55,456 nucleotides of DNA from Bacteroidota bacterium (GTDB lineage Bacteria > Bacteroidota > Bacteroidia > Palsa-948): the NCBI GenBank assembly GCA_023251675.1, contig JAHEYJ010000003.1:1-55456 (forward strand), in the 5' to 3' direction. Each line of letters starts with the position of its first letter. Within the stretch, counting starts at the first letter, position 1. Positions 1 to 55,456 of the stretch are shown here, in pieces. Below the pieces are notes generated by a model. The model was not told the origin of the DNA. It searched no databases and was given only the letters and a program-made list of their open reading frames with translations. A program made the position numbers and the translations under genes.

Positions 1-104
1 ACTATAGACCTCATCAATCACTTAATGGACAAACACCAATAGAATACAAAAAACAAAATCAATTAAAAATCAATCAAATCACTAACTTTGAATTGGCACT
101 ATAA
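1..104 (+). CDS. IS3-family transposase OrfB, C-terminal end (partial, runs off window start)
   Basis: Frame from position 3 reads YRPHQSLNGQTPIEYKKQNQLKINQITNFELAL*, matching the RPHxSLxxxTP C-terminal motif of the IS3 integrase core. Not in the ORF track. Confidence 0.8.
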   Translation, partial: YRPHQSLNGQTPIEYKKQNQLKINQITNFELAL

Positions 105-120
105 AAAGGGATGCTTACCA
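1..120 (+). mobile_element. Right end of an IS3-family insertion sequence
   Basis: Transposase stop at 102-104 is followed by AAAGGGATGCTTAC(CA), resembling an IS3 terminal inverted repeat. Exact end 118-120 is uncertain. Confidence 0.65.
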
Positions 121-335
121 TTACCCCACATGTGTTCAGGCATACTCTCGCAACACTGCTCCTTGAAAAGGATGTGGATATAAGATACATTCAATCTATC
201 CTTGGGCATAGTTCTATTATGACAACGCAAATTTATACTCATGTAAATCGCAAAAAACAAAGACAAATCCTTACGGCAAAGCATCCGAGAAAAGATTTTT
301 CCATGCCGGATTTAGTTATTCTGAATAAAGGATAA
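111..335 (+). pseudogene. Tyrosine recombinase, C-terminal fragment interrupted by IS3
   Basis: ITPHVFRHTLATLLLE...IQSILGHSSIMTTQIYTH contains HxxR, LGH and the catalytic Tyr. The N-terminal part is replaced by IS sequence, and the ATG at 111 lies in the IS end. Confidence 0.85.
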
Positions 336-345
336 CTAAGAATTA
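323..345 (+). repeat. Left inverted repeat (candidate recombination site) GAATAAAGGATAACTAAGAATTA
   Basis: 22/23 identical to the reverse complement of 3025-3047. Overlaps the recombinase stop codon and ends 5 nt before ATG 351. Confidence 0.9.
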
Positions 346-350
346 GCATT

Positions 351-1847
351 ATGTCAAATAAAAATGATTTGATCCCTTTTTCCGACACTGATATTGATTC
401 TATTGCAAATAATCCTTTTCGGAAAGAAATTGATTTTAGCAAGATTTTGCGTATAAAATTTCAAGCAAGAGATATCATCAGCTGTAAGTTATATGGAAAA
501 ATTACCAGTAATCACAACTTTAATAGAGCTAATCTTGTGCAATCTCACTTGTCGGAAATTACCTGTGAAAAAGGAAATTTTAAGTTGGTAGACATTAAGG
601 ATTGTTTTATAGGCAATTCTATTTTTCATAATACAAACTTTGATAGTGGCGCTTGGCTTGAAAATAATATTATCGAATGCAAATTCACCAACTGTCGCAT
701 TACTAATAAATCAATTACAAATACGCAATTTAAAAGGGTTTCATTTTTAAAAGTAGATTTCACAAATATAAATATCAAAGGCTGTGAATTTATCGAATGT
801 ATTTTTGAAGCATGTGTGACTTCAAATAAACTCTTCGAATCCTGTATATTACAAGATTGTGAAATAATTGATACAGTAATTCATATAGAAACAATTACCG
901 AGAATTTTGGACTTACAGCTACTCAAGTAAAGGGAGGAAAAATAATTATTAGTAAAAACAGGAACTCTGCAAAGACATTAACAAAGGAAGATTTAGCACA
1001 AATGTTAGAAAGTCCAGATTTCTTTGATGATATACCGAGATTTCGTTTGGCGTTTTTCCTCAATGGATTAGAAACCTTTTATTCAGATTTTTTTGAAAAT
1101 GCACTTCAAATTTTAAAATGGGCAGAGGGAATGGCAATCGCTTCAAGCTTTACCAATCTCCTTCAATCTTTTTCTAGGTATTTATTATTGCTATTCGATA
1201 AAAATATTTTATCTGTTCACCCATTACTGGTTATGCATCATAATACAGGAATGCTATCAAGACATATGGGTTCAAATTCTAATCCTCATTTTAATACAGT
1301 TATGGGAGTGCATATGACCTTATCTCGAATCGTTGAACAATATTTATCTGCATTAATTCATTTACTTGAAAATATTCAAAATCCAGTTAGATTTTTGGTT
1401 GTGGGGCCAATAGATATTAAATATTATGAAAAAGAACTTGCTTTTCTTTTTACGGGAAAGAGTGTAAGGATTACAAAAGTTATAAAACACAATTCTCCAA
1501 ATGAATTATTTGTTGCATGGTCAGAACTTTCTGGTGTGGCTTCACTTATTGCAATTGCTTTATCTACAAAATGTAATTTTGAGATTGAGAAAATCAAGAA
1601 AAAACAAAATGTGCATTCTAATACCAAGTCCTCAAAAAATAAAAATTTAATAAAGACAAATTCACTCGTTAATTTGTCCCCTATCTCATATTTCAAATTT
1701 TTAATGGGCTTCGAAAAGCAAGACAAAAATGAGTTTCAAATACAACTACTTTCAATACTTCCTGGAGATTTGTTTTTGAAACTTGGACTAAAAATTCATT
1801 CAAAACTGCTTGGTAAAATTTCTAGTATCATTAAAGAAATTTTATAA
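351..1847 (+). CDS. Pentapeptide-repeat protein with unknown C-terminal domain
   Basis: About residues 50-185 show 5-residue periodicity (NFNRANLVQSHLSE, CKFTNCRITN, CEFIECIFEAC). The C-terminal ~300 aa is not recognised. Confidence 0.8.
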   Translation: MSNKNDLIPFSDTDIDSIANNPFRKEIDFSKILRIKFQARDIISCKLYGKITSNHNFNRANLVQSHLSEITCEKGNFKLVDIKDCFIGNSIFHNTNFDSGAWLENNIIECKFTNCRITNKSITNTQFKRVSFLKVDFTNINIKGCEFIECIFEACVTSNKLFESCILQDCEIIDTVIHIETITENFGLTATQVKGGKIIISKNRNSAKTLTKEDLAQMLESPDFFDDIPRFRLAFFLNGLETFYSDFFENALQILKWAEGMAIASSFTNLLQSFSRYLLLLFDKNILSVHPLLVMHHNTGMLSRHMGSNSNPHFNTVMGVHMTLSRIVEQYLSALIHLLENIQNPVRFLVVGPIDIKYYEKELAFLFTGKSVRITKVIKHNSPNELFVAWSELSGVASLIAIALSTKCNFEIEKIKKKQNVHSNTKSSKNKNLIKTNSLVNLSPISYFKFLMGFEKQDKNEFQIQLLSILPGDLFLKLGLKIHSKLLGKISSIIKEIL

Positions 1848-1850
1848 TTC

Positions 1851-3023
1851 TTAATTGGTATATTTTTTTAATATCTCAATCCCTTCGAGTATATGAAAAG
1901 GTCTATTATAATAATTTACCCTTATGTGTTCTTCTCCGTTTTCAAATGCAAAACCCATATGCGATCCAAGTAGTATAGGCACTCCTTGCTGAACGCAAAA
2001 TCTTATTAGTTTATTTCTATGGAAAAAATGGTTTTTGCTGCCAAAATTAAGTCTAATAGCACCAAGGTACCCATTGGATGTAGGAATTACGTGCCAATTT
2101 TTTTCTCCTAATAACGACTGTTCAACTTTGGCTCTAATTTTCAGCACCTGCTGATTTGCAATATTCAACAGACTTCTAAACACATCATGTTTTTGTGAAT
2201 GATGATATGCTAACTGTAAACTAAAATAATCTATTGCTCCGCCATACATAGTCGTATGCTCTCGTATTGTAGAAGAAATTGTTTTAGGATGTATAATAAA
2301 GGCAATTCTTGGACCATTAATTCCTAAAGGCTTATAAAAATTTCTAAATCTTATTACTGAATCTAACCTTCCGGATAATCCGCTTAAAAGTGATGGAAAT
2401 TTTTGCTCTACAGCCTCATCAATAACTAAGAAATTGTTTTTCCCCAACATATCAATAATACTTCTTATGTATTTAATATCTTGATCTGTTCCCATTGAAG
2501 CTCTTGGCTGAGTAATCCACACAGCACAAGGAGAGTTATTTTTTATCAGTTTACGGCTAATAGAAAATTGGTAATTATTATGGGAGTATGTAGGAATATA
2601 AATATTTTTAAATCCTAATTTTTTTGACTGAAGAGATGTAGCAAAATATTCTGGGGTTTCAAAAATTATTTTATTTACTCCTAATGATTGTAAAGAAGCT
2701 AATATTATTTGACTGGCCAAGGTTGATGATTGACAGTATGTTATATTAGATAGGTCTAAACTCCGTCCATCTTCCCATTTTTCTATTAATCTTAAGATGG
2801 ATATAAATTTTCTTTTTAATCCGGGATGATTATTGCTGTGATACCAATTAATGTTTTTCCCTTCAAATTGTATTTTCGAAAAGAAACCTTCAAGATCAGA
2901 AGAAGTGTCTGACCAGCCAGAAATGTCTGCGACCAAACGATTTTTATCTAAGATTTGTTTCTTTAATAATTTATCTACTCTTTCGAAATCATCAGATGAA
3001 AAATATTTATTTACCAATTGCAT
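1851..3023 (-). CDS. PLP-dependent aminotransferase class I/II-like protein
   Basis: Fold-type I motifs: WITQPRASMG (NP-like), LVIDEA, NFYKPLGINGPRIAF (PLP Lys plus GxR) and C-terminal HIRVNY. Confidence 0.8.
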   Translation of the reverse strand: MQLVNKYFSSDDFERVDKLLKKQILDKNRLVADISGWSDTSSDLEGFFSKIQFEGKNINWYHSNNHPGLKRKFISILRLIEKWEDGRSLDLSNITYCQSSTLASQIILASLQSLGVNKIIFETPEYFATSLQSKKLGFKNIYIPTYSHNNYQFSISRKLIKNNSPCAVWITQPRASMGTDQDIKYIRSIIDMLGKNNFLVIDEAVEQKFPSLLSGLSGRLDSVIRFRNFYKPLGINGPRIAFIIHPKTISSTIREHTTMYGGAIDYFSLQLAYHHSQKHDVFRSLLNIANQQVLKIRAKVEQSLLGEKNWHVIPTSNGYLGAIRLNFGSKNHFFHRNKLIRFCVQQGVPILLGSHMGFAFENGEEHIRVNYYNRPFHILEGIEILKKYTN

Positions 3024-3024
3024 A

Positions 3025-3047
3025 TAATTCTTAGTTATCCGTTATTC
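3025..3047 (-). repeat. Right inverted repeat (candidate recombination site) GAATAACGGATAACTAAGAATTA
   Basis: Reverse complement of 323-345 with one mismatch. Ends 1 nt before the aminotransferase ATG at 3023. Confidence 0.9.
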
Positions 3048-3188
3048 GCGAGTAAAAGTATGAAATAATTTACTATACCCTTTGTTACTGCTGGAAAACC
3101 ACATCGCTCTGGACATGTATAATGAAAATTGATATACTGCTATAATAGGGTTTAGATTTCCTTATTATAAAATAACCAAAGTATATAT

Positions 3189-3692
3189 ATGCCTTTAGAA
3201 AAACCAATTCAAACAATAAGAAAAGCAATCAAAGGAACAGCCGAAAATGCCGCAGAAAAAGAATCTCTTGAAAAACCAACATCAAGACATTTTGAACAGA
3301 CTCTATCTTTGTATAAACAAATACGAGATGAGAGCCCCGAAATGCTTGAAAAACTCATAACCGTAACTGCTAAAGCAAAAGAGTTAAAAGATGAACTTGG
3401 CCCATCCTTAGATAGAACATTTAGGAAAGTATGGAGTGAATTGAATGAAAAATATAAAAACGAAATTATTACAAAGGTTGAAAAATTGGAAGATGAAAAT
3501 CTAATCTCCCAAGAATATAAACGTAAACTTGTAACTATTACCGGAAAAATATTTAATAAAATTAGTGAAGAATTCAGAAATGACCCACGCATAATTGTTG
3601 CTTTTACAGAGAAAGAAGAGCTTCTTGAAAAAGCCATTACGTTTTCTACCTCAGGTGCTCTTGAGCTATTTGATATCCCCGGATTAGTTTAA
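3189..3692 (+). CDS. Hypothetical helical, charged protein
   Basis: 167-aa ORF filling an AT-rich gap, with no recognised motif. Confidence 0.6.
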   Translation: MPLEKPIQTIRKAIKGTAENAAEKESLEKPTSRHFEQTLSLYKQIRDESPEMLEKLITVTAKAKELKDELGPSLDRTFRKVWSELNEKYKNEIITKVEKLEDENLISQEYKRKLVTITGKIFNKISEEFRNDPRIIVAFTEKEELLEKAITFSTSGALELFDIPGLV

Positions 3693-3744
3693 ATAAATCA
3701 ACATACTTCCCCGTCCGTATTTGCATAGGAATATCTTACTTATG

Positions 3745-4011
3745 TCATCGTGATCGGCCTTTTTCTTTGCTTTTGACTCGTGACCTTATTATTAAAGGTC
3801 TAATTTCGAGTTTCACGTCTTCTGGTCTAATTTTCTCCCACGTGTTTGTTCTATAATAACCTTGCCGTTCGTACCTCAAAGGAAATTCCTTAACGAATTT
3901 TTCAGCTTCTTCTCTTGTCATTGAACCATCTCCATGACAATCACAAGAGGCGGGAATTCCGTCTGTATTATTAAACACTATATACCTGGTATTTTTATTG
4001 TTGTTTTGCAT
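3745..4011 (-). CDS. Small hypothetical protein with basic C-terminal tail
   Basis: 88 aa, 22 bp downstream of the relaxase on the same strand. Its tail RSRVKSKEKGRSR resembles the relaxase tail. Confidence 0.65.
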   Translation of the reverse strand: MQNNNKNTRYIVFNNTDGIPASCDCHGDGSMTREEAEKFVKEFPLRYERQGYYRTNTWEKIRPEDVKLEIRPLIIRSRVKSKEKGRSR

Positions 4012-4033
4012 TTTGCTATTTTTAAAAATGATT

Positions 4034-4882
4034 TTATCTGTTACGATTAATGTTCTTTTCTTTAGACTTCCCTTTCATTTCACTTAGTTCTTTTCCTCTA
4101 TTTAACGACTTGTTTAATTCATCCAGTTTCTCCTCTGTAAATCCGATTCTTTTCAACCGGAATTTCTTGTTAGCAAAATACACTCCGGAAATTTTATCCC
4201 CTCGCTCATACACTTTCAGTTTACTTGCTTTCAGCAATTCAAAAAAACTTTCTCTGGAACCGGCTTGATTATAGCAGGAATTCAGAATCCCAATCAACTG
4301 CTCCTTCTGCGAAGCCCTCCCTGTCCGTAGTTTCATCTGGTATTCTTTGTCGGTAAGGAGGGCTTTGGCTTTTTTTGAGTGATCAACGACTGATTTTGAT
4401 AATTCCGGAAATGTTTTCTGTTGGAAATGTTGTATGTCTTTCTTCAGCGTTTGAAACTCCGCCTTAGTCATTCTGAGGGCTTTGCCGGTGTGGTATTCTA
4501 AGCCAGAGGCGCAGATGTGAATATGCCAATGATCTGTTGTATTCATATGGGGTATTGCAACATACATTCCTTTGGGATTTCTTAATTTCATGTATTCTCT
4601 CGCCATAGTTTGCATTTTTTCCAAAGAAATATTTTTTACATCATCTTTATGCCAGGAAAGAATCTCATGGGTGAGAGATATACTGTCTTTTCTTTTGATC
4701 TTCCGGTAATTCTCATTTTCTAAAAATTGTTTCACCCAGTTATCAATACTGTCGCCTCTGAGATTATGTGTAATGACAAAACTTTTATTCTGCTCATCAA
4801 ACAAACGATCCTTATCATTCATCATGTAATCAAGAAGCTGCCGGAAACTTGGTTTCTTTCGGGTTTTGATTTTAATGATCAT
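4034..4882 (-). CDS. Relaxase/mobilization nuclease (MOBP/VirD2-like HUH)
   Basis: N-terminal LLDYM (candidate catalytic Tyr), LTHEILSWH and HMNTTDHWHIHI (HUH). Start placed at ATG 4882, overlapping the upstream gene end. Confidence 0.85.
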   Translation of the reverse strand: MIIKIKTRKKPSFRQLLDYMMNDKDRLFDEQNKSFVITHNLRGDSIDNWVKQFLENENYRKIKRKDSISLTHEILSWHKDDVKNISLEKMQTMAREYMKLRNPKGMYVAIPHMNTTDHWHIHICASGLEYHTGKALRMTKAEFQTLKKDIQHFQQKTFPELSKSVVDHSKKAKALLTDKEYQMKLRTGRASQKEQLIGILNSCYNQAGSRESFFELLKASKLKVYERGDKISGVYFANKKFRLKRIGFTEEKLDELNKSLNRGKELSEMKGKSKEKNINRNR

Positions 4883-5357
4883 GGGAAGATAAAGGAGGGT
4901 TTCTAAAAATCTCACCTAACTGGGCTTCCAGTTTCACTATTCTTTTTTCTATGGCTGCGTATTTGTCATCCCGATCAAAGAAATAACGCTCCTTTTTACT
5001 GACTATGTTTTGAATCTCATTGAGGCAATCGGAAAGAACCTGTTCCAAACGGGCAATTTGGTCTTTGTTGGGGACTATATAGGTACGATTGAGGTAAGAT
5101 AGCGCTGCCTGCCGTATAAACCCTGTAATGGGCATTTTGTGCGTTTTAGCCCCGTATTGTATCCTGCCGTATTCCCCTTTCTCCTGTGAGAAGTTGACTA
5201 TGAATTCCGGCCTGCGCGAGCGCTGACCACGCTTGTATTTGGTGAGATAATCCTTCCGATACGCTTTCTTGGCCGCTTTAATTTCAGCATCAGTGCCGTT
5301 AAGCACTCCCTGATCTTCAAGGTAATCCCACATTTTACTATTGCTTCTTTTACTCAT
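4872..5357 (-). CDS. MobC-like relaxosome accessory protein
   Basis: Lies directly upstream of the relaxase. EYGRIQYGAKTHKMPITGFIRQAAL resembles a ribbon-helix-helix. ATG 5357 overlaps the T4CP stop. Confidence 0.6.
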   Translation of the reverse strand: MSKRSNSKMWDYLEDQGVLNGTDAEIKAAKKAYRKDYLTKYKRGQRSRRPEFIVNFSQEKGEYGRIQYGAKTHKMPITGFIRQAALSYLNRTYIVPNKDQIARLEQVLSDCLNEIQNIVSKKERYFFDRDDKYAAIEKRIVKLEAQLGEIFRNPPLSSHDH

Positions 5358-6792
5358 GAACTTTTTCAATAGCTGGTAATGGAAGTACCGGCACAGAGTC
5401 AAAACAGGTTTGCGAAATAGTTCTAGGAGCAGGGATCTGGCTTAACCTGCTGTAGCGGAAGTTTTTGTAAAAAGGTTTGAGTTTGGCAAGAATCGGAGGG
5501 CGGTTTCCCGCTATGATAATGGCTTTATTCTCCTTGAGCATCCTGACCTCGGAAGCAGTCATAAGTTCCCGGATTATTTTTTTGTCGTCCTTATCCCTGT
5601 ACTCATAACGACCGAGTATTTGTTCCAGTTCTCTTGAAGTTTCCAAATTCTGTCCGGCAAAGAACATTTTTACATAACAGTTGCTTCGTATGGCTTCTGC
5701 CTCATGCTTGCCGTATTGATGGACGCACTGATCATATGTCTGGTACAGAATTAATATGCCAGCTCGGTGCTTGCGGACATTTGAAACGGCTAATTGCAAG
5801 GTCGGCATGTTCAAACTGGAAGCCTCGTCAATCAGAAAGAAAATATTCTGCTCTTCTTCTTTTGGGAATCTTGAAAGCACAAATGAGAAAAACTGCTCAA
5901 AGAAAATGCTTGTAAGCGTTGAGAAATATTTTTGGTCTGCGACAGAGTTTTGGATAAATAATACCGTTGGTTTATCCCTGAACTGCTGCATATCAATATT
6001 ATCGGTGGAAGTGATCTTTGCCACCGATTCATCGGAAAAAATCTGGAGTGCCGCCTTTACCGTGGAAATCGTGCCGCTAATGACCTTGTCATCTGCGCTT
6101 AAGAAGCTCTTGTATTCATCCCAAAGGTTTTCATCGGCGTATTGGCTGAATAGCTTATCCACCTGCTCAGGGCTTGCTCCCATTTTATTGAGAAGCATGC
6201 GCACGGTATATAAGTTCTGATATTGCGGTTCTTGCTTTTTTAAAATACTGATGAGCATTGACAAAAGCTGGATAGCCGAGTTGTTCCAGAACGGGTCCTT
6301 GGCATTCTTTCCCAGTGCGTTTGAAATTAACATGGATGACACTTTGTTAATCTCGCTTGAAGTGTTAGCGCGTAAAAGAGGATTGAATCCGGATGAAGCG
6401 TCCGGCTTTGAAAAATTTAATTGCTTGACTATAAATCCCTGCTCTTTCAGGTAGCCGCTTGATTTTAAATAATTCTCTCCGCTTGGATCATTCACAATTA
6501 CGCTGGAATTTTTTAGAGAATACAGCGTGGGCAGTAGTATAGTTGTGGTTTTTCCCAAACCAGTGGAGGCAATGACAAGGGCATTTTGATAGCTCAATTT
6601 CAGCGTAAGGTTCTTATCACCTGTCAAACAAAATCCCTTATTCCATGGACTAAGCAAAGACCAGGAACTTGAAAATTCTGCTGTATAGGATTTGTTTTTA
6701 GAATTGGTAAGGACTGATTCTAAAATCTCAACGCCCGCTCTGAGAGTTCCTTCTATTATTGAGATGATAATGTCAAAGAATTTTGTAATCAT
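5350..6792 (-). CDS. Type IV coupling protein, VirD4/TraG family
   Basis: Walker A ASTGLGKTT, VNDPSGE, FNPL, DPFW, Walker B FLIDEA, and RKHRAGILILYQ. Start placed at ATG 6792 (MITKFF). Confidence 0.9.
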   Translation of the reverse strand: MITKFFDIIISIIEGTLRAGVEILESVLTNSKNKSYTAEFSSSWSLLSPWNKGFCLTGDKNLTLKLSYQNALVIASTGLGKTTTILLPTLYSLKNSSVIVNDPSGENYLKSSGYLKEQGFIVKQLNFSKPDASSGFNPLLRANTSSEINKVSSMLISNALGKNAKDPFWNNSAIQLLSMLISILKKQEPQYQNLYTVRMLLNKMGASPEQVDKLFSQYADENLWDEYKSFLSADDKVISGTISTVKAALQIFSDESVAKITSTDNIDMQQFRDKPTVLFIQNSVADQKYFSTLTSIFFEQFFSFVLSRFPKEEEQNIFFLIDEASSLNMPTLQLAVSNVRKHRAGILILYQTYDQCVHQYGKHEAEAIRSNCYVKMFFAGQNLETSRELEQILGRYEYRDKDDKKIIRELMTASEVRMLKENKAIIIAGNRPPILAKLKPFYKNFRYSRLSQIPAPRTISQTCFDSVPVLPLPAIEKVHE

Positions 6793-6805
6793 GTTGATGG
6801 TTATT

Positions 6806-6934
6806 TTATTTAATAGTATTTTTAAGCAAGTCATTAATAAAATGAAGAATGCCTTCCAATATTCTGCCAACTCCCCAGAGAAGTATTAAGAACAGTTTGG
6901 CGATTGTTTTGACGAGTTTCTCTATTACTTCCAT
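6806..6934 (-). CDS. Small hydrophobic 42-aa protein (not in ORF track)
   Basis: MEVIEKLVKTIAKLFLILLWGVGRILEGILHFINDLLKNTIK* fills the gap between 6950 and the T4CP start, on the same strand. Confidence 0.55.
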   Translation of the reverse strand: MEVIEKLVKTIAKLFLILLWGVGRILEGILHFINDLLKNTIK

Positions 6935-6949
6935 CGTTTTAGTATTTTT

Positions 6950-7660
6950 TTAATCGTTGATGTTTGCTGAAATGTGAACGGTCGCGCCTTTGTCCTCTAA
7001 AAGTTTCTTGTAGAATGCCGTGGCGATTGTAAATGCTTTGTCGCTGTAAGTATCAATCGGCTGGAAAATGAAATACACTTCTATGCCGCCAAGGTTCTGT
7101 AATGTTTCCAACTGATCAAACTGTTTTCTGATTGCTTCGGGATCAGTTTGAAGCAGCGCAAGTGTTTTTTTGTTGTAGAAAGATAAACTGCTCGTATTTT
7201 CCATCAGGTCTGAATAGATAAGCAGGTATTTCTTGTCGGCTTTGCTTTGGGCGAGCCGGTTAAGTTCATTTGCTATGGGAAGATAAATGGAAGAATTCCT
7301 TTTGCCGACAATGGCCTGTTCTGCCTGCGCGAGAATGCCGGCAACACTTTTCTGAAACTGTTTTACCTCATCCTCCCTCTGAAATTCATTGTTCGTCCAC
7401 TGGTTTGCAGTTTCAAGTTTTATTTCCTCCGCGGGATTGAAACTTACCTGCGTGATGTCGGAGAAATGAAACACCGCCCCGTTCCACTTGTTTTGAGCAA
7501 AGTCATACAGGCGCAGAACATCTGCCACGCTTGGCTGGGCAAGCTCTTGATCGGTAATATCCCGAAATACCGCTACTTCTGTAGTAGAGGTTTGGCTTGT
7601 CATCCAGGCAATTATGAAAATGGTTATGCTAAAGAGCAGAATCAGGATTGTTGTTTTCAT
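6950..7660 (-). CDS. Membrane-anchored protein with possible vWA-like alpha/beta domain
   Basis: N-terminal hydrophobic anchor, then VAVFRDIT, SSIYLPI and LLIYSDLMEN. Confidence 0.55.
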   Translation of the reverse strand: MKTTILILLFSITIFIIAWMTSQTSTTEVAVFRDITDQELAQPSVADVLRLYDFAQNKWNGAVFHFSDITQVSFNPAEEIKLETANQWTNNEFQREDEVKQFQKSVAGILAQAEQAIVGKRNSSIYLPIANELNRLAQSKADKKYLLIYSDLMENTSSLSFYNKKTLALLQTDPEAIRKQFDQLETLQNLGGIEVYFIFQPIDTYSDKAFTIATAFYKKLLEDKGATVHISANIND

Positions 7661-8735
7661 GCGTTTTGTATTTAGTGATGATTGATTGAAAGTTTATATT
7701 TGGAATGTCCAGTTCGGGTATTTCATCGTTAAAACAATCGGGGAAATCCTTTCTGCCCATGCGATTCGCTTTTTTGTATTCATCCACGGATTCCCTGTAC
7801 ATTATTTTTATCCGCTCAATGCAGTACTCTGCTTCCATCAAAGCGCCTATGTACTTACTCAGTGTTTCATTTTTTACTTTTTCATGCTCCTGCAGCTCAT
7901 TTTCTTTTTGTTGTTTTTCCCTTTCAAGCTTTTCAAGCAGCTTCAGCTTATGAAGGCTCTTCCTGTTCTGCTCAATTTCTTCCCTAGTCGGATGGTAGTA
8001 CCATGTTGCAAAGGGGGATATCAGGAAGAAAACTAAGTTAAAGACGGTAAAATAAAAGGGGTTTACCTCTACTCCAATGCGTTGCATAAACGTTGCGCGC
8101 AGTGATGCAATAACTGAAGAAACAATAGCCATGCAAGCAGCCGATACAATGACGACAAGCCATTTTTCAAGTTTTGTTTTTGCATCTTTATATTTCCTGC
8201 CTGCAAAATGCGCTCCCAAGCTTACGCACAGGGAAACCGAGGCTGAAATCATAAGGCAGGAGATCAGGTTATCCCCTGTTACCTGAAAGGCTTTTGTGTT
8301 CAGGTACACCTCGCCGATAAAAATTCCGAAGCCGATCCAAAGTGTTGTCCTGATGCGGGAAGCAATCTCGCTGGGGTTATAGAGAGAAAGTTCCTGTTTT
8401 AATATGCAGATATGCTTTTCTAAATTATTTATGACCTCCCCCAGTTTCTTGCTAACAGCATCTGCCAGATCCTTATACTTTCTGCCTTCGGCAAGTTGTG
8501 ATATCGGCTGGATGATCTGCAGCACTTTCAATACGAGGTTTTCGTACTTCGACTTGAAATGGATATGATGAACCAGTTTGTCTTTTTTTACTAAGGGCTG
8601 GGCTGGTTCTTTCATCCCATCGTGCTTGCCATCGTTATATGCCTCCGCTTTAACCCGGGCATGCTCTGTTTCAATCATGTTTTCAACGTCATGACTTGTT
8701 ATTGTTTTTTTAATTGGAATGATCGATGGTTTCAT
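7629..8735 (-). CDS. Multi-pass membrane protein with coiled-coil flanks
   Basis: About four hydrophobic segments in the middle and K/E-rich helices on both sides. Overlaps the next gene. Confidence 0.7.
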   Translation of the reverse strand: MKPSIIPIKKTITSHDVENMIETEHARVKAEAYNDGKHDGMKEPAQPLVKKDKLVHHIHFKSKYENLVLKVLQIIQPISQLAEGRKYKDLADAVSKKLGEVINNLEKHICILKQELSLYNPSEIASRIRTTLWIGFGIFIGEVYLNTKAFQVTGDNLISCLMISASVSLCVSLGAHFAGRKYKDAKTKLEKWLVVIVSAACMAIVSSVIASLRATFMQRIGVEVNPFYFTVFNLVFFLISPFATWYYHPTREEIEQNRKSLHKLKLLEKLEREKQQKENELQEHEKVKNETLSKYIGALMEAEYCIERIKIMYRESVDEYKKANRMGRKDFPDCFNDEIPELDIPNINFQSIITKYKTHENNNPDSAL

Positions 8736-8747
8736 TTGATTTTGTTT

Positions 8748-9098
8748 TTAACGATTAATTGAAATTTCTTTTGCTTTCTGATTTTTTCTCTCGCGGATTT
8801 TATCGACATCTTCCGCTCTTCGTTCTCGTTTTGCGAGTTCTATGGCGTATTTTTCAAATCCCATCATTATTGTCTGCCATGAAGCCGTAGGAGGGCATAC
8901 CGGAAAATTATCGCAACTTGAAGTAAAATATGTATGATCTCCATTTCTGAATTCACGCTGGCCAACATATCCTAGCCACTTCTTCGATCCATCCGGCATG
9001 ACCTGCCTAACGGCACAATAGCCGCTGCCTGAAGGAAATGGAACGAATTCCAGCTTTATTTCCTGTGGTTCACTTTGCTCCTGTGATTTTCTTTTCAT
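8748..9098 (-). CDS. Small hypothetical protein (paralog family A, with C-terminal motif)
   Basis: Aligns by eye with 9546-9866 and 9871-10272. Ends RAEDVDKIRERKNQKAKEISINR. Confidence 0.7.
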   Translation of the reverse strand: MKRKSQEQSEPQEIKLEFVPFPSGSGYCAVRQVMPDGSKKWLGYVGQREFRNGDHTYFTSSCDNFPVCPPTASWQTIMMGFEKYAIELAKRERRAEDVDKIRERKNQKAKEISINR

Positions 9099-9134
9099 GC
9101 TCTCTTTGATTTTTATGGTTGCTGTTTGATTTAT

Positions 9135-9530
9135 TTATCGGAATAATTCCCGGCCTTTATTTTTAAAATATTTCTTTTGCCTGATATTTTTTACATCCTG
9201 TTCCCTGTCACTTTTCCCCGCAGCAAGGCCAACTACTGAATCCAAGACACCGCGGGAATGCTTCATGCTGTTTTCCATGAATACCTCCGCATCCTGTTGC
9301 ATCGAGTGGTTTTTTTTCTGAGGGCTTTTACTCTGTCTTATTTGATTTATTTCCTTTTCCCTTTTGGAAGAAAGATCCGACAGGTCTTTGGTTAAATTGA
9401 AAGTTATTTCCTGAAGCTTCTCTTTTACTGTCGGATTTTCTTTTCTTTCCCTGATTTGCTTTTGTATGGCGAGCTCCGGATTTTTTGGCTCATCCCATTT
9501 CTCTTTAGGTGTTTGGACTATTTTTCTCAT
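9135..9530 (-). CDS. Small charged hypothetical protein with two copies of the C-terminal motif
   Basis: Contains REKEINQIR internally and ends REQDVKNIRQKKYFKNKGRELFR. Confidence 0.65.
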   Translation of the reverse strand: MRKIVQTPKEKWDEPKNPELAIQKQIRERKENPTVKEKLQEITFNLTKDLSDLSSKREKEINQIRQSKSPQKKNHSMQQDAEVFMENSMKHSRGVLDSVVGLAAGKSDREQDVKNIRQKKYFKNKGRELFR

Positions 9531-9545
9531 GACTGTAATTTTTAA

Positions 9546-9866
9546 TTAATGAGTGATTGCCAGTTTGAGTTCCTTGAGATTCCTTTGCTCTCGTATCGCT
9601 TCAATTTCTTCTGCCCTTTCTATTTGCTCCAGCCTTCTCGCGTACCGCTCAAATTCATTCTCTACATCCGACCATGATGTGGTTTTGAGAAATGCATCTT
9701 CTGAATCCCTATTGTGGGAGACATATTCCACACAACCATCCTCGCTGCACTCTTGTGAAACAGAGCCGATGATTTCTTTCTTCCCATTAGATAATAGTCT
9801 GCTCACGATAATGCAATCCACGGCACTGAGCGGTACGCTGAACCGGGCATAAGTTTTTGCTTCCAT
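9546..9866 (-). CDS. Small hypothetical protein (paralog family A)
   Basis: NGKKEIIGSV...TTSWSDVENEFERYA, ending RAEEIEAIREQRNLKELKLAITH. Confidence 0.7.
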   Translation of the reverse strand: MEAKTYARFSVPLSAVDCIIVSRLLSNGKKEIIGSVSQECSEDGCVEYVSHNRDSEDAFLKTTSWSDVENEFERYARRLEQIERAEEIEAIREQRNLKELKLAITH

Positions 9867-9870
9867 GTTT

Positions 9871-10272
9871 CTATCGTTCTATTTGTTGTCCTTTATCTTT
9901 TTTTGAACTGCGAACATTCTTGAGTTCTCCTACCCGTGATTCTCCAATACTTTCCTTTTCAACTTGGTTTTGAGGAGTTTCAGGTGCAAGAATTTTTTCA
10001 TTCTGGATGAATTGATTTTTTAGTTCGTAAAGTTTTTCAGTTGGTTCGAATATGGCTTTGCCTTCGCGATCAACTGCTGTGTAGATGTATTTGTTCGCAT
10101 CTTGATTGTAGGTTTTAAAAACCTTTCCCATGAAGACTTTTTTACCATCTACCCTGGTCGCTACAGTCATAAAATGCTGTCCTTGTTTAGCATAAGCGTA
10201 TTCTGTGAATACGATTCTGCTATAAGCGAAAGGAGATCGCTGTTTTTTGGTTTGATCTTGTTGTGTTTCCAT
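9871..10272 (-). CDS. Small hypothetical protein (paralog family A, more divergent)
   Basis: DGKKVFMGKV...YTAVDREG...PTEKLYELKNQF, ending RVGELKNVRSSKKDKGQQIER. Confidence 0.7.
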   Translation of the reverse strand: METQQDQTKKQRSPFAYSRIVFTEYAYAKQGQHFMTVATRVDGKKVFMGKVFKTYNQDANKYIYTAVDREGKAIFEPTEKLYELKNQFIQNEKILAPETPQNQVEKESIGESRVGELKNVRSSKKDKGQQIER

Positions 10273-10309
10273 TGTGATTTGTTTTTATTGGTTGATTTAT
10301 AATTGATTG

Positions 10310-11695
10310 TTATTTCTCCAGTGATATTCCGTTGGATGATTTTCTCAGATCGTGTAATTCGTTCTGCCTTGATTCATTTTGCTCTGGGAATACGGAAAAA
10401 TTTTTGGCGGTCTGCCCGATTATTTTATCCGAAACATAATGGTCAGATAAAATTTTTGTACTTGAGTGCTGTGAAATAATCTGCGCGTTTGAAATTCCGA
10501 TGGCCGCAGATAATGAGCTTAGGTAGGTTTTACGGAGATTTTTATAAGTAGCCTCTTTTGAAAAGCTTAATTGCTTCCAGTAGTGGGTAAAGGAACGCGC
10601 CATAAATTTCCGCATGGTCTCCCTGTTCATCGTTTCGTCATCCGCCAGAATATATTTATCACTTCCCTTGAATTTCTCGTAGCCGAGTTCAATCAGTAAT
10701 TGTTTTAGATCTACTGTTATCGGCACGGATATTTTCTTGGGATTCTTCTCTAATCTCCCCTGCTGGCGTGATACTTTGAAGTCTGTTGCATTTACCGCTA
10801 ACAGTTCTCCCTGATTATTTAATACAATGTCTTTCCAGCGCATTTGAATAATTTCCTCGCTTCTGCGTCCGGTCATAAGCCCTAATTGTATTCCGTCTTT
10901 GACCCATGGGCGGTAAAAGTTTTTTATTTCTTTTCCTACTTTTTGAAGCCCAAGTTCAAGTATCTGCACTATGTCAAGCAAGGCATTGTATTCCTCTTTC
11001 GTTAAAACCTCTATGTTGTGCGTCTCAAGTTTTCTTACAACCCCTGCAAAGGGATTGATAGTCGCAAGCCCCTCTTGAATTAAGTGGTTATAGAGGGAAT
11101 ACATTCTCGTCATCCTGATGTTGTATGATCTCGCTCCCAGATTTTTTGACTCGATGTTCGCGTGGAATTTTCCGACCATAGGCTGGTCAACCTGCTTCGC
11201 CGTGAGTTCCTTTACGTTGTAGTGTTTCTTTAAACTCTTTATGAACTCGATAAATATTTTTTCTACCTCCCTGCAATATTTTTCTCCGCGCTTTCTGCGC
11301 TTGTGCTCCGGTGTGGATTCTCCTCCCCTGAGAAAATCCACGTACCGGCTCATGGCCTCAATGAGAAGCAGCGAACCCTCCTCTTTTTCCAGAGTGGGTA
11401 CTTGGAATTTTTCCCTGTGATGTTTGCCCTCTTTGACCTCTTGATAAAAAGCTGCTGATTGTGCCAATGCTTCTTTTAAAATTCTCGTGTCTAACTTCAT
11501 TGTCCTACGCTTGTCTGAATTTTTCTCGTATTCGACTGCCTTAAAAAATAAATCCGCTGGATGTAGACATTTTTGAAGCGGTTCTCCGGTTGCTTTGCAT
11601 GTATCAAATACAAGGGTGTTGCAGTACTTGCAGTAAACCTTCAAGCCGAATTCTCTTTTGTCTTTTGGTATGTACAGCGGTTTCATTTTTTGCAT
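10310..11695 (-). CDS. Tyrosine integrase of the element
   Basis: LMTGRRSEEI (catalytic Arg), YKNLRKTY (HxxR variant), SQHSS...SDHY (His/Tyr), and INPF in the core-binding domain. Confidence 0.9.
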   Translation of the reverse strand: MQKMKPLYIPKDKREFGLKVYCKYCNTLVFDTCKATGEPLQKCLHPADLFFKAVEYEKNSDKRRTMKLDTRILKEALAQSAAFYQEVKEGKHHREKFQVPTLEKEEGSLLLIEAMSRYVDFLRGGESTPEHKRRKRGEKYCREVEKIFIEFIKSLKKHYNVKELTAKQVDQPMVGKFHANIESKNLGARSYNIRMTRMYSLYNHLIQEGLATINPFAGVVRKLETHNIEVLTKEEYNALLDIVQILELGLQKVGKEIKNFYRPWVKDGIQLGLMTGRRSEEIIQMRWKDIVLNNQGELLAVNATDFKVSRQQGRLEKNPKKISVPITVDLKQLLIELGYEKFKGSDKYILADDETMNRETMRKFMARSFTHYWKQLSFSKEATYKNLRKTYLSSLSAAIGISNAQIISQHSSTKILSDHYVSDKIIGQTAKNFSVFPEQNESRQNELHDLRKSSNGISLEK

Positions 11696-11720
11696 CGTGC
11701 GAGTCTAACTCGTACTTTAT

Positions 11721-12092
11721 TTATTGTCCAGTAAGTTCCTTGTTGATTTCATTAAGGAAACGTTGCTGAGTTTTACTTTTCGGAATTGCCTTTTGTTTTA
11801 CAGTAGGTTTCTTCTTGTCTTGCTCAATTTCATCAAGGGCAGATTGAAGTTGAGCGAAGAGATTCATTTCGGATTTCAAAACTTCCATCCAGCGGTCTTG
11901 GTATTTTGCTTTGAGGTGGTTTATTCTTTCCTGTAGTTGAGCACGTTTAAACTGCGTTGCCAGCACATAGCGCGTTTTACCGGCTCCAAGAATTTCTATC
12001 TTATTCCTCTGTAGGTAATCAGATAAAGACCTGGAGTCCCGGTAAGGAAGCTCGGACTTTAAATCGCGGAAATATATTATCTCGATATTCAT
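11721..12092 (-). CDS. Putative excisionase / winged-helix DNA-binding protein
   Basis: Sits directly upstream of the integrase. The N-terminus (YFRDLKSELPYRDSRSLSDYL...GKTRYV) resembles MerR/Xis-type HTH. Confidence 0.5.
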   Translation of the reverse strand: MNIEIIYFRDLKSELPYRDSRSLSDYLQRNKIEILGAGKTRYVLATQFKRAQLQERINHLKAKYQDRWMEVLKSEMNLFAQLQSALDEIEQDKKKPTVKQKAIPKSKTQQRFLNEINKELTGQ

Positions 12093-12269
12093 TTACCCGC
12101 TTTCCTTTTTGATTTCTTCTTTTTTCTTTTAGGAAAAATTTTTTTACAAAAATTCTCTCTCAGGAGTGCATCGAGATTTAAATACCTGGCCTTGCTCTTT
12201 TGGAGCATCTTGAAAATTTGATCTTCGGATAATTTCTGTTTTTTCATTTGACTTAGGTTTTTTCTAAGG

Positions 12270-12277
12270 CAAATTTA
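12270..12277 (-). promoter_or_regulatory. Candidate Bacteroidota -7 promoter element (TAAATTTG) for the xis-int-mob operon
   Basis: Exact TAnnTTTG match in the intergenic gap, pointing into the leftward operon. Confidence 0.45.
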
Positions 12278-12290
12278 ACCAAAGGAAAAT

Positions 12291-12959
12291 TTAAAAGCGA
12301 GGAGTTTGTTCACTGAAAATTATTTTTAGTTCCGATGAACTTTCAGTGAACATTTTGGAGAGAACTATAAATATGCAGTTATTTAAAGTGTAGTTTGGAT
12401 TCTTTTCCTGCGCTTCTCTTACTTTTTTTCTCAATTCATTAGCTTCTTTTTTGATACTCCCAGAATTAAGAGGGTCTTCAGGATTATGACTTAGAAAAAG
12501 TGCGGGTATAATCATGTGCGGGCGTTGATCTTTGTGTATGATTCCTGCCCACCTCAGGGCTTCAAGAAAATATGCAGTATGTTTATTTTTTCTGTTATGA
12601 AGTTTAAATCCTTTTGGCAAAGCTTCATTGCGAATTCCGTCAATGTCAAAATTGTTTTCAAATTCATTGAATTGCTGCCGGACAATAATATTTTCTCTTT
12701 TAGTAAAAACATTATAGATAGCATTCAATATATTCTTGTCTTTAATCTTTAGAATTATTTTTTCTTTTGATTCTAGTAAAAATTCTTTTTGTGGATTATT
12801 TCTATAAGAGTGTTTTTCTATACTTATAAGTATCTTGTTTGCCAATAAAACCTCTTTGCTCAATTTTAAATGAAGCCGATTAATTTTAACATGGCTCCTC
12901 TTTAACTCTGCGAGTTCCGATTTAAGATTATATGTATGATCTTCTTGCATGACACACAC
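12291..12959 (-). CDS. Hypothetical protein (weak RteC-like resemblance)
   Basis: 222-aa ORF. YFLEALRWAGII loosely recalls RteC-type regulators. Start uncertain. Confidence 0.45.
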   Translation of the reverse strand: MCVMQEDHTYNLKSELAELKRSHVKINRLHLKLSKEVLLANKILISIEKHSYRNNPQKEFLLESKEKIILKIKDKNILNAIYNVFTKRENIIVRQQFNEFENNFDIDGIRNEALPKGFKLHNRKNKHTAYFLEALRWAGIIHKDQRPHMIIPALFLSHNPEDPLNSGSIKKEANELRKKVREAQEKNPNYTLNNCIFIVLSKMFTESSSELKIIFSEQTPRF

Positions 12960-12973
12960 TTATTGTGGTCTTT

Positions 12974-13105
12974 GCAAGAAACAGGGTTGGGCTTGACAAA
13001 CGAAAATCTATATAGATAATTAGACTGTTTGTAGCAAGAAGCCTTATTTCTTGCGCAGACCTCGGGGAAAACGCCTCGGGAACCCGCCATTGCAAGTGGC
13101 GGGTT
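12974..13105. other. Cluster of inverted and direct repeats, candidate oriT
   Basis: GCAAGAAA(12974)...TTTCTTGC(13054) with inner ACAAAC/GTTTGT arms and palindrome ATCTATATAGAT. CCTCGGG occurs twice. Hairpin AACCCGCCA/TGGCGGGTT at 13081-13105. Confidence 0.45.
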
Positions 13106-13109
13106 AAAT

Positions 13110-13139
13110 TTTGCCCAATACTTTTTCCCTGTATCTTTG
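13110..13139 (+). promoter_or_regulatory. Candidate Bacteroidota promoter TTTG-N18-TATCTTTG
   Basis: -33 and -7 consensus elements upstream of ORF 13185. Confidence 0.45.
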
Positions 13140-13184
13140 TCTATCGGAATGCAAGATAGTTCATTATAAAATATAATACAAAAA

Positions 13185-14432
13185 ATGCTGTGGAATTCCA
13201 GAGAATTCCTGTTTCTTCCTATGGATAAAGAAGAATTGGCAAATAGAAGAAAAGTATATATGAGATTTGTTTTGGATCATCTCCAAGACAATATGAATAT
13301 ATTAATTGAAAAAGATATTTATTCAATTAATTCCTTAATAGAAAGTCCAAAAAAATTTACTCGTTTTTCAGAAGGTTCAGAAAAAACATTCCGTGATGCT
13401 TTCAAACTTTTAAAGACCCCAGCGGATAAAACTTTAGAAACAATACAAAAAGTATTTAAAATTCCCATTTCATTTGGGGAATTTGAAGCCGAATTAGAAA
13501 AACCGAATTCTAAATACGCAAAATACAATCAAGAAGCGGGAAAAGAATCTTTAGAACAAATTAAAGAAGTTAAAGAGAGAAAAAATGTTAAAGAAAAGAA
13601 GAAACAAGTAGATTTTCATGATGACTTTCAAAAAGCTGTTTACACTTATCATAAAAAATTCAAAAATGATTGTTTTACTTGGGAAAGTGTAAATAACAAA
13701 ATAATTGAAGACTTATACATCTTAATAAAGTTAATGTATATCAAAAGAAAGTATGTAGACTGCATAGAATATATTCACGAACTAGGTCCATATATCCCTT
13801 GGAATTGGCGTTACTGGCTACATTCATTACAAGCATTTTGCTTGTTCAATCTAAAGGAATATAAACATGCGTTAAAAAATATACAAATTCCATATGATGA
13901 AAATCTTGATCTCAGTAATCACAATCATGACTTTGTTGACGATGAATTTGACAATGACGATGATAACACCTTTAATGGCATTAATCTACTTCTTGAAGGA
14001 GTAATTTATTACTTTCTAAATGATGCAAATCATGCATTAGAGAGATTTGATACAGCAATAAGTGTAGCACTTAATGACAGCTTATATACGATGTCGTTTA
14101 TGCAAGATGATTTTGAACTACATAAATCCGATAATAATTTACTGCTTTGTTTATATAGCAGCAAATATTTAATGTGTTTAGAATTAAATCTAATTCGGGA
14201 CGCAAATGATACGCTATCAAAATATGCTGATCTGCGAAAAAATTGCATTGATTGTTGGCACAAACATTCACACGCTGAAATAAAATTTCACTGGAAAAAT
14301 AAAAAAAAGAAAATAGCAAAAGAAGCAACCAAGTTAATGCTGAAAGAACATTTACTTTGGGTTGCGAATGGATTTCAGAAAGAATTAAATGTTGTAGGTA
14401 TAGAAGTTTATGAAGACTATGAAAATTTGTAA
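13185..14432 (+). CDS. TPR-containing protein, possible N-terminal HTH
   Basis: TPR-like helices (LQAFCLFNLKEYKHALKNI, LLEGVIYYFLNDANHALERFDTAI). PADKTLETIQKVFKI resembles the end of an Xre HTH. Confidence 0.6.
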   Translation: MLWNSREFLFLPMDKEELANRRKVYMRFVLDHLQDNMNILIEKDIYSINSLIESPKKFTRFSEGSEKTFRDAFKLLKTPADKTLETIQKVFKIPISFGEFEAELEKPNSKYAKYNQEAGKESLEQIKEVKERKNVKEKKKQVDFHDDFQKAVYTYHKKFKNDCFTWESVNNKIIEDLYILIKLMYIKRKYVDCIEYIHELGPYIPWNWRYWLHSLQAFCLFNLKEYKHALKNIQIPYDENLDLSNHNHDFVDDEFDNDDDNTFNGINLLLEGVIYYFLNDANHALERFDTAISVALNDSLYTMSFMQDDFELHKSDNNLLLCLYSSKYLMCLELNLIRDANDTLSKYADLRKNCIDCWHKHSHAEIKFHWKNKKKKIAKEATKLMLKEHLLWVANGFQKELNVVGIEVYEDYENL

Positions 14433-14459
14433 TTCAACAATTATTTTTAATTGTATTTG

Positions 14460-14479
14460 AGTGCGGTTTTAAGTGCGGT
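14460..14479. repeat. Tandem AGTGCGGT direct repeats, candidate integrase arm-type sites
   Basis: Two copies (14460-14467, 14472-14479), ~80 bp inside the att junction. Confidence 0.5.
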
Positions 14480-14559
14480 CTTTTGCTGGCTTTTGTGGGG
14501 ATTTGCAAAGTTGAATATTGAAAAACAGAGAAGATTTAAGGAAAGTAAAACTAAATTTC

Positions 14560-14601
14560 GCTTGTAAGGCAGATGCTCTGAACCAGCTGAGCTAAACTCC
14601 C
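14560..14601 (-). tRNA. tRNA-Val(TAC) 5' half only (att-site fragment)
   Basis: GGGAGTTTAGCTCAGCTGGTTCAGAGCATCTGCCTTACAAGC, then unrelated AT-rich sequence with no T-arm or acceptor 3' strand. Confidence 0.85.
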
Positions 14602-14645
14602 AATATTTTTTTTCCTCTCCGAACTTTCCGTTTCCACTCGATATT

Positions 14646-14680
14646 CTCTGAACCATCCGTCAGCTGACGGATAAACTCCC
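14646..14680 (-). pseudogene. Second degenerate tRNA-Val 5' fragment containing an 18-bp palindrome
   Basis: GGGAGTTTA-TCCGTCAGCTGACGGA-TGGTTCAGAG versus GGGAGTTTA-GCTCAGC-TGGTTCAGAG. A TATATTTG promoter element lies at 14692-14699. Confidence 0.65.
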
Positions 14681-14728
14681 AAAAAGGAGTGCAAATATAG
14701 ATAGTTTGGCAAAACGAGAAAAAAGAAA

Positions 14729-15775
14729 TCACTTGTCATCTTTATAGATGCCGATCCACGGTTTCCCGTCGCTTTTGATATATCCCCTGTACATTCCGGG
14801 AGTATTAAACGGCATCGTAATGTTTCCTTTGGAATCCATGGCGATCAGCCCGCCTTCGGCTTCCTGCGCTTTCAGTTTTTTCATCACCACTTCGTTTGCA
14901 GCCTGGTCAACGGTCATGCCTTTGTATTCCATCAGCGCGGAAACATCGTACGCCACCACGTTGCGGATGAAATACTCGCCGTGCCCGGTGCACGATACGC
15001 CGCAGGTTTTATTGTTCGCATACGTTCCGGCGCCAATGATCGGCGAATCACCGATGCGTCCCCATTTTTTGTTGGTCATGCCACCGGTGGAGGTCCCCGC
15101 CGCGAGGTTCCCGTATTTATCGAGCGCCACGCAGCCTACCGTTCCGAACTTCTTATCTCCGCTGAACTCAATATCGGTTGGCTTCACATAACCGGATGTA
15201 TCCGAAGAATGGTCGAGTTTAATATCGTCCTTCTTTTTCATTTCCTGGAACTGCTTCCATCTTTTTTCATCATAGAAATATTTCGGGTCTTCAATTTTCA
15301 AACCTTGCTCTTTAGCGAACTTATCCGCTCCGTCGCCCGACAGCATTACATGCGGAGATTTTTCCATCACGGCACGGGCGGCTTCAATGGGATTGCGGAC
15401 CGTATGCACTCCGGCCACCGCCCCGGCCTTGTTTGTTTTTCCATCCATAACAGCGGCGTCCATAGAATTGGTCCCGTCATTGGCAAACACCGCTCCTTTG
15501 CCGGCATTGAACAGCGGCGAATCTTCCATCACTTTAATGGTTGCGATCACGGCGTCCATGGAAGTGCCGCCTTTGCTGAGAATATCGTAACCGGTTTTCA
15601 TCGCTTCGTTGAGCTTGTCTTTGTACTGCTGTTCCAGTTCAGGCGACATATTTTCTTTGAGGATAGTACCGGCTCCTCCGTGAATTATAATGGCGAAGTT
15701 TTCCATGGGTTTGGTTTGTGCAAAGATTCCCGAAAAAATCCCTGCTGCGAATAATGTGGAGATTATTTTTTTCAT
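14729..15775 (-). CDS. iaaA: Isoaspartyl peptidase/L-asparaginase (Ntn hydrolase) with signal peptide
   Basis: IIIHGGAG, FNAGKGA, GTVGCVA (Thr nucleophile), TSTGG, GRIGDSPIIGAG. Start placed at MKKIISTLFAAG. Confidence 0.92.
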   Translation of the reverse strand: MKKIISTLFAAGIFSGIFAQTKPMENFAIIIHGGAGTILKENMSPELEQQYKDKLNEAMKTGYDILSKGGTSMDAVIATIKVMEDSPLFNAGKGAVFANDGTNSMDAAVMDGKTNKAGAVAGVHTVRNPIEAARAVMEKSPHVMLSGDGADKFAKEQGLKIEDPKYFYDEKRWKQFQEMKKKDDIKLDHSSDTSGYVKPTDIEFSGDKKFGTVGCVALDKYGNLAAGTSTGGMTNKKWGRIGDSPIIGAGTYANNKTCGVSCTGHGEYFIRNVVAYDVSALMEYKGMTVDQAANEVVMKKLKAQEAEGGLIAMDSKGNITMPFNTPGMYRGYIKSDGKPWIGIYKDDK

Positions 15776-15822
15776 TTGTCCAAATGTAGAAAAATTCAAA
15801 CTTGATTTAGTATTTTCGCCCT

Positions 15823-16641
15823 GTGAAGAATCTTGCATTCCTTATCAAGTACATCCGATATCAGTTTTCCGCCAAAACCGCGCACGGGATCCATTCCCCG
15901 TTCGTGTTCCAGCTGTACAATGAAGTGATCAATCATAAAGCGAACTATTACGCCTTTGACCGGATCGAACTTTTGCGAAATAAACTTCTCCAATCCAACG
16001 ATGAAATTGAAGTTAAAGATCTCGGCACCGGAACGTCAGGAAAAAGAAAAATAAGCCTAATCGCCGAACGCGCGGCAAAGAATAAAAAATACGGAGAACT
16101 GCTTTACCGGCTCGTTAACCGGTTCAAACCTGAAATCATCCTTGAACTCGGCACGTCGCTCGGCATCAGCACGGCATACCTGGCTTCTGCCAATCCGAAT
16201 TCCAAAGTAATCACTATCGAAGGCTGTCCGAGTACTGCCGGCGCGGCAAAAAAATGTTTTGAAGCGCTGGGATTAAAAAATATAGAGTCAGTTATAGGGA
16301 ATTTTGATTTTGAACTTAAAAATGTTTTAGAATCAGGTATCCTCGCCTCAGCGAGTCCGTCCTCTGGCGGAAGGAATCAGGAATCAAGGATTGACTTTGT
16401 ATTTTTCGATGGCAATCACAAGAAAGAGCCAACGTTAAACTATTTCACCCAATGCCTTGAATACGCACACAACGATTCCGTTTTTGTTTTTGACGACATC
16501 CACTGGTCGGATGAAATGGAAGAAGCATGGGAAGAGATAAAAAAACATCCGAAGGTGACGGTGACCATTGATCTGTTCTTCCTGGGGATCGTATTCTTCC
16601 GAAAGGAGCAGGTCAAGGAGAATTTTATTTTAAAGATGTAA
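15823..16641 (+). CDS. Class I SAM-dependent methyltransferase
   Basis: HGIHSPFV, LELGTSLGIS, FFDGNH, DDIHWS. Confidence 0.85.
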   Translation: MKNLAFLIKYIRYQFSAKTAHGIHSPFVFQLYNEVINHKANYYAFDRIELLRNKLLQSNDEIEVKDLGTGTSGKRKISLIAERAAKNKKYGELLYRLVNRFKPEIILELGTSLGISTAYLASANPNSKVITIEGCPSTAGAAKKCFEALGLKNIESVIGNFDFELKNVLESGILASASPSSGGRNQESRIDFVFFDGNHKKEPTLNYFTQCLEYAHNDSVFVFDDIHWSDEMEEAWEEIKKHPKVTVTIDLFFLGIVFFRKEQVKENFILKM

Positions 16642-16658
16642 TTCCTGAATTCTGTACG

Positions 16659-16742
16659 CTTAGTGCAACTACGTGTTCTTAGTGCCTAAGTGGTAAAGGC
16701 TGTTTCACCACTAAGCCACGCAGGACACTAAGAAACACTAAG
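16659..16742. repeat. CTTAGTG/CACTAAG inverted short-repeat cluster
   Basis: Three CTTAGTG-like units followed by three CACTAAG units in an intergenic gap. Confidence 0.6.
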
Positions 16743-16788
16743 AAAATAATAGCAACTTACTTTTTTCCTTTTACCTTTATACATCCAA

Positions 16789-17511
16789 ATGGAATCCGTC
16801 ATCTCACTCCGCGACATCGGCCGTTCTTATAAAGTAGGAACCGAGGTGATCCACGCACTGCGTTCGGTTACACTGGATATTTATAAAAACGAATACGTGG
16901 CGCTGATGGGCCCGTCCGGTTCCGGAAAATCCACGCTGATGAATACGCTGGGCTGCCTGGATACTCCTTCAAAAGGAGAATACATTTTAAATGGTCATTC
17001 CGTGGCCCGCATGAGCGACAACCAGCTGGCTGAAGTGCGTAACAAAGAAATTGGTTTTGTATTTCAGACATTCAATCTTATGCCTCGCTTATCTGCTTTA
17101 GAAAACGTAACCGTTCCTCTCGTATACTCCGGCATAAATAAAAAAGAAAGGATCCAGCGTGCCATGCAGTCTCTGGAACATGTGGGTCTTGGCGACCGTG
17201 TGAAGCATAAACCGAATGAACTCTCAGGCGGACAGAAACAGCGTGTGGCCGTTGCACGGGCTTTGGTGAACAAGCCTTCCATCATTCTGGCGGATGAACC
17301 TACCGGAAATCTTGACTCAAAAACTTCAGAGGAAATAATGGGATTATTCGAAGAAATTCACAAACAGGGAAATACGATCATCCTCGTTACGCACGAAGAA
17401 GACATTGCCCAGCATGCTCACCGTATCGTGAGATTGAAAGACGGACTGGTGGAATCAGATAAAAAGAATGAAAATATCTTTACAGTTACGAAAGCACAAC
17501 AACTGGCGTAA
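16789..17511 (+). CDS. ABC transporter ATP-binding protein (LolD/MacB-like)
   Basis: [28 protein letters not shown]. Confidence 0.92.
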
Positions 17512-18059
17512 TGAAGATCTATACAAAGACAGGTGACAAAGGTGAAACATCATTGCTCGGCGGAACGCGGGTTTCAAAATCTCATATTCGGATTGAGGCA
17601 TACGGCACAGTAGATGAACTGAATTCATGGATCGGCCTGATCCGTGACCAGCCCATAGAGGCAAGCACAAAGAATTTTCTCATTCATATCCAGGACCGGT
17701 TATTCACCCTTGGCTCTCATCTTGCCTCCGACCCACTTAAAAAAGGAATAAAGATTCCGGATATTCATGAGGATAATATCACTGCGCTTGAAAAGGAAAT
17801 GGATAAGATGAATGAATCGCTTCCTGAAATGAAAAATTTTGTTCTGCCCGGCGGCCACAACCTGGTCTCCTATTGCCATATTGCCCGCTGTGTGTGCAGA
17901 AGGGCGGAACGGTGTGTGGTGCTTCTTGCCGGAAAAGAGAAAGTGGAAGAGATCATCATCCGCTACCTGAACCGCCTGTCGGATTATCTGTTTGTGCTCT
18001 CCCGGAAATTTTCACACGGCCTGAAAGCGGAAGAGATCCCCTGGAAACCCCGACCTTAA
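17511..18059 (+). CDS. ATP:cob(I)alamin adenosyltransferase, PduO type
   Basis: [38 protein letters not shown]. Confidence 0.92.
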   Translation: MKIYTKTGDKGETSLLGGTRVSKSHIRIEAYGTVDELNSWIGLIRDQPIEASTKNFLIHIQDRLFTLGSHLASDPLKKGIKIPDIHEDNITALEKEMDKMNESLPEMKNFVLPGGHNLVSYCHIARCVCRRAERCVVLLAGKEKVEEIIIRYLNRLSDYLFVLSRKFSHGLKAEEIPWKPRP

Positions 18060-18226
18060 CCCTGAATCATACGCATTACCCCAGTAAATCGGGGGAGAAA
18101 ATTGCAATAAAATTTTTTCACTTTTCCTTTGGCCGGTAACAGAAATTTTTATCTTCGCGCACGATTTGACCAAGGTCAAAAACTTTTTTCAGAAAATCAT
18201 TCGTTAACAAATAAAACTGCCCCAAC

Positions 18227-18448
18227 ATGTACTGGACTCTCGAATTAGCCTCTTACCTTGAAGACGCTCCCTGGCCAGCCACCAAAGACGAACTGATTGA
18301 CTTTGCTCTCCGGACAGGTACGCCGATGGAAGTGATCGAAAATCTTCAGGAGATCGAAGACGATGAAGAGGTATTTGAATCCATTGATGATATCTGGCCT
18401 GACTATCCTACCAAAGAGGATTTCTTCTTCAACGAAGACGAGTACTAG
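18227..18448 (+). CDS. DUF2795 family protein
   Basis: MYWTLELASYLEDAPWPATKDELID, a conserved small Bacteroidota protein. Confidence 0.85.
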   Translation: MYWTLELASYLEDAPWPATKDELIDFALRTGTPMEVIENLQEIEDDEEVFESIDDIWPDYPTKEDFFFNEDEY

Positions 18449-18878
18449 GTTACGAATAGCGAATCATTTACGAATATTACAAATCATTGCCGGAAGCGGC
18501 TGCTTATACGTAACATTCGTAACGATTGGTAATTGGCAAACCTAATTGTCCCGCAGATCCACCACTTACGAATAACGAATCTTTACGAAGAGTACAAATC
18601 ACAGCAGTAAGCGGCTGCTTATACGTAACATTCGTAACGATTGGTAATTGGTAAACCTAATTGCCCCACAGATCTGCCACTTACGAAGAGTACAAATCAC
18701 AGCAGGAAGCGGCTGCGTATTCGTAACATTCGTAAATGATTGGTAATTGGCAAACCTAATTGCCCCACAGATCTGCCACTTACGAATAGTACGAATCACA
18801 GCAGGAAGCGGCTGCGTATTCGTAACATTCGTAAATGATTGGTAATTGGTAAACCTAATTGTCCCGCAGATCCACCAC
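18447..18878. repeat. Four imperfect tandem repeats (periods 115, 98, 99 bp), each carrying a copy of the lolA 3' end
   Basis: AAGCGGCTGC at 18494, 18609, 18707, 18806. CTAATTG..CAGATC..CCAC at 18542, 18657, 18756, 18855. Confidence 0.9.
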
Positions 18879-19541
18879 CTCCACTCCTTTGTAATCTTCC
18901 TTGTTGAAGGTGAACATGGCATCCGGCATATCTGAGTTGGTTACAAAGTTCTTCACCGTAATGGTATTGGATGTTCCGTTCTTGTTCATGATCTTTACGG
19001 CAATGATCTGCTTCTTTGTCTTATCAATGGTGAGGCGGATGGTATGGTAAGCTTTTTTGTCGGGATCCAACGGATAAAGGTTTATTACGTCGACTTTCGC
19101 ACCTCCGACAACATCTTCCTTTTCATACTTATACTTATACCCTTTTTCATACAGAGTAAAAATATTTACCGGGTTGATGTTGTCCGTTGCTTTGGGATCA
19201 GGAGCGTTGTTCACCTGCACTTCATTGGATTCCTTGATGTAGGTCCATTGGGTTTTGCTGTCGCAAAATATAGTCTGCCCTTTGAAACCCAGTTTGTATT
19301 TTGATCCTTTAAGTTCGAGCGTGCCGGACTGGGTTTCTGTGACTTTTGACTCCACATTGGTCACCTGTTTTTCGGTAGAATTGGTAAACTCTGTTTTAAT
19401 GGAAGTATAGGTTTTCGTTTGTTTCGCAACCTCATCAAGTATTGCTTTTGCCTTTGCATCGATCACTTCTTTTGGCTGTTGTGCGAAAGAAGTGGTTGAA
19501 ATAAATAATAATGCTGTCAGAAAGGAAAATAAATTGCGCAT
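18855..19541 (-). CDS. lolA: Outer-membrane lipoprotein carrier LolA-like protein
   Basis: Signal peptide, KAKAILD, GSKYKL...DSKTQWTY...NEVQV, C-terminal VVDLR. Lies downstream of ftsK. Confidence 0.8.
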   Translation of the reverse strand: MRNLFSFLTALLFISTTSFAQQPKEVIDAKAKAILDEVAKQTKTYTSIKTEFTNSTEKQVTNVESKVTETQSGTLELKGSKYKLGFKGQTIFCDSKTQWTYIKESNEVQVNNAPDPKATDNINPVNIFTLYEKGYKYKYEKEDVVGGAKVDVINLYPLDPDKKAYHTIRLTIDKTKKQIIAVKIMNKNGTSNTITVKNFVTNSDMPDAMFTFNKEDYKGVEVVDLRDN

Positions 19542-19560
19542 ATTATTCGCCAGGTTAAAT

Positions 19561-22269
19561 TTAGAGGTTGCCATTTATGCCGGGGATATCATTTTCCGAT
19601 GACCTAGACAATAACTGTTCCAAAGCAGCCGGATCTTTAATAAGTACTTCACGCGCTTTACTGCCTTTAAAAGGTCCAATAATATGGGCTGCTTCCAGTT
19701 GGTCCACAATTCTGCCGGCGCGGTTGTAACCCAGTTTAAGTTTTCGCTGCAATAACGATGCTGAACCCTGCTGGTGCGTAACGACGATGCGTGCTGCCTC
19801 TTCAAAGAAAGCATCTCTGTCTGATGAGTCAAGCTCTCCCATTTCATCTGCGTTCTCATCTATGTATTCCGGAAGTTGAAACGCTTGCGGATAGGCACGC
19901 TGGTTACCAATGAAATCGGTTACATTCTCTACTTCAGAAGTATCCACAAACGGACATTGTAAACGGATCAGTTCGCTGCCTAATGAGAAGAGCATGTCTC
20001 CTTTTCCTACCAGCTGGTCGGCACCACCTTCGTCGAGAATTGTGCGTGAGTCTATCTTTGATTGTACCCGGAAGGCGATCCGAGCAGGGAAGTTCGCTTT
20101 GATGAGACCTGTTACCACGTTCACTGACGGGCGCTGTGTGGCGATGATAAGATGGATCCCGGTGGCGCGGGCAACAGCAGCCAGCCGTGTAAGAGGCGTT
20201 TCTATTTCCTTTCCGGCCTGTGCGATCAGATCTCCAAATTCATCCACAACCACTACTATATAAGGAAGAAACTTATGTCCTTTCTTCGGGTTCAGTTTCC
20301 TGGCAATGAATTTTGTATTGTATTCTTTTACATTCCGGACCATCGCCGTATTGAAAAGAGTCAAACGGTCATCCATCTCCATACAGAGCGACTTGAGCGT
20401 ATGGATCACTTTTGTTGTGTCGGTGATGATGGCGCTTTCCGAATTAGGAAGCATGGCCAGGAAATGCCTTTCGATCTTATTGAAGAGTGTAAGTTCAACG
20501 CGTTTCGGGTCGATCAATACAAACTTTACCTGGGCAGGATGTTTTTTATAAAGAAGCGACGTGAGGATCACATTCAGCCCTACTGATTTACCCTGGCCGG
20601 TTGTTCCGGCAACGAGCAAGTGAGGCATTTTGGTCAGATCCGCTATAAAGGTTTCGTTCGAGATCGTTTTTCCTAAGCCAAACGGCAATTCAAAATTGGT
20701 GCTCTGAAACCGTTCAGAAGCGATGATGGAACGCATGGAAACCAATTCGGGGTTCCGGTTGGGAACTTCAATGCCGATGGTTCCTTTTCCGGGCATGGGC
20801 GCGATGATGCGGATGCCGAGTGCCGCCAGCGAAAGAGCGATATCGTCTTCCAGGTTCTTGATCTTTGAAATGCGCACACCTTCCGCCGGTATGATCTCGT
20901 AAAGCGTAACGGTCGGGCCAATGGTCGCTTTGATCTTTGCTATCTCAATCCCGAAATTTTTGAGCGTGCTCAGGATCCGGTCTTTGTTGGCGACCAGTTC
21001 TTCCTGGTTTACGGTTGCTTCACTCTGCCCGTAATCTTTCAGAAGATCGATGGATGGTTTCTGGTAATCGGAAAGCTCAAGCGTAGGATCAAATTCACCG
21101 AAGGAAGAAAGGTCGTCTTCGTTTTCTTCAACAACCGCCTCTTCTTTTGCTTTTGCAACGGTGAACTGAACCTTCTCATCACCCGTTTTTTCTTCTTCCG
21201 TTTCTTCCGTAGTTTCAGGCACCATTTCAAAGGAGATCGGTTTCTGTTCCACAATTATTTCCGGTTCATGAATGGATTCCACTAAAGGAAGTTCTTCTTT
21301 TGATTCCGGCTTCTTCTCTGAAACCGGTTCCATCCCAAATACTTCCATGTGAACGTTTTTAGCAGGGAGCACTTCCTCTTCCTCCATGGCATCAAGCGAT
21401 TCCATCTGGGCTTCCGCCGGTTTACTTCTGAACCAGTCAAACGCATAGTTGAACGATATCGCCATAAACCCAAAGAACGTGAACACCATCAAAAATCCGG
21501 TTCCGATGATGCCGAGTGTATTGTTCAGCCATAGGCTGGATTGATAGCCGAACGTGCCGCCAAGGAAAAAATAATCGTTATGAAAAATATATCCGAGCCC
21601 GACAGAGCTCCAAATCATGATGAAGGCGGATCTTTTGAAAAAATTTCTTAATGGGAACAGGGATGTTTTAAAAAGTATTCTGAACCCGGCAAGAAAAGCA
21701 AAGGCGACAAAAAAGTAAGAGGCGACACCGAATCCTTTATGAATAAAAAGGTGGGAAACAACAGCTCCCACTTTTCCAAGCCAGTTTTCAACGCCCGTTT
21801 GCGCAAGAGGCGCTGCGGTTTCATCAGAAGCAAAAAACAAATGCCTCCACGAACCCATTACTTTATCCTGATCGGCCTGCCAGGTGAACAGGAACGAAGT
21901 AAAAGCGACGAGCAAATAAATAGAGGCAAGAATCAGGGTTAAGCCCGCGATCTTGTGCAAGCGCTCATCTTTGAAAAAATTAATTACCGGCTGAAGAGGG
22001 TTTACCTTCTCCTTCGGTGCTTTGCGTTTGCGTTTAGGCTGGGCAGGAGATTCGCTTTCATCTTCGGAATTTTCAACTACCGTCTCCTTGCGGGCTGCGT
22101 TCTTCGCGCGGGGTTTTTCCTCTTCTTCCGTTTCATCTTCTATCAGGTTGCCCTCCTCTTCCGTATCTTCTTCCTCAACAGCCTTCTGCTTGCGCGATTT
22201 TCTGAACTCATTGCGGGCCGCCTTGAACTTATTGGTTGAGGAGGTTATTTCAATTTCGTCTTCTGCCAT
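19561..22269 (-). CDS. ftsK: DNA translocase FtsK
   Basis: 4TM region, MPHLLVAGTTGQGKS, VDEFGDL, ATQRPS, gamma domain LQRKLKLGYNRAGR. Start placed at MAEDEIE. Confidence 0.95.
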   Translation of the reverse strand: MAEDEIEITSSTNKFKAARNEFRKSRKQKAVEEEDTEEEGNLIEDETEEEEKPRAKNAARKETVVENSEDESESPAQPKRKRKAPKEKVNPLQPVINFFKDERLHKIAGLTLILASIYLLVAFTSFLFTWQADQDKVMGSWRHLFFASDETAAPLAQTGVENWLGKVGAVVSHLFIHKGFGVASYFFVAFAFLAGFRILFKTSLFPLRNFFKRSAFIMIWSSVGLGYIFHNDYFFLGGTFGYQSSLWLNNTLGIIGTGFLMVFTFFGFMAISFNYAFDWFRSKPAEAQMESLDAMEEEEVLPAKNVHMEVFGMEPVSEKKPESKEELPLVESIHEPEIIVEQKPISFEMVPETTEETEEEKTGDEKVQFTVAKAKEEAVVEENEDDLSSFGEFDPTLELSDYQKPSIDLLKDYGQSEATVNQEELVANKDRILSTLKNFGIEIAKIKATIGPTVTLYEIIPAEGVRISKIKNLEDDIALSLAALGIRIIAPMPGKGTIGIEVPNRNPELVSMRSIIASERFQSTNFELPFGLGKTISNETFIADLTKMPHLLVAGTTGQGKSVGLNVILTSLLYKKHPAQVKFVLIDPKRVELTLFNKIERHFLAMLPNSESAIITDTTKVIHTLKSLCMEMDDRLTLFNTAMVRNVKEYNTKFIARKLNPKKGHKFLPYIVVVVDEFGDLIAQAGKEIETPLTRLAAVARATGIHLIIATQRPSVNVVTGLIKANFPARIAFRVQSKIDSRTILDEGGADQLVGKGDMLFSLGSELIRLQCPFVDTSEVENVTDFIGNQRAYPQAFQLPEYIDENADEMGELDSSDRDAFFEEAARIVVTHQQGSASLLQRKLKLGYNRAGRIVDQLEAAHIIGPFKGSKAREVLIKDPAALEQLLSRSSENDIPGINGNL

Positions 22270-22451
22270 GTTGAATGAAGTAAAATCCTTGCCATCTGCA
22301 GGGATGAATTCATGTTTGATTTCATCAAAAATAGGAAGCAATAACTGTATGAACTTTATCATAGGGTATTACTTGTTAACGAGCAGATGTTAAGAAAGAG
22401 AAGCAGAGAAGGAAGTCGATTTCCTTAAAACGTGAAGCAGGATGTAATATT

Positions 22452-23168
22452 TCAGTTCCCGGAAGGGTTCAGTTCAATAAGGATTTTTTCCAATTCGGGG
22501 AAAGGGATCTTCTTGTGATCATCCGTAATCACAAAGACATTGTCATCAATTTCCTGGGCTACCACCTGTTTAGCTTTCAGATGCATCGCAAGGCCATAAC
22601 GCTCCATTTGAAAATCCATAAGTACTCCATCTATTTTCTTGTAAGGGTTAGACCAGTTCGGGTTAGTAATGCCGATATCGTTGGTATAATAGGCATATAT
22701 GGTTTCTCCGCTCTTTAATGTTACAATGGCTTCTTTGCATTTAAAACCGGCAAGTTCCTTTACATTCTTGCCCGCTTCTACTTTGCTGATATAATCTGAA
22801 TTCATCTTATTCATTTCCTCTTCCGTGATCTGAGCAGCATATTTCTTATTGATAAGGGTGAGTGTTTGGGCAACCGATTTTGAAGATTGTTTCGAAATAT
22901 AAGTAATGCTGATGAGCCCCATCATTCCCGACATATCGTTCACCATATCATTATTCTTGAAACGGAGGTATGCTTTATCCGGCAAGCCCTGCACCATCAT
23001 GCTGTTGGGATCCATCTTCGGATACGTGATGTCATATTCAATTACGCCTTCAGAAATAACTTTCCCTCCGATAATTTTTTTGAAAAGTTTTCCGTCTTTA
23101 TAGAAATAAAGAAAAACTGCAGTACCCGCCACTAAAAGGAGGAAAATCAGGAATAACTTCTTCTTCAT
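22452..23168 (-). CDS. Membrane-anchored GLPGLI/DUF4412-like protein
   Basis: EGVIEYDITY, KELAGFKCKEA, YYTNDI, IDGVLMDF. Confidence 0.6.
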   Translation of the reverse strand: MKKKLFLIFLLLVAGTAVFLYFYKDGKLFKKIIGGKVISEGVIEYDITYPKMDPNSMMVQGLPDKAYLRFKNNDMVNDMSGMMGLISITYISKQSSKSVAQTLTLINKKYAAQITEEEMNKMNSDYISKVEAGKNVKELAGFKCKEAIVTLKSGETIYAYYTNDIGITNPNWSNPYKKIDGVLMDFQMERYGLAMHLKAKQVVAQEIDDNVFVITDDHKKIPFPELEKILIELNPSGN

Positions 23169-23389
23169 AAATAATACCCGCTTTTTATAAAGGGCAAATA
23201 TAAGCGCATAATTTAATCATACGATATTACAATAGAAATATGTTTTTGCCTAATATTTGTAAAAATCAGCTATTTGCAAATCACTGATATATTTTTACCT
23301 TTGATATCCTTTGCATGCATCTTCAAAAGTTAATGCAACTTATATCGGATGAGTTACATCTATTTTAATCAAACGCTAAAACAATTACT

Positions 23390-24331
23390 ATGAAAAAACC
23401 ATTACTTACCTTTTTGATTTCAGGAGCAATGACAATAGGTTTTGCTCAATCTCCAACTTTTGATTTTGAAAACTGGACTGGCACCGGAGCAAACATTGAA
23501 CCCACCGGATGGTTAAGTGAAAATGCCGTCGTACTGCCTCCACTTTATAATAATCCGCAGTCGGTGTTTCAAGCAACCGGAGCGGATGTGCATAGCGGTA
23601 CTTACGCTATGAAGATCCTTTCTGTGTTAATGACGAGTCCTGTCGCCGGGCTGCCAAATCCTATCGGGCTGGCAGCGCCCGGTCAGTTAGCCGGCTTTGC
23701 ACCTAAATTTGGCTATCCCAATTCCTTACGCCCAAATACCATGACATTCTGGTGTAAGTATACGCCTGCTGCTGGTGACACCGCCGAATGCGGCATAACC
23801 ATGTGGAAAGGAACAGATACAATCGCCACAGGTATCTGGAAATTAAGTTCTGCTATTGGCACCTATACACAGCAAACCGTTACTTTGGTTTATAATCCTG
23901 CTTTCTCAACGGAACAACCCGATTCAATGGGTTTGACTTTTTCCTCTACCCGATTACTGAATCCAAATTACACCTTGTGCTCCAATTGCGGAACAGCAGG
24001 CAGCATTCTTTGGATCGATGATATTGCATTCAACGGATGGAACGGCATAAACGAAAACCCAGGCGCTGAAGGCGTTACGTTGTTCCCTAACCCGGCAAAA
24101 GATCAGGCAACGATTTATGTTGATGCGCTCAATGAGGCGTTCTCCGTAATAACATTTGATGCGTTGGGCAGGGTGGTTTCGTCAACTCCGCTTGCTTCCT
24201 CTACGAATGGAATGAACCGCAAGAACGGTGTGATCAATACCTCCGGGATGTCAGCAGGATTATATTCCTATTCTGTAAATGACAAGAACGGAAAACCGCT
24301 TCGGTCCGGTAAGTTCAGTGTTGTGAAATAA
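23390..24331 (+). CDS. Secreted protein with T9SS type A C-terminal domain
   Basis: Signal peptide, DFENW..., and C-terminal LFPNPA...DALGR...GLYSY...KFSVVK. Confidence 0.85.
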   Translation: MKKPLLTFLISGAMTIGFAQSPTFDFENWTGTGANIEPTGWLSENAVVLPPLYNNPQSVFQATGADVHSGTYAMKILSVLMTSPVAGLPNPIGLAAPGQLAGFAPKFGYPNSLRPNTMTFWCKYTPAAGDTAECGITMWKGTDTIATGIWKLSSAIGTYTQQTVTLVYNPAFSTEQPDSMGLTFSSTRLLNPNYTLCSNCGTAGSILWIDDIAFNGWNGINENPGAEGVTLFPNPAKDQATIYVDALNEAFSVITFDALGRVVSSTPLASSTNGMNRKNGVINTSGMSAGLYSYSVNDKNGKPLRSGKFSVVK

Positions 24332-24352
24332 AAAGAACCTTTGATAAAAAAG

Positions 24353-24382
24353 AAACCCCGGCATTCCTGCCGGGGTTTTTTA
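24353..24382 (+). terminator. Rho-independent terminator
   Basis: AAACCCCGGCA-TTCC-TGCCGGGGTTT followed by a T run. Confidence 0.85.
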
Positions 24383-24400
24383 TTTCCAATTTTCAAAAAT

Positions 24401-24438
24401 AAAAAAGGCGCTCTGATTTTGTTCAGAACGCCTTTTTT
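24401..24438 (-). terminator. Rho-independent terminator of the SWIB gene
   Basis: Minus strand GGCGTTCTGA-loop-TCAGAGCGCC followed by a T run. Confidence 0.8.
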
Positions 24439-24454
24439 TTAAACCGAAAGAAGA

Positions 24455-24721
24455 TTACTTCTTGAGGTGCTTAGAAACGAGCGATGTCATTTCGAACATG
24501 CTAACTGTTTTCTTTCCGCCGAAGATGGCTTTAAGTGTGTCGTCCGCATTGATGTTGCGACGGTTCTTTTTGTCCTGAAGATTGTGCTTCTTGATGTACG
24601 CCCACATTTTTTTTGCTACTTCGGTGCGTGGAAGTGGTTTGCTGCCAGTTACGGGTGCAAGTGTTGCGCTGGGAGTGAGGGGCGCCATGAATTTTGCGTT
24701 CGGTTTTCTTTTTGCTGCCAT
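24455..24721 (-). CDS. Stand-alone SWIB/MDM2 domain protein
   Basis: PRTEVAKKMWAYIKKHNLQDKKNRRNINAD...VSMFEM. Confidence 0.9.
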   Translation of the reverse strand: MAAKRKPNAKFMAPLTPSATLAPVTGSKPLPRTEVAKKMWAYIKKHNLQDKKNRRNINADDTLKAIFGGKKTVSMFEMTSLVSKHLKK

Positions 24722-24878
24722 TGTGTTTTTGTTTTAATTGTTAAACGTTGTTGTTTAATAAAGCGAAAATAGGTCAATTCCCCTGTGATTCCATAGGGAA
24801 AACTCGATTGTTGATAACTTTTTCATAGGGAAAACTGAAAAACTCCCTATGAGATTCCTGCCTTTGCCGGCAGTCAGG

Positions 24879-25520
24879 TCATTTTTTTCTGGAAATCATG
24901 AGCCCGTCCCGCAGGGGAAACAGCACATTTTCCACCCTGGAATCGGTCTGTATCTTATGATTATAATCATGGAGCGCTTTCGTCTCAATGTCCATTTTCA
25001 TAGGGGAATTGAGGATTTTCCCGCTCCAGAGCACATTATCCGCTATGATAAAACCACCTTGCCTGACTCGGGGAAACACCAGGTCATAGTAGATGCTGTA
25101 GTTCTCCTTATCGGCATCGATAAATACCAGGTCGAACTCCTCTTTCAGGGCGGGTAAGATATTAACAGCGTCCCCTATATGAAGCGTGATTTTCCCCTGT
25201 AAACCTGCTTCCTTTATATATCGTGTGATGATTTTCTTAAACTCTTCATTCACATCAATGGTATGCAACAGGCCTCCTTCCTGCAATCCCTGGGCCAGGC
25301 AAATGGCAGAATACCCTGTGAAAGTTCCGATCTCCAGGATATTTTTGGGCCGGATCATCTTGCTGAAGAACTGCAGCATGAGTCCCTGCATATGTCCTGA
25401 AAGCATCTGTGGCATGGTCATTTTCAAATGTGTTTCGCGGTTCAGGCGCTTCAGCACTTCCAACTCAGCATCTGAATTCTTTAACGCGTAATCTTCTATA
25501 TCCTTTGGGAGAAAATTCAT
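24879..25520 (-). CDS. O-methyltransferase (caffeoyl-CoA OMT-like)
   Basis: LEIGTFTGYSA, FIDADKENY, ADNVLWSG, RDGL. Confidence 0.9.
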   Translation of the reverse strand: MNFLPKDIEDYALKNSDAELEVLKRLNRETHLKMTMPQMLSGHMQGLMLQFFSKMIRPKNILEIGTFTGYSAICLAQGLQEGGLLHTIDVNEEFKKIITRYIKEAGLQGKITLHIGDAVNILPALKEEFDLVFIDADKENYSIYYDLVFPRVRQGGFIIADNVLWSGKILNSPMKMDIETKALHDYNHKIQTDSRVENVLFPLRDGLMISRKK

Positions 25521-25525
25521 AGTAA

Positions 25526-25873
25526 TTATTTTTCTTTTTCTTCTAAATGAAATTTATGTAAGAAGCGATGCGCAACGGGTGAAAGAACAAAAGCAATCGT
25601 AGTGAGGAATACCACCCCGCTGAAAAGCGCATAGAACGATGCGAATAATTTTCCGGCGGCAGTTATCATTGGGTTTACAGGGCCCATTCCGGTGAGGATC
25701 ATGGAAGCGTTGAGCAATGAATCAAGCCATCCTATGTTCTCCGTGAAATGATAGCCAAGGATCCCAATGAAAAGAGAAAATGCCACGATCACTCCTCCCC
25801 ATAAAAAATTCCAGAATAAACGCTGATAGAATTTCTTCTTCGGAAGAAGCGGATGGGTATGATGTTCGTACAT
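25526..25873 (-). CDS. Small 2-TM membrane protein (ion-channel pore-like layout)
   Basis: TM, then WLDSLLNASMILTGMG, then AGKLFASFYALFSG TM. Confidence 0.6.
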   Translation of the reverse strand: MYEHHTHPLLPKKKFYQRLFWNFLWGGVIVAFSLFIGILGYHFTENIGWLDSLLNASMILTGMGPVNPMITAAGKLFASFYALFSGVVFLTTIAFVLSPVAHRFLHKFHLEEKEK

Positions 25874-25902
25874 AAGATCAGAATAAGGTTGATGTATTAT
25901 AA

Positions 25903-26763
25903 TTATTTATTGGAAACTACTGCCAGTTTTTTCCCATCCGGACTGATCGCTATTCGTGTAATTTTTGCCAGGCCGTATGAACTGAAATTAACGATCTCAT
26001 CGGCACCTTCTTTACTGCTCATGTATCCAGAAACAATTGTGTTATCAGAACAGGACCAAATTTCATTTGTTCCTCTAAAACAATAATCTTCGCTTTCGAT
26101 CACTCCTTTTAATAGGGAAGTCTTCGACTTAAAGGAGTATTCAAAGACATTATTAAAGTGCCCGGACGAAGTAGTGTACCATAAATTTCCATTGTGCATC
26201 CGCATACACCTGCCGATACTGTCGGCAATAATTTTTGCCTTCTGTGTATGAATGTTTGCAATTTGCAACGTGAAAGCCGGTTTTGTCAACACATGAACAG
26301 CAACACTGTCTTTATTTATCCAATAAAAATAGCCGATGGAATCCACAGTCTTCATGATGCATTCCGGCGATCCACCCGCTAGAGGAAATTTCCATAAACG
26401 CTGTGCCGAATCTTTCTCCACCATCACTACCGAAACATATTTCCCGTCAGGACTAAAAGTAGGTGAGTATTCGCTGGCAGGTGTTTTAGTGAACCGGGTG
26501 GTTTTTTTTGTAGTCAGGTCATACCTATATATATCGGTAGTTCCGGTACTGTCACGCTGAGAAGAAAAGAGGATGTACTTCCCGTCAGGTGAAAAGGCAG
26601 GTTGATTGTCATAACCTTTCCGGTTGGTGATATTTTCTCCATTCCGGGTCAATATTTTCCCTGCACTGTCTTTGATGTCGAAAAGCCAAATGTCACCATC
26701 CGGCAGCTGACAAAATAAATAAGAAGTAAGAAGTAGGAAGACAGATGTAAATATCCATTTCAT
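25903..26763 (-). CDS. TolB-like/PD40 beta-propeller protein
   Basis: YDNQPAFSPDGK, EYSPTFSPDGK, ISPDGKKLAVV, plus a signal peptide. Confidence 0.8.
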   Translation of the reverse strand: MKWIFTSVFLLLTSYLFCQLPDGDIWLFDIKDSAGKILTRNGENITNRKGYDNQPAFSPDGKYILFSSQRDSTGTTDIYRYDLTTKKTTRFTKTPASEYSPTFSPDGKYVSVVMVEKDSAQRLWKFPLAGGSPECIMKTVDSIGYFYWINKDSVAVHVLTKPAFTLQIANIHTQKAKIIADSIGRCMRMHNGNLWYTTSSGHFNNVFEYSFKSKTSLLKGVIESEDYCFRGTNEIWSCSDNTIVSGYMSSKEGADEIVNFSSYGLAKITRIAISPDGKKLAVVSNK

Positions 26764-26809
26764 GAATCAATATTACAAAGAAAATCTATCTTCGAATAAA
26801 ATATTAAGG

Positions 26810-27229
26810 ATGAAAAATTGGGCTGTATCAATAATTACGGTTTGCTGCTTGATCACTTCTGCGTTTTCTCAAATGAAGGTGGCGCTTGCCACCCGGCAAA
26901 AAACATTTGGAGGAGTTGGGGGGATCTTTATGAACTATACGGTAGGAATAAAGAGCAAATGGAATGATAGTATTGTCATTGACTCCGTAAAAACAATTGC
27001 TGATACCGCTTCAATCCAGGTTTACTACAATAAAACAGAAAAAAAATATTGTGAATTCGCTTTCAGTCAAGCGATGGCGGCTCCTGTAAAATGCGGAACA
27101 TGCCCGCATCCTATTCCGGTTTATTTCAATTGCTCCAAAGGAATTACGGTTTATGTAAGCCAGGGAAAGAAAAGAACTTCTTTCAAGGTGAAAAAATTCA
27201 AACAGTTACAGGACCTCCAACTCCCTTAG
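26810..27229 (+). CDS. Hypothetical secreted protein
   Basis: Signal peptide from MKNWAVSII. Stop overlaps the convergent ACAD end. Confidence 0.55.
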   Translation: MKNWAVSIITVCCLITSAFSQMKVALATRQKTFGGVGGIFMNYTVGIKSKWNDSIVIDSVKTIADTASIQVYYNKTEKKYCEFAFSQAMAAPVKCGTCPHPIPVYFNCSKGITVYVSQGKKRTSFKVKKFKQLQDLQLP

Positions 27230-29022
27230 TAACAATATTTATTCTCGCTGATCAGCTTTGCCGCTACCGTTCTTCTCGCTTCCTTGACGTTAAAAGGTTC
27301 TGTTTTAGTGAACCGTTTCAATCCCATCAGCATCATACGAAGTTCATCTCCTGAAGCAAAAGAACAAATGGCATCTTTCCCGTTCTTATTGATCCGGTCA
27401 GCGGCATCATTGATACACACCCGCATCATGGCGATCTGTTCTTTGCAGGCTTCTTCGCCTTTCATCGAAACCAGCTTCTCCACCCTCAGCTGAACGGATT
27501 CCGATACGTACAGATCGATCAGCATGTCGGCAATGTTCATCAGGACTTCCTGTTCCTTTGCCAGTTCCATCATCAGTTTTTGCGCTGCCCCTCCTGCTAC
27601 CATCAATACTGCTTTCTTGAAATTCTTCAGGTATTTTTTCTCTGGGGCGAACAACGCCGTGTCTTCGCCTCCAAAATCAGGAATGCTCATCAGTTCACCG
27701 GCAATTTTTGTTGCCGGGCCCATAAGATCCAATTCTCCTTTCATGGCGCGTTTCAGCATCATATCCACGATCAGCATGCGGTTGATCTCATTGGTCCCTT
27801 CAAAGATCCTGTTGATGCGTGAATCGCGGTAAGCGCGGTCCATAGGTGCATCAGCAGAATAACCCATTCCTCCGTAGATCTGAACGCCTTCATCCACCAC
27901 GTAATCCAATGCTTCACTTCCGGCAACTTTAAGGATCGCTGCTTCCGGCGCAAACTGTTCTACACCTTTCAGGATCGCTTTTCCGTATTCCATTCCGCCT
28001 TCAGCCAGCGCATGAATAGAATCTTCAATATTCTGAGAAGCACGATACACTGCCGCTTCGGCTGCATAAATTCGTATTGCCTGCTCCGCAATTTTATAAC
28101 GGATGGCTCCGTATTTCGAAATGGGCCGTCCGAACTGATTTCTCTCGTTGGCATATTGGATCGCTTTTGAAGAAACTTGTTTTGAGGCGCCGACAGCCGC
28201 TGCTCCGAGTTTCACCCTACCTATATTCAAAATATTCACAGCGATCTTAAACCCGTTTTGCCTGTCGCTCAACAGGTTTTCAACCGGAACTTTACAATCG
28301 TTAAAGAAAACCTGCCGCGTTGAACTTCCTTTGATCCCCATTTTATGCTCTTCAGGGTTCAAAGTGATCCCGCCAAAACTTTTTTCTACGATGAAGGCAG
28401 AAAGATTTTCGTCATTATCAATTTTTGCGAACACGGTGAACACATCGGCAAACCCCCCGTTGGTGATCCACATTTTCTGCCCGTTCAATATGTAATGTTT
28501 TCCATCGGCAGAAAGAACTGCTTTTGTTTTTCCCGAGTTCGCGTCAGAACCGGCACTCGGTTCGGTCAGGCAGTAGCAGGCTTTCCATTCGCCGCTGGCG
28601 AGTTTGGGCATGTATTTTTTTTTCTGTGCTTCAGTGCCGTAATATAAGATCGGAAGTGTTCCAATGCCGGTATGTGCAGAGATAGCAACTGCAAATGAAT
28701 AGCCTGCACCAAGAACTTCCGTGGCCAGCATTCCGGTGACAAAATCCTTTTCAAATCCGCCGTACTGCTCAGGCACATTCAACCCGAGCAAACCAAGGTC
28801 AGCGGCTTTGTTCAGAAGCTTTACGATGAGCCCTTCTTCCTGCGCGTCAATCTTGTCGAGGTTAGGCCATACTTCCTGCGCGAGGAAGTCGGTGCATGAT
28901 TGCGCGATCATCTTTTGCTCTTCATTCCACTGCTCAGGGATGAAAATAGATTGTGCTTCGGTTTCTTTGATAAGGAATTCTCCGCCTTTTAAAGCAGCGG
29001 TTAGATTTTGGATGTTAGACAT
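27226..29022 (-). CDS. Acyl-CoA dehydrogenase
   Basis: YCLTEPSAGSDA, GQKMWITNG, KMGIKGSST, QIYGGMGY, RIFEGTNEI. Confidence 0.95.
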   Translation of the reverse strand: MSNIQNLTAALKGGEFLIKETEAQSIFIPEQWNEEQKMIAQSCTDFLAQEVWPNLDKIDAQEEGLIVKLLNKAADLGLLGLNVPEQYGGFEKDFVTGMLATEVLGAGYSFAVAISAHTGIGTLPILYYGTEAQKKKYMPKLASGEWKACYCLTEPSAGSDANSGKTKAVLSADGKHYILNGQKMWITNGGFADVFTVFAKIDNDENLSAFIVEKSFGGITLNPEEHKMGIKGSSTRQVFFNDCKVPVENLLSDRQNGFKIAVNILNIGRVKLGAAAVGASKQVSSKAIQYANERNQFGRPISKYGAIRYKIAEQAIRIYAAEAAVYRASQNIEDSIHALAEGGMEYGKAILKGVEQFAPEAAILKVAGSEALDYVVDEGVQIYGGMGYSADAPMDRAYRDSRINRIFEGTNEINRMLIVDMMLKRAMKGELDLMGPATKIAGELMSIPDFGGEDTALFAPEKKYLKNFKKAVLMVAGGAAQKLMMELAKEQEVLMNIADMLIDLYVSESVQLRVEKLVSMKGEEACKEQIAMMRVCINDAADRINKNGKDAICSFASGDELRMMLMGLKRFTKTEPFNVKEARRTVAAKLISENKYCY

Positions 29023-29049
29023 TGGATAGTAGAAATTGTATTGTGAGTA

Positions 29050-29406
29050 TTATTTTTTAAGAGTGGTTATTAGTGAGTTAATCATTTTCTCAAGCTTTGT
29101 TAAGTTGTTTTGAATTGTTTCAAGTTCTTCCTTTTTCAAATATCCGAATTCATTTGCTAACAGAAGTTGTGTTTCGAGTTCAAAGGAAGAACCGAGCGAA
29201 ACAAACAAGAACTGGATAAATTCTTTATTTCCTCCTCTTCCCGCACCTTCCGCAATATTCGAAGGAATTGAAACCGCCGCTCTGTTTATCTGCGATGTTA
29301 ATCCGTATTGTTCAGAAGAAGGAAAGGTTTTCGTCAATTTGTAAACCGATTTTGTAATTCCCATCGCGTCCTTCCAAATATTTAACTCTCTGAAGTTATG
29401 CATCAC
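29050..29406 (-). CDS. Four-helix bundle protein (23S rRNA intervening-sequence protein family)
   Basis: FRELNIWK, FPSSEQYGLTSQINRAAVSIPSNIAEG, GSSFELETQL. Heptamer repeats flank both sides. Confidence 0.92.
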   Translation of the reverse strand: MMHNFRELNIWKDAMGITKSVYKLTKTFPSSEQYGLTSQINRAAVSIPSNIAEGAGRGGNKEFIQFLFVSLGSSFELETQLLLANEFGYLKKEELETIQNNLTKLEKMINSLITTLKK

Positions 29407-29442
29407 TTTTATCTATACTCCATATTCCAATATCCAACATCT

Positions 29443-30621
29443 TTATTCCAACATCTCGAAGATCCCGGCCGCCCCTTGTCCCGTTCCCACACACATGGAA
29501 ACAATTCCGTATTTCTTTTTGCGGCGGCGGAGTTCGTTAAACAACTGGACCGAAAGTTTTGCCCCGGTACATCCGAGCGGATGGCCGAGTGCTATTGCAC
29601 CGCCGTTCACATTCACGATCTCGGGATTTAATTTCAGTTCACCGACCACGGCGAGTGACTGCGATGCAAAGGCTTCGTTCAATTCCACTAAATCGATTTG
29701 ATCTTGTTTTAAACCGGCCAGCTTCAACGCTTTTGGAATGGCAGCCACCGGGCCGATTCCCATCACACGCGGAGGAACGCCCGCTGCAGCATAACTCACC
29801 AGGCGGCCGATCGGTTTGAGATTATTTGCTTTCATGAATTTCTCGCTCACCACCATTACAAACGCAGCCCCATCGGAGGTCTGGGAAGAATTTCCGGCTG
29901 TCACCACTCCGTTAGCAGCGAAAACCGGTTTCAATTTTGCAAGTGATTCCAGATTTGTATCAGCGCGCGGCCCTTCATCGGTGGTTACCACCAGCTCGCG
30001 GGTTTTCTTTTTTTCGTTTTCATCCAGATAGGTTTCAGAAATTTTTATCGGAACAATTTCGTCTTTAAACTTATCCGCTTTGATTGCCGCTACGGCTTTC
30101 AGGTGTGAGTTCAGTGAAAATTTATCCTGGTCTTCGCGTGATACTTTATATTCTTTGGCAACTGCTTCAGCCGTCAGTCCCATTCCCCAGTAATAATCAG
30201 GATGAACTTTTGCAACTTCAAAATTCGGAACGATGCGCCAGCCGCCCATCGGGATCAGGCTCATGCTTTCGGCGCCGCCGGCAATGATACATTCTGCCAG
30301 TCCGGCATTTATTTTCGCGCTTGCAATCGCTATGGATTCCAATCCGGATGCACAATAACGATTCACCGTCATTCCCGGAACTTTGTCTGAATCAAATGCC
30401 AGAAGAGAAATGAATCTCGACATATTCAATCCTTGTTCGGCTTCCGGCATTGCATTCCCGACGATCAGGTCATCCACCTGGTCCTTGTTCACGTTCGGAA
30501 CTGATTTCATTAGGTGACGAATAACTTCTGCTGCCAGGTCATCGGTCCGTTTAAAACGGAAACCGCCCTTGTTGGCTTTCCCAACTGCACTTCTGAATCC
30601 CGCGACTATGTATGTGTTCAT
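29443..30621 (-). CDS. fadA: Acetyl-CoA C-acyltransferase (thiolase)
   Basis: NRYCASG, NEAFA, GGAIALGHPLG, MCVGTGQG. Confidence 0.95.
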   Translation of the reverse strand: MNTYIVAGFRSAVGKANKGGFRFKRTDDLAAEVIRHLMKSVPNVNKDQVDDLIVGNAMPEAEQGLNMSRFISLLAFDSDKVPGMTVNRYCASGLESIAIASAKINAGLAECIIAGGAESMSLIPMGGWRIVPNFEVAKVHPDYYWGMGLTAEAVAKEYKVSREDQDKFSLNSHLKAVAAIKADKFKDEIVPIKISETYLDENEKKKTRELVVTTDEGPRADTNLESLAKLKPVFAANGVVTAGNSSQTSDGAAFVMVVSEKFMKANNLKPIGRLVSYAAAGVPPRVMGIGPVAAIPKALKLAGLKQDQIDLVELNEAFASQSLAVVGELKLNPEIVNVNGGAIALGHPLGCTGAKLSVQLFNELRRRKKKYGIVSMCVGTGQGAAGIFEMLE

Positions 30622-30766
30622 ATTTTAAATTGTGAAGTATGAAACTTTCTTTTTAAGTATTAAAAATGTTTTCAAAGTTAAACAAATTCTATCCTTAGAA
30701 GAGATGTTTTTTGCAAGAAGTTTAAGGTAATTTCTGTAGTGAAAATACGCGGATTCAACCAGTAAA

Positions 30767-31114
30767 TCATTTTCTGTTTTTCTTCTTTTTACTGTTCTTC
30801 TCTTTTACCAGGTCATAAGAATGATCGATCCAGCCACGAATTAATTTAATATCCACGGTGCCATCTACAATTACTGTGTTCCAATGTTTTTTGTTCATAT
30901 GGTACCCCGGAATAACGCAGCTGTACTGTTCCCTGAGTTCAAGCGCCAGCGCCGGATCGCATTTTACATTGAACTGCAGCGGCACCTCTTCGATTCCGCA
31001 GATGAGAAATACTCTTCCGGCCGTTTTAAATAAAAGGATGTCTGCTCCGAAGGAAGAACTTTCTTCCACATCGGGTTTTGAAATACAATACTCCCGCAAC
31101 TCGTCGATCCGCAT
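30767..31114 (-). CDS. MmcQ/YjbR family protein
   Basis: VKCDP...PGYHMNKKHWNTV...IDHSYDLV. Confidence 0.9.
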   Translation of the reverse strand: MRIDELREYCISKPDVEESSSFGADILLFKTAGRVFLICGIEEVPLQFNVKCDPALALELREQYSCVIPGYHMNKKHWNTVIVDGTVDIKLIRGWIDHSYDLVKEKNSKKKKNRK

Positions 31115-31138
31115 GAATGCTTGGGTATTTTGAAATGA

Positions 31139-31873
31139 TCAGCTTCCGGAATTCATCCGCACAAAAACTTTTTGCAGGTCATCGGGACCGGCCTTTGCCA
31201 TTCCGTCGCTCATTCCGAATGTAATCGTTGTCTTTCCTTCTTTCAATTGTTCAAAGACTGATGCAACAAATTCACTTACCGGGGGAGCGTGATCGTGCAG
31301 GCCTTTTCCGCCGAGATCGGTGTTCAGCGCCGGCGGGATCAGTTCAATGACCTCAATATTTTTTTGTTTGAGCGACTGACGCAGCGAAAGCGTGAAGGAA
31401 TGAAAAAAAGCTTTTGTCGCACAATACACCGGAACTTTCACCAGCGGAACAAAAGCAAGTCCTGACGTTACATTTATAATGGTATCCAGTGATTTCAGGT
31501 TTATAAATAAGGAAGTAAGATGAAGCGGCGCTTCTATATTAATAGCGATCTCATCTTTCGCGCGCAAATAAAAATTCCGTTCGCTGACCGACATCCACTG
31601 CTGAATGCCTGCATTGTTGATCAGCACGTTCAGATCGCTGTGCTTGTCAGATATCCAGTTGTAAAGTTCTTCCCTTCCCTCAGGATTTGAAAGATCACAT
31701 GCTTTTGTAATGATCGATGAATGTTTCGCTGAAATTTCTCTTAGAAGAGATTCCCTTCTTCCGCAAACGATAACAGTGTTGTTCTCTTTGAGAAACTGTT
31801 CAGCAAGTCCATAGCCGATACCGGAAGCACCGCCGGTGATCAATATTTTATTATTTGAAATTTTCATGTGCAA
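31139..31873 (-). CDS. Short-chain dehydrogenase (DltE-like)
   Basis: ITGGASGIG, NNAG, YCATK. Confidence 0.9.
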   Translation of the reverse strand: MHMKISNNKILITGGASGIGYGLAEQFLKENNTVIVCGRRESLLREISAKHSSIITKACDLSNPEGREELYNWISDKHSDLNVLINNAGIQQWMSVSERNFYLRAKDEIAINIEAPLHLTSLFINLKSLDTIINVTSGLAFVPLVKVPVYCATKAFFHSFTLSLRQSLKQKNIEVIELIPPALNTDLGGKGLHDHAPPVSEFVASVFEQLKEGKTTITFGMSDGMAKAGPDDLQKVFVRMNSGS

Positions 31874-31996
31874 GGTTAATTAAAAATCAATGGCCGAAGA
31901 AATGGTTCCCATTAAAACTTTGCAGGAACTGATAATTATTTTGGAAATCCTACAATATTGTGCAGGTTATTCCGACTATATTAGCATACGATCCTT

Positions 31997-33253
31997 ATGA
32001 CGCCGCATTCCCTTATCCCGCGCCTGTTGCTTATTTTAGGTGTTATCTTTCTCCTCGATCTTTATATTTTTTCGGGAATTAGGGATGCATTTTCATCCGC
32101 CCGTTCCCGCTTTTTTGTTTCACTCGGATACTGGGGGCTGACGATCGCTTTTTATTTGCTTGCGATCTATATGTTTCTTTCTTTCTCACGGGATGAAGGC
32201 CCGGCTGCTCCTCCGGTAAAATGGACCATGGGCATGCTGATGTTCCTGTATATTCCGAAGATCGTGATGCTTTTCTTTTTCGGTGTGGAAGATATCTATC
32301 GTTTATTTCGTGCGGGAGGTGTCGGCATTTACAAGCTGACCGGATTCACAACCGATGTCCCGTACTTTGAATCAAGGCGGCAATTCATCGGCTGGATGGC
32401 CGGGTTTGTGGCAGCCATTCCTGCGCTTGGAATTCTGCACGGGATCGTAAAAGGAAAATATAATTTCAAAGTACACCGTTCGGAACTTTCATTCAAAGAC
32501 CTGCCGGATGCTTTTCACGGAATGACGATCACGCAGATCTCCGACCTGCACATAGGAAGTTTTGACGATGCAGAAGCGGTGAACCATGCCGTTAATCTTA
32601 TCAATGAACAGAAGTCTGATATTATTTTTTTCACCGGCGACCTGGTGAACGACAAAGCAACGGAAATGGAACCGTGGGCGGATGTGTTCAGCAAACTGAA
32701 AGCGCCGATGGGAAAATATTCCATTCTCGGCAATCACGATTACGGCGATTATTTGCAATGGCCTTCGGCACAAGCCAAACAGGAAAATATGCAGCGTCTT
32801 TTCAAAACACATGAGCAGCTTGGATTCAAACTGCTGCGGAACGAGAACACCCGAATAGAAAAAGACGGAGAGCATCTTGAACTTCTCGGAATGGAAAACT
32901 GGGGAAAAGGTTTTGCGCAGTACGGCGATTTTAATAAAACATTGAAAGGAACTAAAGACGGTGCGTTCAAGATCCTGCTCTCGCACGATCCCTCGCACTG
33001 GGAAGAACAGGTGATGAACCATAAAACGCATATACACCTTACACTCGCCGGACACACACACGGGGCACAGTTTGGTTTGGAGATTCCGGGCTTACGGTTT
33101 TCTCCTGCGCAGTTAAAATACAAACGCTGGGCAGGTTTGTACGAAGAAAATAATCGGTACCTCTACGTGAACCGCGGGCTTGGCTTCATTGGTTTCCCCG
33201 GCAGGGTTGGAATCTGGCCGGAAGTAACAGTAATTACACTGAAGAAGGCGTAA
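31997..33253 (+). CDS. Membrane-bound metallophosphoesterase (YkuE-like)
   Basis: SDLH, TGDLVN, LGNHDY, LSHDP, AGHTHG, with N-terminal TMs. Confidence 0.9.
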   Translation: MTPHSLIPRLLLILGVIFLLDLYIFSGIRDAFSSARSRFFVSLGYWGLTIAFYLLAIYMFLSFSRDEGPAAPPVKWTMGMLMFLYIPKIVMLFFFGVEDIYRLFRAGGVGIYKLTGFTTDVPYFESRRQFIGWMAGFVAAIPALGILHGIVKGKYNFKVHRSELSFKDLPDAFHGMTITQISDLHIGSFDDAEAVNHAVNLINEQKSDIIFFTGDLVNDKATEMEPWADVFSKLKAPMGKYSILGNHDYGDYLQWPSAQAKQENMQRLFKTHEQLGFKLLRNENTRIEKDGEHLELLGMENWGKGFAQYGDFNKTLKGTKDGAFKILLSHDPSHWEEQVMNHKTHIHLTLAGHTHGAQFGLEIPGLRFSPAQLKYKRWAGLYEENNRYLYVNRGLGFIGFPGRVGIWPEVTVITLKKA

Positions 33254-33375
33254 GCTGATTTCATTTCCTCTTCCCTCCTTTTCCTGCTGATCCAACTCGC
33301 ATGAATGAGCGACCCGGCTTTGAATGAGTTGTATGTTTCAAAGGAATCTTCAAAAAAACAATGTAAATTTGTTAG

Positions 33376-34377
33376 ATGAAAAATTACCTCCCAATGCAAT
33401 TGGTTGTTTCATTGGTTTTTATTTTTCCTATTATTTCTTACGCACAGAAAACAGATAGTGTAGCAACCAATACTTCTATACCAAAATTTGCTACGCTCTA
33501 TATTTATCACCCTAAAGGCGATTTTGTTGGTGATTTTAAAATTCACCTTGGCGATTCAGTAATTTGCAAATCAAAATACAACTCAAAACATGAAATAAAA
33601 CTTTATAAAGAGGGTAAAACCGAATTGCGGGTCAACTCTAGACAAGAAAACACTGTAACGATTGATGTAAAATTTGGTGAAAAATATTTTTTAAAATGCA
33701 GGCTTCTTTCGTCGGACAACTCATTAATACCGACAATCAAATTAACGGATACTCTCAGAGGAAGAATAGAATATCAAGAAATCAGAAAGGTGCGGGATTC
33801 CCTAAAAACTATAAAAGCTCTTGACACTGTTCCGCAAAGAAATACCATTTACATGGAGCTATGCGGACAAGCAGGTATTTACTCGTTTTCTTACGACTGG
33901 CTTTTTCGGATAAACAAAAAAGTAAAAAATTCTGTTTCTTTTGGCTTGGCAATTATTCCAGCACACTGGGATCTTTTTGTTATTGCACCCGTTTCCTACA
34001 ACTTTTTATTCGGAAAGAAAAACAATCATTTAGAATTAGGGATTGGGCCAACATTTTTTTTTCAAAAATTTACTAATTGGGAGTACACAAATTCTTCCGT
34101 TGGATATTTAACCGTTAGAAAAGATTATTTTTTATTCGCCTCACCAAAGGTGGGTTATCGCTATCAAAAACTTCACGGAGGTCTCTTTTTCAAAGCCACT
34201 CTTTCCCCAATAATCAATATTGTTCAGTACTTTGGAGTTGTTAAGTTTAAAAATGCAAGCCGGTTCAATTTACCTGGTTCAATTCGATTTTTTGAACCTT
34301 GGGGTGAATTGGGCCCTGTGTTGCCATGGACAGGCGTAAGTATTGGGTACTCATTTGATTTTAAGAAAAAAAAATAA
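33376..34377 (+). CDS. Hypothetical secreted/outer-membrane protein
   Basis: Signal peptide, and a beta-strand-rich C-terminus ending GVSIGYSF. Confidence 0.6.
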   Translation: MKNYLPMQLVVSLVFIFPIISYAQKTDSVATNTSIPKFATLYIYHPKGDFVGDFKIHLGDSVICKSKYNSKHEIKLYKEGKTELRVNSRQENTVTIDVKFGEKYFLKCRLLSSDNSLIPTIKLTDTLRGRIEYQEIRKVRDSLKTIKALDTVPQRNTIYMELCGQAGIYSFSYDWLFRINKKVKNSVSFGLAIIPAHWDLFVIAPVSYNFLFGKKNNHLELGIGPTFFFQKFTNWEYTNSSVGYLTVRKDYFLFASPKVGYRYQKLHGGLFFKATLSPIINIVQYFGVVKFKNASRFNLPGSIRFFEPWGELGPVLPWTGVSIGYSFDFKKKK

Positions 34378-34385
34378 TGATGCCA

Positions 34386-34439
34386 TCAATTCCTCAAAAC
34401 TTTCCCGCCAACAAGAGTAGATAGATACGCTCCAGTGTT
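34386..34439 (-). repeat. Degenerate duplicate of the 3' end of the fadN-like gene
   Basis: AATTCCTCAAAACTTTCCCGCCAACAAGA is identical at 34388-34416 and 35750-35778, with further imperfect similarity. Confidence 0.9.
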
Positions 34440-34452
34440 GTTTATAAAAAAA

Positions 34453-35634
34453 TCAAAACAACTTACCCGGGTCCATTTTCAGAAACTCCTGCCACTTTAT
34501 TCCAGAGTCGCCTACCAAAAGGATTTTATCGGGTTTATAAAAATTTTGAAAAGCGACTGCACCCTGCATACTTGCTGAAGCATTTGTTTTTACTTCAAGT
34601 GCAATAAGCTTCTTGTTCTTACGTAAAACAAAATCCATTTCATCGTTGCGATGGCGCCAGTAATATACCGTATACCCTCCTGCGTCGGAACAATTCACTA
34701 AGTGGGCACCTATTGCCGACTCCACATGCCTTCCCCAAACTGCAGGTTGTTTGATGGCCTCGGCATAATTTATCCCGCTGAAAACAGAAAGTAAGGCCGT
34801 GTCTTTTGCTTGCAATTTCGGGCTTGATGAACGGGTTTGCACAGCACTTCCTGAATATTTTTCTATACCGCAAAGCAATCCTGCCGTATCGAGTAATTCC
34901 AGGTAATGAGCAAGGGTAGTTGTATTTCCCGCTTCCTGCAATTGCCCCAGCATTTTATTATACGAAAGTATTTGTCCGGAATACGTACAACCCAATTCAA
35001 AAAGATGGCGGAGCAAAGCCGGTTTATCTACTCTGTTTAACATTAAAATATCCTTGGAGATGGTTGTTTCGATTAATGAATGCAGAATGTAATCCTTCCA
35101 GCGATTGGCATCATCCATTAGTGAAGCAGCGCCGGGATAGCCGCCAAACCATACAAATTCCTCCGGAGTATAATCGAACGCGGACCTCATTTCAGAAAAA
35201 GACCAATGCGAAAGTTTTGTGATCTCAAACCTTCCGGCAAGTGATTCGGTAAGTCCTTTTTGGATCAGGAGTTGTGATGAGCCGAGCAAAACAACTTTCA
35301 CTTTTACTTTATTCCGGCTGTCGCTGTCCCAGTTTTTTTTAACTGTTTGACTCCAGTTATGAATTTTTTGAATTTCATCTATAACAAGCACTATTCCCTT
35401 TGTGTCCTTGATTTTCAACCGCGCAGCTTCCCATTGCTGATCGATCCACACTGAACGTAAATCGCCCGATTCGTCAGCTGAAACATAATGAGAGGAAATT
35501 TTTATCTTTTTGAGACACTGAAGAGTAAGGGTTGTTTTTCCCACCTGCCGCGGGCCGGCAATTACCTGTATAAACCTGCGCGGCTCTTCAAGGCGGGAGA
35601 CAATTCTTTTAAACTGTTCACGGGTAAACCTCAT
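34453..35634 (-). CDS. AAA+ ATPase (AAA_14 + DUF4143 type) with C-terminal nuclease-like motif
   Basis: GPRQVGKTT, IDEIQ, LGSS, ESLAGR, GGYP, EMDFV...ALEVK. Confidence 0.9.
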   Translation of the reverse strand: MRFTREQFKRIVSRLEEPRRFIQVIAGPRQVGKTTLTLQCLKKIKISSHYVSADESGDLRSVWIDQQWEAARLKIKDTKGIVLVIDEIQKIHNWSQTVKKNWDSDSRNKVKVKVVLLGSSQLLIQKGLTESLAGRFEITKLSHWSFSEMRSAFDYTPEEFVWFGGYPGAASLMDDANRWKDYILHSLIETTISKDILMLNRVDKPALLRHLFELGCTYSGQILSYNKMLGQLQEAGNTTTLAHYLELLDTAGLLCGIEKYSGSAVQTRSSSPKLQAKDTALLSVFSGINYAEAIKQPAVWGRHVESAIGAHLVNCSDAGGYTVYYWRHRNDEMDFVLRKNKKLIALEVKTNASASMQGAVAFQNFYKPDKILLVGDSGIKWQEFLKMDPGKLF

Positions 35635-35747
35635 TTTGTTATTTTGTTCGAATATACAAAATACTCAATATACTGAGTAAAAATACTCAATATATAATTC
35701 AAATTGTTTGAATTGGAGATCGCTTTGGGCAATAAAGCTTACTGACT

Positions 35748-38120
35748 CTAATTCCTCAAAACTTTCCCGCCAACAAGAATAGACTGGATCCGTTCCAGCG
35801 TTTTCTTTTCACCGGCAAGTGACATGAACGCTTCCCGTTCCAGATCCAGTAAATATTGTTCGCTTACCAACGTCGGCGAAGAAAGATCGCCGCCGCAGAG
35901 AACATACGCCAGCTTCTGAGAGATCTTCACATCGTGTTCTGAAATATAATTTCCGTTCAGCATGGAATCGGCACCTAAGTAGGCAAGCCCAAGCGCCTGC
36001 CTGCCCAGCACACGGATATCTTTTCTCGGAACCGGCTGGCTGTAGCCGACAGAAAGTTTCAGGCATTCTGCTTTTGCTTCTGCCAGCAAACGAGGATACG
36101 AAACCACCACGCGGTCAATTCCTTTCCGGAGATAACCAAGGTCAAATGCCTCGTATGCCGATGTTCCGACCTTCGCCTGGCCGATGGTCAAAAATTTATC
36201 GCGAAAATTATTCAACTCTACATCGCCTTCCTGCAGTTCATCCGAAAGACGAACGGCAAATTCTTTTGAACCGCCGCCACCGGGAATGAGTCCAACACCA
36301 AATTCTACAAGTCCCATATAGGTTTCCGCATGCGCCACCACTTTATCGGAATGCATGCTCATTTCACACGCGCCGCCGAGCGCCAAATTATGCGGAGCCA
36401 CCACCACGGGAATCGACGAGTAACGCACGCGCATCATCGCGTTCTGAAATGCTTTCACGGCAAAGTTCAGTTCGTCCCACTCCTGCTCCACTGCCAGCAT
36501 GAAGATCATTCCTACGTTTGCTCCGGCAGAGAAATTGGCGCCTTCGTTGGAGATCACCAGTCCTTTGAAATCTTTTTCCGCGATCTCGATCGCTTTGTTC
36601 ACACCTTCGATCACTTCACCGCCGATGGAATTCATTTTCGTGTTCCATTCCAGGTTAATGATACCATCGCCAATATCCGTAACAGTCGCTCCGGAATTTT
36701 TCCAAACGGTTTTTGTCGGACGGATGATCTCAAGAGAAATATAATCTTCCGTTCCGGGAATTGCTTTATACGATTTTGAAGGGATGTCGTAATATTTTTT
36801 GGAATTATTTTCTACCGCATAAAAAGAATTTTTCCCTAAAGCAATAAGATCATAAACCCATTTCGCAGGCTTGCTTCCGGATTTCTCCATGAACGCAACC
36901 GTTTCTTTCACGCCCAGCGCATCCCAGTATTCGAACGGGCCGAGCTCCCATCCGAAACCGGCTTTCATGGCATCGTCAATTTTATAAAGCTCATCCGAAA
37001 TTTCAGGAATGCGGTTCGAAACGTACTGGAACAATCCGAAGAACGACGCGCGGTAAAAATCACCGGCTTTGTCTTTTCCTGCGATCATCACTTTCAAACG
37101 GTCCTTCAGATTATCGATCGGCTTGGTTTGTTCAAGTGTTGCGAATTTTACTTTTTGAGAGGGTTTGTATTCCAGCGTTTTCAGATCCATCGCCTGGATC
37201 TCTGATTTTCCTCCGGCCGATTTTACTTTTTTATAAAATCCTTGCCCTGTTTTATCCCCCAGCCATTTATTTTCACTCATCTTCGCAACGTACGCAGGTA
37301 GTTTAAAAAACTCCTTCGATTCATCGTTCTGGACTCCCTGCGCCAAACCGTTTGCCACATGAATCAGCGTATCCAATCCAACCACATCGCAGGTGCGGAA
37401 GGTTGCAGATTTCGGCCGGCCAAGAACCGGGCCGGTAAGTTTATCGACTTCCTCCACCGTCAATCCCATTTTTTCAACAAGGTGGAACAAACTCATGATC
37501 CCAAAAACTCCGATACGATTGGCGATGAACGCAGGTGTGTCTTTGCAGAGAACTGTGGTCTTGCCAAGATAAAGATCGCCGTAGTGCATGAAAAAATCCA
37601 AAACATCCTGTGACGTTTTCGGAGTTGGAATTATCTCAAGAAGCTTTAAATATCTCGGCGGATTGAAAAAATGTGATCCGCAGAAATTTTTCTGAAAGTC
37701 CTCACTTCTTCCTTCCAGCATCAAGTGAATTGGTATTCCAGAAGTGTTGGAAGTGATAAGCGAGCCCGGTTTGCGGAACTTCTCTACGTTATCGAAAACA
37801 ATTTTCTTAATGTCCAGTCTTTCCACCACCACCTCAATGATCCAGTCGCAGGTGGAAATATTTTTCATATCGTCTTCGAAATTTCCCGTAGTAATTCTAT
37901 TGGCAAAAGATTTTTTGTAGATCGGCGAGGGGTTCGACTTCAGCGCAAACGCCAGCGCATCGTTCACAATTTTGTTGCGCGATTTTTTATCCGCTGCTGC
38001 ATCCTTGGGAACAATGTCCAGCAAAAGAACTTCCACCCCGATATTTGCAAAATGACAGGCAATCCGGCTTCCCATAACTCCCGAGCCGAGAACGGCTACT
38101 TTTTTTATTACTTTTTTCAT
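35748..38120 (-). CDS. fadN: 3-hydroxyacyl-CoA dehydrogenase / enoyl-CoA hydratase (FadN type)
   Basis: GSGVMG, SNTSG, HFFNPPRY, ANRIG, and a crotonase part (LGGACE, GLVEFGVGLIPGGGG). Confidence 0.92.
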   Translation of the reverse strand: MKKVIKKVAVLGSGVMGSRIACHFANIGVEVLLLDIVPKDAAADKKSRNKIVNDALAFALKSNPSPIYKKSFANRITTGNFEDDMKNISTCDWIIEVVVERLDIKKIVFDNVEKFRKPGSLITSNTSGIPIHLMLEGRSEDFQKNFCGSHFFNPPRYLKLLEIIPTPKTSQDVLDFFMHYGDLYLGKTTVLCKDTPAFIANRIGVFGIMSLFHLVEKMGLTVEEVDKLTGPVLGRPKSATFRTCDVVGLDTLIHVANGLAQGVQNDESKEFFKLPAYVAKMSENKWLGDKTGQGFYKKVKSAGGKSEIQAMDLKTLEYKPSQKVKFATLEQTKPIDNLKDRLKVMIAGKDKAGDFYRASFFGLFQYVSNRIPEISDELYKIDDAMKAGFGWELGPFEYWDALGVKETVAFMEKSGSKPAKWVYDLIALGKNSFYAVENNSKKYYDIPSKSYKAIPGTEDYISLEIIRPTKTVWKNSGATVTDIGDGIINLEWNTKMNSIGGEVIEGVNKAIEIAEKDFKGLVISNEGANFSAGANVGMIFMLAVEQEWDELNFAVKAFQNAMMRVRYSSIPVVVAPHNLALGGACEMSMHSDKVVAHAETYMGLVEFGVGLIPGGGGSKEFAVRLSDELQEGDVELNNFRDKFLTIGQAKVGTSAYEAFDLGYLRKGIDRVVVSYPRLLAEAKAECLKLSVGYSQPVPRKDIRVLGRQALGLAYLGADSMLNGNYISEHDVKISQKLAYVLCGGDLSSPTLVSEQYLLDLEREAFMSLAGEKKTLERIQSILVGGKVLRN

Positions 38121-38132
38121 AAAATAATTTTT

Positions 38133-38243
38133 CGTCATTGCGAGCAACTCGCCTTCGCGAAGCGCTTTGGCGAAGCAAGGAGCGAAGCAATCTCAAAAAT
38201 AATTCTGTGAGATTGCTTCGTCGCTCCGCTCCTCGCAATGACG
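38133..38243. repeat. Palindromic MITE/REP-like element CGTCATTGCGAG...CTCGCAATGACG
   Basis: 12-bp perfect terminal inverted repeats, inner CGAAGCAATCTCA/TGAGATTGCTTCG stem, and an extra hairpin in the left arm. Confidence 0.85.
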
Positions 38244-40001
38244 TTATTCATTGTATATTTTTGTTATCAGGTTTTTATTCGCTTCTAAGATCACTTTCCG
38301 TTTTAACGAAAGCTTTGGGGTCATTTCTCCGCTGTCAACGGTCCAGTCATGCGGAAGAAGTTCAAACTTTTTAATGGATTCGTATTGCGCCAGGCTCTTA
38401 TTTACTTTCTCGATACCCTCATGGATCATTCTAATTACTTCCGGATTTTTTATTGCTTCTTCGTTTGTGGTAAATGTTTTTCCCTGCTTCGCATACATTT
38501 CTTTTATTTTGATGAACGAAGGGACAATAAGCGCAGAAGCGAATTTCTGATTCTCACCGATGATCATCGCCTGCTCGATCAGCGAAACTTCCTTCAGTTT
38601 GTTCTCGATCATCTGCGGAGCGATGTATTTTCCGCCCGACGTTTTGAAAATTTCTTTTTTGCGGTCAGTGATCTTCAGAAATTTTCCGTCTTCAATAATT
38701 CCGATATCGCCCGTATGAAACCAGCCATCTTTGTCGATCACTTCGGCCGTTGCTTCCGGACGTTTGTAATAACCGATCATCACATTCGGGCCTTTGCAAA
38801 GTATTTCTCCGTCTTCCGCAATTTTCACTTTTACGTTTTCGATCACCGGCCCTACCGTTCCAAATTTTGTACCGTTAGGCTTTAAGTTGTTTACTGCAAT
38901 AACCGGGGAAGTTTCTGTCAATCCGTATCCCTCTAGAATAGGAATTTGTGCGCTCCAGAAGATCCGTGCAAGCCGCGGATTCAAAGCAGCGCCTCCGGAA
39001 ACTGCCGCTCGCACATTTCCACCCAGGGCTTCCCTCCATTTGGAAAAAATTAATTTGTTGGCGATTCCCAATTGAAAATTATACCACCAACTTCCTTTGC
39101 CGACACCTTCAAATTTCTCTCCCAGCGCAAGCGCCCAGAAAAATAATTTATGCTTCACGCCGGTGAGTTCCGATCCTTTTGCAATAATTTTATCGTACAC
39201 TTTTTCCAGCAACCGGGGAACGCATGAAAAAACCTGCGGCTTTATTTCGCGGAGATTATCGGCAATTGTATCCAGGCTTTCTGCATAGTAAATTGAAACA
39301 CCCAGGTACATGTACGTGTAATTAAGCATCCGCTCATAAATGTGATTGAGCGGAAGGAAACTCAGGCAGCGGTCGTGGTAACCGGCAGGAGGAAGTTCCC
39401 GCACCGCATATACATTTGAAAAAAGATTGTCGTGAGAAAGCATCACGCCTTTAGGAGTTCCGGTAGTTCCCGATGTATATAATATAGTAACAAGGTCCAA
39501 TCCTTTTATAGAATCTTTTATTGATTTCAGTTTGGCTTCGTTGTGGTTTTTTTTCCCAAATTCAACAAGGTCAGTAAAATGTTTTGCATTCGGAACATTA
39601 TTGAACGTATAGATCTCCTGGATGCTTGAAACACCGGATGCGATCGTTTTAAGTTTTTTAAATAATTCCTCGCTTGAAACAAAAACAAATTTTACCTGCG
39701 CATCGTTCAGAATAAAGGTAAGGTCATGTTCCGAAATCGTAGGATAGATCGGGATGCTTACCGCGCCGCTCATCTGGATGCCCATGTCGGCAAAATTCCA
39801 TTCGGGGCGGTTGTTGGCGATGATGGCGATCTTGTCTTCGCGCTGTACACCCAGTGCAAGCAACCCACAGGCGAGATTTTCTGAGTAGTCAATAAAATCC
39901 TGCGTGGAATAAGAAATCCATTTCCCGTTTTCCTTTTTGGAAAGGCAATCTTGTTTTGGAAATTTTGAATGGAACTGGTACAGGATCTCGAATAATCTCA
40001 T
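38244..40001 (-). CDS. Long-chain fatty acid-CoA ligase
   Basis: YTSGTTGTPKG, EGYGLTETSP, WFHTGDIG, DRKKE. Confidence 0.93.
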   Translation of the reverse strand: MRLFEILYQFHSKFPKQDCLSKKENGKWISYSTQDFIDYSENLACGLLALGVQREDKIAIIANNRPEWNFADMGIQMSGAVSIPIYPTISEHDLTFILNDAQVKFVFVSSEELFKKLKTIASGVSSIQEIYTFNNVPNAKHFTDLVEFGKKNHNEAKLKSIKDSIKGLDLVTILYTSGTTGTPKGVMLSHDNLFSNVYAVRELPPAGYHDRCLSFLPLNHIYERMLNYTYMYLGVSIYYAESLDTIADNLREIKPQVFSCVPRLLEKVYDKIIAKGSELTGVKHKLFFWALALGEKFEGVGKGSWWYNFQLGIANKLIFSKWREALGGNVRAAVSGGAALNPRLARIFWSAQIPILEGYGLTETSPVIAVNNLKPNGTKFGTVGPVIENVKVKIAEDGEILCKGPNVMIGYYKRPEATAEVIDKDGWFHTGDIGIIEDGKFLKITDRKKEIFKTSGGKYIAPQMIENKLKEVSLIEQAMIIGENQKFASALIVPSFIKIKEMYAKQGKTFTTNEEAIKNPEVIRMIHEGIEKVNKSLAQYESIKKFELLPHDWTVDSGEMTPKLSLKRKVILEANKNLITKIYNE

Positions 40002-40111
40002 GGCTAAAGAATAAAAAGGACGTAAATATACTCAATCGTTCAAAACATCTTTATAAATTCTAAAGGATTTTACCTGATATTTTCTACTTTAGTTCCTGTA
40101 ATTCTCATCTC

Positions 40112-41959
40112 ATGTTTTTCAGCCGCGACGATAAAAAGAAGGAACAAAATCCTGAACAGAAAAGCCAGCCGGAAGGAAATTCCTCCAAACAAATGGCGAT
40201 CAAATACAAGTTCAGGGACCTGAAGGTCCACTCATCGGATGAATGGATGGCAGACGGCACAAAAAAATACCGTAAAGTATTTGACCGCTACGAAACCACC
40301 TATATGCGGACTGAACTTTCTTTCTTCAATAAACTCTTTGACGAAGAAGACTGGGAAGCATCTTTCCGGCTGAAATGTTTTTTCATTAATGGAAGTCAGA
40401 AAAATGAGCTATGCAATCTTGATCAGAAAAGAAAGATCCTGAAAGAAGAAAATGTGGTGTACGTCCGTGATGCATGGGGAAATGCCACACTCGGCGCGTA
40501 TTGGCTCCGGGGAGATTACGTGTGGGAAGCGTATGTCGATGAAGTTAAGATCGGGGAAGCAAAATTTTATGTGGAGGATGTCGGAAAAGTAAAGATCGGG
40601 GAGAACCCCTACTTTGAAATTGAATCCGTCAAACTTTTTGAAGGAGACGGGCAAGGCTCAACGCAACCGGTAAAAAAATACCTGAACAAGTTCAGCCAGA
40701 AAGATACGCGGTTCCTTTGGGGAGAATTCAATTTCAAAAATAAAACGCAGAAAGATTATTACGCAGAAATCATTTTTAATTTCTACGATGATGCGCTTCA
40801 GCCCAAAGGAAAAAACTCAGTACTGAAATATGTGACCGCCAACACGGCCGGCCAGATCTATTCCCTTTATCCCGGATGGGGAAGCGACGCTCCCGGAACC
40901 TGGAAAGAAGGGCGATATACCATGGATGCTGTTTTCATGGATACGCTGATCGCCACCATTCCTTTTGAAGTTGGAAATTCTTTTGAAGAAGGAGGCGTAG
41001 CGGTAATCACCGAGAACCAGCAATCGGTGAAGGCGGCAAAAACCACTGTCACTAACGATAAATCGAAAGACCTTGATACGATCCTGAATGAAAGCATGGC
41101 AGAGCTGAATGCATTGACCGGCATGAACAACATCAAAAAAGAAGTGAATGAATTGGTGAAGCTGGTTCGCTTCTACCAGGAAACCGGGAAAGATGTGCTG
41201 AATAAATTTTCGCTGCACACCGTGTTTACCGGAAATCCCGGAACGGGAAAGACAACCGTAGCCCGCATTCTTTCAAGGATTTATAAAGGGCTTGGCATCC
41301 TGGAGAAAGGCCATTTGGTGGAAGTCGACCGCGAAGGATTGGTGGCAGGCTATGTCGGGCAAACCGCCATCAAGACCGGAGATAAGATCAACGAAGCCAT
41401 GGGAGGAATTCTTTTTATCGACGAGGCTTATTCGCTCTCGCAAGGAAAGGGTTCACAGTATGATTTTGGCAGTGAATCCATCCAGGTGATCCTGAAACGC
41501 ATGGAAGATTTCCGCGGAAAGTTCGGCGTGATCGTGGCCGGCTATTCGGAGAACATGCAGGAGTTCATCCTTTCAAACCCTGGTTTGAAATCCCGTTTCG
41601 ACCGGTACTTTCTGTTTGAAGATTACTCGCCGGAAGAAATGTTTGCCATTTCTCTTTCTCAGTTCAAACGGGAAGAAGTTATTCCCGACGAGGCTGCGGT
41701 GTCCTACCTGAAAAAATATTTCGAATTCCTGTACAGCAACAAAGACAAATATTTCGGCAATGCGCGAACGATCAGGCAGGTTTGCTCCGAAGCGGTCAAA
41801 AACCAGAACCTCCGCCTGGCTTCTATGCAAAAAGAAGAACGCACCAAAGAAATGCTTGAAACCATAATTTGGGATGATGTAAAAGAATTTGAGATAAAAG
41901 AAGCAGATTCAGGAAGAGGTAAAGTTGGTTTCAAGTTCGGGCAAGGCAACCAGGATTGA
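40112..41959 (+). CDS. CbbX/SpoVK-type AAA+ ATPase with duplicated N-terminal domain
   Basis: HTVFTGNPGTGKTT, LVAGYVGQTA, LFIDEAY, NPGLKSRF, FGNAR. Confidence 0.88.
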   Translation: MFFSRDDKKKEQNPEQKSQPEGNSSKQMAIKYKFRDLKVHSSDEWMADGTKKYRKVFDRYETTYMRTELSFFNKLFDEEDWEASFRLKCFFINGSQKNELCNLDQKRKILKEENVVYVRDAWGNATLGAYWLRGDYVWEAYVDEVKIGEAKFYVEDVGKVKIGENPYFEIESVKLFEGDGQGSTQPVKKYLNKFSQKDTRFLWGEFNFKNKTQKDYYAEIIFNFYDDALQPKGKNSVLKYVTANTAGQIYSLYPGWGSDAPGTWKEGRYTMDAVFMDTLIATIPFEVGNSFEEGGVAVITENQQSVKAAKTTVTNDKSKDLDTILNESMAELNALTGMNNIKKEVNELVKLVRFYQETGKDVLNKFSLHTVFTGNPGTGKTTVARILSRIYKGLGILEKGHLVEVDREGLVAGYVGQTAIKTGDKINEAMGGILFIDEAYSLSQGKGSQYDFGSESIQVILKRMEDFRGKFGVIVAGYSENMQEFILSNPGLKSRFDRYFLFEDYSPEEMFAISLSQFKREEVIPDEAAVSYLKKYFEFLYSNKDKYFGNARTIRQVCSEAVKNQNLRLASMQKEERTKEMLETIIWDDVKEFEIKEADSGRGKVGFKFGQGNQD

Positions 41960-42046
41960 CTTTTTTATTTCTCTTCTTCCGCTGCAAACCCGCTTTTGCA
42001 AGTATTGAATGTTTGAGTATCTTTGGCTTTAATATAACCTAACGAC

Positions 42047-42848
42047 ATGAAATCAATTTTACCTGTTTCACTAAGCGCAGTCATGGCAGCGGCATTGCTT
42101 GGTTTTTATTCCTGTGGTTCTGAAAATACAGAAGAGAACATCACAGAAGCCCGCGATTCTGTTGCTACTTCCGTAAAAGATACCGGCAGCCTGACAAGTG
42201 ATTTTTTCTATTCACTGCCTTCTCCGCTCATGCTGGTAAAAGTGTTCAAAAAGACGGGACTGAAATACATGGATGGGATTGCGAATTCACCTGATAATGT
42301 TTCGAAATATGCTTCTACCGAAAGCAAGACACTGAACCTCGGCGTTTACAGCTCGGACCTGGCCTATACCGTACTGAACAAACAGACGCAGCACGCATCA
42401 AAATACATGGAAGCGATCAAGCGCCTTTCAGATGACTTGGGCATGTCGGCGATTTTTGATGCTGATGATTATCTCAAACGCTTTAAAGACAACCTGAACA
42501 ATGTATATGAAGGATAACGAAAAAGAAAAGCAAACCCTGATGATCTTTATCGGCGCATGGGTCGAAAACATGTATATCGCCACGCAGCTTACCAAAGATG
42601 CCAATAAGGAAAAAGTCGCCCTTCGCATTGCCGAACAAAAATACATTCTGAACAGCCTGATGAATGTGGTAGCCAATTTCCAGAATGATCCGGAGTTCAA
42701 GAATTTATATTTAAAGCTCAGCGACCTGAAGAACCTTTTCAATAACCTCACCGTACAAGGAGACGATGAAAAGATCGTGATGGATGAACTTCAGCTGAAA
42801 GCGATCACGGAAAAAACTCAAATTCTCAGAAAAGAAATTGTAGGATAA
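42047..42848 (+). pseudogene. Lipoprotein gene split by a frameshift (ORFs 42047-42517 and 42501-42848)
   Basis: Lipobox FYSC in the first ORF. The two overlapping ORFs are in different frames and read as halves of one helical protein. Confidence 0.6.
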
Positions 42849-42864
42849 ATAATAATCAATTGTC

Positions 42865-43329
42865 ATGATGAAAAACTTTTTCATACGGGTTGCTGCAGGT
42901 TCTTTTGCTTTGCTTTCTTTTCTTTCCATGCCAGAACTTTCGGCGCAGCAGTGCAAAGTGAAGCCCATCGTAAAATCCTGTATGCCGCTCATGGCGCCTT
43001 TTCAATACGACAGTTATGTGATCAAAGAAATAAGCTACGGACCAAAACCAAAGAAAGAGTCGCTGGACTTCCAGGTCTTTTCCAACGAAGAATACAAACT
43101 TGTTTTCGGCCAGACCGTTCTTCCCCAGGAAGTGAACATTACCATTTACGGAATGGAGAAAGGCAAAAAGAAGATTTTGTATTTTGACGAGAGCGGAAAA
43201 AAATCGTCCTCGACCTTTAATTTCAACCCGAACAAAACCGGCACGTACTATATCGAATACGAAATACCGGCGGCAACGGCAGCCAACCAGAAAGGTTGTT
43301 TTGTGGTTCTCATCGGCATCAAGGAATAG
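42865..43329 (+). CDS. Hypothetical secreted protein
   Basis: Signal peptide, Cys pair, beta-rich TGTYYIEY. Confidence 0.7.
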   Translation: MMKNFFIRVAAGSFALLSFLSMPELSAQQCKVKPIVKSCMPLMAPFQYDSYVIKEISYGPKPKKESLDFQVFSNEEYKLVFGQTVLPQEVNITIYGMEKGKKKILYFDESGKKSSSTFNFNPNKTGTYYIEYEIPAATAANQKGCFVVLIGIKE

Positions 43330-43357
43330 AAGCCCCAACCCTAAAGGGAGAACTTAC

Positions 43358-45169
43358 TTACATACGCTCCGGCACATCAATTCCAAGTAGTTTTAGAGAA
43401 TTTTTCAGCACGTCTGAAGTTGCTGCAGAAAGTTGTAGCCGGAAATTCTTTTCTTCTTCTTTTTCCGCTTTTAATATCGGACACTCGTGATAGAACTGAT
43501 TGTATTCCTTTGCCAGGTCATATACATAATTGGCAACATGCCCTGGATTGTAGGTTTCTGCGGATTCGGAAATCACTTTCGGAAAATCATGAAGCAGTTT
43601 TATTACACTCTTTTCATTAGGATGCAGGCTGTTGGCTGGGGTTTGTGATTTGGGACTTGGAATTGGGGATTTGCGCATTACTGACTTTATGCGCGCATAT
43701 GTATACTGAATGAACGGGCCCGTATTTCCGTTGAAATCAATCGACTCTTCCGGATTGAACAGCATTCTCTTTTTTGGATCCACTTTAAGAATAAAATATT
43801 TGAGAGCGGCCATCCCGATCATCCGGTACAGGTTCTCCGCTTCTTCTGCCGAAAGATCATCGGCTTTTCCGAGCTCCTGCGTTTTTGCTTTTGCCGTATG
43901 GATCATTTCATCGATGAGGTCATCCGCATCCACCACGGTTCCCTCGCGCGATTTCATTTTTCCCGAAGGAAGATCCACCATGCCGTATGAAAGATGGAAT
44001 AGTGAGGCCCCACCTAAATCCTCCCCGAAGGGGAGGACTTTTGCACCAGCAAGTTTTTTAATAATTAAGAATAACACTTTGAAATGATAGTCCTGTTCAT
44101 TTCCAACTACGTAAATGAGCTTGTTTATTTTAGATTCCTTAAAATCCTCTAACCGCTGCATTACCGTTCCAATATCCTGCGTGATATACACCGAGGTTCC
44201 GTCGGATCTCAATAAAAGTTTTTCATCTAATCCGTCTCCAGTCAGATCAACCCAGACAGAACCGTCATCTCTCTTTTTGAAAATTCCTTTACTTACTCCT
44301 TCTTCTACAATTTGTTTTCCCAGTAAGTACGTTTCTGATTCATAATAGGTTTTTTCGAATTCAACGCCGAGGTCTTTATAAGTTTTTGAAAATCCATCAT
44401 ACACCCATCCGTTCATTTTTTTCCAAAGCTCAATGGTTTTGGGATCGCCTGATTCCCATTTGCGGAGCATTTCTTGAATTTCTACTCTCAATGGCATTGA
44501 AGCTTTCTCTAATGCCCAATGCCCGTCTGGAAGGGATGCTTCTTGCTTTTTGAACTCTTGATCAAACATAACATAGTACTTTCCCACAAGGTGATCGCCT
44601 TTCATTTTGCTCGACTCCGGCGTTTCCCCGTTCCCCCATTTCTGCCACGCCAGCATGGATTTGCAAATGTGAATGCCCCGGTCGTTCACCAGGTTCACGC
44701 GGATCACTTTTTTTCCTGCAGCTTTTAATATTTCAGAAACAGAAATACCGAGTAAATTATTACGGATATGCCCGAGGTGAAGCGGCTTGTTTGTGTTGGG
44801 GGAAGAAAATTCTACCATGACTGTTTCCGTGGCCGGCTCCTGATTCTTGATACTTGATTCCTGATTCTCTAAATACTTTATCCAGTACTCATCTCCGATC
44901 ACCAGGTTCAGAAAACCTTTTACAACATTGTAAGCAGTTACTTCCGGAACATTTGCTTTCAGATAATTTCCAATTGCTTCCGCTGTCTGCTCCGGAGATT
45001 TTTTAGAAACTTTTGTGAGCGGGAAAACGAGCAAAGTGATATCTCCTTCAAACTCCGGTTTGGTTTTCTGAAACGTGATCTGGTTGGGAGACACGGATTG
45101 ATCGAAACGGTTTTTTATCGCCTCGATGGATTTCGCCGTCAGTATATTTTCTATTCGTAATTCGTGCAT
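43358..45169 (-). CDS. argS: Arginine-tRNA ligase
   Basis: EFSSPNTNKPLHLGH (HIGH), KMKSREG, GNTGPFIQYTYAR, C-terminal PERM. Confidence 0.97.
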   Translation of the reverse strand: MHELRIENILTAKSIEAIKNRFDQSVSPNQITFQKTKPEFEGDITLLVFPLTKVSKKSPEQTAEAIGNYLKANVPEVTAYNVVKGFLNLVIGDEYWIKYLENQESSIKNQEPATETVMVEFSSPNTNKPLHLGHIRNNLLGISVSEILKAAGKKVIRVNLVNDRGIHICKSMLAWQKWGNGETPESSKMKGDHLVGKYYVMFDQEFKKQEASLPDGHWALEKASMPLRVEIQEMLRKWESGDPKTIELWKKMNGWVYDGFSKTYKDLGVEFEKTYYESETYLLGKQIVEEGVSKGIFKKRDDGSVWVDLTGDGLDEKLLLRSDGTSVYITQDIGTVMQRLEDFKESKINKLIYVVGNEQDYHFKVLFLIIKKLAGAKVLPFGEDLGGASLFHLSYGMVDLPSGKMKSREGTVVDADDLIDEMIHTAKAKTQELGKADDLSAEEAENLYRMIGMAALKYFILKVDPKKRMLFNPEESIDFNGNTGPFIQYTYARIKSVMRKSPIPSPKSQTPANSLHPNEKSVIKLLHDFPKVISESAETYNPGHVANYVYDLAKEYNQFYHECPILKAEKEEEKNFRLQLSAATSDVLKNSLKLLGIDVPERM

Positions 45170-45188
45170 ATTCGTAATTCGTAGTATT

Positions 45189-46142
45189 CTAAAAATCGTT
45201 TACCAGTTGGTTTGTGGCTTTCAGCAAGATCTCAAAAGCATTTTCTGCCATCAGGTTCTCTTTGTCGAGCGTGGGATTTATCTCCACAATTTCGAAACAA
45301 CAAACCTTTTTGCTTTTCAGCAAATGCAAGATCAGGTTACCCGCTTCTTTCTCGGTAAGTCCGCCGGGAACAGGCGTTCCGGTGCCTTTTGAAATTTCCG
45401 GATCCATACAATCCACATCAAATGAAATGTAGATCAGGTCATACGCTTCAAACGCAGTAAGGATCATTTCCGAGATGCGCTCAACGCCCCGGTTCCGGAG
45501 CTCGTCAACAGTAATATTCCGGATACCGTGCTTTTTTAAAAGGTATTCTTCCTGGCGCTCAAAATCCCGCAGCGAAACAAATACGATATCTTCATAGTGG
45601 ATCTTCGGACATATCCCTCCCAGGTTCTTTATTTTCTCCCAGTAATCGATCGTTTCCTTTGCCGGTCTGTTAATCTGAAGTTCCTTGTTGTCCTCGTTCA
45701 GCAGCGCGGCGATCGGCATTCCGTGCATGTTGCCGGAAGGAGACGTGTACGGCGTATGAAGATCGGCATGCGCATCGATCCAGACAATACCCAGTTTTTT
45801 TTCAGGATGCGCCATCCGGATCCCCGAAGCAACGCCGATCGCGGAGGTATGATCTCCGGCCAGCACAACAGGAAATGTTCCTGCCTCCCTGCTGAACTTA
45901 GCCACCTGGTCCGCAAGTCTTTCACTTAATGAATAAACGGCATTGATTCTTTTTGCGAAATCATGCGTGCACGGTTCAAAGAGAAGTTTGTTTTCATTGG
46001 GGACTTCCACCGTTTCGTGCCTGTTAAAGAATGAACTTCCGAAATCGAGCGACGCGATCTTAATGGCATCCACGCCCATGCCTGCTCCGCGCGTTCCGGC
46101 GCCGATCTCACTTTTTACTTCTATGAGTTTTATTCTTTTCAT
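45189..46142 (-). CDS. rocF: Arginase
   Basis: GDHT, DAHADLHT, SGNMHGMP, SFDVD, EINP. Confidence 0.92.
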   Translation of the reverse strand: MKRIKLIEVKSEIGAGTRGAGMGVDAIKIASLDFGSSFFNRHETVEVPNENKLLFEPCTHDFAKRINAVYSLSERLADQVAKFSREAGTFPVVLAGDHTSAIGVASGIRMAHPEKKLGIVWIDAHADLHTPYTSPSGNMHGMPIAALLNEDNKELQINRPAKETIDYWEKIKNLGGICPKIHYEDIVFVSLRDFERQEEYLLKKHGIRNITVDELRNRGVERISEMILTAFEAYDLIYISFDVDCMDPEISKGTGTPVPGGLTEKEAGNLILHLLKSKKVCCFEIVEINPTLDKENLMAENAFEILLKATNQLVNDF

Positions 46143-46434
46143 TCCTGGTTACTAATTAACAAATCCATTGCGAATGTTACAAATTGCTCACGGTGTTATT
46201 CGTAATATTCGTTACTGATTCGTTTATTTGTATGCAGACAACCTGTTTTATATAAAATCCGAGTTACTTACATCACCAAAAAAAAGTCAATCCAAGTTAC
46301 TTACTTTGACAAATTATTCTCAACTTCGCGCCACTACTAATTACGAATTGCAAACGAATGTACAAATGAATACAAAAAGCAAATGCAATAATTCATTATT
46401 CGTAACATTAGTAAAAATTCGCTATTCGTAACCT

Positions 46435-47832
46435 ATGAAGAACAGATACCGCGACCTTATCCAGCAAACATTCCACTTTCCGCAGGAAGGATTCAACGTG
46501 ATCGATGGAGATCTCCATTTCTGCGATGTTCCGCTGATGGACATCATCAAACAGTACGGAACTCCGCTGAAGATCACGTATCTTCCGAAGATCGGGCAGC
46601 AGATCCAAAAAGCCAAAAAACTTTTCAATGTTGCTATGGCAAAGGCCGATTACAAAGGTAGCTATACTTACTGTTACTGCACCAAGTCGTCCCATTTTTC
46701 TTTTGTGATGGATGAGGCAATAAAGAACGGAGCGCACCTTGAAACTTCGTCTGCCTATGACATTCCGATCATCAAAGAATTATACCGCACGGGAAAGATC
46801 GACAAGAACACCTACGTGATCTGCAACGGATACAAACGCAAACCTTATCCGCAATATATTGTTGATCTCATCAACAGCGGCTATAAGAATGTAATTCCGA
46901 TCCTGGACAACAAAAGCGAGCTGGAATATTACAAACGCTACGTAAAAGGAACGTGCAACCTCGGCATCCGCATTGCATCAGAAGAAGAACCGACGTATGA
47001 TTATTATACTTCCCGTTTGGGAATCCGCTATAAGGAAATTGTTCCTTTTTATAAAGAACGCATCAAGGGAAACAAAAAGCTGAAACTGAAAATGCTTCAC
47101 TTCTTTGTGAGCGCCGGAATAAAAGACACCATCTATTACTGGACTGAACTCGCCAAATGCCTGAGCGTGTATGCAGAGTTGAAGCGGATTTGCCCTGAAC
47201 TTGATTCGCTGAATGTGGGCGGCGGACTTCCGATCCGTACTTCACTAGGCTTTGAATTTGATTATGAGTATATCATTGAAGAAATTGTTTCGCAGATAAA
47301 AACTTTCTGCAAGCAGAATAAAATAAAAGAACCGAATATTTTCACCGAGTTCGGATCGTTCACGGTAGGAGAAAGCGGGGCCGCACTTTATTCGGTAGCG
47401 GACCAGAAACAACAGAACGACCGCGAACTCTGGTACATGATCGATTCATCGTTCATCACTACGCTGCCGGATACATGGGGAATTAATCAGCGGTTCATTC
47501 TTCTTGCCGTAAACCACTGGGACAAAGAATACCAGCGGGTGAACCTGGGCGGGATGAGCTGTGATGGGCTCGACTATTACAACACCGAAGCCCATACAGA
47601 ACAAATTTATCTCCCGAAGATCGGCCACGGATCGGATGGTCCGCTTTATATTGGATTCTTTCACACAGGAGCATACCAGGAAGCATTGGCCGGTTATGGC
47701 GGAATTCAACACTGCCTGATCCCATCGCCCAAGCATGTGCTGATCGACCGCGATGAGAACGGAGAGATCACAACAAAACTTTTTGCAAAGGAACAGACCT
47801 ACAAGTCGATGCTAAAAACACTGGGGTATTGA
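46435..47832 (+). CDS. speA: Arginine decarboxylase (Bacteroidota type)
   Basis: YCYCTKSSH (PLP Lys), SRLGIRY, LNVGGG, TEFGSFTVGESG, HTGAYQE. Confidence 0.88.
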   Translation: MKNRYRDLIQQTFHFPQEGFNVIDGDLHFCDVPLMDIIKQYGTPLKITYLPKIGQQIQKAKKLFNVAMAKADYKGSYTYCYCTKSSHFSFVMDEAIKNGAHLETSSAYDIPIIKELYRTGKIDKNTYVICNGYKRKPYPQYIVDLINSGYKNVIPILDNKSELEYYKRYVKGTCNLGIRIASEEEPTYDYYTSRLGIRYKEIVPFYKERIKGNKKLKLKMLHFFVSAGIKDTIYYWTELAKCLSVYAELKRICPELDSLNVGGGLPIRTSLGFEFDYEYIIEEIVSQIKTFCKQNKIKEPNIFTEFGSFTVGESGAALYSVADQKQQNDRELWYMIDSSFITTLPDTWGINQRFILLAVNHWDKEYQRVNLGGMSCDGLDYYNTEAHTEQIYLPKIGHGSDGPLYIGFFHTGAYQEALAGYGGIQHCLIPSPKHVLIDRDENGEITTKLFAKEQTYKSMLKTLGY

Positions 47833-47983
47833 TTTTTTCCTGATTCTCTCTCTTTCACTTTAATTATTGCATTTGTGATATGCAACTAAAAAGGTATTGA
47901 TTTCGTCTTTAACCTAGCTGTTGCTTAAATTTTTTACCCTCAGAAAAATATTACTTCCTTTGCCCTAATCTTCTAAAAGCGAA

Positions 47984-50900
47984 ATGGCACGAAAAATACG
48001 AAATGAGTTTTTTTCTTTGAGCATAGTACGCTTCCTGTTTACTTTTTCCTTTTTAATTTTTACTTTCTGCTTCTGTGACGCCCAACGCGGAAAAAGCGGC
48101 ACTCCTCCTGCCATAACTACTTCTACTGTTGTTAATGAATATACTTCACTCACTGCCAATGCAGCAGCGGGGGCAACCACTATTACGGTAGCCGCCAGTA
48201 CATTAAATGCTAACGGAAGATTTCCGGCAGTCCTTGCCGCCGGAGACCTTATCCTGATCATCCAGTTGCAGGGAGCAACGATCAGCGCCCGCGACTCCAA
48301 CCAGTGGGATCCTAACCAGGCCCCCAGAGACAGTTCCTGGGGCATGATCAACAATTACAGCAACTGCGGAAAATGGGAATTCGGAGAGGTGTATAGTGTG
48401 CCTAACGGGACATCTATCACGCTGGACTGTCAGTTGAAAAACAATTACACTGCAGGAGGCAAAGTCATCGTGGTCCGCGTTCCAAGATATGCATCATTAA
48501 CTATTAACAACGGCGGCACTATTACCTGCGATGCCTGGAACGGTACCATCGGAGGAATTTGTGCCATCGAAGTTCAGAATAACACAACCATAAATGCCGG
48601 CGGTTTCATAGATGCCACCGGAAAAGGATTCAGAGGAGGAAGTACGCATGTGCAAAATAATTCTTTTTGGAATCTAAATGAATCGGCAAAAAAAGATGAC
48701 TCCATGGGTGCTGAAAAAGGCGAAGGAGTTGTTGGTTACCAGGCGGCCGGTTATAATATTTATGGAGGAATGTACTGCAGAGGTGCCGGTGGGAATGCCG
48801 GCGGCGGCGGCGATGCACATAACTGCGGTGGCGGTGGCGGAGCAAATGCTGGTGATACTACACTTTGGAACGGACATGGAAATCCGGATAATTCGGTAGC
48901 AGGCTATTCAACTGCATGGGATCGTCAGTGGGTAAATTTTTCTGCGAACACTTCCTCCGGGGGAGGACAGGGAGGATATTCTTTTTCTGCCAGTGACCGC
49001 AACCCAACGACAACATCCCCGGGCAATACATCATGGGGAGGTGACAACCGCCATCCTTACGGAGGCCTTGGAGGAAGGCCCGTTGATTATTCAACAGGAA
49101 GATTATTTCTCGGCGGCGGCGGCGGATCAGGAGATCAGGATGACAATGACGGAGGTAAGGGTGGAAACGGAGGGGCATTAATTTACCTGATGAATTACGG
49201 AACTGTTTCCGGCGCAGGAACCATCCGTTCAAACGGGAACAACGGTTCTAATACAACCGGCGCAGGAATAGATGGAGCAGGTGGCGGAGGTGCAGGAGGA
49301 ACGATCGTAATAAATTCTGTCGGAACTTGTTCGACAAGCATAACGATAAATGCGAATGGTGGAATCGGAGGAACCCAGACCGTTAATACAATTACAACGA
49401 CTGAAGCTGAAGGTCCTGGAGGAGGAGGAGGAGGAGGGTATATTGCTGTATCATCAGGCACGCCAACCCGAACGGCAACCGGAGGGACAAACGGAACGAC
49501 CAATTCTCCGGGCGTAAATCCACAATTTCCCCCTAACGGTGCAACCAAAGGAGGAACAGGAAATAACAATGCAGTGGTAACAAACTTCGTCATCAATGCG
49601 CCGAATGTTACCATCTGCGCGGGACAAGCGGCAACACTTACAGCAACACTTACCGGAACAGTACCGCTGGGAACAACCATTGTTTGGTACGATGCACTTG
49701 TTGCGGGAAATGTAATCGGGAATGGAAGCCCGTTCATTACTCCGGTTCTTTCAGCCGGAACTTATACTTTTTATGTTGGTACTTGCCCCGGCACCTACCA
49801 TCAGCCGGTAATCGTCACTGCAACGTTGAACGGAATTATTTCAGCAGGGGCCGATGTAACGGTATGCAGTTCAGCCAGCACAACACTGAATGCTTCGGGC
49901 GCATCCACCTATACCTGGTCACCAACAACCGGGTTAAGCAATCCGAATATTTCTAACCCGGTTGCTACACCTGCTGCAACGACCACTTATATATGTTCGG
50001 CTACAACTTCCTGCGGGACTGCAAAAGATACAGTGGTGGTGAATGTAACTTCAAATGCTGTAGCTGGAATTTCAGGCAACACCACGATCTGTTCAGGCGG
50101 CACAACCACACTGACGGCCAGCGGAGGAGGAAATTATTCCTGGACAACAGGCTCTACCGGTTCTTCCATCACCGTTTCTCCTACCACTAATACCACTTAT
50201 TCTTTATTTGCCGGCAGCGGGGCCTGCGCTGATACAGCCAGTGTTACGGTGACCGTTTCAAGCGGGATCACCGCAAGTATTTCCGGCAACACCACCATTT
50301 GTCCGGGCAGCCCGACAACACTCACCGCAACCGGAGGAAGCAGTTATTCCTGGAGTACAACGTCCACGTCAGCTTCTATCACAGTTTCTCCAACTGCTAC
50401 TTCCACTTATTCGGTAATTGCATCCTCGGGTACCTGCGCCGATACAGCCAGCATCACACTTACCATTTCCAATAATATTACGGCAGTCATTACAGGCGCA
50501 ACAACCATTTGTACAGGAGGAAGCGCCATTCTGAACGCATCGGGAGGAAATAATTATTCGTGGACAACGGGTTCAACCGGTTCTACCATTACTGTATCAC
50601 CTACAACGAACACTACCTATTCTGTCATTGCCTCCTCCGGAACCTGTGCCGATACGGCAAGCGCAACGGTAACAGTTTCAAATGGGATCACAGCAAGCAT
50701 TTCAGGAAATACAACCATTTGCCCGGGCAGCCCGACAACACTCACTGCAACCGGAGGAAGCAGTTATTCGTGGAGTACTACTTCAACCGCAGCCCAAATA
50801 ACTGTATCACCAACTGCTACTTCAACTTATTCTGTTATTGCTTCATCGGGAACCTGCGCCGATACAACCAGCATCACAATTACAATTTCCAATAATGTTG

Positions 50901-52459
50901 CTGCAGCAATTTCCGGAGCAACCACTATTTGTTCAGGTGGCAGCATCACGTTAACTGCATCAGGAGGGAATAATTATTCTTGGACAACAGGCTCAACCGG
51001 TTCATCAATAACCGTTTCACCTACTGCAAATACAACCTACTCTGTCATTGCGTCTTCCGGGGCCTGTGCTGATACTGCGTCAGCCACAGTCACCGTTGCT
51101 TCCAACATCGTTGGAGCCATAGCAGGAAATCTGATCGTCTGTGGCGGCAGCAGCACAACGCTTACTGCAAATGGCGGAACGAATTATTCCTGGAGCAACG
51201 GTTCAACAGATGTGTCGATTATCGTTTCACCTACATCGAACACAACCTATTCTGTCATTGCTTCCTCCGGGGCATGTGCAGATACCGTTGCTTCCACCGT
51301 CACTTTTGTTTCGTCTGTTACCGCTTCCATTTCAGGGAACCTGACCGTATGCGCCGGAAGCAGTACAACACTGAACGCATCGGGTGGAACAAATTATTCC
51401 TGGAGCAATGGCAACACCAATGCGGTTATCTCTGTTTCACCTACCGGTGCAACTTCGTATTCAGTGATCGTTTCAACCGGTACGTGTGCTGATACAACCT
51501 CCGCTTCAGTAAATGTATTGCCCGTTCCAACTCCAAGCATGACCGCTACCAATCTTACGATCTGCGGAGGAAATCCTACAACGCTCTCTGCTAGCGGCGG
51601 AACCACCTATCAGTGGAGTAATGGCCAAACGACAGCGACAATTATAATAACACCCGGCAGCACAACTACCTATTCGGTTGTAGCCGGCAATGGAATTTGT
51701 ACCGGAACAACAAGTGTGACGGTGAATGTGCTTCCATCTCCAAATGCAGTCATTAATGGTAATCTGAATATATGCCAGGGATCTGCCGCATCACTTACCG
51801 CTTCCGGCGGAACATCCTATTCGTGGAGTACGGGTCAAACAACTGCCGGAATAAATCCATCTGCACCGGGATCCTATTCCGTTGTGGCGACAACAGGCTC
51901 CTGCTCCGATGCTGCCGTTGCCAATGTTGTGGTGCATCCATTACCGACTGCAACTGCTTTTTCAAATGTGCTTATTATCCAGGGACAAAGTACCAATCTC
52001 ACTGCGACAGGCGGGGTTTCCTATTTATGGACCAACAACATGACCGGAAGCAGCATTACGGTTTCACCGCAAACAACTACTTATTATTGTGTGACCGCAA
52101 CGGATGGTAACGGATGTTCCGACACGGCCTGCGTAACGGTTACCGTTGAACATTGCACGGGTACACTTTTTTTGCCCAATGCCTTTTCACCAAACGGTGA
52201 TGGAGACAACGACTCCCTGCAGATCTATTACAGGATTCCTCAATGCATTGAATCGCTCAAACTGATCATCTATAACCGTTGGGGAGAAAAAGTTTATGAA
52301 ACAAACGACCGTGCTTTCCGGTGGAGCGGAATTTACAATAGCGGACTTCTACAAAACACGATGGTTGGCGGACATGAAGTATATGCATACTACCTTGAGG
52401 TTAAAATGGTAGATGGCCAATCCATTTCCAAAAAAGGAAATATCAGCCTGTTGAAATAA
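47984..52459 (+). CDS. Large secreted adhesin-like protein: Gly-rich N-terminus, Ig-like repeats, T9SS type B (gliding-motility-associated) C-terminal domain
   Basis: Repeats of TICxGxxxTLxAxGGxxYSW...C, and C-terminal LPNAFSPNGDGDND...IYNRWGE...KGNISLLK. Confidence 0.9.
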   Translation: MARKIRNEFFSLSIVRFLFTFSFLIFTFCFCDAQRGKSGTPPAITTSTVVNEYTSLTANAAAGATTITVAASTLNANGRFPAVLAAGDLILIIQLQGATISARDSNQWDPNQAPRDSSWGMINNYSNCGKWEFGEVYSVPNGTSITLDCQLKNNYTAGGKVIVVRVPRYASLTINNGGTITCDAWNGTIGGICAIEVQNNTTINAGGFIDATGKGFRGGSTHVQNNSFWNLNESAKKDDSMGAEKGEGVVGYQAAGYNIYGGMYCRGAGGNAGGGGDAHNCGGGGGANAGDTTLWNGHGNPDNSVAGYSTAWDRQWVNFSANTSSGGGQGGYSFSASDRNPTTTSPGNTSWGGDNRHPYGGLGGRPVDYSTGRLFLGGGGGSGDQDDNDGGKGGNGGALIYLMNYGTVSGAGTIRSNGNNGSNTTGAGIDGAGGGGAGGTIVINSVGTCSTSITINANGGIGGTQTVNTITTTEAEGPGGGGGGGYIAVSSGTPTRTATGGTNGTTNSPGVNPQFPPNGATKGGTGNNNAVVTNFVINAPNVTICAGQAATLTATLTGTVPLGTTIVWYDALVAGNVIGNGSPFITPVLSAGTYTFYVGTCPGTYHQPVIVTATLNGIISAGADVTVCSSASTTLNASGASTYTWSPTTGLSNPNISNPVATPAATTTYICSATTSCGTAKDTVVVNVTSNAVAGISGNTTICSGGTTTLTASGGGNYSWTTGSTGSSITVSPTTNTTYSLFAGSGACADTASVTVTVSSGITASISGNTTICPGSPTTLTATGGSSYSWSTTSTSASITVSPTATSTYSVIASSGTCADTASITLTISNNITAVITGATTICTGGSAILNASGGNNYSWTTGSTGSTITVSPTTNTTYSVIASSGTCADTASATVTVSNGITASISGNTTICPGSPTTLTATGGSSYSWSTTSTAAQITVSPTATSTYSVIASSGTCADTTSITITISNNVAAAISGATTICSGGSITLTASGGNNYSWTTGSTGSSITVSPTANTTYSVIASSGACADTASATVTVASNIVGAIAGNLIVCGGSSTTLTANGGTNYSWSNGSTDVSIIVSPTSNTTYSVIASSGACADTVASTVTFVSSVTASISGNLTVCAGSSTTLNASGGTNYSWSNGNTNAVISVSPTGATSYSVIVSTGTCADTTSASVNVLPVPTPSMTATNLTICGGNPTTLSASGGTTYQWSNGQTTATIIITPGSTTTYSVVAGNGICTGTTSVTVNVLPSPNAVINGNLNICQGSAASLTASGGTSYSWSTGQTTAGINPSAPGSYSVVATTGSCSDAAVANVVVHPLPTATAFSNVLIIQGQSTNLTATGGVSYLWTNNMTGSSITVSPQTTTYYCVTATDGNGCSDTACVTVTVEHCTGTLFLPNAFSPNGDGDNDSLQIYYRIPQCIESLKLIIYNRWGEKVYETNDRAFRWSGIYNSGLLQNTMVGGHEVYAYYLEVKMVDGQSISKKGNISLLK
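50051..51520 (+). repeat. 210-bp (70-aa) intragenic Ig-like repeats
   Basis: Units at a 210-bp period. 50261 and 50681 are near-identical (CCGGGCAGCCCGACAACACTCAC). Confidence 0.85.
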
Positions 52460-52573
52460 TTATCTCTTCGGTACGATTTTGGATATTGTTTGGTATACTT
52501 TTAAATCCAAATCAAAGTAACCAGCTCTTCAAAAACAATTTTACGACAGTTAAAACTTTCCAAAAAAGAATAT

Positions 52574-52996
52574 ATGGACAGAAGAAATTTTTTCAGGACA
52601 TCCTTTCTTGTAGGGGGATTAGGAGTGGCCGGCACTGTAGCTTTCCTGGAAAGTTGTAAAAAAAATAATACACCACCATCACCCCAGGGCCCTACAGTAA
52701 ATTTCACCCTTGACCTTACGCTGCCGGCAAACGCTTCCTTGAACAATCCCGGGGGATCTTTATCTTCCAACGGGGTAGTTATAGCCAATGTGGGCGGATC
52801 GTATATTGCCGTTGCGCAAAGCTGCACGCACAATGGCTGCAGTGTAGGATACAATTCCGGCGGCAATAATTTTGTTTGTCCCTGCCACAGTGGTGTTTTC
52901 GATACGAATGGAAATGTAGTTTCCGGGCCGCCGCCGGCGCCGCTTAAAAAATATTCGGCAGTTAAGAATGGAAATATTCTGACGATTTCCGGATAA
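52574..52996 (+). CDS. Rieske 2Fe-2S protein with Tat-type signal
   Basis: RRNFF, LESC, CTHNGC, CPCHSG. Confidence 0.92.
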   Translation: MDRRNFFRTSFLVGGLGVAGTVAFLESCKKNNTPPSPQGPTVNFTLDLTLPANASLNNPGGSLSSNGVVIANVGGSYIAVAQSCTHNGCSVGYNSGGNNFVCPCHSGVFDTNGNVVSGPPPAPLKKYSAVKNGNILTISG

Positions 52997-53018
52997 CAAC
53001 AACAAAACTTTTTTTCAG

Positions 53019-54065
53019 TTATTCCCTTTCCCGGGAATAGGCCTTTAAAGGATTGGCTGAAATTTCTTTTTCGCCTTTTCGTGTTGAAAAAATATCACAG
53101 GCAAGATAGACTGCCGAACGAAAAGAGTTTTCGCTGGCTTTGTTCTGTCCTGCAATATCATAACCCACTCCATGGTCGGGCGAAGTGCGGACAACCGGAA
53201 GTCCTGCTGTGTAATTCACCCCTGAATCGAATGCCAGCGTTTTGAACGGCGCCAATCCCTGATCATGATACATGGCCAGTACGGCATCAAATTTCAAATG
53301 CATCGCCGTTCCGAAAAATCCATCGGCAGAATAGGGACCGAACACGGTGGCGCCTTCGGCCTTGGCTTTTGCAATGGCAGGAACAATTACCGCCTGTTCT
53401 TCTCCTCCCAACGTTCCGTTATCGCCGGCATGCGGGTTTAATCCGAGCACGGCAATTTTTGGTTTGCGAATGGCAAAATCCTCTGTTAGTGATTTGCTCA
53501 GCAGCTTTATTTTCTGAACAATTTTATCCTGGTTAATAAGCGCAGAAACATTTGCCAGCGGAACATGGCCCGTGACGACCCCAACCCGGAAATGATCCGA
53601 ACACATGAGCATGAGAGCGGTACTGTTAAAACGGGTTTCTAAATATTCGGTGTGTCCTTTGAACTGAAACTGTTCCGACTGAATATTATGTTTATTGACC
53701 GGGGCGGTAACCAGCACATCTATTTTTTTTTGCTCCAGCGCTTCGCAGGCGGCATCGATGGATTTCACTGCAAACTTCCCTGCCATCTCCGTTGATTTTC
53801 CAAATTCAATGTTTACTTCTTCTTCATATACGTTGCAGATATTGAATTGCTTGGGCAACGACTGCTCGGCACTTCTGACCTGGTTGAAACGCATATCCAG
53901 ATTCAATACCTTACGGTGATAGGAAAATGTTTTCTGAGAGCCGAAAAGGACAGGCGTACATACTTCAAGCATGGAAGGATCAAAAAATGTTTTAATGATC
54001 ACTTCAAGCCCGATCCCGTTCAGGTCACCTTGTGTTATTCCTACCTTTATTTTTTCTGAAGACAT
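53019..54065 (-). CDS. pdxA: 4-hydroxythreonine-4-phosphate dehydrogenase
   Basis: GDLNGIGLE, TAPVNK, GHTE, GLNPHAG, MYHDQGL, RTSPDHG. Confidence 0.95.
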   Translation of the reverse strand: MSSEKIKVGITQGDLNGIGLEVIIKTFFDPSMLEVCTPVLFGSQKTFSYHRKVLNLDMRFNQVRSAEQSLPKQFNICNVYEEEVNIEFGKSTEMAGKFAVKSIDAACEALEQKKIDVLVTAPVNKHNIQSEQFQFKGHTEYLETRFNSTALMLMCSDHFRVGVVTGHVPLANVSALINQDKIVQKIKLLSKSLTEDFAIRKPKIAVLGLNPHAGDNGTLGGEEQAVIVPAIAKAKAEGATVFGPYSADGFFGTAMHLKFDAVLAMYHDQGLAPFKTLAFDSGVNYTAGLPVVRTSPDHGVGYDIAGQNKASENSFRSAVYLACDIFSTRKGEKEISANPLKAYSRERE

Positions 54066-54163
54066 ATTTTTTGAATATCGAATACGGAACAAGGAATGAT
54101 GAATACTGAAATTTTATTTTATTTCAACATTCATTATTTTTTGTTCGCTATTCATGATTATAA

Positions 54164-55456
54164 TTAATAATTTTTAAGAAAATCAAATAGAAGACGAACC
54201 CCTGTACCGGTACCGCCTTTTCCCCTATAGGAATCTTTTGTATGTAAAAAAGCGGGCCCTGCAATATCCAGGTGAATCCATGGATAATCGGTGAAACGTG
54301 CCAGGAATTTTCCAGCGGTAATCGCTCCGCCGAAAGGGCCGCCGATATTTTTCATGTCGGCAATATCCGATTTAATAAGTTCATCGTATTCCTCCCAGAA
54401 AGGAAATTCGGCTATTCGCTCGTAAACTTTATTTCCGCTGTTCTTTAATTTATTCTTTTGTGATTCGCCGGCTGTTCCCATTGCTACAATTCCAAGAGGG
54501 CCTACAGCGGCGGCGGCTGCACCGGTAAGCGTTGCCAGGTCGATCACCAGTTCAGGAGAATATTGTTTTGCCCACGAAAGTGCATCGGCCAGGATCATTC
54601 TTCCTTCCGCATCGGCATTTAACATCTCTACCATCTGCCCGTCATGCATTTTTATCACATCTCCCGGCGCATAGGCATTTCCTCCCGGACGGTTATCCGT
54701 TGAAGGCACCAATCCGATCACATGCATGGGAAGTTTTGCTTTTGCAACGGCATACATCGCTCCGCCTACAGCGGCAGCGCCTGCCATGTCGCACTTCATA
54801 TAATCCATTGAATTCCCGGTTGGCTTCAGGCTCAATCCACCGGTATCATACACCACTCCTTTTCCGACAAGCACAACCGGTTTTTTATTTTTCACCCGTT
54901 TGGGTTTCCATTCCATTATCGTAAATGTCGGCGGATCAATGCTTCCTAAATTAACCGCGAGCAGCCCTCCCATTTTAAGCGATTGAATTTTTGCTTTATC
55001 AAACACCGTAACCTTAAAACCCGCTTCTTTTCCAAGCTGAAGAAATTCTTTGGCAAGCTGCGTGGCATTGAGCGTGCTCACCGGTTCGTTGACAAGCGTT
55101 TTTGCTCGTGCAACTGCGTCAACTGTTATTTGTATTTGTTCTACTTCTTTTACATTTACTTTTTTACTGCTGATATAAATACTTTTAAGTGTATTGCTTT
55201 CTTTCAGCACATCTTTCGTTTTGTATTTAATAAACTGGTAATTACCCAGTGCAATCCCTTCCGTTAATGCCAGCGTTGATTTTGTGTCGCCAATTGCATC
55301 TACAACCACAACCGATTCTTTTTTCGCTTCGTTGAGCAGCATCGCAATTTTATCTCCTGTTTTTCTGCAGGCTTCGAGGGTAGGCGATTCTTTATCTTTT
55401 TTATCCAGAACAGATAAAATGACCAGGCGCCTCAGCTGATTAATGACAACTAATTT
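54164..55456 (-). CDS. pepA: Leucyl aminopeptidase (M17), N-terminus off window
   Basis: VGKGVVYDTGG, MKCDMAG, NADAEGR, ATLTGA, HLDIAG. The frame stays open to the window end. Confidence 0.93.
   Translation of the reverse strand, partial: KLVVINQLRRLVILSVLDKKDKESPTLEACRKTGDKIAMLLNEAKKESVVVVDAIGDTKSTLALTEGIALGNYQFIKYKTKDVLKESNTLKSIYISSKKVNVKEVEQIQITVDAVARAKTLVNEPVSTLNATQLAKEFLQLGKEAGFKVTVFDKAKIQSLKMGGLLAVNLGSIDPPTFTIMEWKPKRVKNKKPVVLVGKGVVYDTGGLSLKPTGNSMDYMKCDMAGAAAVGGAMYAVAKAKLPMHVIGLVPSTDNRPGGNAYAPGDVIKMHDGQMVEMLNADAEGRMILADALSWAKQYSPELVIDLATLTGAAAAAVGPLGIVAMGTAGESQKNKLKNSGNKVYERIAEFPFWEEYDELIKSDIADMKNIGGPFGGAITAGKFLARFTDYPWIHLDIAGPAFLHTKDSYRGKGGTGTGVRLLFDFLKNY

Follow-up and report, generated by a model that had tools for sequence, protein, structure and literature searches.

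A segment of two genes near the start of the window (the whole stretch of Bacteroidota DNA analysed here, 55,456 nucleotides (nt) long) is bounded by inverted repeats and very probably belongs to a conserved inversion module, in which a pair of inverted core sites and a Xer-like tyrosine recombinase of ~315 amino acids (aa) flip two convergent gene arms that would be expressed alternately. The module is widespread in Bacteroidota, occurs on a plasmid of Campylobacterota, and is apparently undescribed; our literature searches, which covered the papers themselves, found no description of it. The features of the window copy are as follows.

1-119, + strand: right end of an insertion sequence (IS); the same 119 bases stand at six contig ends
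120-335, + strand: tyrosine recombinase remnant, the last ~71 codons and stop of a ~315-aa Xer-like enzyme
311-322, + strand: extra inverted half-site, pairing with 329-340, at the recombinase-side site only
323-347, + strand: proximal recombination site; outer arm GAATAAAGGATAA 323-335, centre CTAAGAA 336-342, inner arm TTAGC 343-347
351-1847, + strand: arm 1 (ORF1), 498-aa protein with an N-terminal pentapeptide-repeat beta-helix (PF13599, E 1.4e-10)
1851-3023, - strand: arm 2 (ORF2), 390-aa PLP-dependent enzyme of aminotransferase fold, class I/II, HisC/GntC-like (PF00155)
3023-3047, - strand: distal recombination site, inverted; outer arm GAATAACGGATAA 3047-3035, centre CTAAGAA 3034-3028, inner arm TTATA 3027-3023
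3053-3060, - strand: candidate promoter box TACTTTTA, pointing into the segment, with one mismatch to TAnnTTTG, the Bacteroidota -7 promoter motif
4034-11695, - strand: backbone of an integrative mobilizable element; relaxase 4034-4915, coupling protein 5350-6870, second tyrosine integrase 10310-11695

Inverted repeats and recombination sites

The inverted repeat of the window is genuine: it is not a product of chance and has no further copy in the genome. Its two 23-nt arms, 323-345 and 3025-3047, match at 22 of 23 positions (96% complementary) with 2679 nt between them, as an earlier note on this DNA had reported, and the match exceeds shuffle expectation. Allowing up to three mismatches, the repeat pattern occurs exactly twice in the 55-kb window, two matches were reached in none of 100 dinucleotide shuffles, and the whole 3.4-Mb assembly contains the same two occurrences and no more. 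The two sites share an identical 7-nt centre, and the stop codon of the recombinase frame (TAA, 333-335) lies within the left repeat, so that the overlap claimed earlier is upheld. The coordinates likewise confirm the arrangement described for the two enclosed genes, which stand tail to tail, 3 bp apart, with start codons 5 nt (ORF1) and 1 nt (ORF2) inside their respective repeats.

A dyad had also been proposed at each site, and only the left one stood. Folding of 300-352 gives a 12-bp hairpin of -14.4 kcal/mol (z -4.2; none of 200 shuffles was as stable), whereas the right-hand dyad folds at -0.9 kcal/mol (z +0.97) and is unsupported. The half-site at 311-322 may serve for accessory binding or may form an RNA hairpin, and the proximal sites of about half of the related loci show, by eye, a similar one. 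A dif-like 11-6-11 layout, with the 6-nt GAATAA between the left dyad arms as the crossover, was rejected because the outer half-site is absent from the distal sites and from about half of the loci, and because it is the CTnnnnA block that varies between loci yet matches within pairs.

Conservation of the module across genomes

The conserved site, GGATAA and TTAT.. arms around 7 nt, immediately follows the coding sequence of a Xer-like tyrosine recombinase of ~315 aa. Genome sampling based on one full-length member (P0001, 319 aa) found the family in 11 of 401 genomes of the class and 7 of 401 of the phylum. A family member is directly upstream of the first site in all 18 sampled genome loci and in 8 of 10 metagenome loci, the remaining two being short contigs. 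Three of the 18 genome loci stop at a contig edge just past the first site; in each of the 15 left to assess, a second, inverted site follows 1.7-5.6 kb downstream. Thus, sites do recur beside homologs of the recombinase with varying convergent cargo, as the earlier note had proposed to check. Paired inverted sites are also present at L009, at the metagenome loci L113, L114, L115 and L117, and on the Aliarcobacter plasmid pACRY43158.

In all 21 pairs both sites have the same 7-nt centre, while 14 different centres are found across loci; L117 has one recombinase and two cassettes, and the centres of the two differ. Start codons in related loci lie within ~20 nt of the site, and in all nine loci listed the facing arm ends range from a 20-nt overlap to a 5-nt gap, which leaves no room for a terminator. 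The recombinases are conserved up to KHPRKDFSM, and 10 of 120 proteins among the matches listed have the C-terminus N-x-G, which is what the AAYnnnGGATAA of the site encodes. In most loci the recombinase and the proximal arm are read in the same direction, but in the gut lineage L114-L116 the recombinase is divergent from the cassette; there is therefore no single fixed wiring across loci. Copies occur on mobile elements (the window, the Aliarcobacter plasmid and, by eye, L096 near ArdC-like genes) and in chromosomal neighbourhoods.

When genome contigs were scanned with the recombinase alignment and the patterns TTQIYTHV and KERxIQICN, the matches listed were filled with generic Xer genes. 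Among the 80 scan loci listed, L005, L006, L007 and L009 reach 42-51% identity, and paired sites exist at L009 only; L005 (Desulfosporosinus) has a single palindromic site, and L006 and L007 have none. The 18-nt consensus site gave two single matches and no pairs in viral contigs.

Evidence for inversion

Inversion of the segment at the paired sites is, at the level of the family, well supported by sequence comparison. Two gut contigs, L114 and L115, are ~99.5% identical and differ by the exact inversion of 2750 bp between 26-nt repeats. In the window, L109, L110, L118, L115 and L116 it is the pentapeptide arm that lies proximally; L101, L113 and L114 have the aminotransferase arm in that position. 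Orientation also differs for an MTase/GNAT-like pair (L097 versus L099 and L132) and for a GT/Mrr-NTPase pair (L098 and L100 versus L129). The ORF1 family comprises only 24 clusters among 5.8 billion proteins, and in nine of them the longest contig is 2.65-2.77 kb, about the size of the segment, which hints that assemblies may break at both repeats. For the family, then, the matched centres, the two orientations and the L114/L115 pair bear out the earlier proposal that the repeats are recombination sites between which the segment inverts; its further point, that whole genes rather than gene parts are flipped, agrees with the position of the repeats upstream of whole genes. The flip is presumably catalysed by the adjacent Xer-like recombinase.

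Proposed mechanism and alternatives

We propose that the recombinase, whose gene directly precedes the first site and has its stop codon within or beside it, would bind the GGATAA and TTAT(C) arms and exchange strands across the 7-nt centre, which would have to be identical in both sites, and that the 1.7-5.6 kb segment between the sites would flip as a result. The segment would consist of two promoterless convergent arms with abutting 3' ends and with starts a few bases inside the sites; each flip would therefore change which arm faces the recombinase side and which the outer flank. If one flank alone gives effective transcription, the arms would be expressed alternately, that is, in the window, either the pentapeptide-repeat protein or the PLP enzyme.

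Both the either/or expression and the promoter-bearing flank are what we infer from this layout, and the fixed promoter that the earlier note placed outside the right repeat is likewise conjectural. An exact, inward-pointing TAnnTTTG lies within 60 nt outside the site on the distal side in 4 of 21 pairs and on the recombinase side in 0 of 21. Four exact distal boxes were reached in 70 of 2000 shuffles, which puts the count weakly above shuffles, and a sigma-70 promoter scan of the flanks did no better than shuffles (21 versus 21.3). Several loci have an outside gene that reads toward the distal arm, and the recombinase mostly reads toward the proximal one; both arms might therefore be transcribed together. 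The conservation of arm pairs as pairs could likewise mean joint rather than alternate action.

A second explanation, which we consider rather unlikely, is that the module is mainly a platform for natural recombinase-mediated cassette exchange, inversion being a by-product. A pair of identical, inverted sites beside a recombinase would permit a double crossover with a cassette of like flanks that arrives on another element. Exchange would explain the variety of cargo within one fixed frame, and copies do occur on both mobile elements and chromosomes. The cargo is scattered on the recombinase tree: 14 changes were counted, where shuffling gave 14.2 on average and never fewer than 10, although the tree is a quick one of 20 rows with two long branches, and loci with several cassettes followed by differential loss could give equal scatter. 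Sister recombinases (SH-aLRT 94-98) with different cargo are found at L131/L132, L129 versus L128 and L130, L100/L101, and P0001/L096, and the centre CTAAATA is common to seven loci of different genera with five cargo types. However, one and the same cargo type is also found together with many different centres, a pattern not expected from exchange alone, and, plain inversion aside, no donor-recipient pair (the same cassette between different flanks) was found.

It is improbable that the repeats are instead a shared leader or operator before two co-expressed partner genes, for example an enzyme and an effector, with flipping of no regulatory role. The repeats do abut both start codons and in L113 and L129 even extend into the first codons of both arms, arm pairs are kept together at 28-39% identity, and several loci have outside genes directed at both ends. 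This explanation nevertheless leaves unaccounted for the centres that differ between loci yet agree within every pair, the constant linkage to one recombinase family and the precise L114/L115 inversion; moreover, strong transcription of both arms would lead to collisions, since the two genes converge and abut with no terminator between them. Finally, inverted repeats that enclose a discrete segment on a mobile element might suggest the ends of a transposon, which the earlier note had considered, but these, or a chance match, are scarcely credible, since the segment and its cargo contain no transposase domain, the genome has a single copy, the shuffles gave no two matches, and in all 15 genome loci with enough sequence this site accompanies unrelated cargo beside one and the same recombinase family.

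Comparison with known inversion systems

Several known systems come close to the reading that we prefer, inversion between two sites with alternate expression of the arms. Invertible promoters, such as fimS with FimB/FimE and the invertons of Bacteroides, use short inverted repeats and a nearby recombinase to generate ON/OFF heterogeneity. In those systems the invertible piece is a promoter of a few hundred bp with fixed genes on either side, whereas here it is the genes that flip, and any promoter would be fixed outside. In the shufflon of R64, the tyrosine recombinase Rci inverts segments at short inverted sites; what changes there is the C-terminal part of a single gene, drawn from several nested segments, whereas each segment here holds two whole gene arms. 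In integrons, a tyrosine recombinase adjoins a site that is followed by promoterless, exchangeable cargo, and this order of recombinase, site and promoterless cargo is a likeness that the module shares with integrons and with engineered recombinase-mediated cassette exchange. Unlike integrons, however, the module has sites that are not attC-like and that form inverted GATAA-7-TTAT pairs around two convergent arms; as for the window itself, integron-integrase models score 62 and 42 bits on the recombinase fragment against cutoffs of 265 and 435. Engineered cassette exchange uses inverted or heterospecific sites (PMC3333864, available text).

In Mycoplasma agalactiae, Xer1-mediated inversions at vpma join a silent whole ORF to a fixed promoter, and recombinase knockouts are phase-locked (PMC2268961, available text). 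The same text describes the two features in which the present module resembles Xer1/vpma, and also vsp of M. bovis and vsa of M. pulmonis, namely a Xer-like recombinase beside the locus and sites in the 5' untranslated region, directly before start codons (PMC2268961). Whereas Xer1/vpma has several paralogous surface-lipoprotein genes and one promoter, the loci described here have two non-homologous convergent arms, often an enzyme opposite a non-enzyme; in the window, as in other loci, the arms come from different families (PF13599 and PF00155) and are not paralogous surface-protein variants. Further differences are that cargo and 7-nt centres here both change from locus to locus, that the hosts belong to Bacteroidota and Campylobacterota, and that the single promoter is conjectural. 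The 'epigenetic invertons' of Type I R-M hsdS genes and other gene-altering programmed inversions are also alike, in that a recombinase-adjacent pair of inverted repeats flips coding DNA and makes subpopulations (PMC7672463 and PMC9881135, available text). Inversions of the hsdS type swap parts of one coding sequence and have their repeats inside genes, whereas the repeats here are upstream of whole genes. The pipeline of PMC9881135, as set out in its available text, considers a repeat pair only if one or both repeats fall strictly within a CDS and may therefore miss such a layout.

A wider reading

It is possible, and we suggest it tentatively, that these loci represent an undescribed, widespread toggle of Bacteroidota and of Campylobacterota plasmids, in which one Xer-like recombinase works on one or several orthogonal cassettes whose partner arms are antagonistic, so that the population splits into two states, and cassettes are exchanged naturally. 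The arms would be an enzyme that modifies small molecules or glycans and an effector (an Avs-like Mrr-NTPase-TPR protein or a pentapeptide-repeat protein); they would have to avoid co-expression, and the population would therefore divide. Locus-specific 7-nt centres would keep the cassettes of one recombinase orthogonal, and the frame of inverted sites would allow double-crossover exchange between chromosomes and mobile elements. Some arm pairs do look conflict-related, for example Mrr-nuclease/NTPase/TPR proteins opposite glycosyltransferases. PADLOC, run on ten cargo proteins from six related loci, gave no match for nine and one weak mREase_II match (E 0.0016).

If the family works as we propose, the module would be a compact and portable route to two cell states from one locus, in which whole unrelated gene modules are flipped in place of promoters or gene parts. 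The recombinase and the GATAA-7-TTAT site together would be a simple marker with which to mine hundreds of unknown two-arm gene pairs, and synthetic inversion logic would gain a ready supply of parts in the naturally orthogonal centres that one recombinase uses (two at L117). In the window it would explain an odd gene pair on a mobilizable element, the switch probably having been frozen by an IS insertion.

The truncated recombinase of the window

The recombinase fragment, which had been read as starting at 111, actually starts at 120. Bases 1-119, including the ATG at 111, are identical letter for letter at six contig ends, all of which diverge at base 120; word depth is 28.9 over 1-120 compared with 10.9 elsewhere, with loose ends at 119/120. 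Frame 3 of this IS end resembles, by eye, the C-terminus of a DDE transposase, with a stop at 100-102. The fragment, taken as 111-335, matches positions 127-170 of 172 (the last 44) of the PF00589 profile with E 1.2e-15. It retains the HxxR motif and the region of the Tyr nucleophile (HVFRH and QIYTHV are present) and is 97% identical to residues 251-313 of P0001; about 250 N-terminal codons are missing, and with them the N-terminal SAM-like domain and the first catalytic Arg and Lys of a complete enzyme. Its top NCBIfam matches are XerC/XerD, all far under cutoff because only 74 aa remain.

When the assembly was searched by tblastn with full-length relatives, only residues 251-313 were recovered, and no other family member was found, the other matches being paralogues of 25-34% identity. 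The orientation of the segment was checked in assembled contigs, which drop rare variants, from two groundwater-metagenome runs of one study, the only runs that contain the sequence. No inverted orientation was seen in these public contigs, of which one Logan contig (run X1) spans 91-3600 collinearly and without joints, and none from the two runs joins base 120 to an intact recombinase. Because the recombinase is truncated by the IS, the assembly has no other family member and public contigs show one orientation, the window copy has most likely become fixed in its present orientation, in which the pentapeptide arm faces the recombinase side, and the phase-variable behaviour that the earlier note had ascribed to it probably no longer applies.

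Cargo genes and host element of the window

The C-terminal domain of ORF1 has no recognised fold and carries a conserved KHNSPNEL motif. The predicted structure (pLDDT 78.7) was matched by Foldseek in the PDB to beta-helices only (Qnr, MfpA, AlbG and HalA), and the HalA match (32 bits against a cutoff of 250) covers the repeat region alone. Residues 200-498 gave scores of at most 0.78 and TM of at most 0.30 against the ESM Atlas, and hence no lead on the C-terminal domain. The match of ORF2 to PF00155 (E 8.8e-5) is above the cutoff of that profile, and its NCBIfam HisC and GntC matches are far under theirs. Compared with the pair at L101, the window arms show 28% (pentapeptide protein) and 39% (aminotransferase) identity; the arms, which had been called unrelated, are thus conserved as partners. 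PADLOC found no defence-system match for either window arm.

A DNA search with window 105-3200 against 61 relatives returned the window itself and one 55-nt match at chance level, and a tRNA scan of 1-20000 found none. The earlier suggestion that the cargo travels on a mobile element is borne out: the relaxase, coupling protein and integrase of the integrative mobilizable element that carries the window copy match PF03432, PF02534 and PF00589, and this second tyrosine integrase is unrelated to the cassette recombinase.

Organization of the repeats and genes

The left end of the window carries two tail-to-tail genes, separated by 3 bp, between the arms of a 23-nt inverted repeat (323-345 and 3025-3047; 96% complementary, spacing 2679 nt).

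351-1847, + strand: ORF1, pentapeptide-repeat protein, 498 aa
1851-3023, - strand: ORF2, aminotransferase-like enzyme, 390 aa

A pattern search allowing up to three mismatches detected exactly two copies of the repeat in the 55-kb window, namely the two arms, and the same two and no others in the whole 3.4-Mb assembly; two matches never arose in 100 dinucleotide shuffles. The ATG codons of ORF1 and ORF2 lie 5 nt and 1 nt inward of the repeats, and the stop codon of the upstream recombinase frame (333-335) falls within the left repeat. Both the repeat and this gene arrangement had been described in the earlier note, and the description is correct on each count. The dyad that it placed at each site is supported by folding on the left, where RNA 300-352 forms a 12-bp hairpin (-14.4 kcal/mol, z -4.2; 0 of 200 shuffles as stable), but not on the right (-0.9 kcal/mol, z +0.97).

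Recombinase family and paired sites

The best 120 longer relatives of the truncated recombinase are proteins of ~315 aa with SAM-like and Phage_integrase domains; their sequence is kept up to KHPRKDFSM, and their tails vary. Ten of these 120 have an N-x-G C-terminus, encoded by AAYnnnGGATAA of the site itself. Using a full-length relative (P0001) as query, family members were found in 11 of 401 genomes of the class and 7 of 401 of the phylum, in samples that partly overlap, and up to 20 kb around each member was examined. All 18 loci have a GGATAAC-5 nt-ATTAT site no more than ~45 nt past the recombinase stop codon. Three of them (L103, L105 and L127) meet the contig edge directly at this first site, and the remaining 15 all have a second, inverted site 1.7-5.6 kb downstream. 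Paired sites with varied convergent cargo, which the earlier note had suggested looking for downstream of homologues of the recombinase fragment, therefore do recur. The same layout exists in L009, in the metagenome loci L113, L114 and L115, twice in L117 and, outside Bacteroidota, on plasmid pACRY43158 of Aliarcobacter cryaerophilus ATCC 43158 (L133, 7983-12764; sites at 8926-8944 and 12746-12764, with the sequences TGATAATAGGTAATTATGA), where the RefSeq annotation gives just a 'tyrosine-type recombinase/integrase' and ordinary genes. Two further Aliarcobacter plasmids have a family member. The Desulfosporosinus MAG locus L005 (~8880-8935) encodes a recombinase of 48% identity with the C-terminus ...INKG and has a single perfect palindrome, AATAAAGGATAAT-AGCTA-ATTATCCTTTATT, at the recombinase stop codon; a second site was not found in L005.

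Alignment of the pairs divides each site into three parts: (A)AATAAAGGATAA as the outer arm, CTnnnnA as the 7-nt centre and TTAT(C) as the inner arm. Arm-spacer-arm is the layout expected of tyrosine recombinase core sites of the Xer/Cre/Flp type. The centre is identical between both sites in 21 of 21 pairs, and 14 different centres occur among the loci (for example CTAAATA, CTAAAGA, CTGAATA, CTGTCAA, CTATTAA, CTGTATA, CTTAATA and CTAGGGA; CTAAGAA in the window). The recombinase-site-cargo-site architecture is thus conserved, with centres matched within pairs. Centres that match within pairs and diverge between loci are predicted by the need for homology in the strand-exchange region. In L117, two cassettes (2746-4483 and 5897-8566) lie behind one recombinase and have the centres CTCTTTA and CTAAACA, a difference that would stop the two from recombining together; between them is a 436-aa ORF, amino-acid-permease-like by eye, reading toward the second cassette.

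About half of the proximal (recombinase-side) sites have an extra inverted half-site, which in the window folds as a stable hairpin and may serve in accessory binding, in attenuation or as an mRNA end. This TTAGTTATCC-like half-site precedes the outer arm by 4-8 nt at the recombinase-side site only; it is present in the window (311-340) and in L096, L097, L098, L104, L105, L009, L109, L117, L118 and L126. In L113 (315-351 and 2964-3000) and L129 (4958 and 10402) the repeat reaches the first 3-4 codons of both arms (ATGGATGATAAT and ATGCCTAA, respectively), so that two unrelated proteins have the same first residues. L128 (G464) has perfectly matching paired sites at 4987-6772 around a 1.8-kb segment without an ORF of at least 90 aa, and its cargo may be decayed or non-coding.

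Evidence for inversion

Loci L114 and L115, from two different human-gut assemblies, are ~99.5% identical, and their sole difference is that 2750 bp between 26-nt repeats (5943-5968 and 8667-8692) are inverted relative to the flanks; L116 has the orientation of L115. Both orientations are also found when loci with the same cargo pair are compared. In the window, L109, L110, L118, L115 and L116 it is the pentapeptide arm that lies proximal; in L101, L113 and L114 it is the aminotransferase arm. A methyltransferase/GNAT-like pair is in one state in L097 and in the opposite state in L099 and L132, and a glycosyltransferase/Mrr-NTPase pair apparently lies the other way round in L129 than in L098 and L100, the arm types being assigned by Pfam in L098 and L100 and by eye from ORF starts in L129. 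Furthermore, for 9 of the 24 ORF1-family clusters the longest contig measures only 2.65-2.77 kb, as long as the segment itself, which hints at assemblies broken at both repeats. These sequence comparisons show that inversion occurs in nature in this cassette family.

Natural exchange of cassettes via the paired sites has some support and is compatible with inversion. On a quick 20-row recombinase tree the cargo is scattered as if labels had been shuffled (14 changes; shuffled mean, 14.2), cargo differs between sister recombinases whose grouping is well supported, and seven loci with the centre CTAAATA hold five cargo types. Were the repeats purely an operator or leader, a shared sequence would not be predicted to match within pairs and yet diverge between loci at the centre, and this pattern, together with the observed inversion, contradicts that reading. 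Transposon ends or chance are excluded by the shuffles, the two copies in the assembly, and related-locus cargo without a transposase domain.

Cargo of the two arms

ORF1 encodes a pentapeptide-repeat beta-helix (PF13599). Its model (pLDDT 78.7) matches solely the Qnr, MfpA, AlbG and HalA helices in fold, structure searches gave no match for its C-terminal domain, and its family comprises 24 clusters among 5.8 billion proteins. ORF2 has a class I/II aminotransferase fold and, by eye, keeps the Lys at the PLP-binding position of HisC-type enzymes. The L101 counterparts of ORF1 and ORF2 share 28% and 39% identity with them, and a search with the ORF1 alignment recovered 10 metagenome loci in which an aminotransferase gene is convergent on the ORF1 homologue wherever the contig allows. 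The likeness of L101 and this co-occurrence argue that the arms are a conserved partner pair and not random cargo, and the previous picture of unrelated swapped genes is revised accordingly. In other cassettes an enzyme arm faces a second arm, as listed below.

Cargo pairs on opposite arms of related cassettes (enzyme arm first)
GT2 or GT4/GT1 glycosyltransferases; opposite, 1056-1148-aa Mrr_cat + P-loop NTPase (+TPR) protein
SAM methyltransferase with or without SET domain; opposite, GNAT-like membrane protein
Spermidine-synthase-like enzyme; opposite, small unknown protein
UbiA prenyltransferase; opposite, small unknown protein
YbaK/EbsC + ATP-grasp; opposite, 803-aa hypothetical protein (L133, plasmid pACRY43158)

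We read the Mrr_cat-NTPase(-TPR) arms as Avs-like, by their architecture. Those of L098 (7434-10880) and L100 (171-3341), of 1148 and 1056 aa, combine an Mrr-type nuclease with a P-loop/STAND-like NTPase, and TPR is present in L100; one glycosyltransferase arm opposite these proteins has a weak 'GT4-conflict' match. PADLOC gave no match for ORF1 or ORF2; for 10 cargo proteins taken from related loci it gave a single weak match (E 0.0016).

Proposed mechanism and expression

From the chemistry of its family, the adjacent recombinase would catalyse inversion across the 7-nt centre. In all nine loci tabulated the spacing between the convergent 3' ends is -20 to +5 nt, so the arms touch or overlap and no room is left for terminators. 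Since the arms start a few bases inside the sites and collide at their 3' ends, their anatomy implies that transcription must enter from outside, and it tips the balance slightly towards the arms being effectively expressed in alternation. Recombinase and proximal arm point the same way in most loci, so that read-through is possible; in the gut lineage the recombinase is divergent from the cassette. Of 21 pairs, four (L097, L099, L102 and L115) have an exact inward-facing TAnnTTTG box no more than 60 nt beyond the distal site, a number reached by 70 of 2000 shuffles; none of the 21 proximal flanks has one. The window has TACTTTTA, a one-mismatch TAnnTTTG, at a distance comparable to that of the exact distal boxes. 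The distal promoter proposed in the earlier note and a drive from the recombinase side are both candidates for the source of transcription.

Comparison with known systems

The module belongs to site-specific inversion phase variation, an already known mechanism. Its closest known counterpart is Xer1/vpma of Mycoplasma agalactiae, in which inversions at 5'-leader sites place otherwise silent whole genes behind a unique promoter (PMC2268961). Full-text literature searches gave no description of the site, of the recombinase family as an invertase, or of two-arm invertible cassettes, and the terms looked for were absent from PMC11892184. The inversion-finding pipeline of PMC9881135 demands a repeat inside a CDS, whereas this is often missing in two-arm cassettes. 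The unusual features are the whole non-homologous partner modules, the locus-specific orthogonal centres, the multi-cassette loci, and the occurrence in two phyla as well as on mobile elements.

Mobile element

An integrative mobilizable element carries the window cassette at one of its ends; its relaxase, coupling protein and integrase genes (all assigned by Pfam) lie nearby, which bears out the mobile-element location proposed at the outset.

4034-4915, - strand: relaxase
5350-6870, - strand: T4 coupling protein
10310-11695, - strand: separate integrase, 461 aa

This backbone (4034-11695) also holds a 176-aa ORF and several ORFs without a Pfam match. A tRNA scan of 1-20000 found none, so the ends of the element are undefined.

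Truncation of the window recombinase

Base 1 of the window is the contig start. Six contig ends (C195, C128, C102, C83, C59 and C221) share bases 1-119 exactly and all part ways at base 120, and word depth is 28.9 across this stretch compared with 10.9 elsewhere. Frame 3 of 1-119 resembles, by eye, the C-terminus of a DDE transposase with a stop at 100-102; the body of the IS was not located in the assembly. The shared end, the divergence at 120 and the transposase-like frame argue that an IS interrupted the recombinase gene. It turns out that the ATG at 111, where the region described in the earlier note begins, is part of the IS end, and that recombinase-derived sequence occupies 120-335. 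The gene is cut down to its last ~71 codons; the remnant matches the final 44 profile positions of PF00589 (E 1.2e-15) and aligns at 97% identity with P0001 (319 aa) over residues 251-313 of the latter. In tblastn searches of the assembly (96% complete) with full-length relatives, the N-terminal part was absent and no other family member was found, the other matches being paralogues only (25-34% identity).

Two public runs contain the stretch, and a single contig spans 91-3600 collinearly, with no joints; the runs belong to one study, one may be the source, and contigs only were compared. The contig of run X1 has G for the window T at 2964, within ORF2, as its sole difference. Inversion at the repeats, as first proposed, thus finds support for the family, in L114/L115 and in cargo pairs present both ways, while the window copy is seen in one orientation only, in the contigs of these two runs. 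Most likely the window copy is locked in the state that puts the pentapeptide arm on the recombinase side, and its transcription, if any, would come from the IS or the right flank. A protein cluster identical to ORF1 (P0121) is recorded from a contig 131,032 bases long, which exceeds the 55-kb contig of the window and may represent a different assembly bridging the IS.

Follow-up and report, generated by a model that had tools for sequence, protein, structure and literature searches.

Six proteins encoded by a mobilizable element of an environmental Bacteroidota genome (G000, assembly of 3.41 Mb) end in the same C-terminal tag, which is real and far beyond chance. The tag is bipartite: a core, R-x-x-E-L-x-x-[ILV]-R, is followed by a hydrophilic spacer and a terminal [ILM]-x-R. 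The occurrence of the same tail on six unrelated proteins, and its recurrence on the relaxase, the integrase and the anti-restriction protein ArdC of related elements, suggest that it is probably an address tag for the type IV coupling protein (T4CP). A probability of about 0.5 is given to the reading in which the coupling-protein module of the element recognises the tag as a signal for docking or translocation; this reading draws on inference and on one weak complex prediction. The window is the whole stretch of DNA that was analysed (55,456 nucleotides).

The element resembles integrative mobilizable elements (IMEs) that have their own relaxase and T4CP. One block contains a relaxase (PF03432), a T4CP (PF02534) and a site-specific recombinase (PF00589), as in such IMEs. 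Relaxase and T4CP starts were chosen by comparison with relatives; the T4CP start is an ATG that aligns with theirs (the listed ORF extends to 6870). This T4CP is the only one of the genome; its nearest NCBIfam family is NF045973 (conju_CD1115; 212 bits, under the 250-bit cut-off). The MobA-like protein has no Pfam match; its position is conserved (76 ORFs across 80 loci). The membrane protein mem368, a candidate part of a receptor module, has about four hydrophobic stretches followed by a charged, coiled-coil-like C-terminal part (sequence read by eye); no family reaches a Pfam gathering score, and 60 homologous ORFs are found in the 80 T4CP-anchored loci. The AF2 model of p236 (pLDDT 92.7) has 89 PDB matches at E <= 0.001; those recognised are von Willebrand A (VWA) domains (Ku80 von Willebrand domain, proteasome Rpn10, B. 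thetaiotaomicron BatB). Many relatives of p236 have a Cys after the hydrophobic stretch and look lipoprotein-like (N-termini read by eye). ORFs alike in size and C-terminal sequence occupy the place of the tiny hydrophobic ORF in related loci. Of the three ORFs upstream of the integrase, the first has counterparts by homology in the same place in some related loci. A search of 1-15,500 for flanking direct repeats gave none that convinces, where the contig begins at base 1 and one end of the element may be missing, and no tRNA gene within 1-20,000.

Features of the element (positions in the window; tail scores are those of the tag HMM; T4CP, type IV coupling protein; VWA, von Willebrand A)
Feature	Position	Strand	Length (aa)	Tag, position and tail score	Motif position	Matches and remarks
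ORF 3745	3745..4011	-	88	4.4 bits, E = 34		Downstream of relaxase; basic C-terminus
MobA/VirD2-type relaxase	4034..4882	-	282	RGKELSEMK-GKSKEKNINRNR, 4037-4099, 13.8 bits	4073-4099	PF03432, 6.1e-13; length from MIIKIK, listed ORF reaches 4915
MobA-like accessory protein	4872..5402	-	176	Untagged		Overlaps relaxase start
T4CP	5350..6792	-	480	Untagged		PF02534 at 8.5e-52, PF10412, PF12696
Tiny hydrophobic ORF	6806..6934	-	42	Untagged, -1.9 bits		Between p236 and T4CP
p236	6950..7660	-	236	Untagged		VWA-like fold, hydrophobic N-terminus
mem368	7629..8735	-		Untagged		Conserved membrane protein; homologues in related loci
orf8748	8748..9098	-	116	RAEDVDKIR-ERKNQKAKEISINR, 8751-8819, 13.7 bits	8793-8819	Small protein
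orf9135	9135..9530	-	131	REQDVKNIR-QKKYFKNKGRELFR, 9138-9206, 12.9 bits	9180-9206	Small orphan protein
orf9546	9546..9866	-	106	RAEEIEAIR-EQRNLKELKLAITH, 9549-9617, 14.4 bits	9591-9617	Small protein
orf9871	9871..10272	-	133	RVGELKNVR-SSKKDKGQQIER, 9874-9936, 20.6 bits	9910-9936	Small protein; folded beta-rich N-domain, disordered linker, tag
Tyrosine integrase	10310..11695	-	461	RQNELHDLR-KSSNGISLEK, 10313-10369, 12.9 bits	10343-10369	PF00589, PF13102
Three ORFs	11721..12959	-	123, 52, 222	Untagged		Upstream, same orientation

The six tails, and the location of the motif 10-14 aa from the C-terminus, read exactly as quoted in the preliminary description of this DNA. The strict motif R-x-x-[ED]-[ILV]-x-x-[ILVM]-[RK] occurs within the last 30 aa of 12 of the 10,400 six-frame ORFs of at least 60 aa of the assembly, and at 10-14 aa from the end of seven. 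Six of these seven lie inside the 9-kb element; the other (71 aa, contig C215) has no Pfam match. An HMM was trained on 47 tails from 40 loci of other genomes, window sequences being excluded. Its scan of the same ORFs places the six tails at ranks 1, 3, 4, 5, 6 and 7 of 10,400. Rank 2, a class-IV aminotransferase (PF01063, contig C5), is regarded as a chance match. Among the 10,394 remaining ORFs, four reach at least 8 bits. The T4CP, the MobA-like protein (called MobC-like there) and the membrane genes are without the motif, as had been noted (all <=0.5 bits). The related tail ascribed to ORF 3745 did not hold: this ORF is rejected as a member of the tag family on its score, and has no homologue in related loci.

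The tag is about 25 residues long and has five near-invariant positions. In 81 parsed tails, the spacer is 9-17 residues long (mostly about 12-14), with modes of 12 and 14 residues from core to end. In all 81, 9-17 residues separate the end of the core from the C-terminus, so that the tag lies within the last ~20-50 residues as VirB/D4-type signals do. The end reads [ILM]-[END]-R, the last residue being R in 51/81. The residues after the core have a net charge between -8 and +6 (25 tails negative, 12 neutral, 44 positive). The positive charge or Arg-rich consensus that is essential to VirB/D4-type signals is not conserved, and the analogy with positively charged signals cited earlier does not stand. 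In the AF2 model of orf9871 (pLDDT <50 at residues 100-129), the tag lies in a low-confidence C-terminal extension; the fold has no PDB match at E <= 0.001, and the protein no match in Pfam, NCBIfam or PHROG. In the integrase, the catalytic domain ends near residue 422 and the tag is C-terminal to it. The tag is a modular short linear motif that ends a presumably disordered extension. Known C-terminal T4SS signals also lie in disordered extensions, according to the available text of PMC10025392.

The likeness of the tails could be due to descent of small paralogues combined with chance in charged, helix-prone C-termini, or to a DNA-level repeat. An element can indeed have as many as three paralogues of the orf9871 family in an array, orf9546 and orf8748 look like paralogues when their sequences are compared by eye, and charged C-termini are common among these proteins. 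This is nevertheless the least probable of the explanations considered, being contradicted by the strict-motif count, the HMM ranks and background, and the distribution among 63 loci given below, where the tag is found on unrelated folds (relaxase, tyrosine integrase, ArdC, DUF6908). A DNA repeat is contradicted by the codons: all six Arg codons and all six Leu codons are used at the conserved positions, in about background proportions, and no DNA repeat family spans the tails. This indicates that selection acts on the protein and not on the DNA.

For the distribution of the tag, the sets compared were 120 related loci, 80 T4CP-anchored loci, and 63 independent T4CP-anchored loci with no sequence in common with the HMM training set. 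The C-termini of 28 relaxases were aligned. At a threshold of at least 8 bits, the following proteins of the 63 independent loci are tagged: relaxases, 24/57; integrases homologous to that of the window, 7/10; ArdC proteins, 11/21; orf9871 family (small proteins without known function), 26/30; DUF6908 proteins, 2/4. None of the machinery is: T4CP, 0/63; MobA-like protein, 0/60; envelope proteins p236, 0/54, and mem368, 0/46. Other ORFs are rarely tagged (5/353 on the same strand, 1/351 on the opposite strand). The set of 80 loci gives the same picture for the T4CP (0/82), the MobA-like protein (0/76, at least 8 bits), p236 (0/71) and mem368 (0/60). No homologue of orf9135 was found by phmmer among the 120 loci. 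The tag is thus conserved as protein, spread over unrelated families and excluded from the machinery. At a threshold of at least 10 bits, accessory proteins are tagged and the relaxase is not in 21/71 loci, and no tag is found in 25/71, some contigs being incomplete. Since many relaxases are without a clear one, the tag cannot serve as the only signal for the transfer of DNA. Among 410 ORFs within ~20 kb of 10 Bacteroidota-type TraG genes, none reaches 12 bits (best, 7.4). The tag is therefore restricted to the element family with this T4CP module, not being found beside the Bacteroidota-type T4SS genes examined, and its reader is probably element-encoded.

The tagged ArdC proteins indicate how the tag is carried. 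The window's own element has no ArdC. In relatives, tagged proteins of ~330 aa are encoded downstream of the relaxase; the three tested (loci L033, L041 and L045) all consist of ArdcN (PF08401) and MPTase-PolyVal (PF18818) domains, each with E about 1e-33 to 1e-36. The 12 ArdC homologues that score at least 10 bits are 323-389 aa long, versus 282-310 aa for the five clearly tagless ones, encoded at a distance from the relaxase or on the opposite strand. The difference in length identifies the tag as an add-on.

The tag could also act as a nascent peptide which, in the ribosome tunnel, pauses termination and tunes translation of the next gene of the operon. The roughly fixed distance between core and stop, the frequent terminal R and the position of the tagged genes of the window, each 4-37 nt ahead of the next start, would fit. 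A spacer that varies in length and ranges from strongly acidic to strongly basic is a poor match for precise tunnel contacts. ArdC is tagged in related loci, where no recognised gene follows it in the conserved order, and p236 and the tiny ORF have similar gaps downstream but no tag. The arrest peptides known so far belong to short leader ORFs and do not terminate enzymes; here, the tag is carried by enzymes of 280-470 aa and by proteins of 100-390 aa, and neither precise spacing nor a short regulatory ORF is found. Ribosome pausing is considered highly improbable.

The preferred reading remains that of a signal for the coupling-protein module. The relaxase is the canonical substrate of a coupling protein, and the tag sits on it and on proteins that act in the recipient (integrase; ArdC in relatives). 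The tag would bring the relaxase and "establishment" proteins (integrase, ArdC in relatives, several small proteins without known function) to an element-encoded module: the T4CP, possibly joined by its neighbours mem368, the VWA-like p236 and the tiny hydrophobic ORF. A helper's type IV secretion channel would then let the tagged proteins out of the donor along with the DNA, for immediate action in the recipient. Both the identity of the reader (the T4CP module) and the step from docking to export are inferred. In its full form, given a slightly lower probability than the docking or translocation signal itself, the proposal is that a family of mobilizable elements in environmental Bacteroidota marks its own "conjutome": by means of one C-terminal tag, the module would export the relaxase, the tyrosine integrase, the anti-restriction protein and several probably anti-defence proteins to the recipient.

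Binding was addressed by a complex prediction with T4CP residues 45-480, the last 60 aa of the relaxase and three controls. It gave 0.32 (verdict: "weak support"), versus 0.00 for the best control. The mark was attained by 58/80 solved complexes and by 2/110 mismatched pairs; at <=0.60, only 7/80 solved complexes and both mismatches attained it. Partner pLDDT was at least 63 and contacts agreed at 100% between runs, with no interface reported. Because the partner chain also included a folded, conserved stretch that precedes the tag, any contact need not involve the tag itself.

The tag may instead be a docking peptide for another partner, without export; candidates are the MobA-like protein, mem368 (through its cytoplasmic parts) and a protease or chaperone of the host. 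It would then assemble a relaxosome or "transfersome", or set protein lifetime as a degron. The distribution also fits this, the motif being on many soluble proteins of the element and on none of its machinery. Accessory proteins keep the tag where the relaxase has none, the link to the T4CP is a weak computational pass, and the carrier genomes tested showed no helper T4SS. As readers, a host factor, the MobA-like protein or mem368 with its cytoplasmic parts fit the data as well as the T4CP does. E-block tails of Legionella are bound by DotM, a membrane partner of the coupling protein, which would be a parallel for mem368 as reader. It is hard to see what the donor would gain by gathering or degrading ArdC, the integrase and orphan proteins, all of which have a plausible role in the recipient. 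Known bacterial C-terminal degrons terminate in non-polar residues, unlike the tag. A host-factor reader leaves unexplained the absence of the tag near the Bacteroidota-type conjugation genes examined. Docking to another partner is considered less probable than a signal read by the T4CP module, but far more so than ribosome pausing.

The helper channel is not in evidence in the carriers tested. The window's own genome has no match to TIGR03783, PF12846 or PF03135, and no VirB4 or mating-pair formation genes of the element's own were seen. The Bacteroidota-type VirB4 (TIGR03783) was likewise negative in five other carrier genomes, PF12846 and PF03135 in four of these five; the lone PF12846 match is the T4CP of such an element. 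The flanks of the 80 loci contain no recurrent large ORF (largest cluster, five members), and none of the seven cluster representatives tested is a VirB4. From the failure to find a VirB4-type system in the six carrier genomes tested comes a bolder variant, in which the T4CP, the four-TM protein, the VWA-like protein and the tiny ORF would work without any such system; it is judged very unlikely. The earlier proposal, that the element uses its own T4CP to deliver a set of proteins, is supported in part, by a conserved C-terminal module on non-homologous proteins, confined to elements with the T4CP module and missing from machinery. It is weakened by the variable charge of the tails, the many untagged relaxases, the weak binding prediction and the absence of a helper T4SS from the carriers tested.

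The choice of substrates by coupling proteins is still poorly defined for conjugation systems. If the preferred reading is true, no crisp linear T4SS/T4CP signal would precede the tag in the phylum Bacteroidota, and the integrase would be the first to be delivered as protein. A tag of 25 residues would make substrate choice directly testable (mutation, transplantation to reporters, receptor bait), and with its profile all proteins that an element exports could be predicted. A mobilizable element would send its integrase and counter-defence proteins ahead, before the new host expresses them; new functions in establishment or anti-defence could then be sought among the tagged orphan proteins. 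Literature searches yielded no account of this element family or its motif, none of a tyrosine integrase that is translocated, and no coupling-protein substrate signal described for Bacteroidota.

The closest known elements are IMEs with their own relaxase and T4CP (reviewed in PMC5704250, available in part), which also combine integrase, relaxase, accessory protein and T4CP without VirB4 or mating-pair genes. Here, the T4CP has three companions (the conserved membrane protein mem368, the VWA-like p236 and the tiny hydrophobic ORF), and a set of proteins is marked by a motif. ArdC of R388/pSa (IncW) has the same layout of ArdcN and metallopeptidase. According to the available text of PMC7213743, R388 ArdC is necessary in the recipient, not in the donor, and its activity is independent of its export; export is neither required nor demonstrated there, and the tagged homologues found here are longer. 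In conjugation of the F-like plasmid pED208, recipients receive a group of establishment proteins that the plasmid encodes (ParA, ParB, SSB, PsiB and others; PMC8406263, PMC11288057). No shared sequence motif is named for them in the available parts of these papers; here, the motif is known from sequence and the transfer is putative.

Three further comparisons follow the available text of PMC10025392, in which known relaxase signals are large, internal and different between systems. The Agrobacterium VirB/D4 signal (VirF, VirE2, VirD2, RSF1010 MobA) lies in the last few tens of residues and is read by a VirD4-type protein; like the tag, it is short, C-terminal and common to unrelated substrates, including a relaxase. 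It consists of positive charge and an Arg consensus, unlike the tag with its core, terminal [ILM]-x-R and variable charge, and here the T4CP is on a mobilizable element, not in the secretion system's own locus. The Legionella Dot/Icm E-block is also a C-terminal linear motif on many unrelated substrates; it is rich in Glu, has no fixed positions and belongs to effectors aimed at the host, whereas the tag has fixed Arg, Glu and Leu on DNA-processing and establishment proteins of the element. Xanthomonas XVIPCD and Bartonella BID are, like the tag, modular C-terminal additions to diverse cargo, and recruit it to VirD4; BID is also found on relaxases. Both are folded domains of ~100 residues or more, whereas the tag is linear and presumably disordered.

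The genes of the element form a single block on the reverse strand of the window (3745-12959), in which all are co-oriented (table below). G+C is 0.30-0.42 across the first ~14 kb of the window vs 0.42-0.50 beyond. The block is an integrative mobilizable element carrying its own relaxase and coupling protein, because its type IV coupling protein (T4CP) is the sole T4CP of the assembly and a search of the genome for VirB4-type ATPases (TIGR03783, PF12846, PF03135) gave none. The nearest NCBIfam family of the T4CP is conju_CD1115 (212 bits, under the cut-off). Neither a tRNA gene (1-20,000) nor a convincing att repeat (1-15,500) was found that would mark the ends of the element. The adjoining stretch of low G+C (1-3700; 0.30-0.32) may represent cargo or an island next to the element; as the contig begins there, the end of the element cannot be placed. 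Further along the window, a tandem array (period about 99-115 nt, about 3-5 copies, 89-94% identity) lies in the gap between two convergent ORFs and generates spurious repeated ORFs on both strands.

Features of the window. The genes of the element come first, in transcription order; the other features follow by position.
Feature	Position	Strand	Family or remark
Three small ORFs (222, 52, 123 aa)	from 12959	-	first in transcription order
Tyrosine integrase	10310-11695	-	PF00589
Small ORF (orf9871)	9871-10272	-	no family
Small ORF (orf9546)	9546-9866	-	no family
Small ORF (orf9135)	9135-9530	-	no family
Small ORF (orf8748)	8748-9098	-	no family
Membrane protein, 368 aa (mem368)	7629-8735	-	
236-aa protein (p236)	6950-7660	-	
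Hydrophobic ORF, 42 aa	6806-6934	-	
Type IV coupling protein	5350-6792	-	PF02534 at 8.5e-52
MobA-like accessory protein	4872-5402	-	
MobA/VirD2-type relaxase	4034-4882	-	PF03432
ORF 3745	3745-4011	-	last in transcription order
Second tyrosine recombinase, C-terminal piece	111-335	+	
Pentapeptide-repeat protein	351-1847	+	
Aminotransferase-like protein	1851-3023	-	
ORF	18227-18448	+	convergent with the ORF at 18855-19574
Tandem array	18450-18872		
ORF	18855-19574	-	

Six proteins of the element (relaxase, integrase, orf8748, orf9135, orf9546, orf9871) share a bipartite C-terminal tail, here called the tag: a core R-x-x-E-L-x-x-[ILV]-R, a hydrophilic spacer and a terminal [ILM]-x-R. All six tails quoted in the preliminary description were confirmed when the sequence was re-read. 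The strict motif of that description, R-x-x-[ED]-[ILV]-x-x-[ILVM]-[RK], lies within the last 30 aa of 12 of 10,400 ORFs (six-frame, at least 60 aa, 3.41-Mb assembly). At 10-14 aa from the end, the position described for it, it is found in seven ORFs genome-wide, six of which encode the proteins of the element. A strict-motif ORF on contig C215 (71 aa, no family) was taken as a chance match.

A tail HMM, independent of the motif definition used in that description, was built from 47 tails of 40 related loci in other genomes. Its input was every same-strand ORF with a loose core pattern 7-16 aa before the end. The T4CP, MobA-like, p236 and mem368 ORFs (one regex match dropped), opposite-strand ORFs (five regex matches) and all window sequences were left out; about five spurious-looking rows were retained. 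Among the 10,400 C-termini of the genome, the six proteins hold ranks 1, 3, 4, 5, 6 and 7 (20.6 to 12.9 bits). Rank 2, a class-IV aminotransferase and the only non-element match at 12 bits or more, was taken as chance; in the background of the genome, 4 of 10,394 ORFs reach 8 bits. The remaining proteins of the element all score 4.4 bits or less, in agreement with the reported lack of the motif on the T4CP, MobA-like and membrane genes. ORF 3745, put forward as a seventh member, scores 4.4 bits and is therefore not one.

Relaxase and integrase, used as single-protein queries against genome contigs, gave no relatives. The element family is nevertheless widespread: relaxase relatives (E <= 1e-15) turn up in 3 of the 10 genomes searched for the order and, for the class, in 38 of 401 sampled; one genome (G148) has at least six relaxase matches. 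Of the 72,556 records in a plasmid collection, two contain a relative of the relaxase (at 33.5% and 28.9% identity); on the Desulfotalea plasmid among them, no tag was seen by eye on the 17 CDS. A search of a species-level genome collection with a 14-row T4CP alignment gave 110 relatives, of which 80 were retained; nearly all are titled as environmental MAGs of Bacteroidota or Bacteroidia.

Tagged proteins in related loci. Counts are from the 63 loci that remain after removal of the 17 (of 80) that overlap the HMM training loci; cut-off, at least 8 bits.
Protein or ORF class	Tagged/total
Relaxase	24/57
orf9871 family	26/30
ArdC	11/21
Integrase	7/10
orf9546 family	3/13
DUF6908	2/4
orf8748 family	1/1
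T4CP	0/63
MobA-like	0/60
p236	0/54
mem368	0/46
Other same-strand ORFs	5/353
Opposite-strand ORFs	1/351

The 8-bit cut-off is a conservative one, as the motif can be seen by eye in many relaxases with scores of 5-10 bits. At 10 bits or more, the 71 relaxase-bearing loci divide into 16 with the tag on the relaxase and on other proteins, 9 on the relaxase only, 21 on other proteins only and 25 with none (some contigs are cut). Members of the orf9871 family stand in arrays, with as many as three diverged paralogues in one element, all of them tagged (loci L046, L047, L050); the tails of the family are acidic in other loci (e.g. ...DELEEIREQDNDIEQDMELDM) vs basic in the window. In locus L041 (G315:C17), the T4CP frame is broken at 6867-8099 into three ORFs (131, 93 and 230 aa) and the tags are intact on relaxase, integrase, ArdC and small proteins; this element is possibly a decaying copy.

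The tag is an add-on module on unrelated proteins: relaxase, tyrosine recombinase, ArdC, DUF6908 and at least three small-protein families. All three tagged ~330-aa proteins tested are ArdC (ArdcN plus a zincin-like peptidase). ArdC homologues that reach 10 bits have 323-389 aa vs 282-310 aa for those that are clearly tagless and away from a relaxase. For the small tagged proteins, Pfam, NCBIfam and PHROG gave no family that reached the threshold. Atlas look-alikes (LPD28, DUF4316 and DUF3849 of Bacillota) score at most 0.81 and are leads only; orf8748 has weak structural neighbours only, and for orf9871 nothing in the PDB matches the model at E <= 0.001. That AF2 model comprises a folded N-domain (pLDDT above 90) and residues 100-129 below 50. 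Linkers before the tag are variable and indel-rich.

Over all 80 loci, 86 ORFs reach 10 bits; 81 were parsed, and their tails are all distinct. With Glu as position 0, position -3 is R in 60 of 81 tails, position 0 is E in 67 and D in 8, position +1 is L (56), I (19) or V (5), position +4 is I (30), L (21), V (13), T (10) or M (7), and position +5 is R in 77. The spacer after the core has 9-17 residues; its most frequent lengths are 12 (23 tails) and 14 (27 tails). The antepenultimate residue is I, L, M or V in 55 tails; the last is R in 51 and K in 10.

Conserved Arg and Leu positions use all six codons each, in proportions near those of the same ORFs overall. Codons differ among the six window tails, over which no direct-repeat (DNA) family was found. 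A DNA-level origin of the tails is ruled out by these three observations; selection acts on the protein level. That paralogy, chance or a DNA repeat produced the shared tails is very unlikely and, of the readings weighed here, the least probable by a small step: it is contradicted by the genome-wide motif enrichment and the profile ranks, by the tag counts in the 63 loci, by codon use and by the absent repeat family. An effect of the nascent peptide at termination is hardly more credible; it fits the rough distance from core to stop codon and is opposed by the variable spacer length, by the presence of the tag on the gene that closes the conserved order, as far as recognised, and by the size of the carrier proteins.

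The tag is a docking or translocation signal with a probability of about one half. The untagged proteins are the machinery (T4CP, MobA-like, p236, mem368). The tagged proteins have a property in common: the relaxase is, to our knowledge, the substrate of every coupling protein, and the new host is where the integrase has to act on the element. Short C-terminal signals on unrelated substrates, relaxases included, serve VirD4-type cargo recruitment in Agrobacterium, Legionella, Bartonella and Xanthomonas (PMC10025392), and F-like plasmids transfer sets of establishment proteins (PMC8406263, PMC11288057). Against this reading, the tag is not universal on relaxases; for the DNA-relaxase complex it would be no more than an auxiliary signal.

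The main rival, which we hold to be rather unlikely, is a docking peptide for another partner, with a role in assembly or turnover and no export. It also counts against the docking or translocation signal that no sign of a helper channel was found. A Bacteroidota-type TraG (TIGR03783) was detected neither in the genome of the window nor in five other carriers (G148, G127, G080, G226, G109). PF12846- and PF03135-type VirB4 are absent from the former and from four of the five; the only PF12846 match in the carriers tested is an element T4CP. TraG-positive (17) and relaxase-positive (38) genomes do not overlap, which is not statistically remarkable at these numbers. No large gene recurs in the flanks of the 80 loci.

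For the docking or translocation signal, the reader of the tag is probably element-encoded (the T4CP or the conserved proteins adjoining it), since a scan of the 410 ORFs lying up to about 20 kb away from 10 Bacteroidota-type TraG genes (9 genomes) did not find the tag (best score, 7.4 bits). Delivery through the element's own T4CP had been proposed. A complex prediction that paired T4CP residues 45-480 (36-row alignment) and the C-terminal 60 aa of the relaxase (28-row alignment) scored 0.32 vs 0.00 for the best of three controls ('weak support'). Of 80 solved complexes 58 attain this mark, as do 2 of 110 mismatched pairs; at 0.60 or under, only 7 of the 80 attain it, along with both mismatches. 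Partner pLDDT is at least 63, contacts agree 100% between runs, and the partner held a conserved folded segment besides the tag. No interface was reported.

The predicted model of p236 has a von Willebrand A (VWA)-like fold (pLDDT 92.7), and p236 as a VirB8-like T4SS part was rejected for that reason. We know of no VWA protein that is a T4CP partner. In many p236 relatives a Cys comes after a hydrophobic N-terminus, which appears lipoprotein-like by eye; in three loci (L051, L060, L069) p236 appears as a single 596-689-aa ORF, which may include the membrane protein too. The T4CP ORF as listed (5350-6870, TTG start) extends 26 codons beyond the relative-supported start. By eye, the T4CP N-terminus has an amphipathic stretch and no clearly hydrophobic anchor. 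Its C-terminus, likewise by eye, closes with a proline-rich motif (...P-[VL]-L-P-L...) that is conserved in most relatives and could be a docking peptide of its own.

The observation of the motif is solid, its function an inference. Searches of open-access texts and preprints gave no paper on the motif or the element family, nor on any T4SS signal in Bacteroidota or translocated tyrosine integrase. The net charge after the core ranges from -8 to +6 and is negative in 25 of 81 tails. The reading of the tails as a positively charged signal, by analogy with Agrobacterium, thus fails on its defining feature, as positive charge is not conserved. The tag resembles C-terminal T4SS signals but, lacking this feature, falls outside the positively charged VirB/D4 class. 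BID and XVIPCD are folded domains, unlike the tag, and the tag is more position-specific than the E-block.
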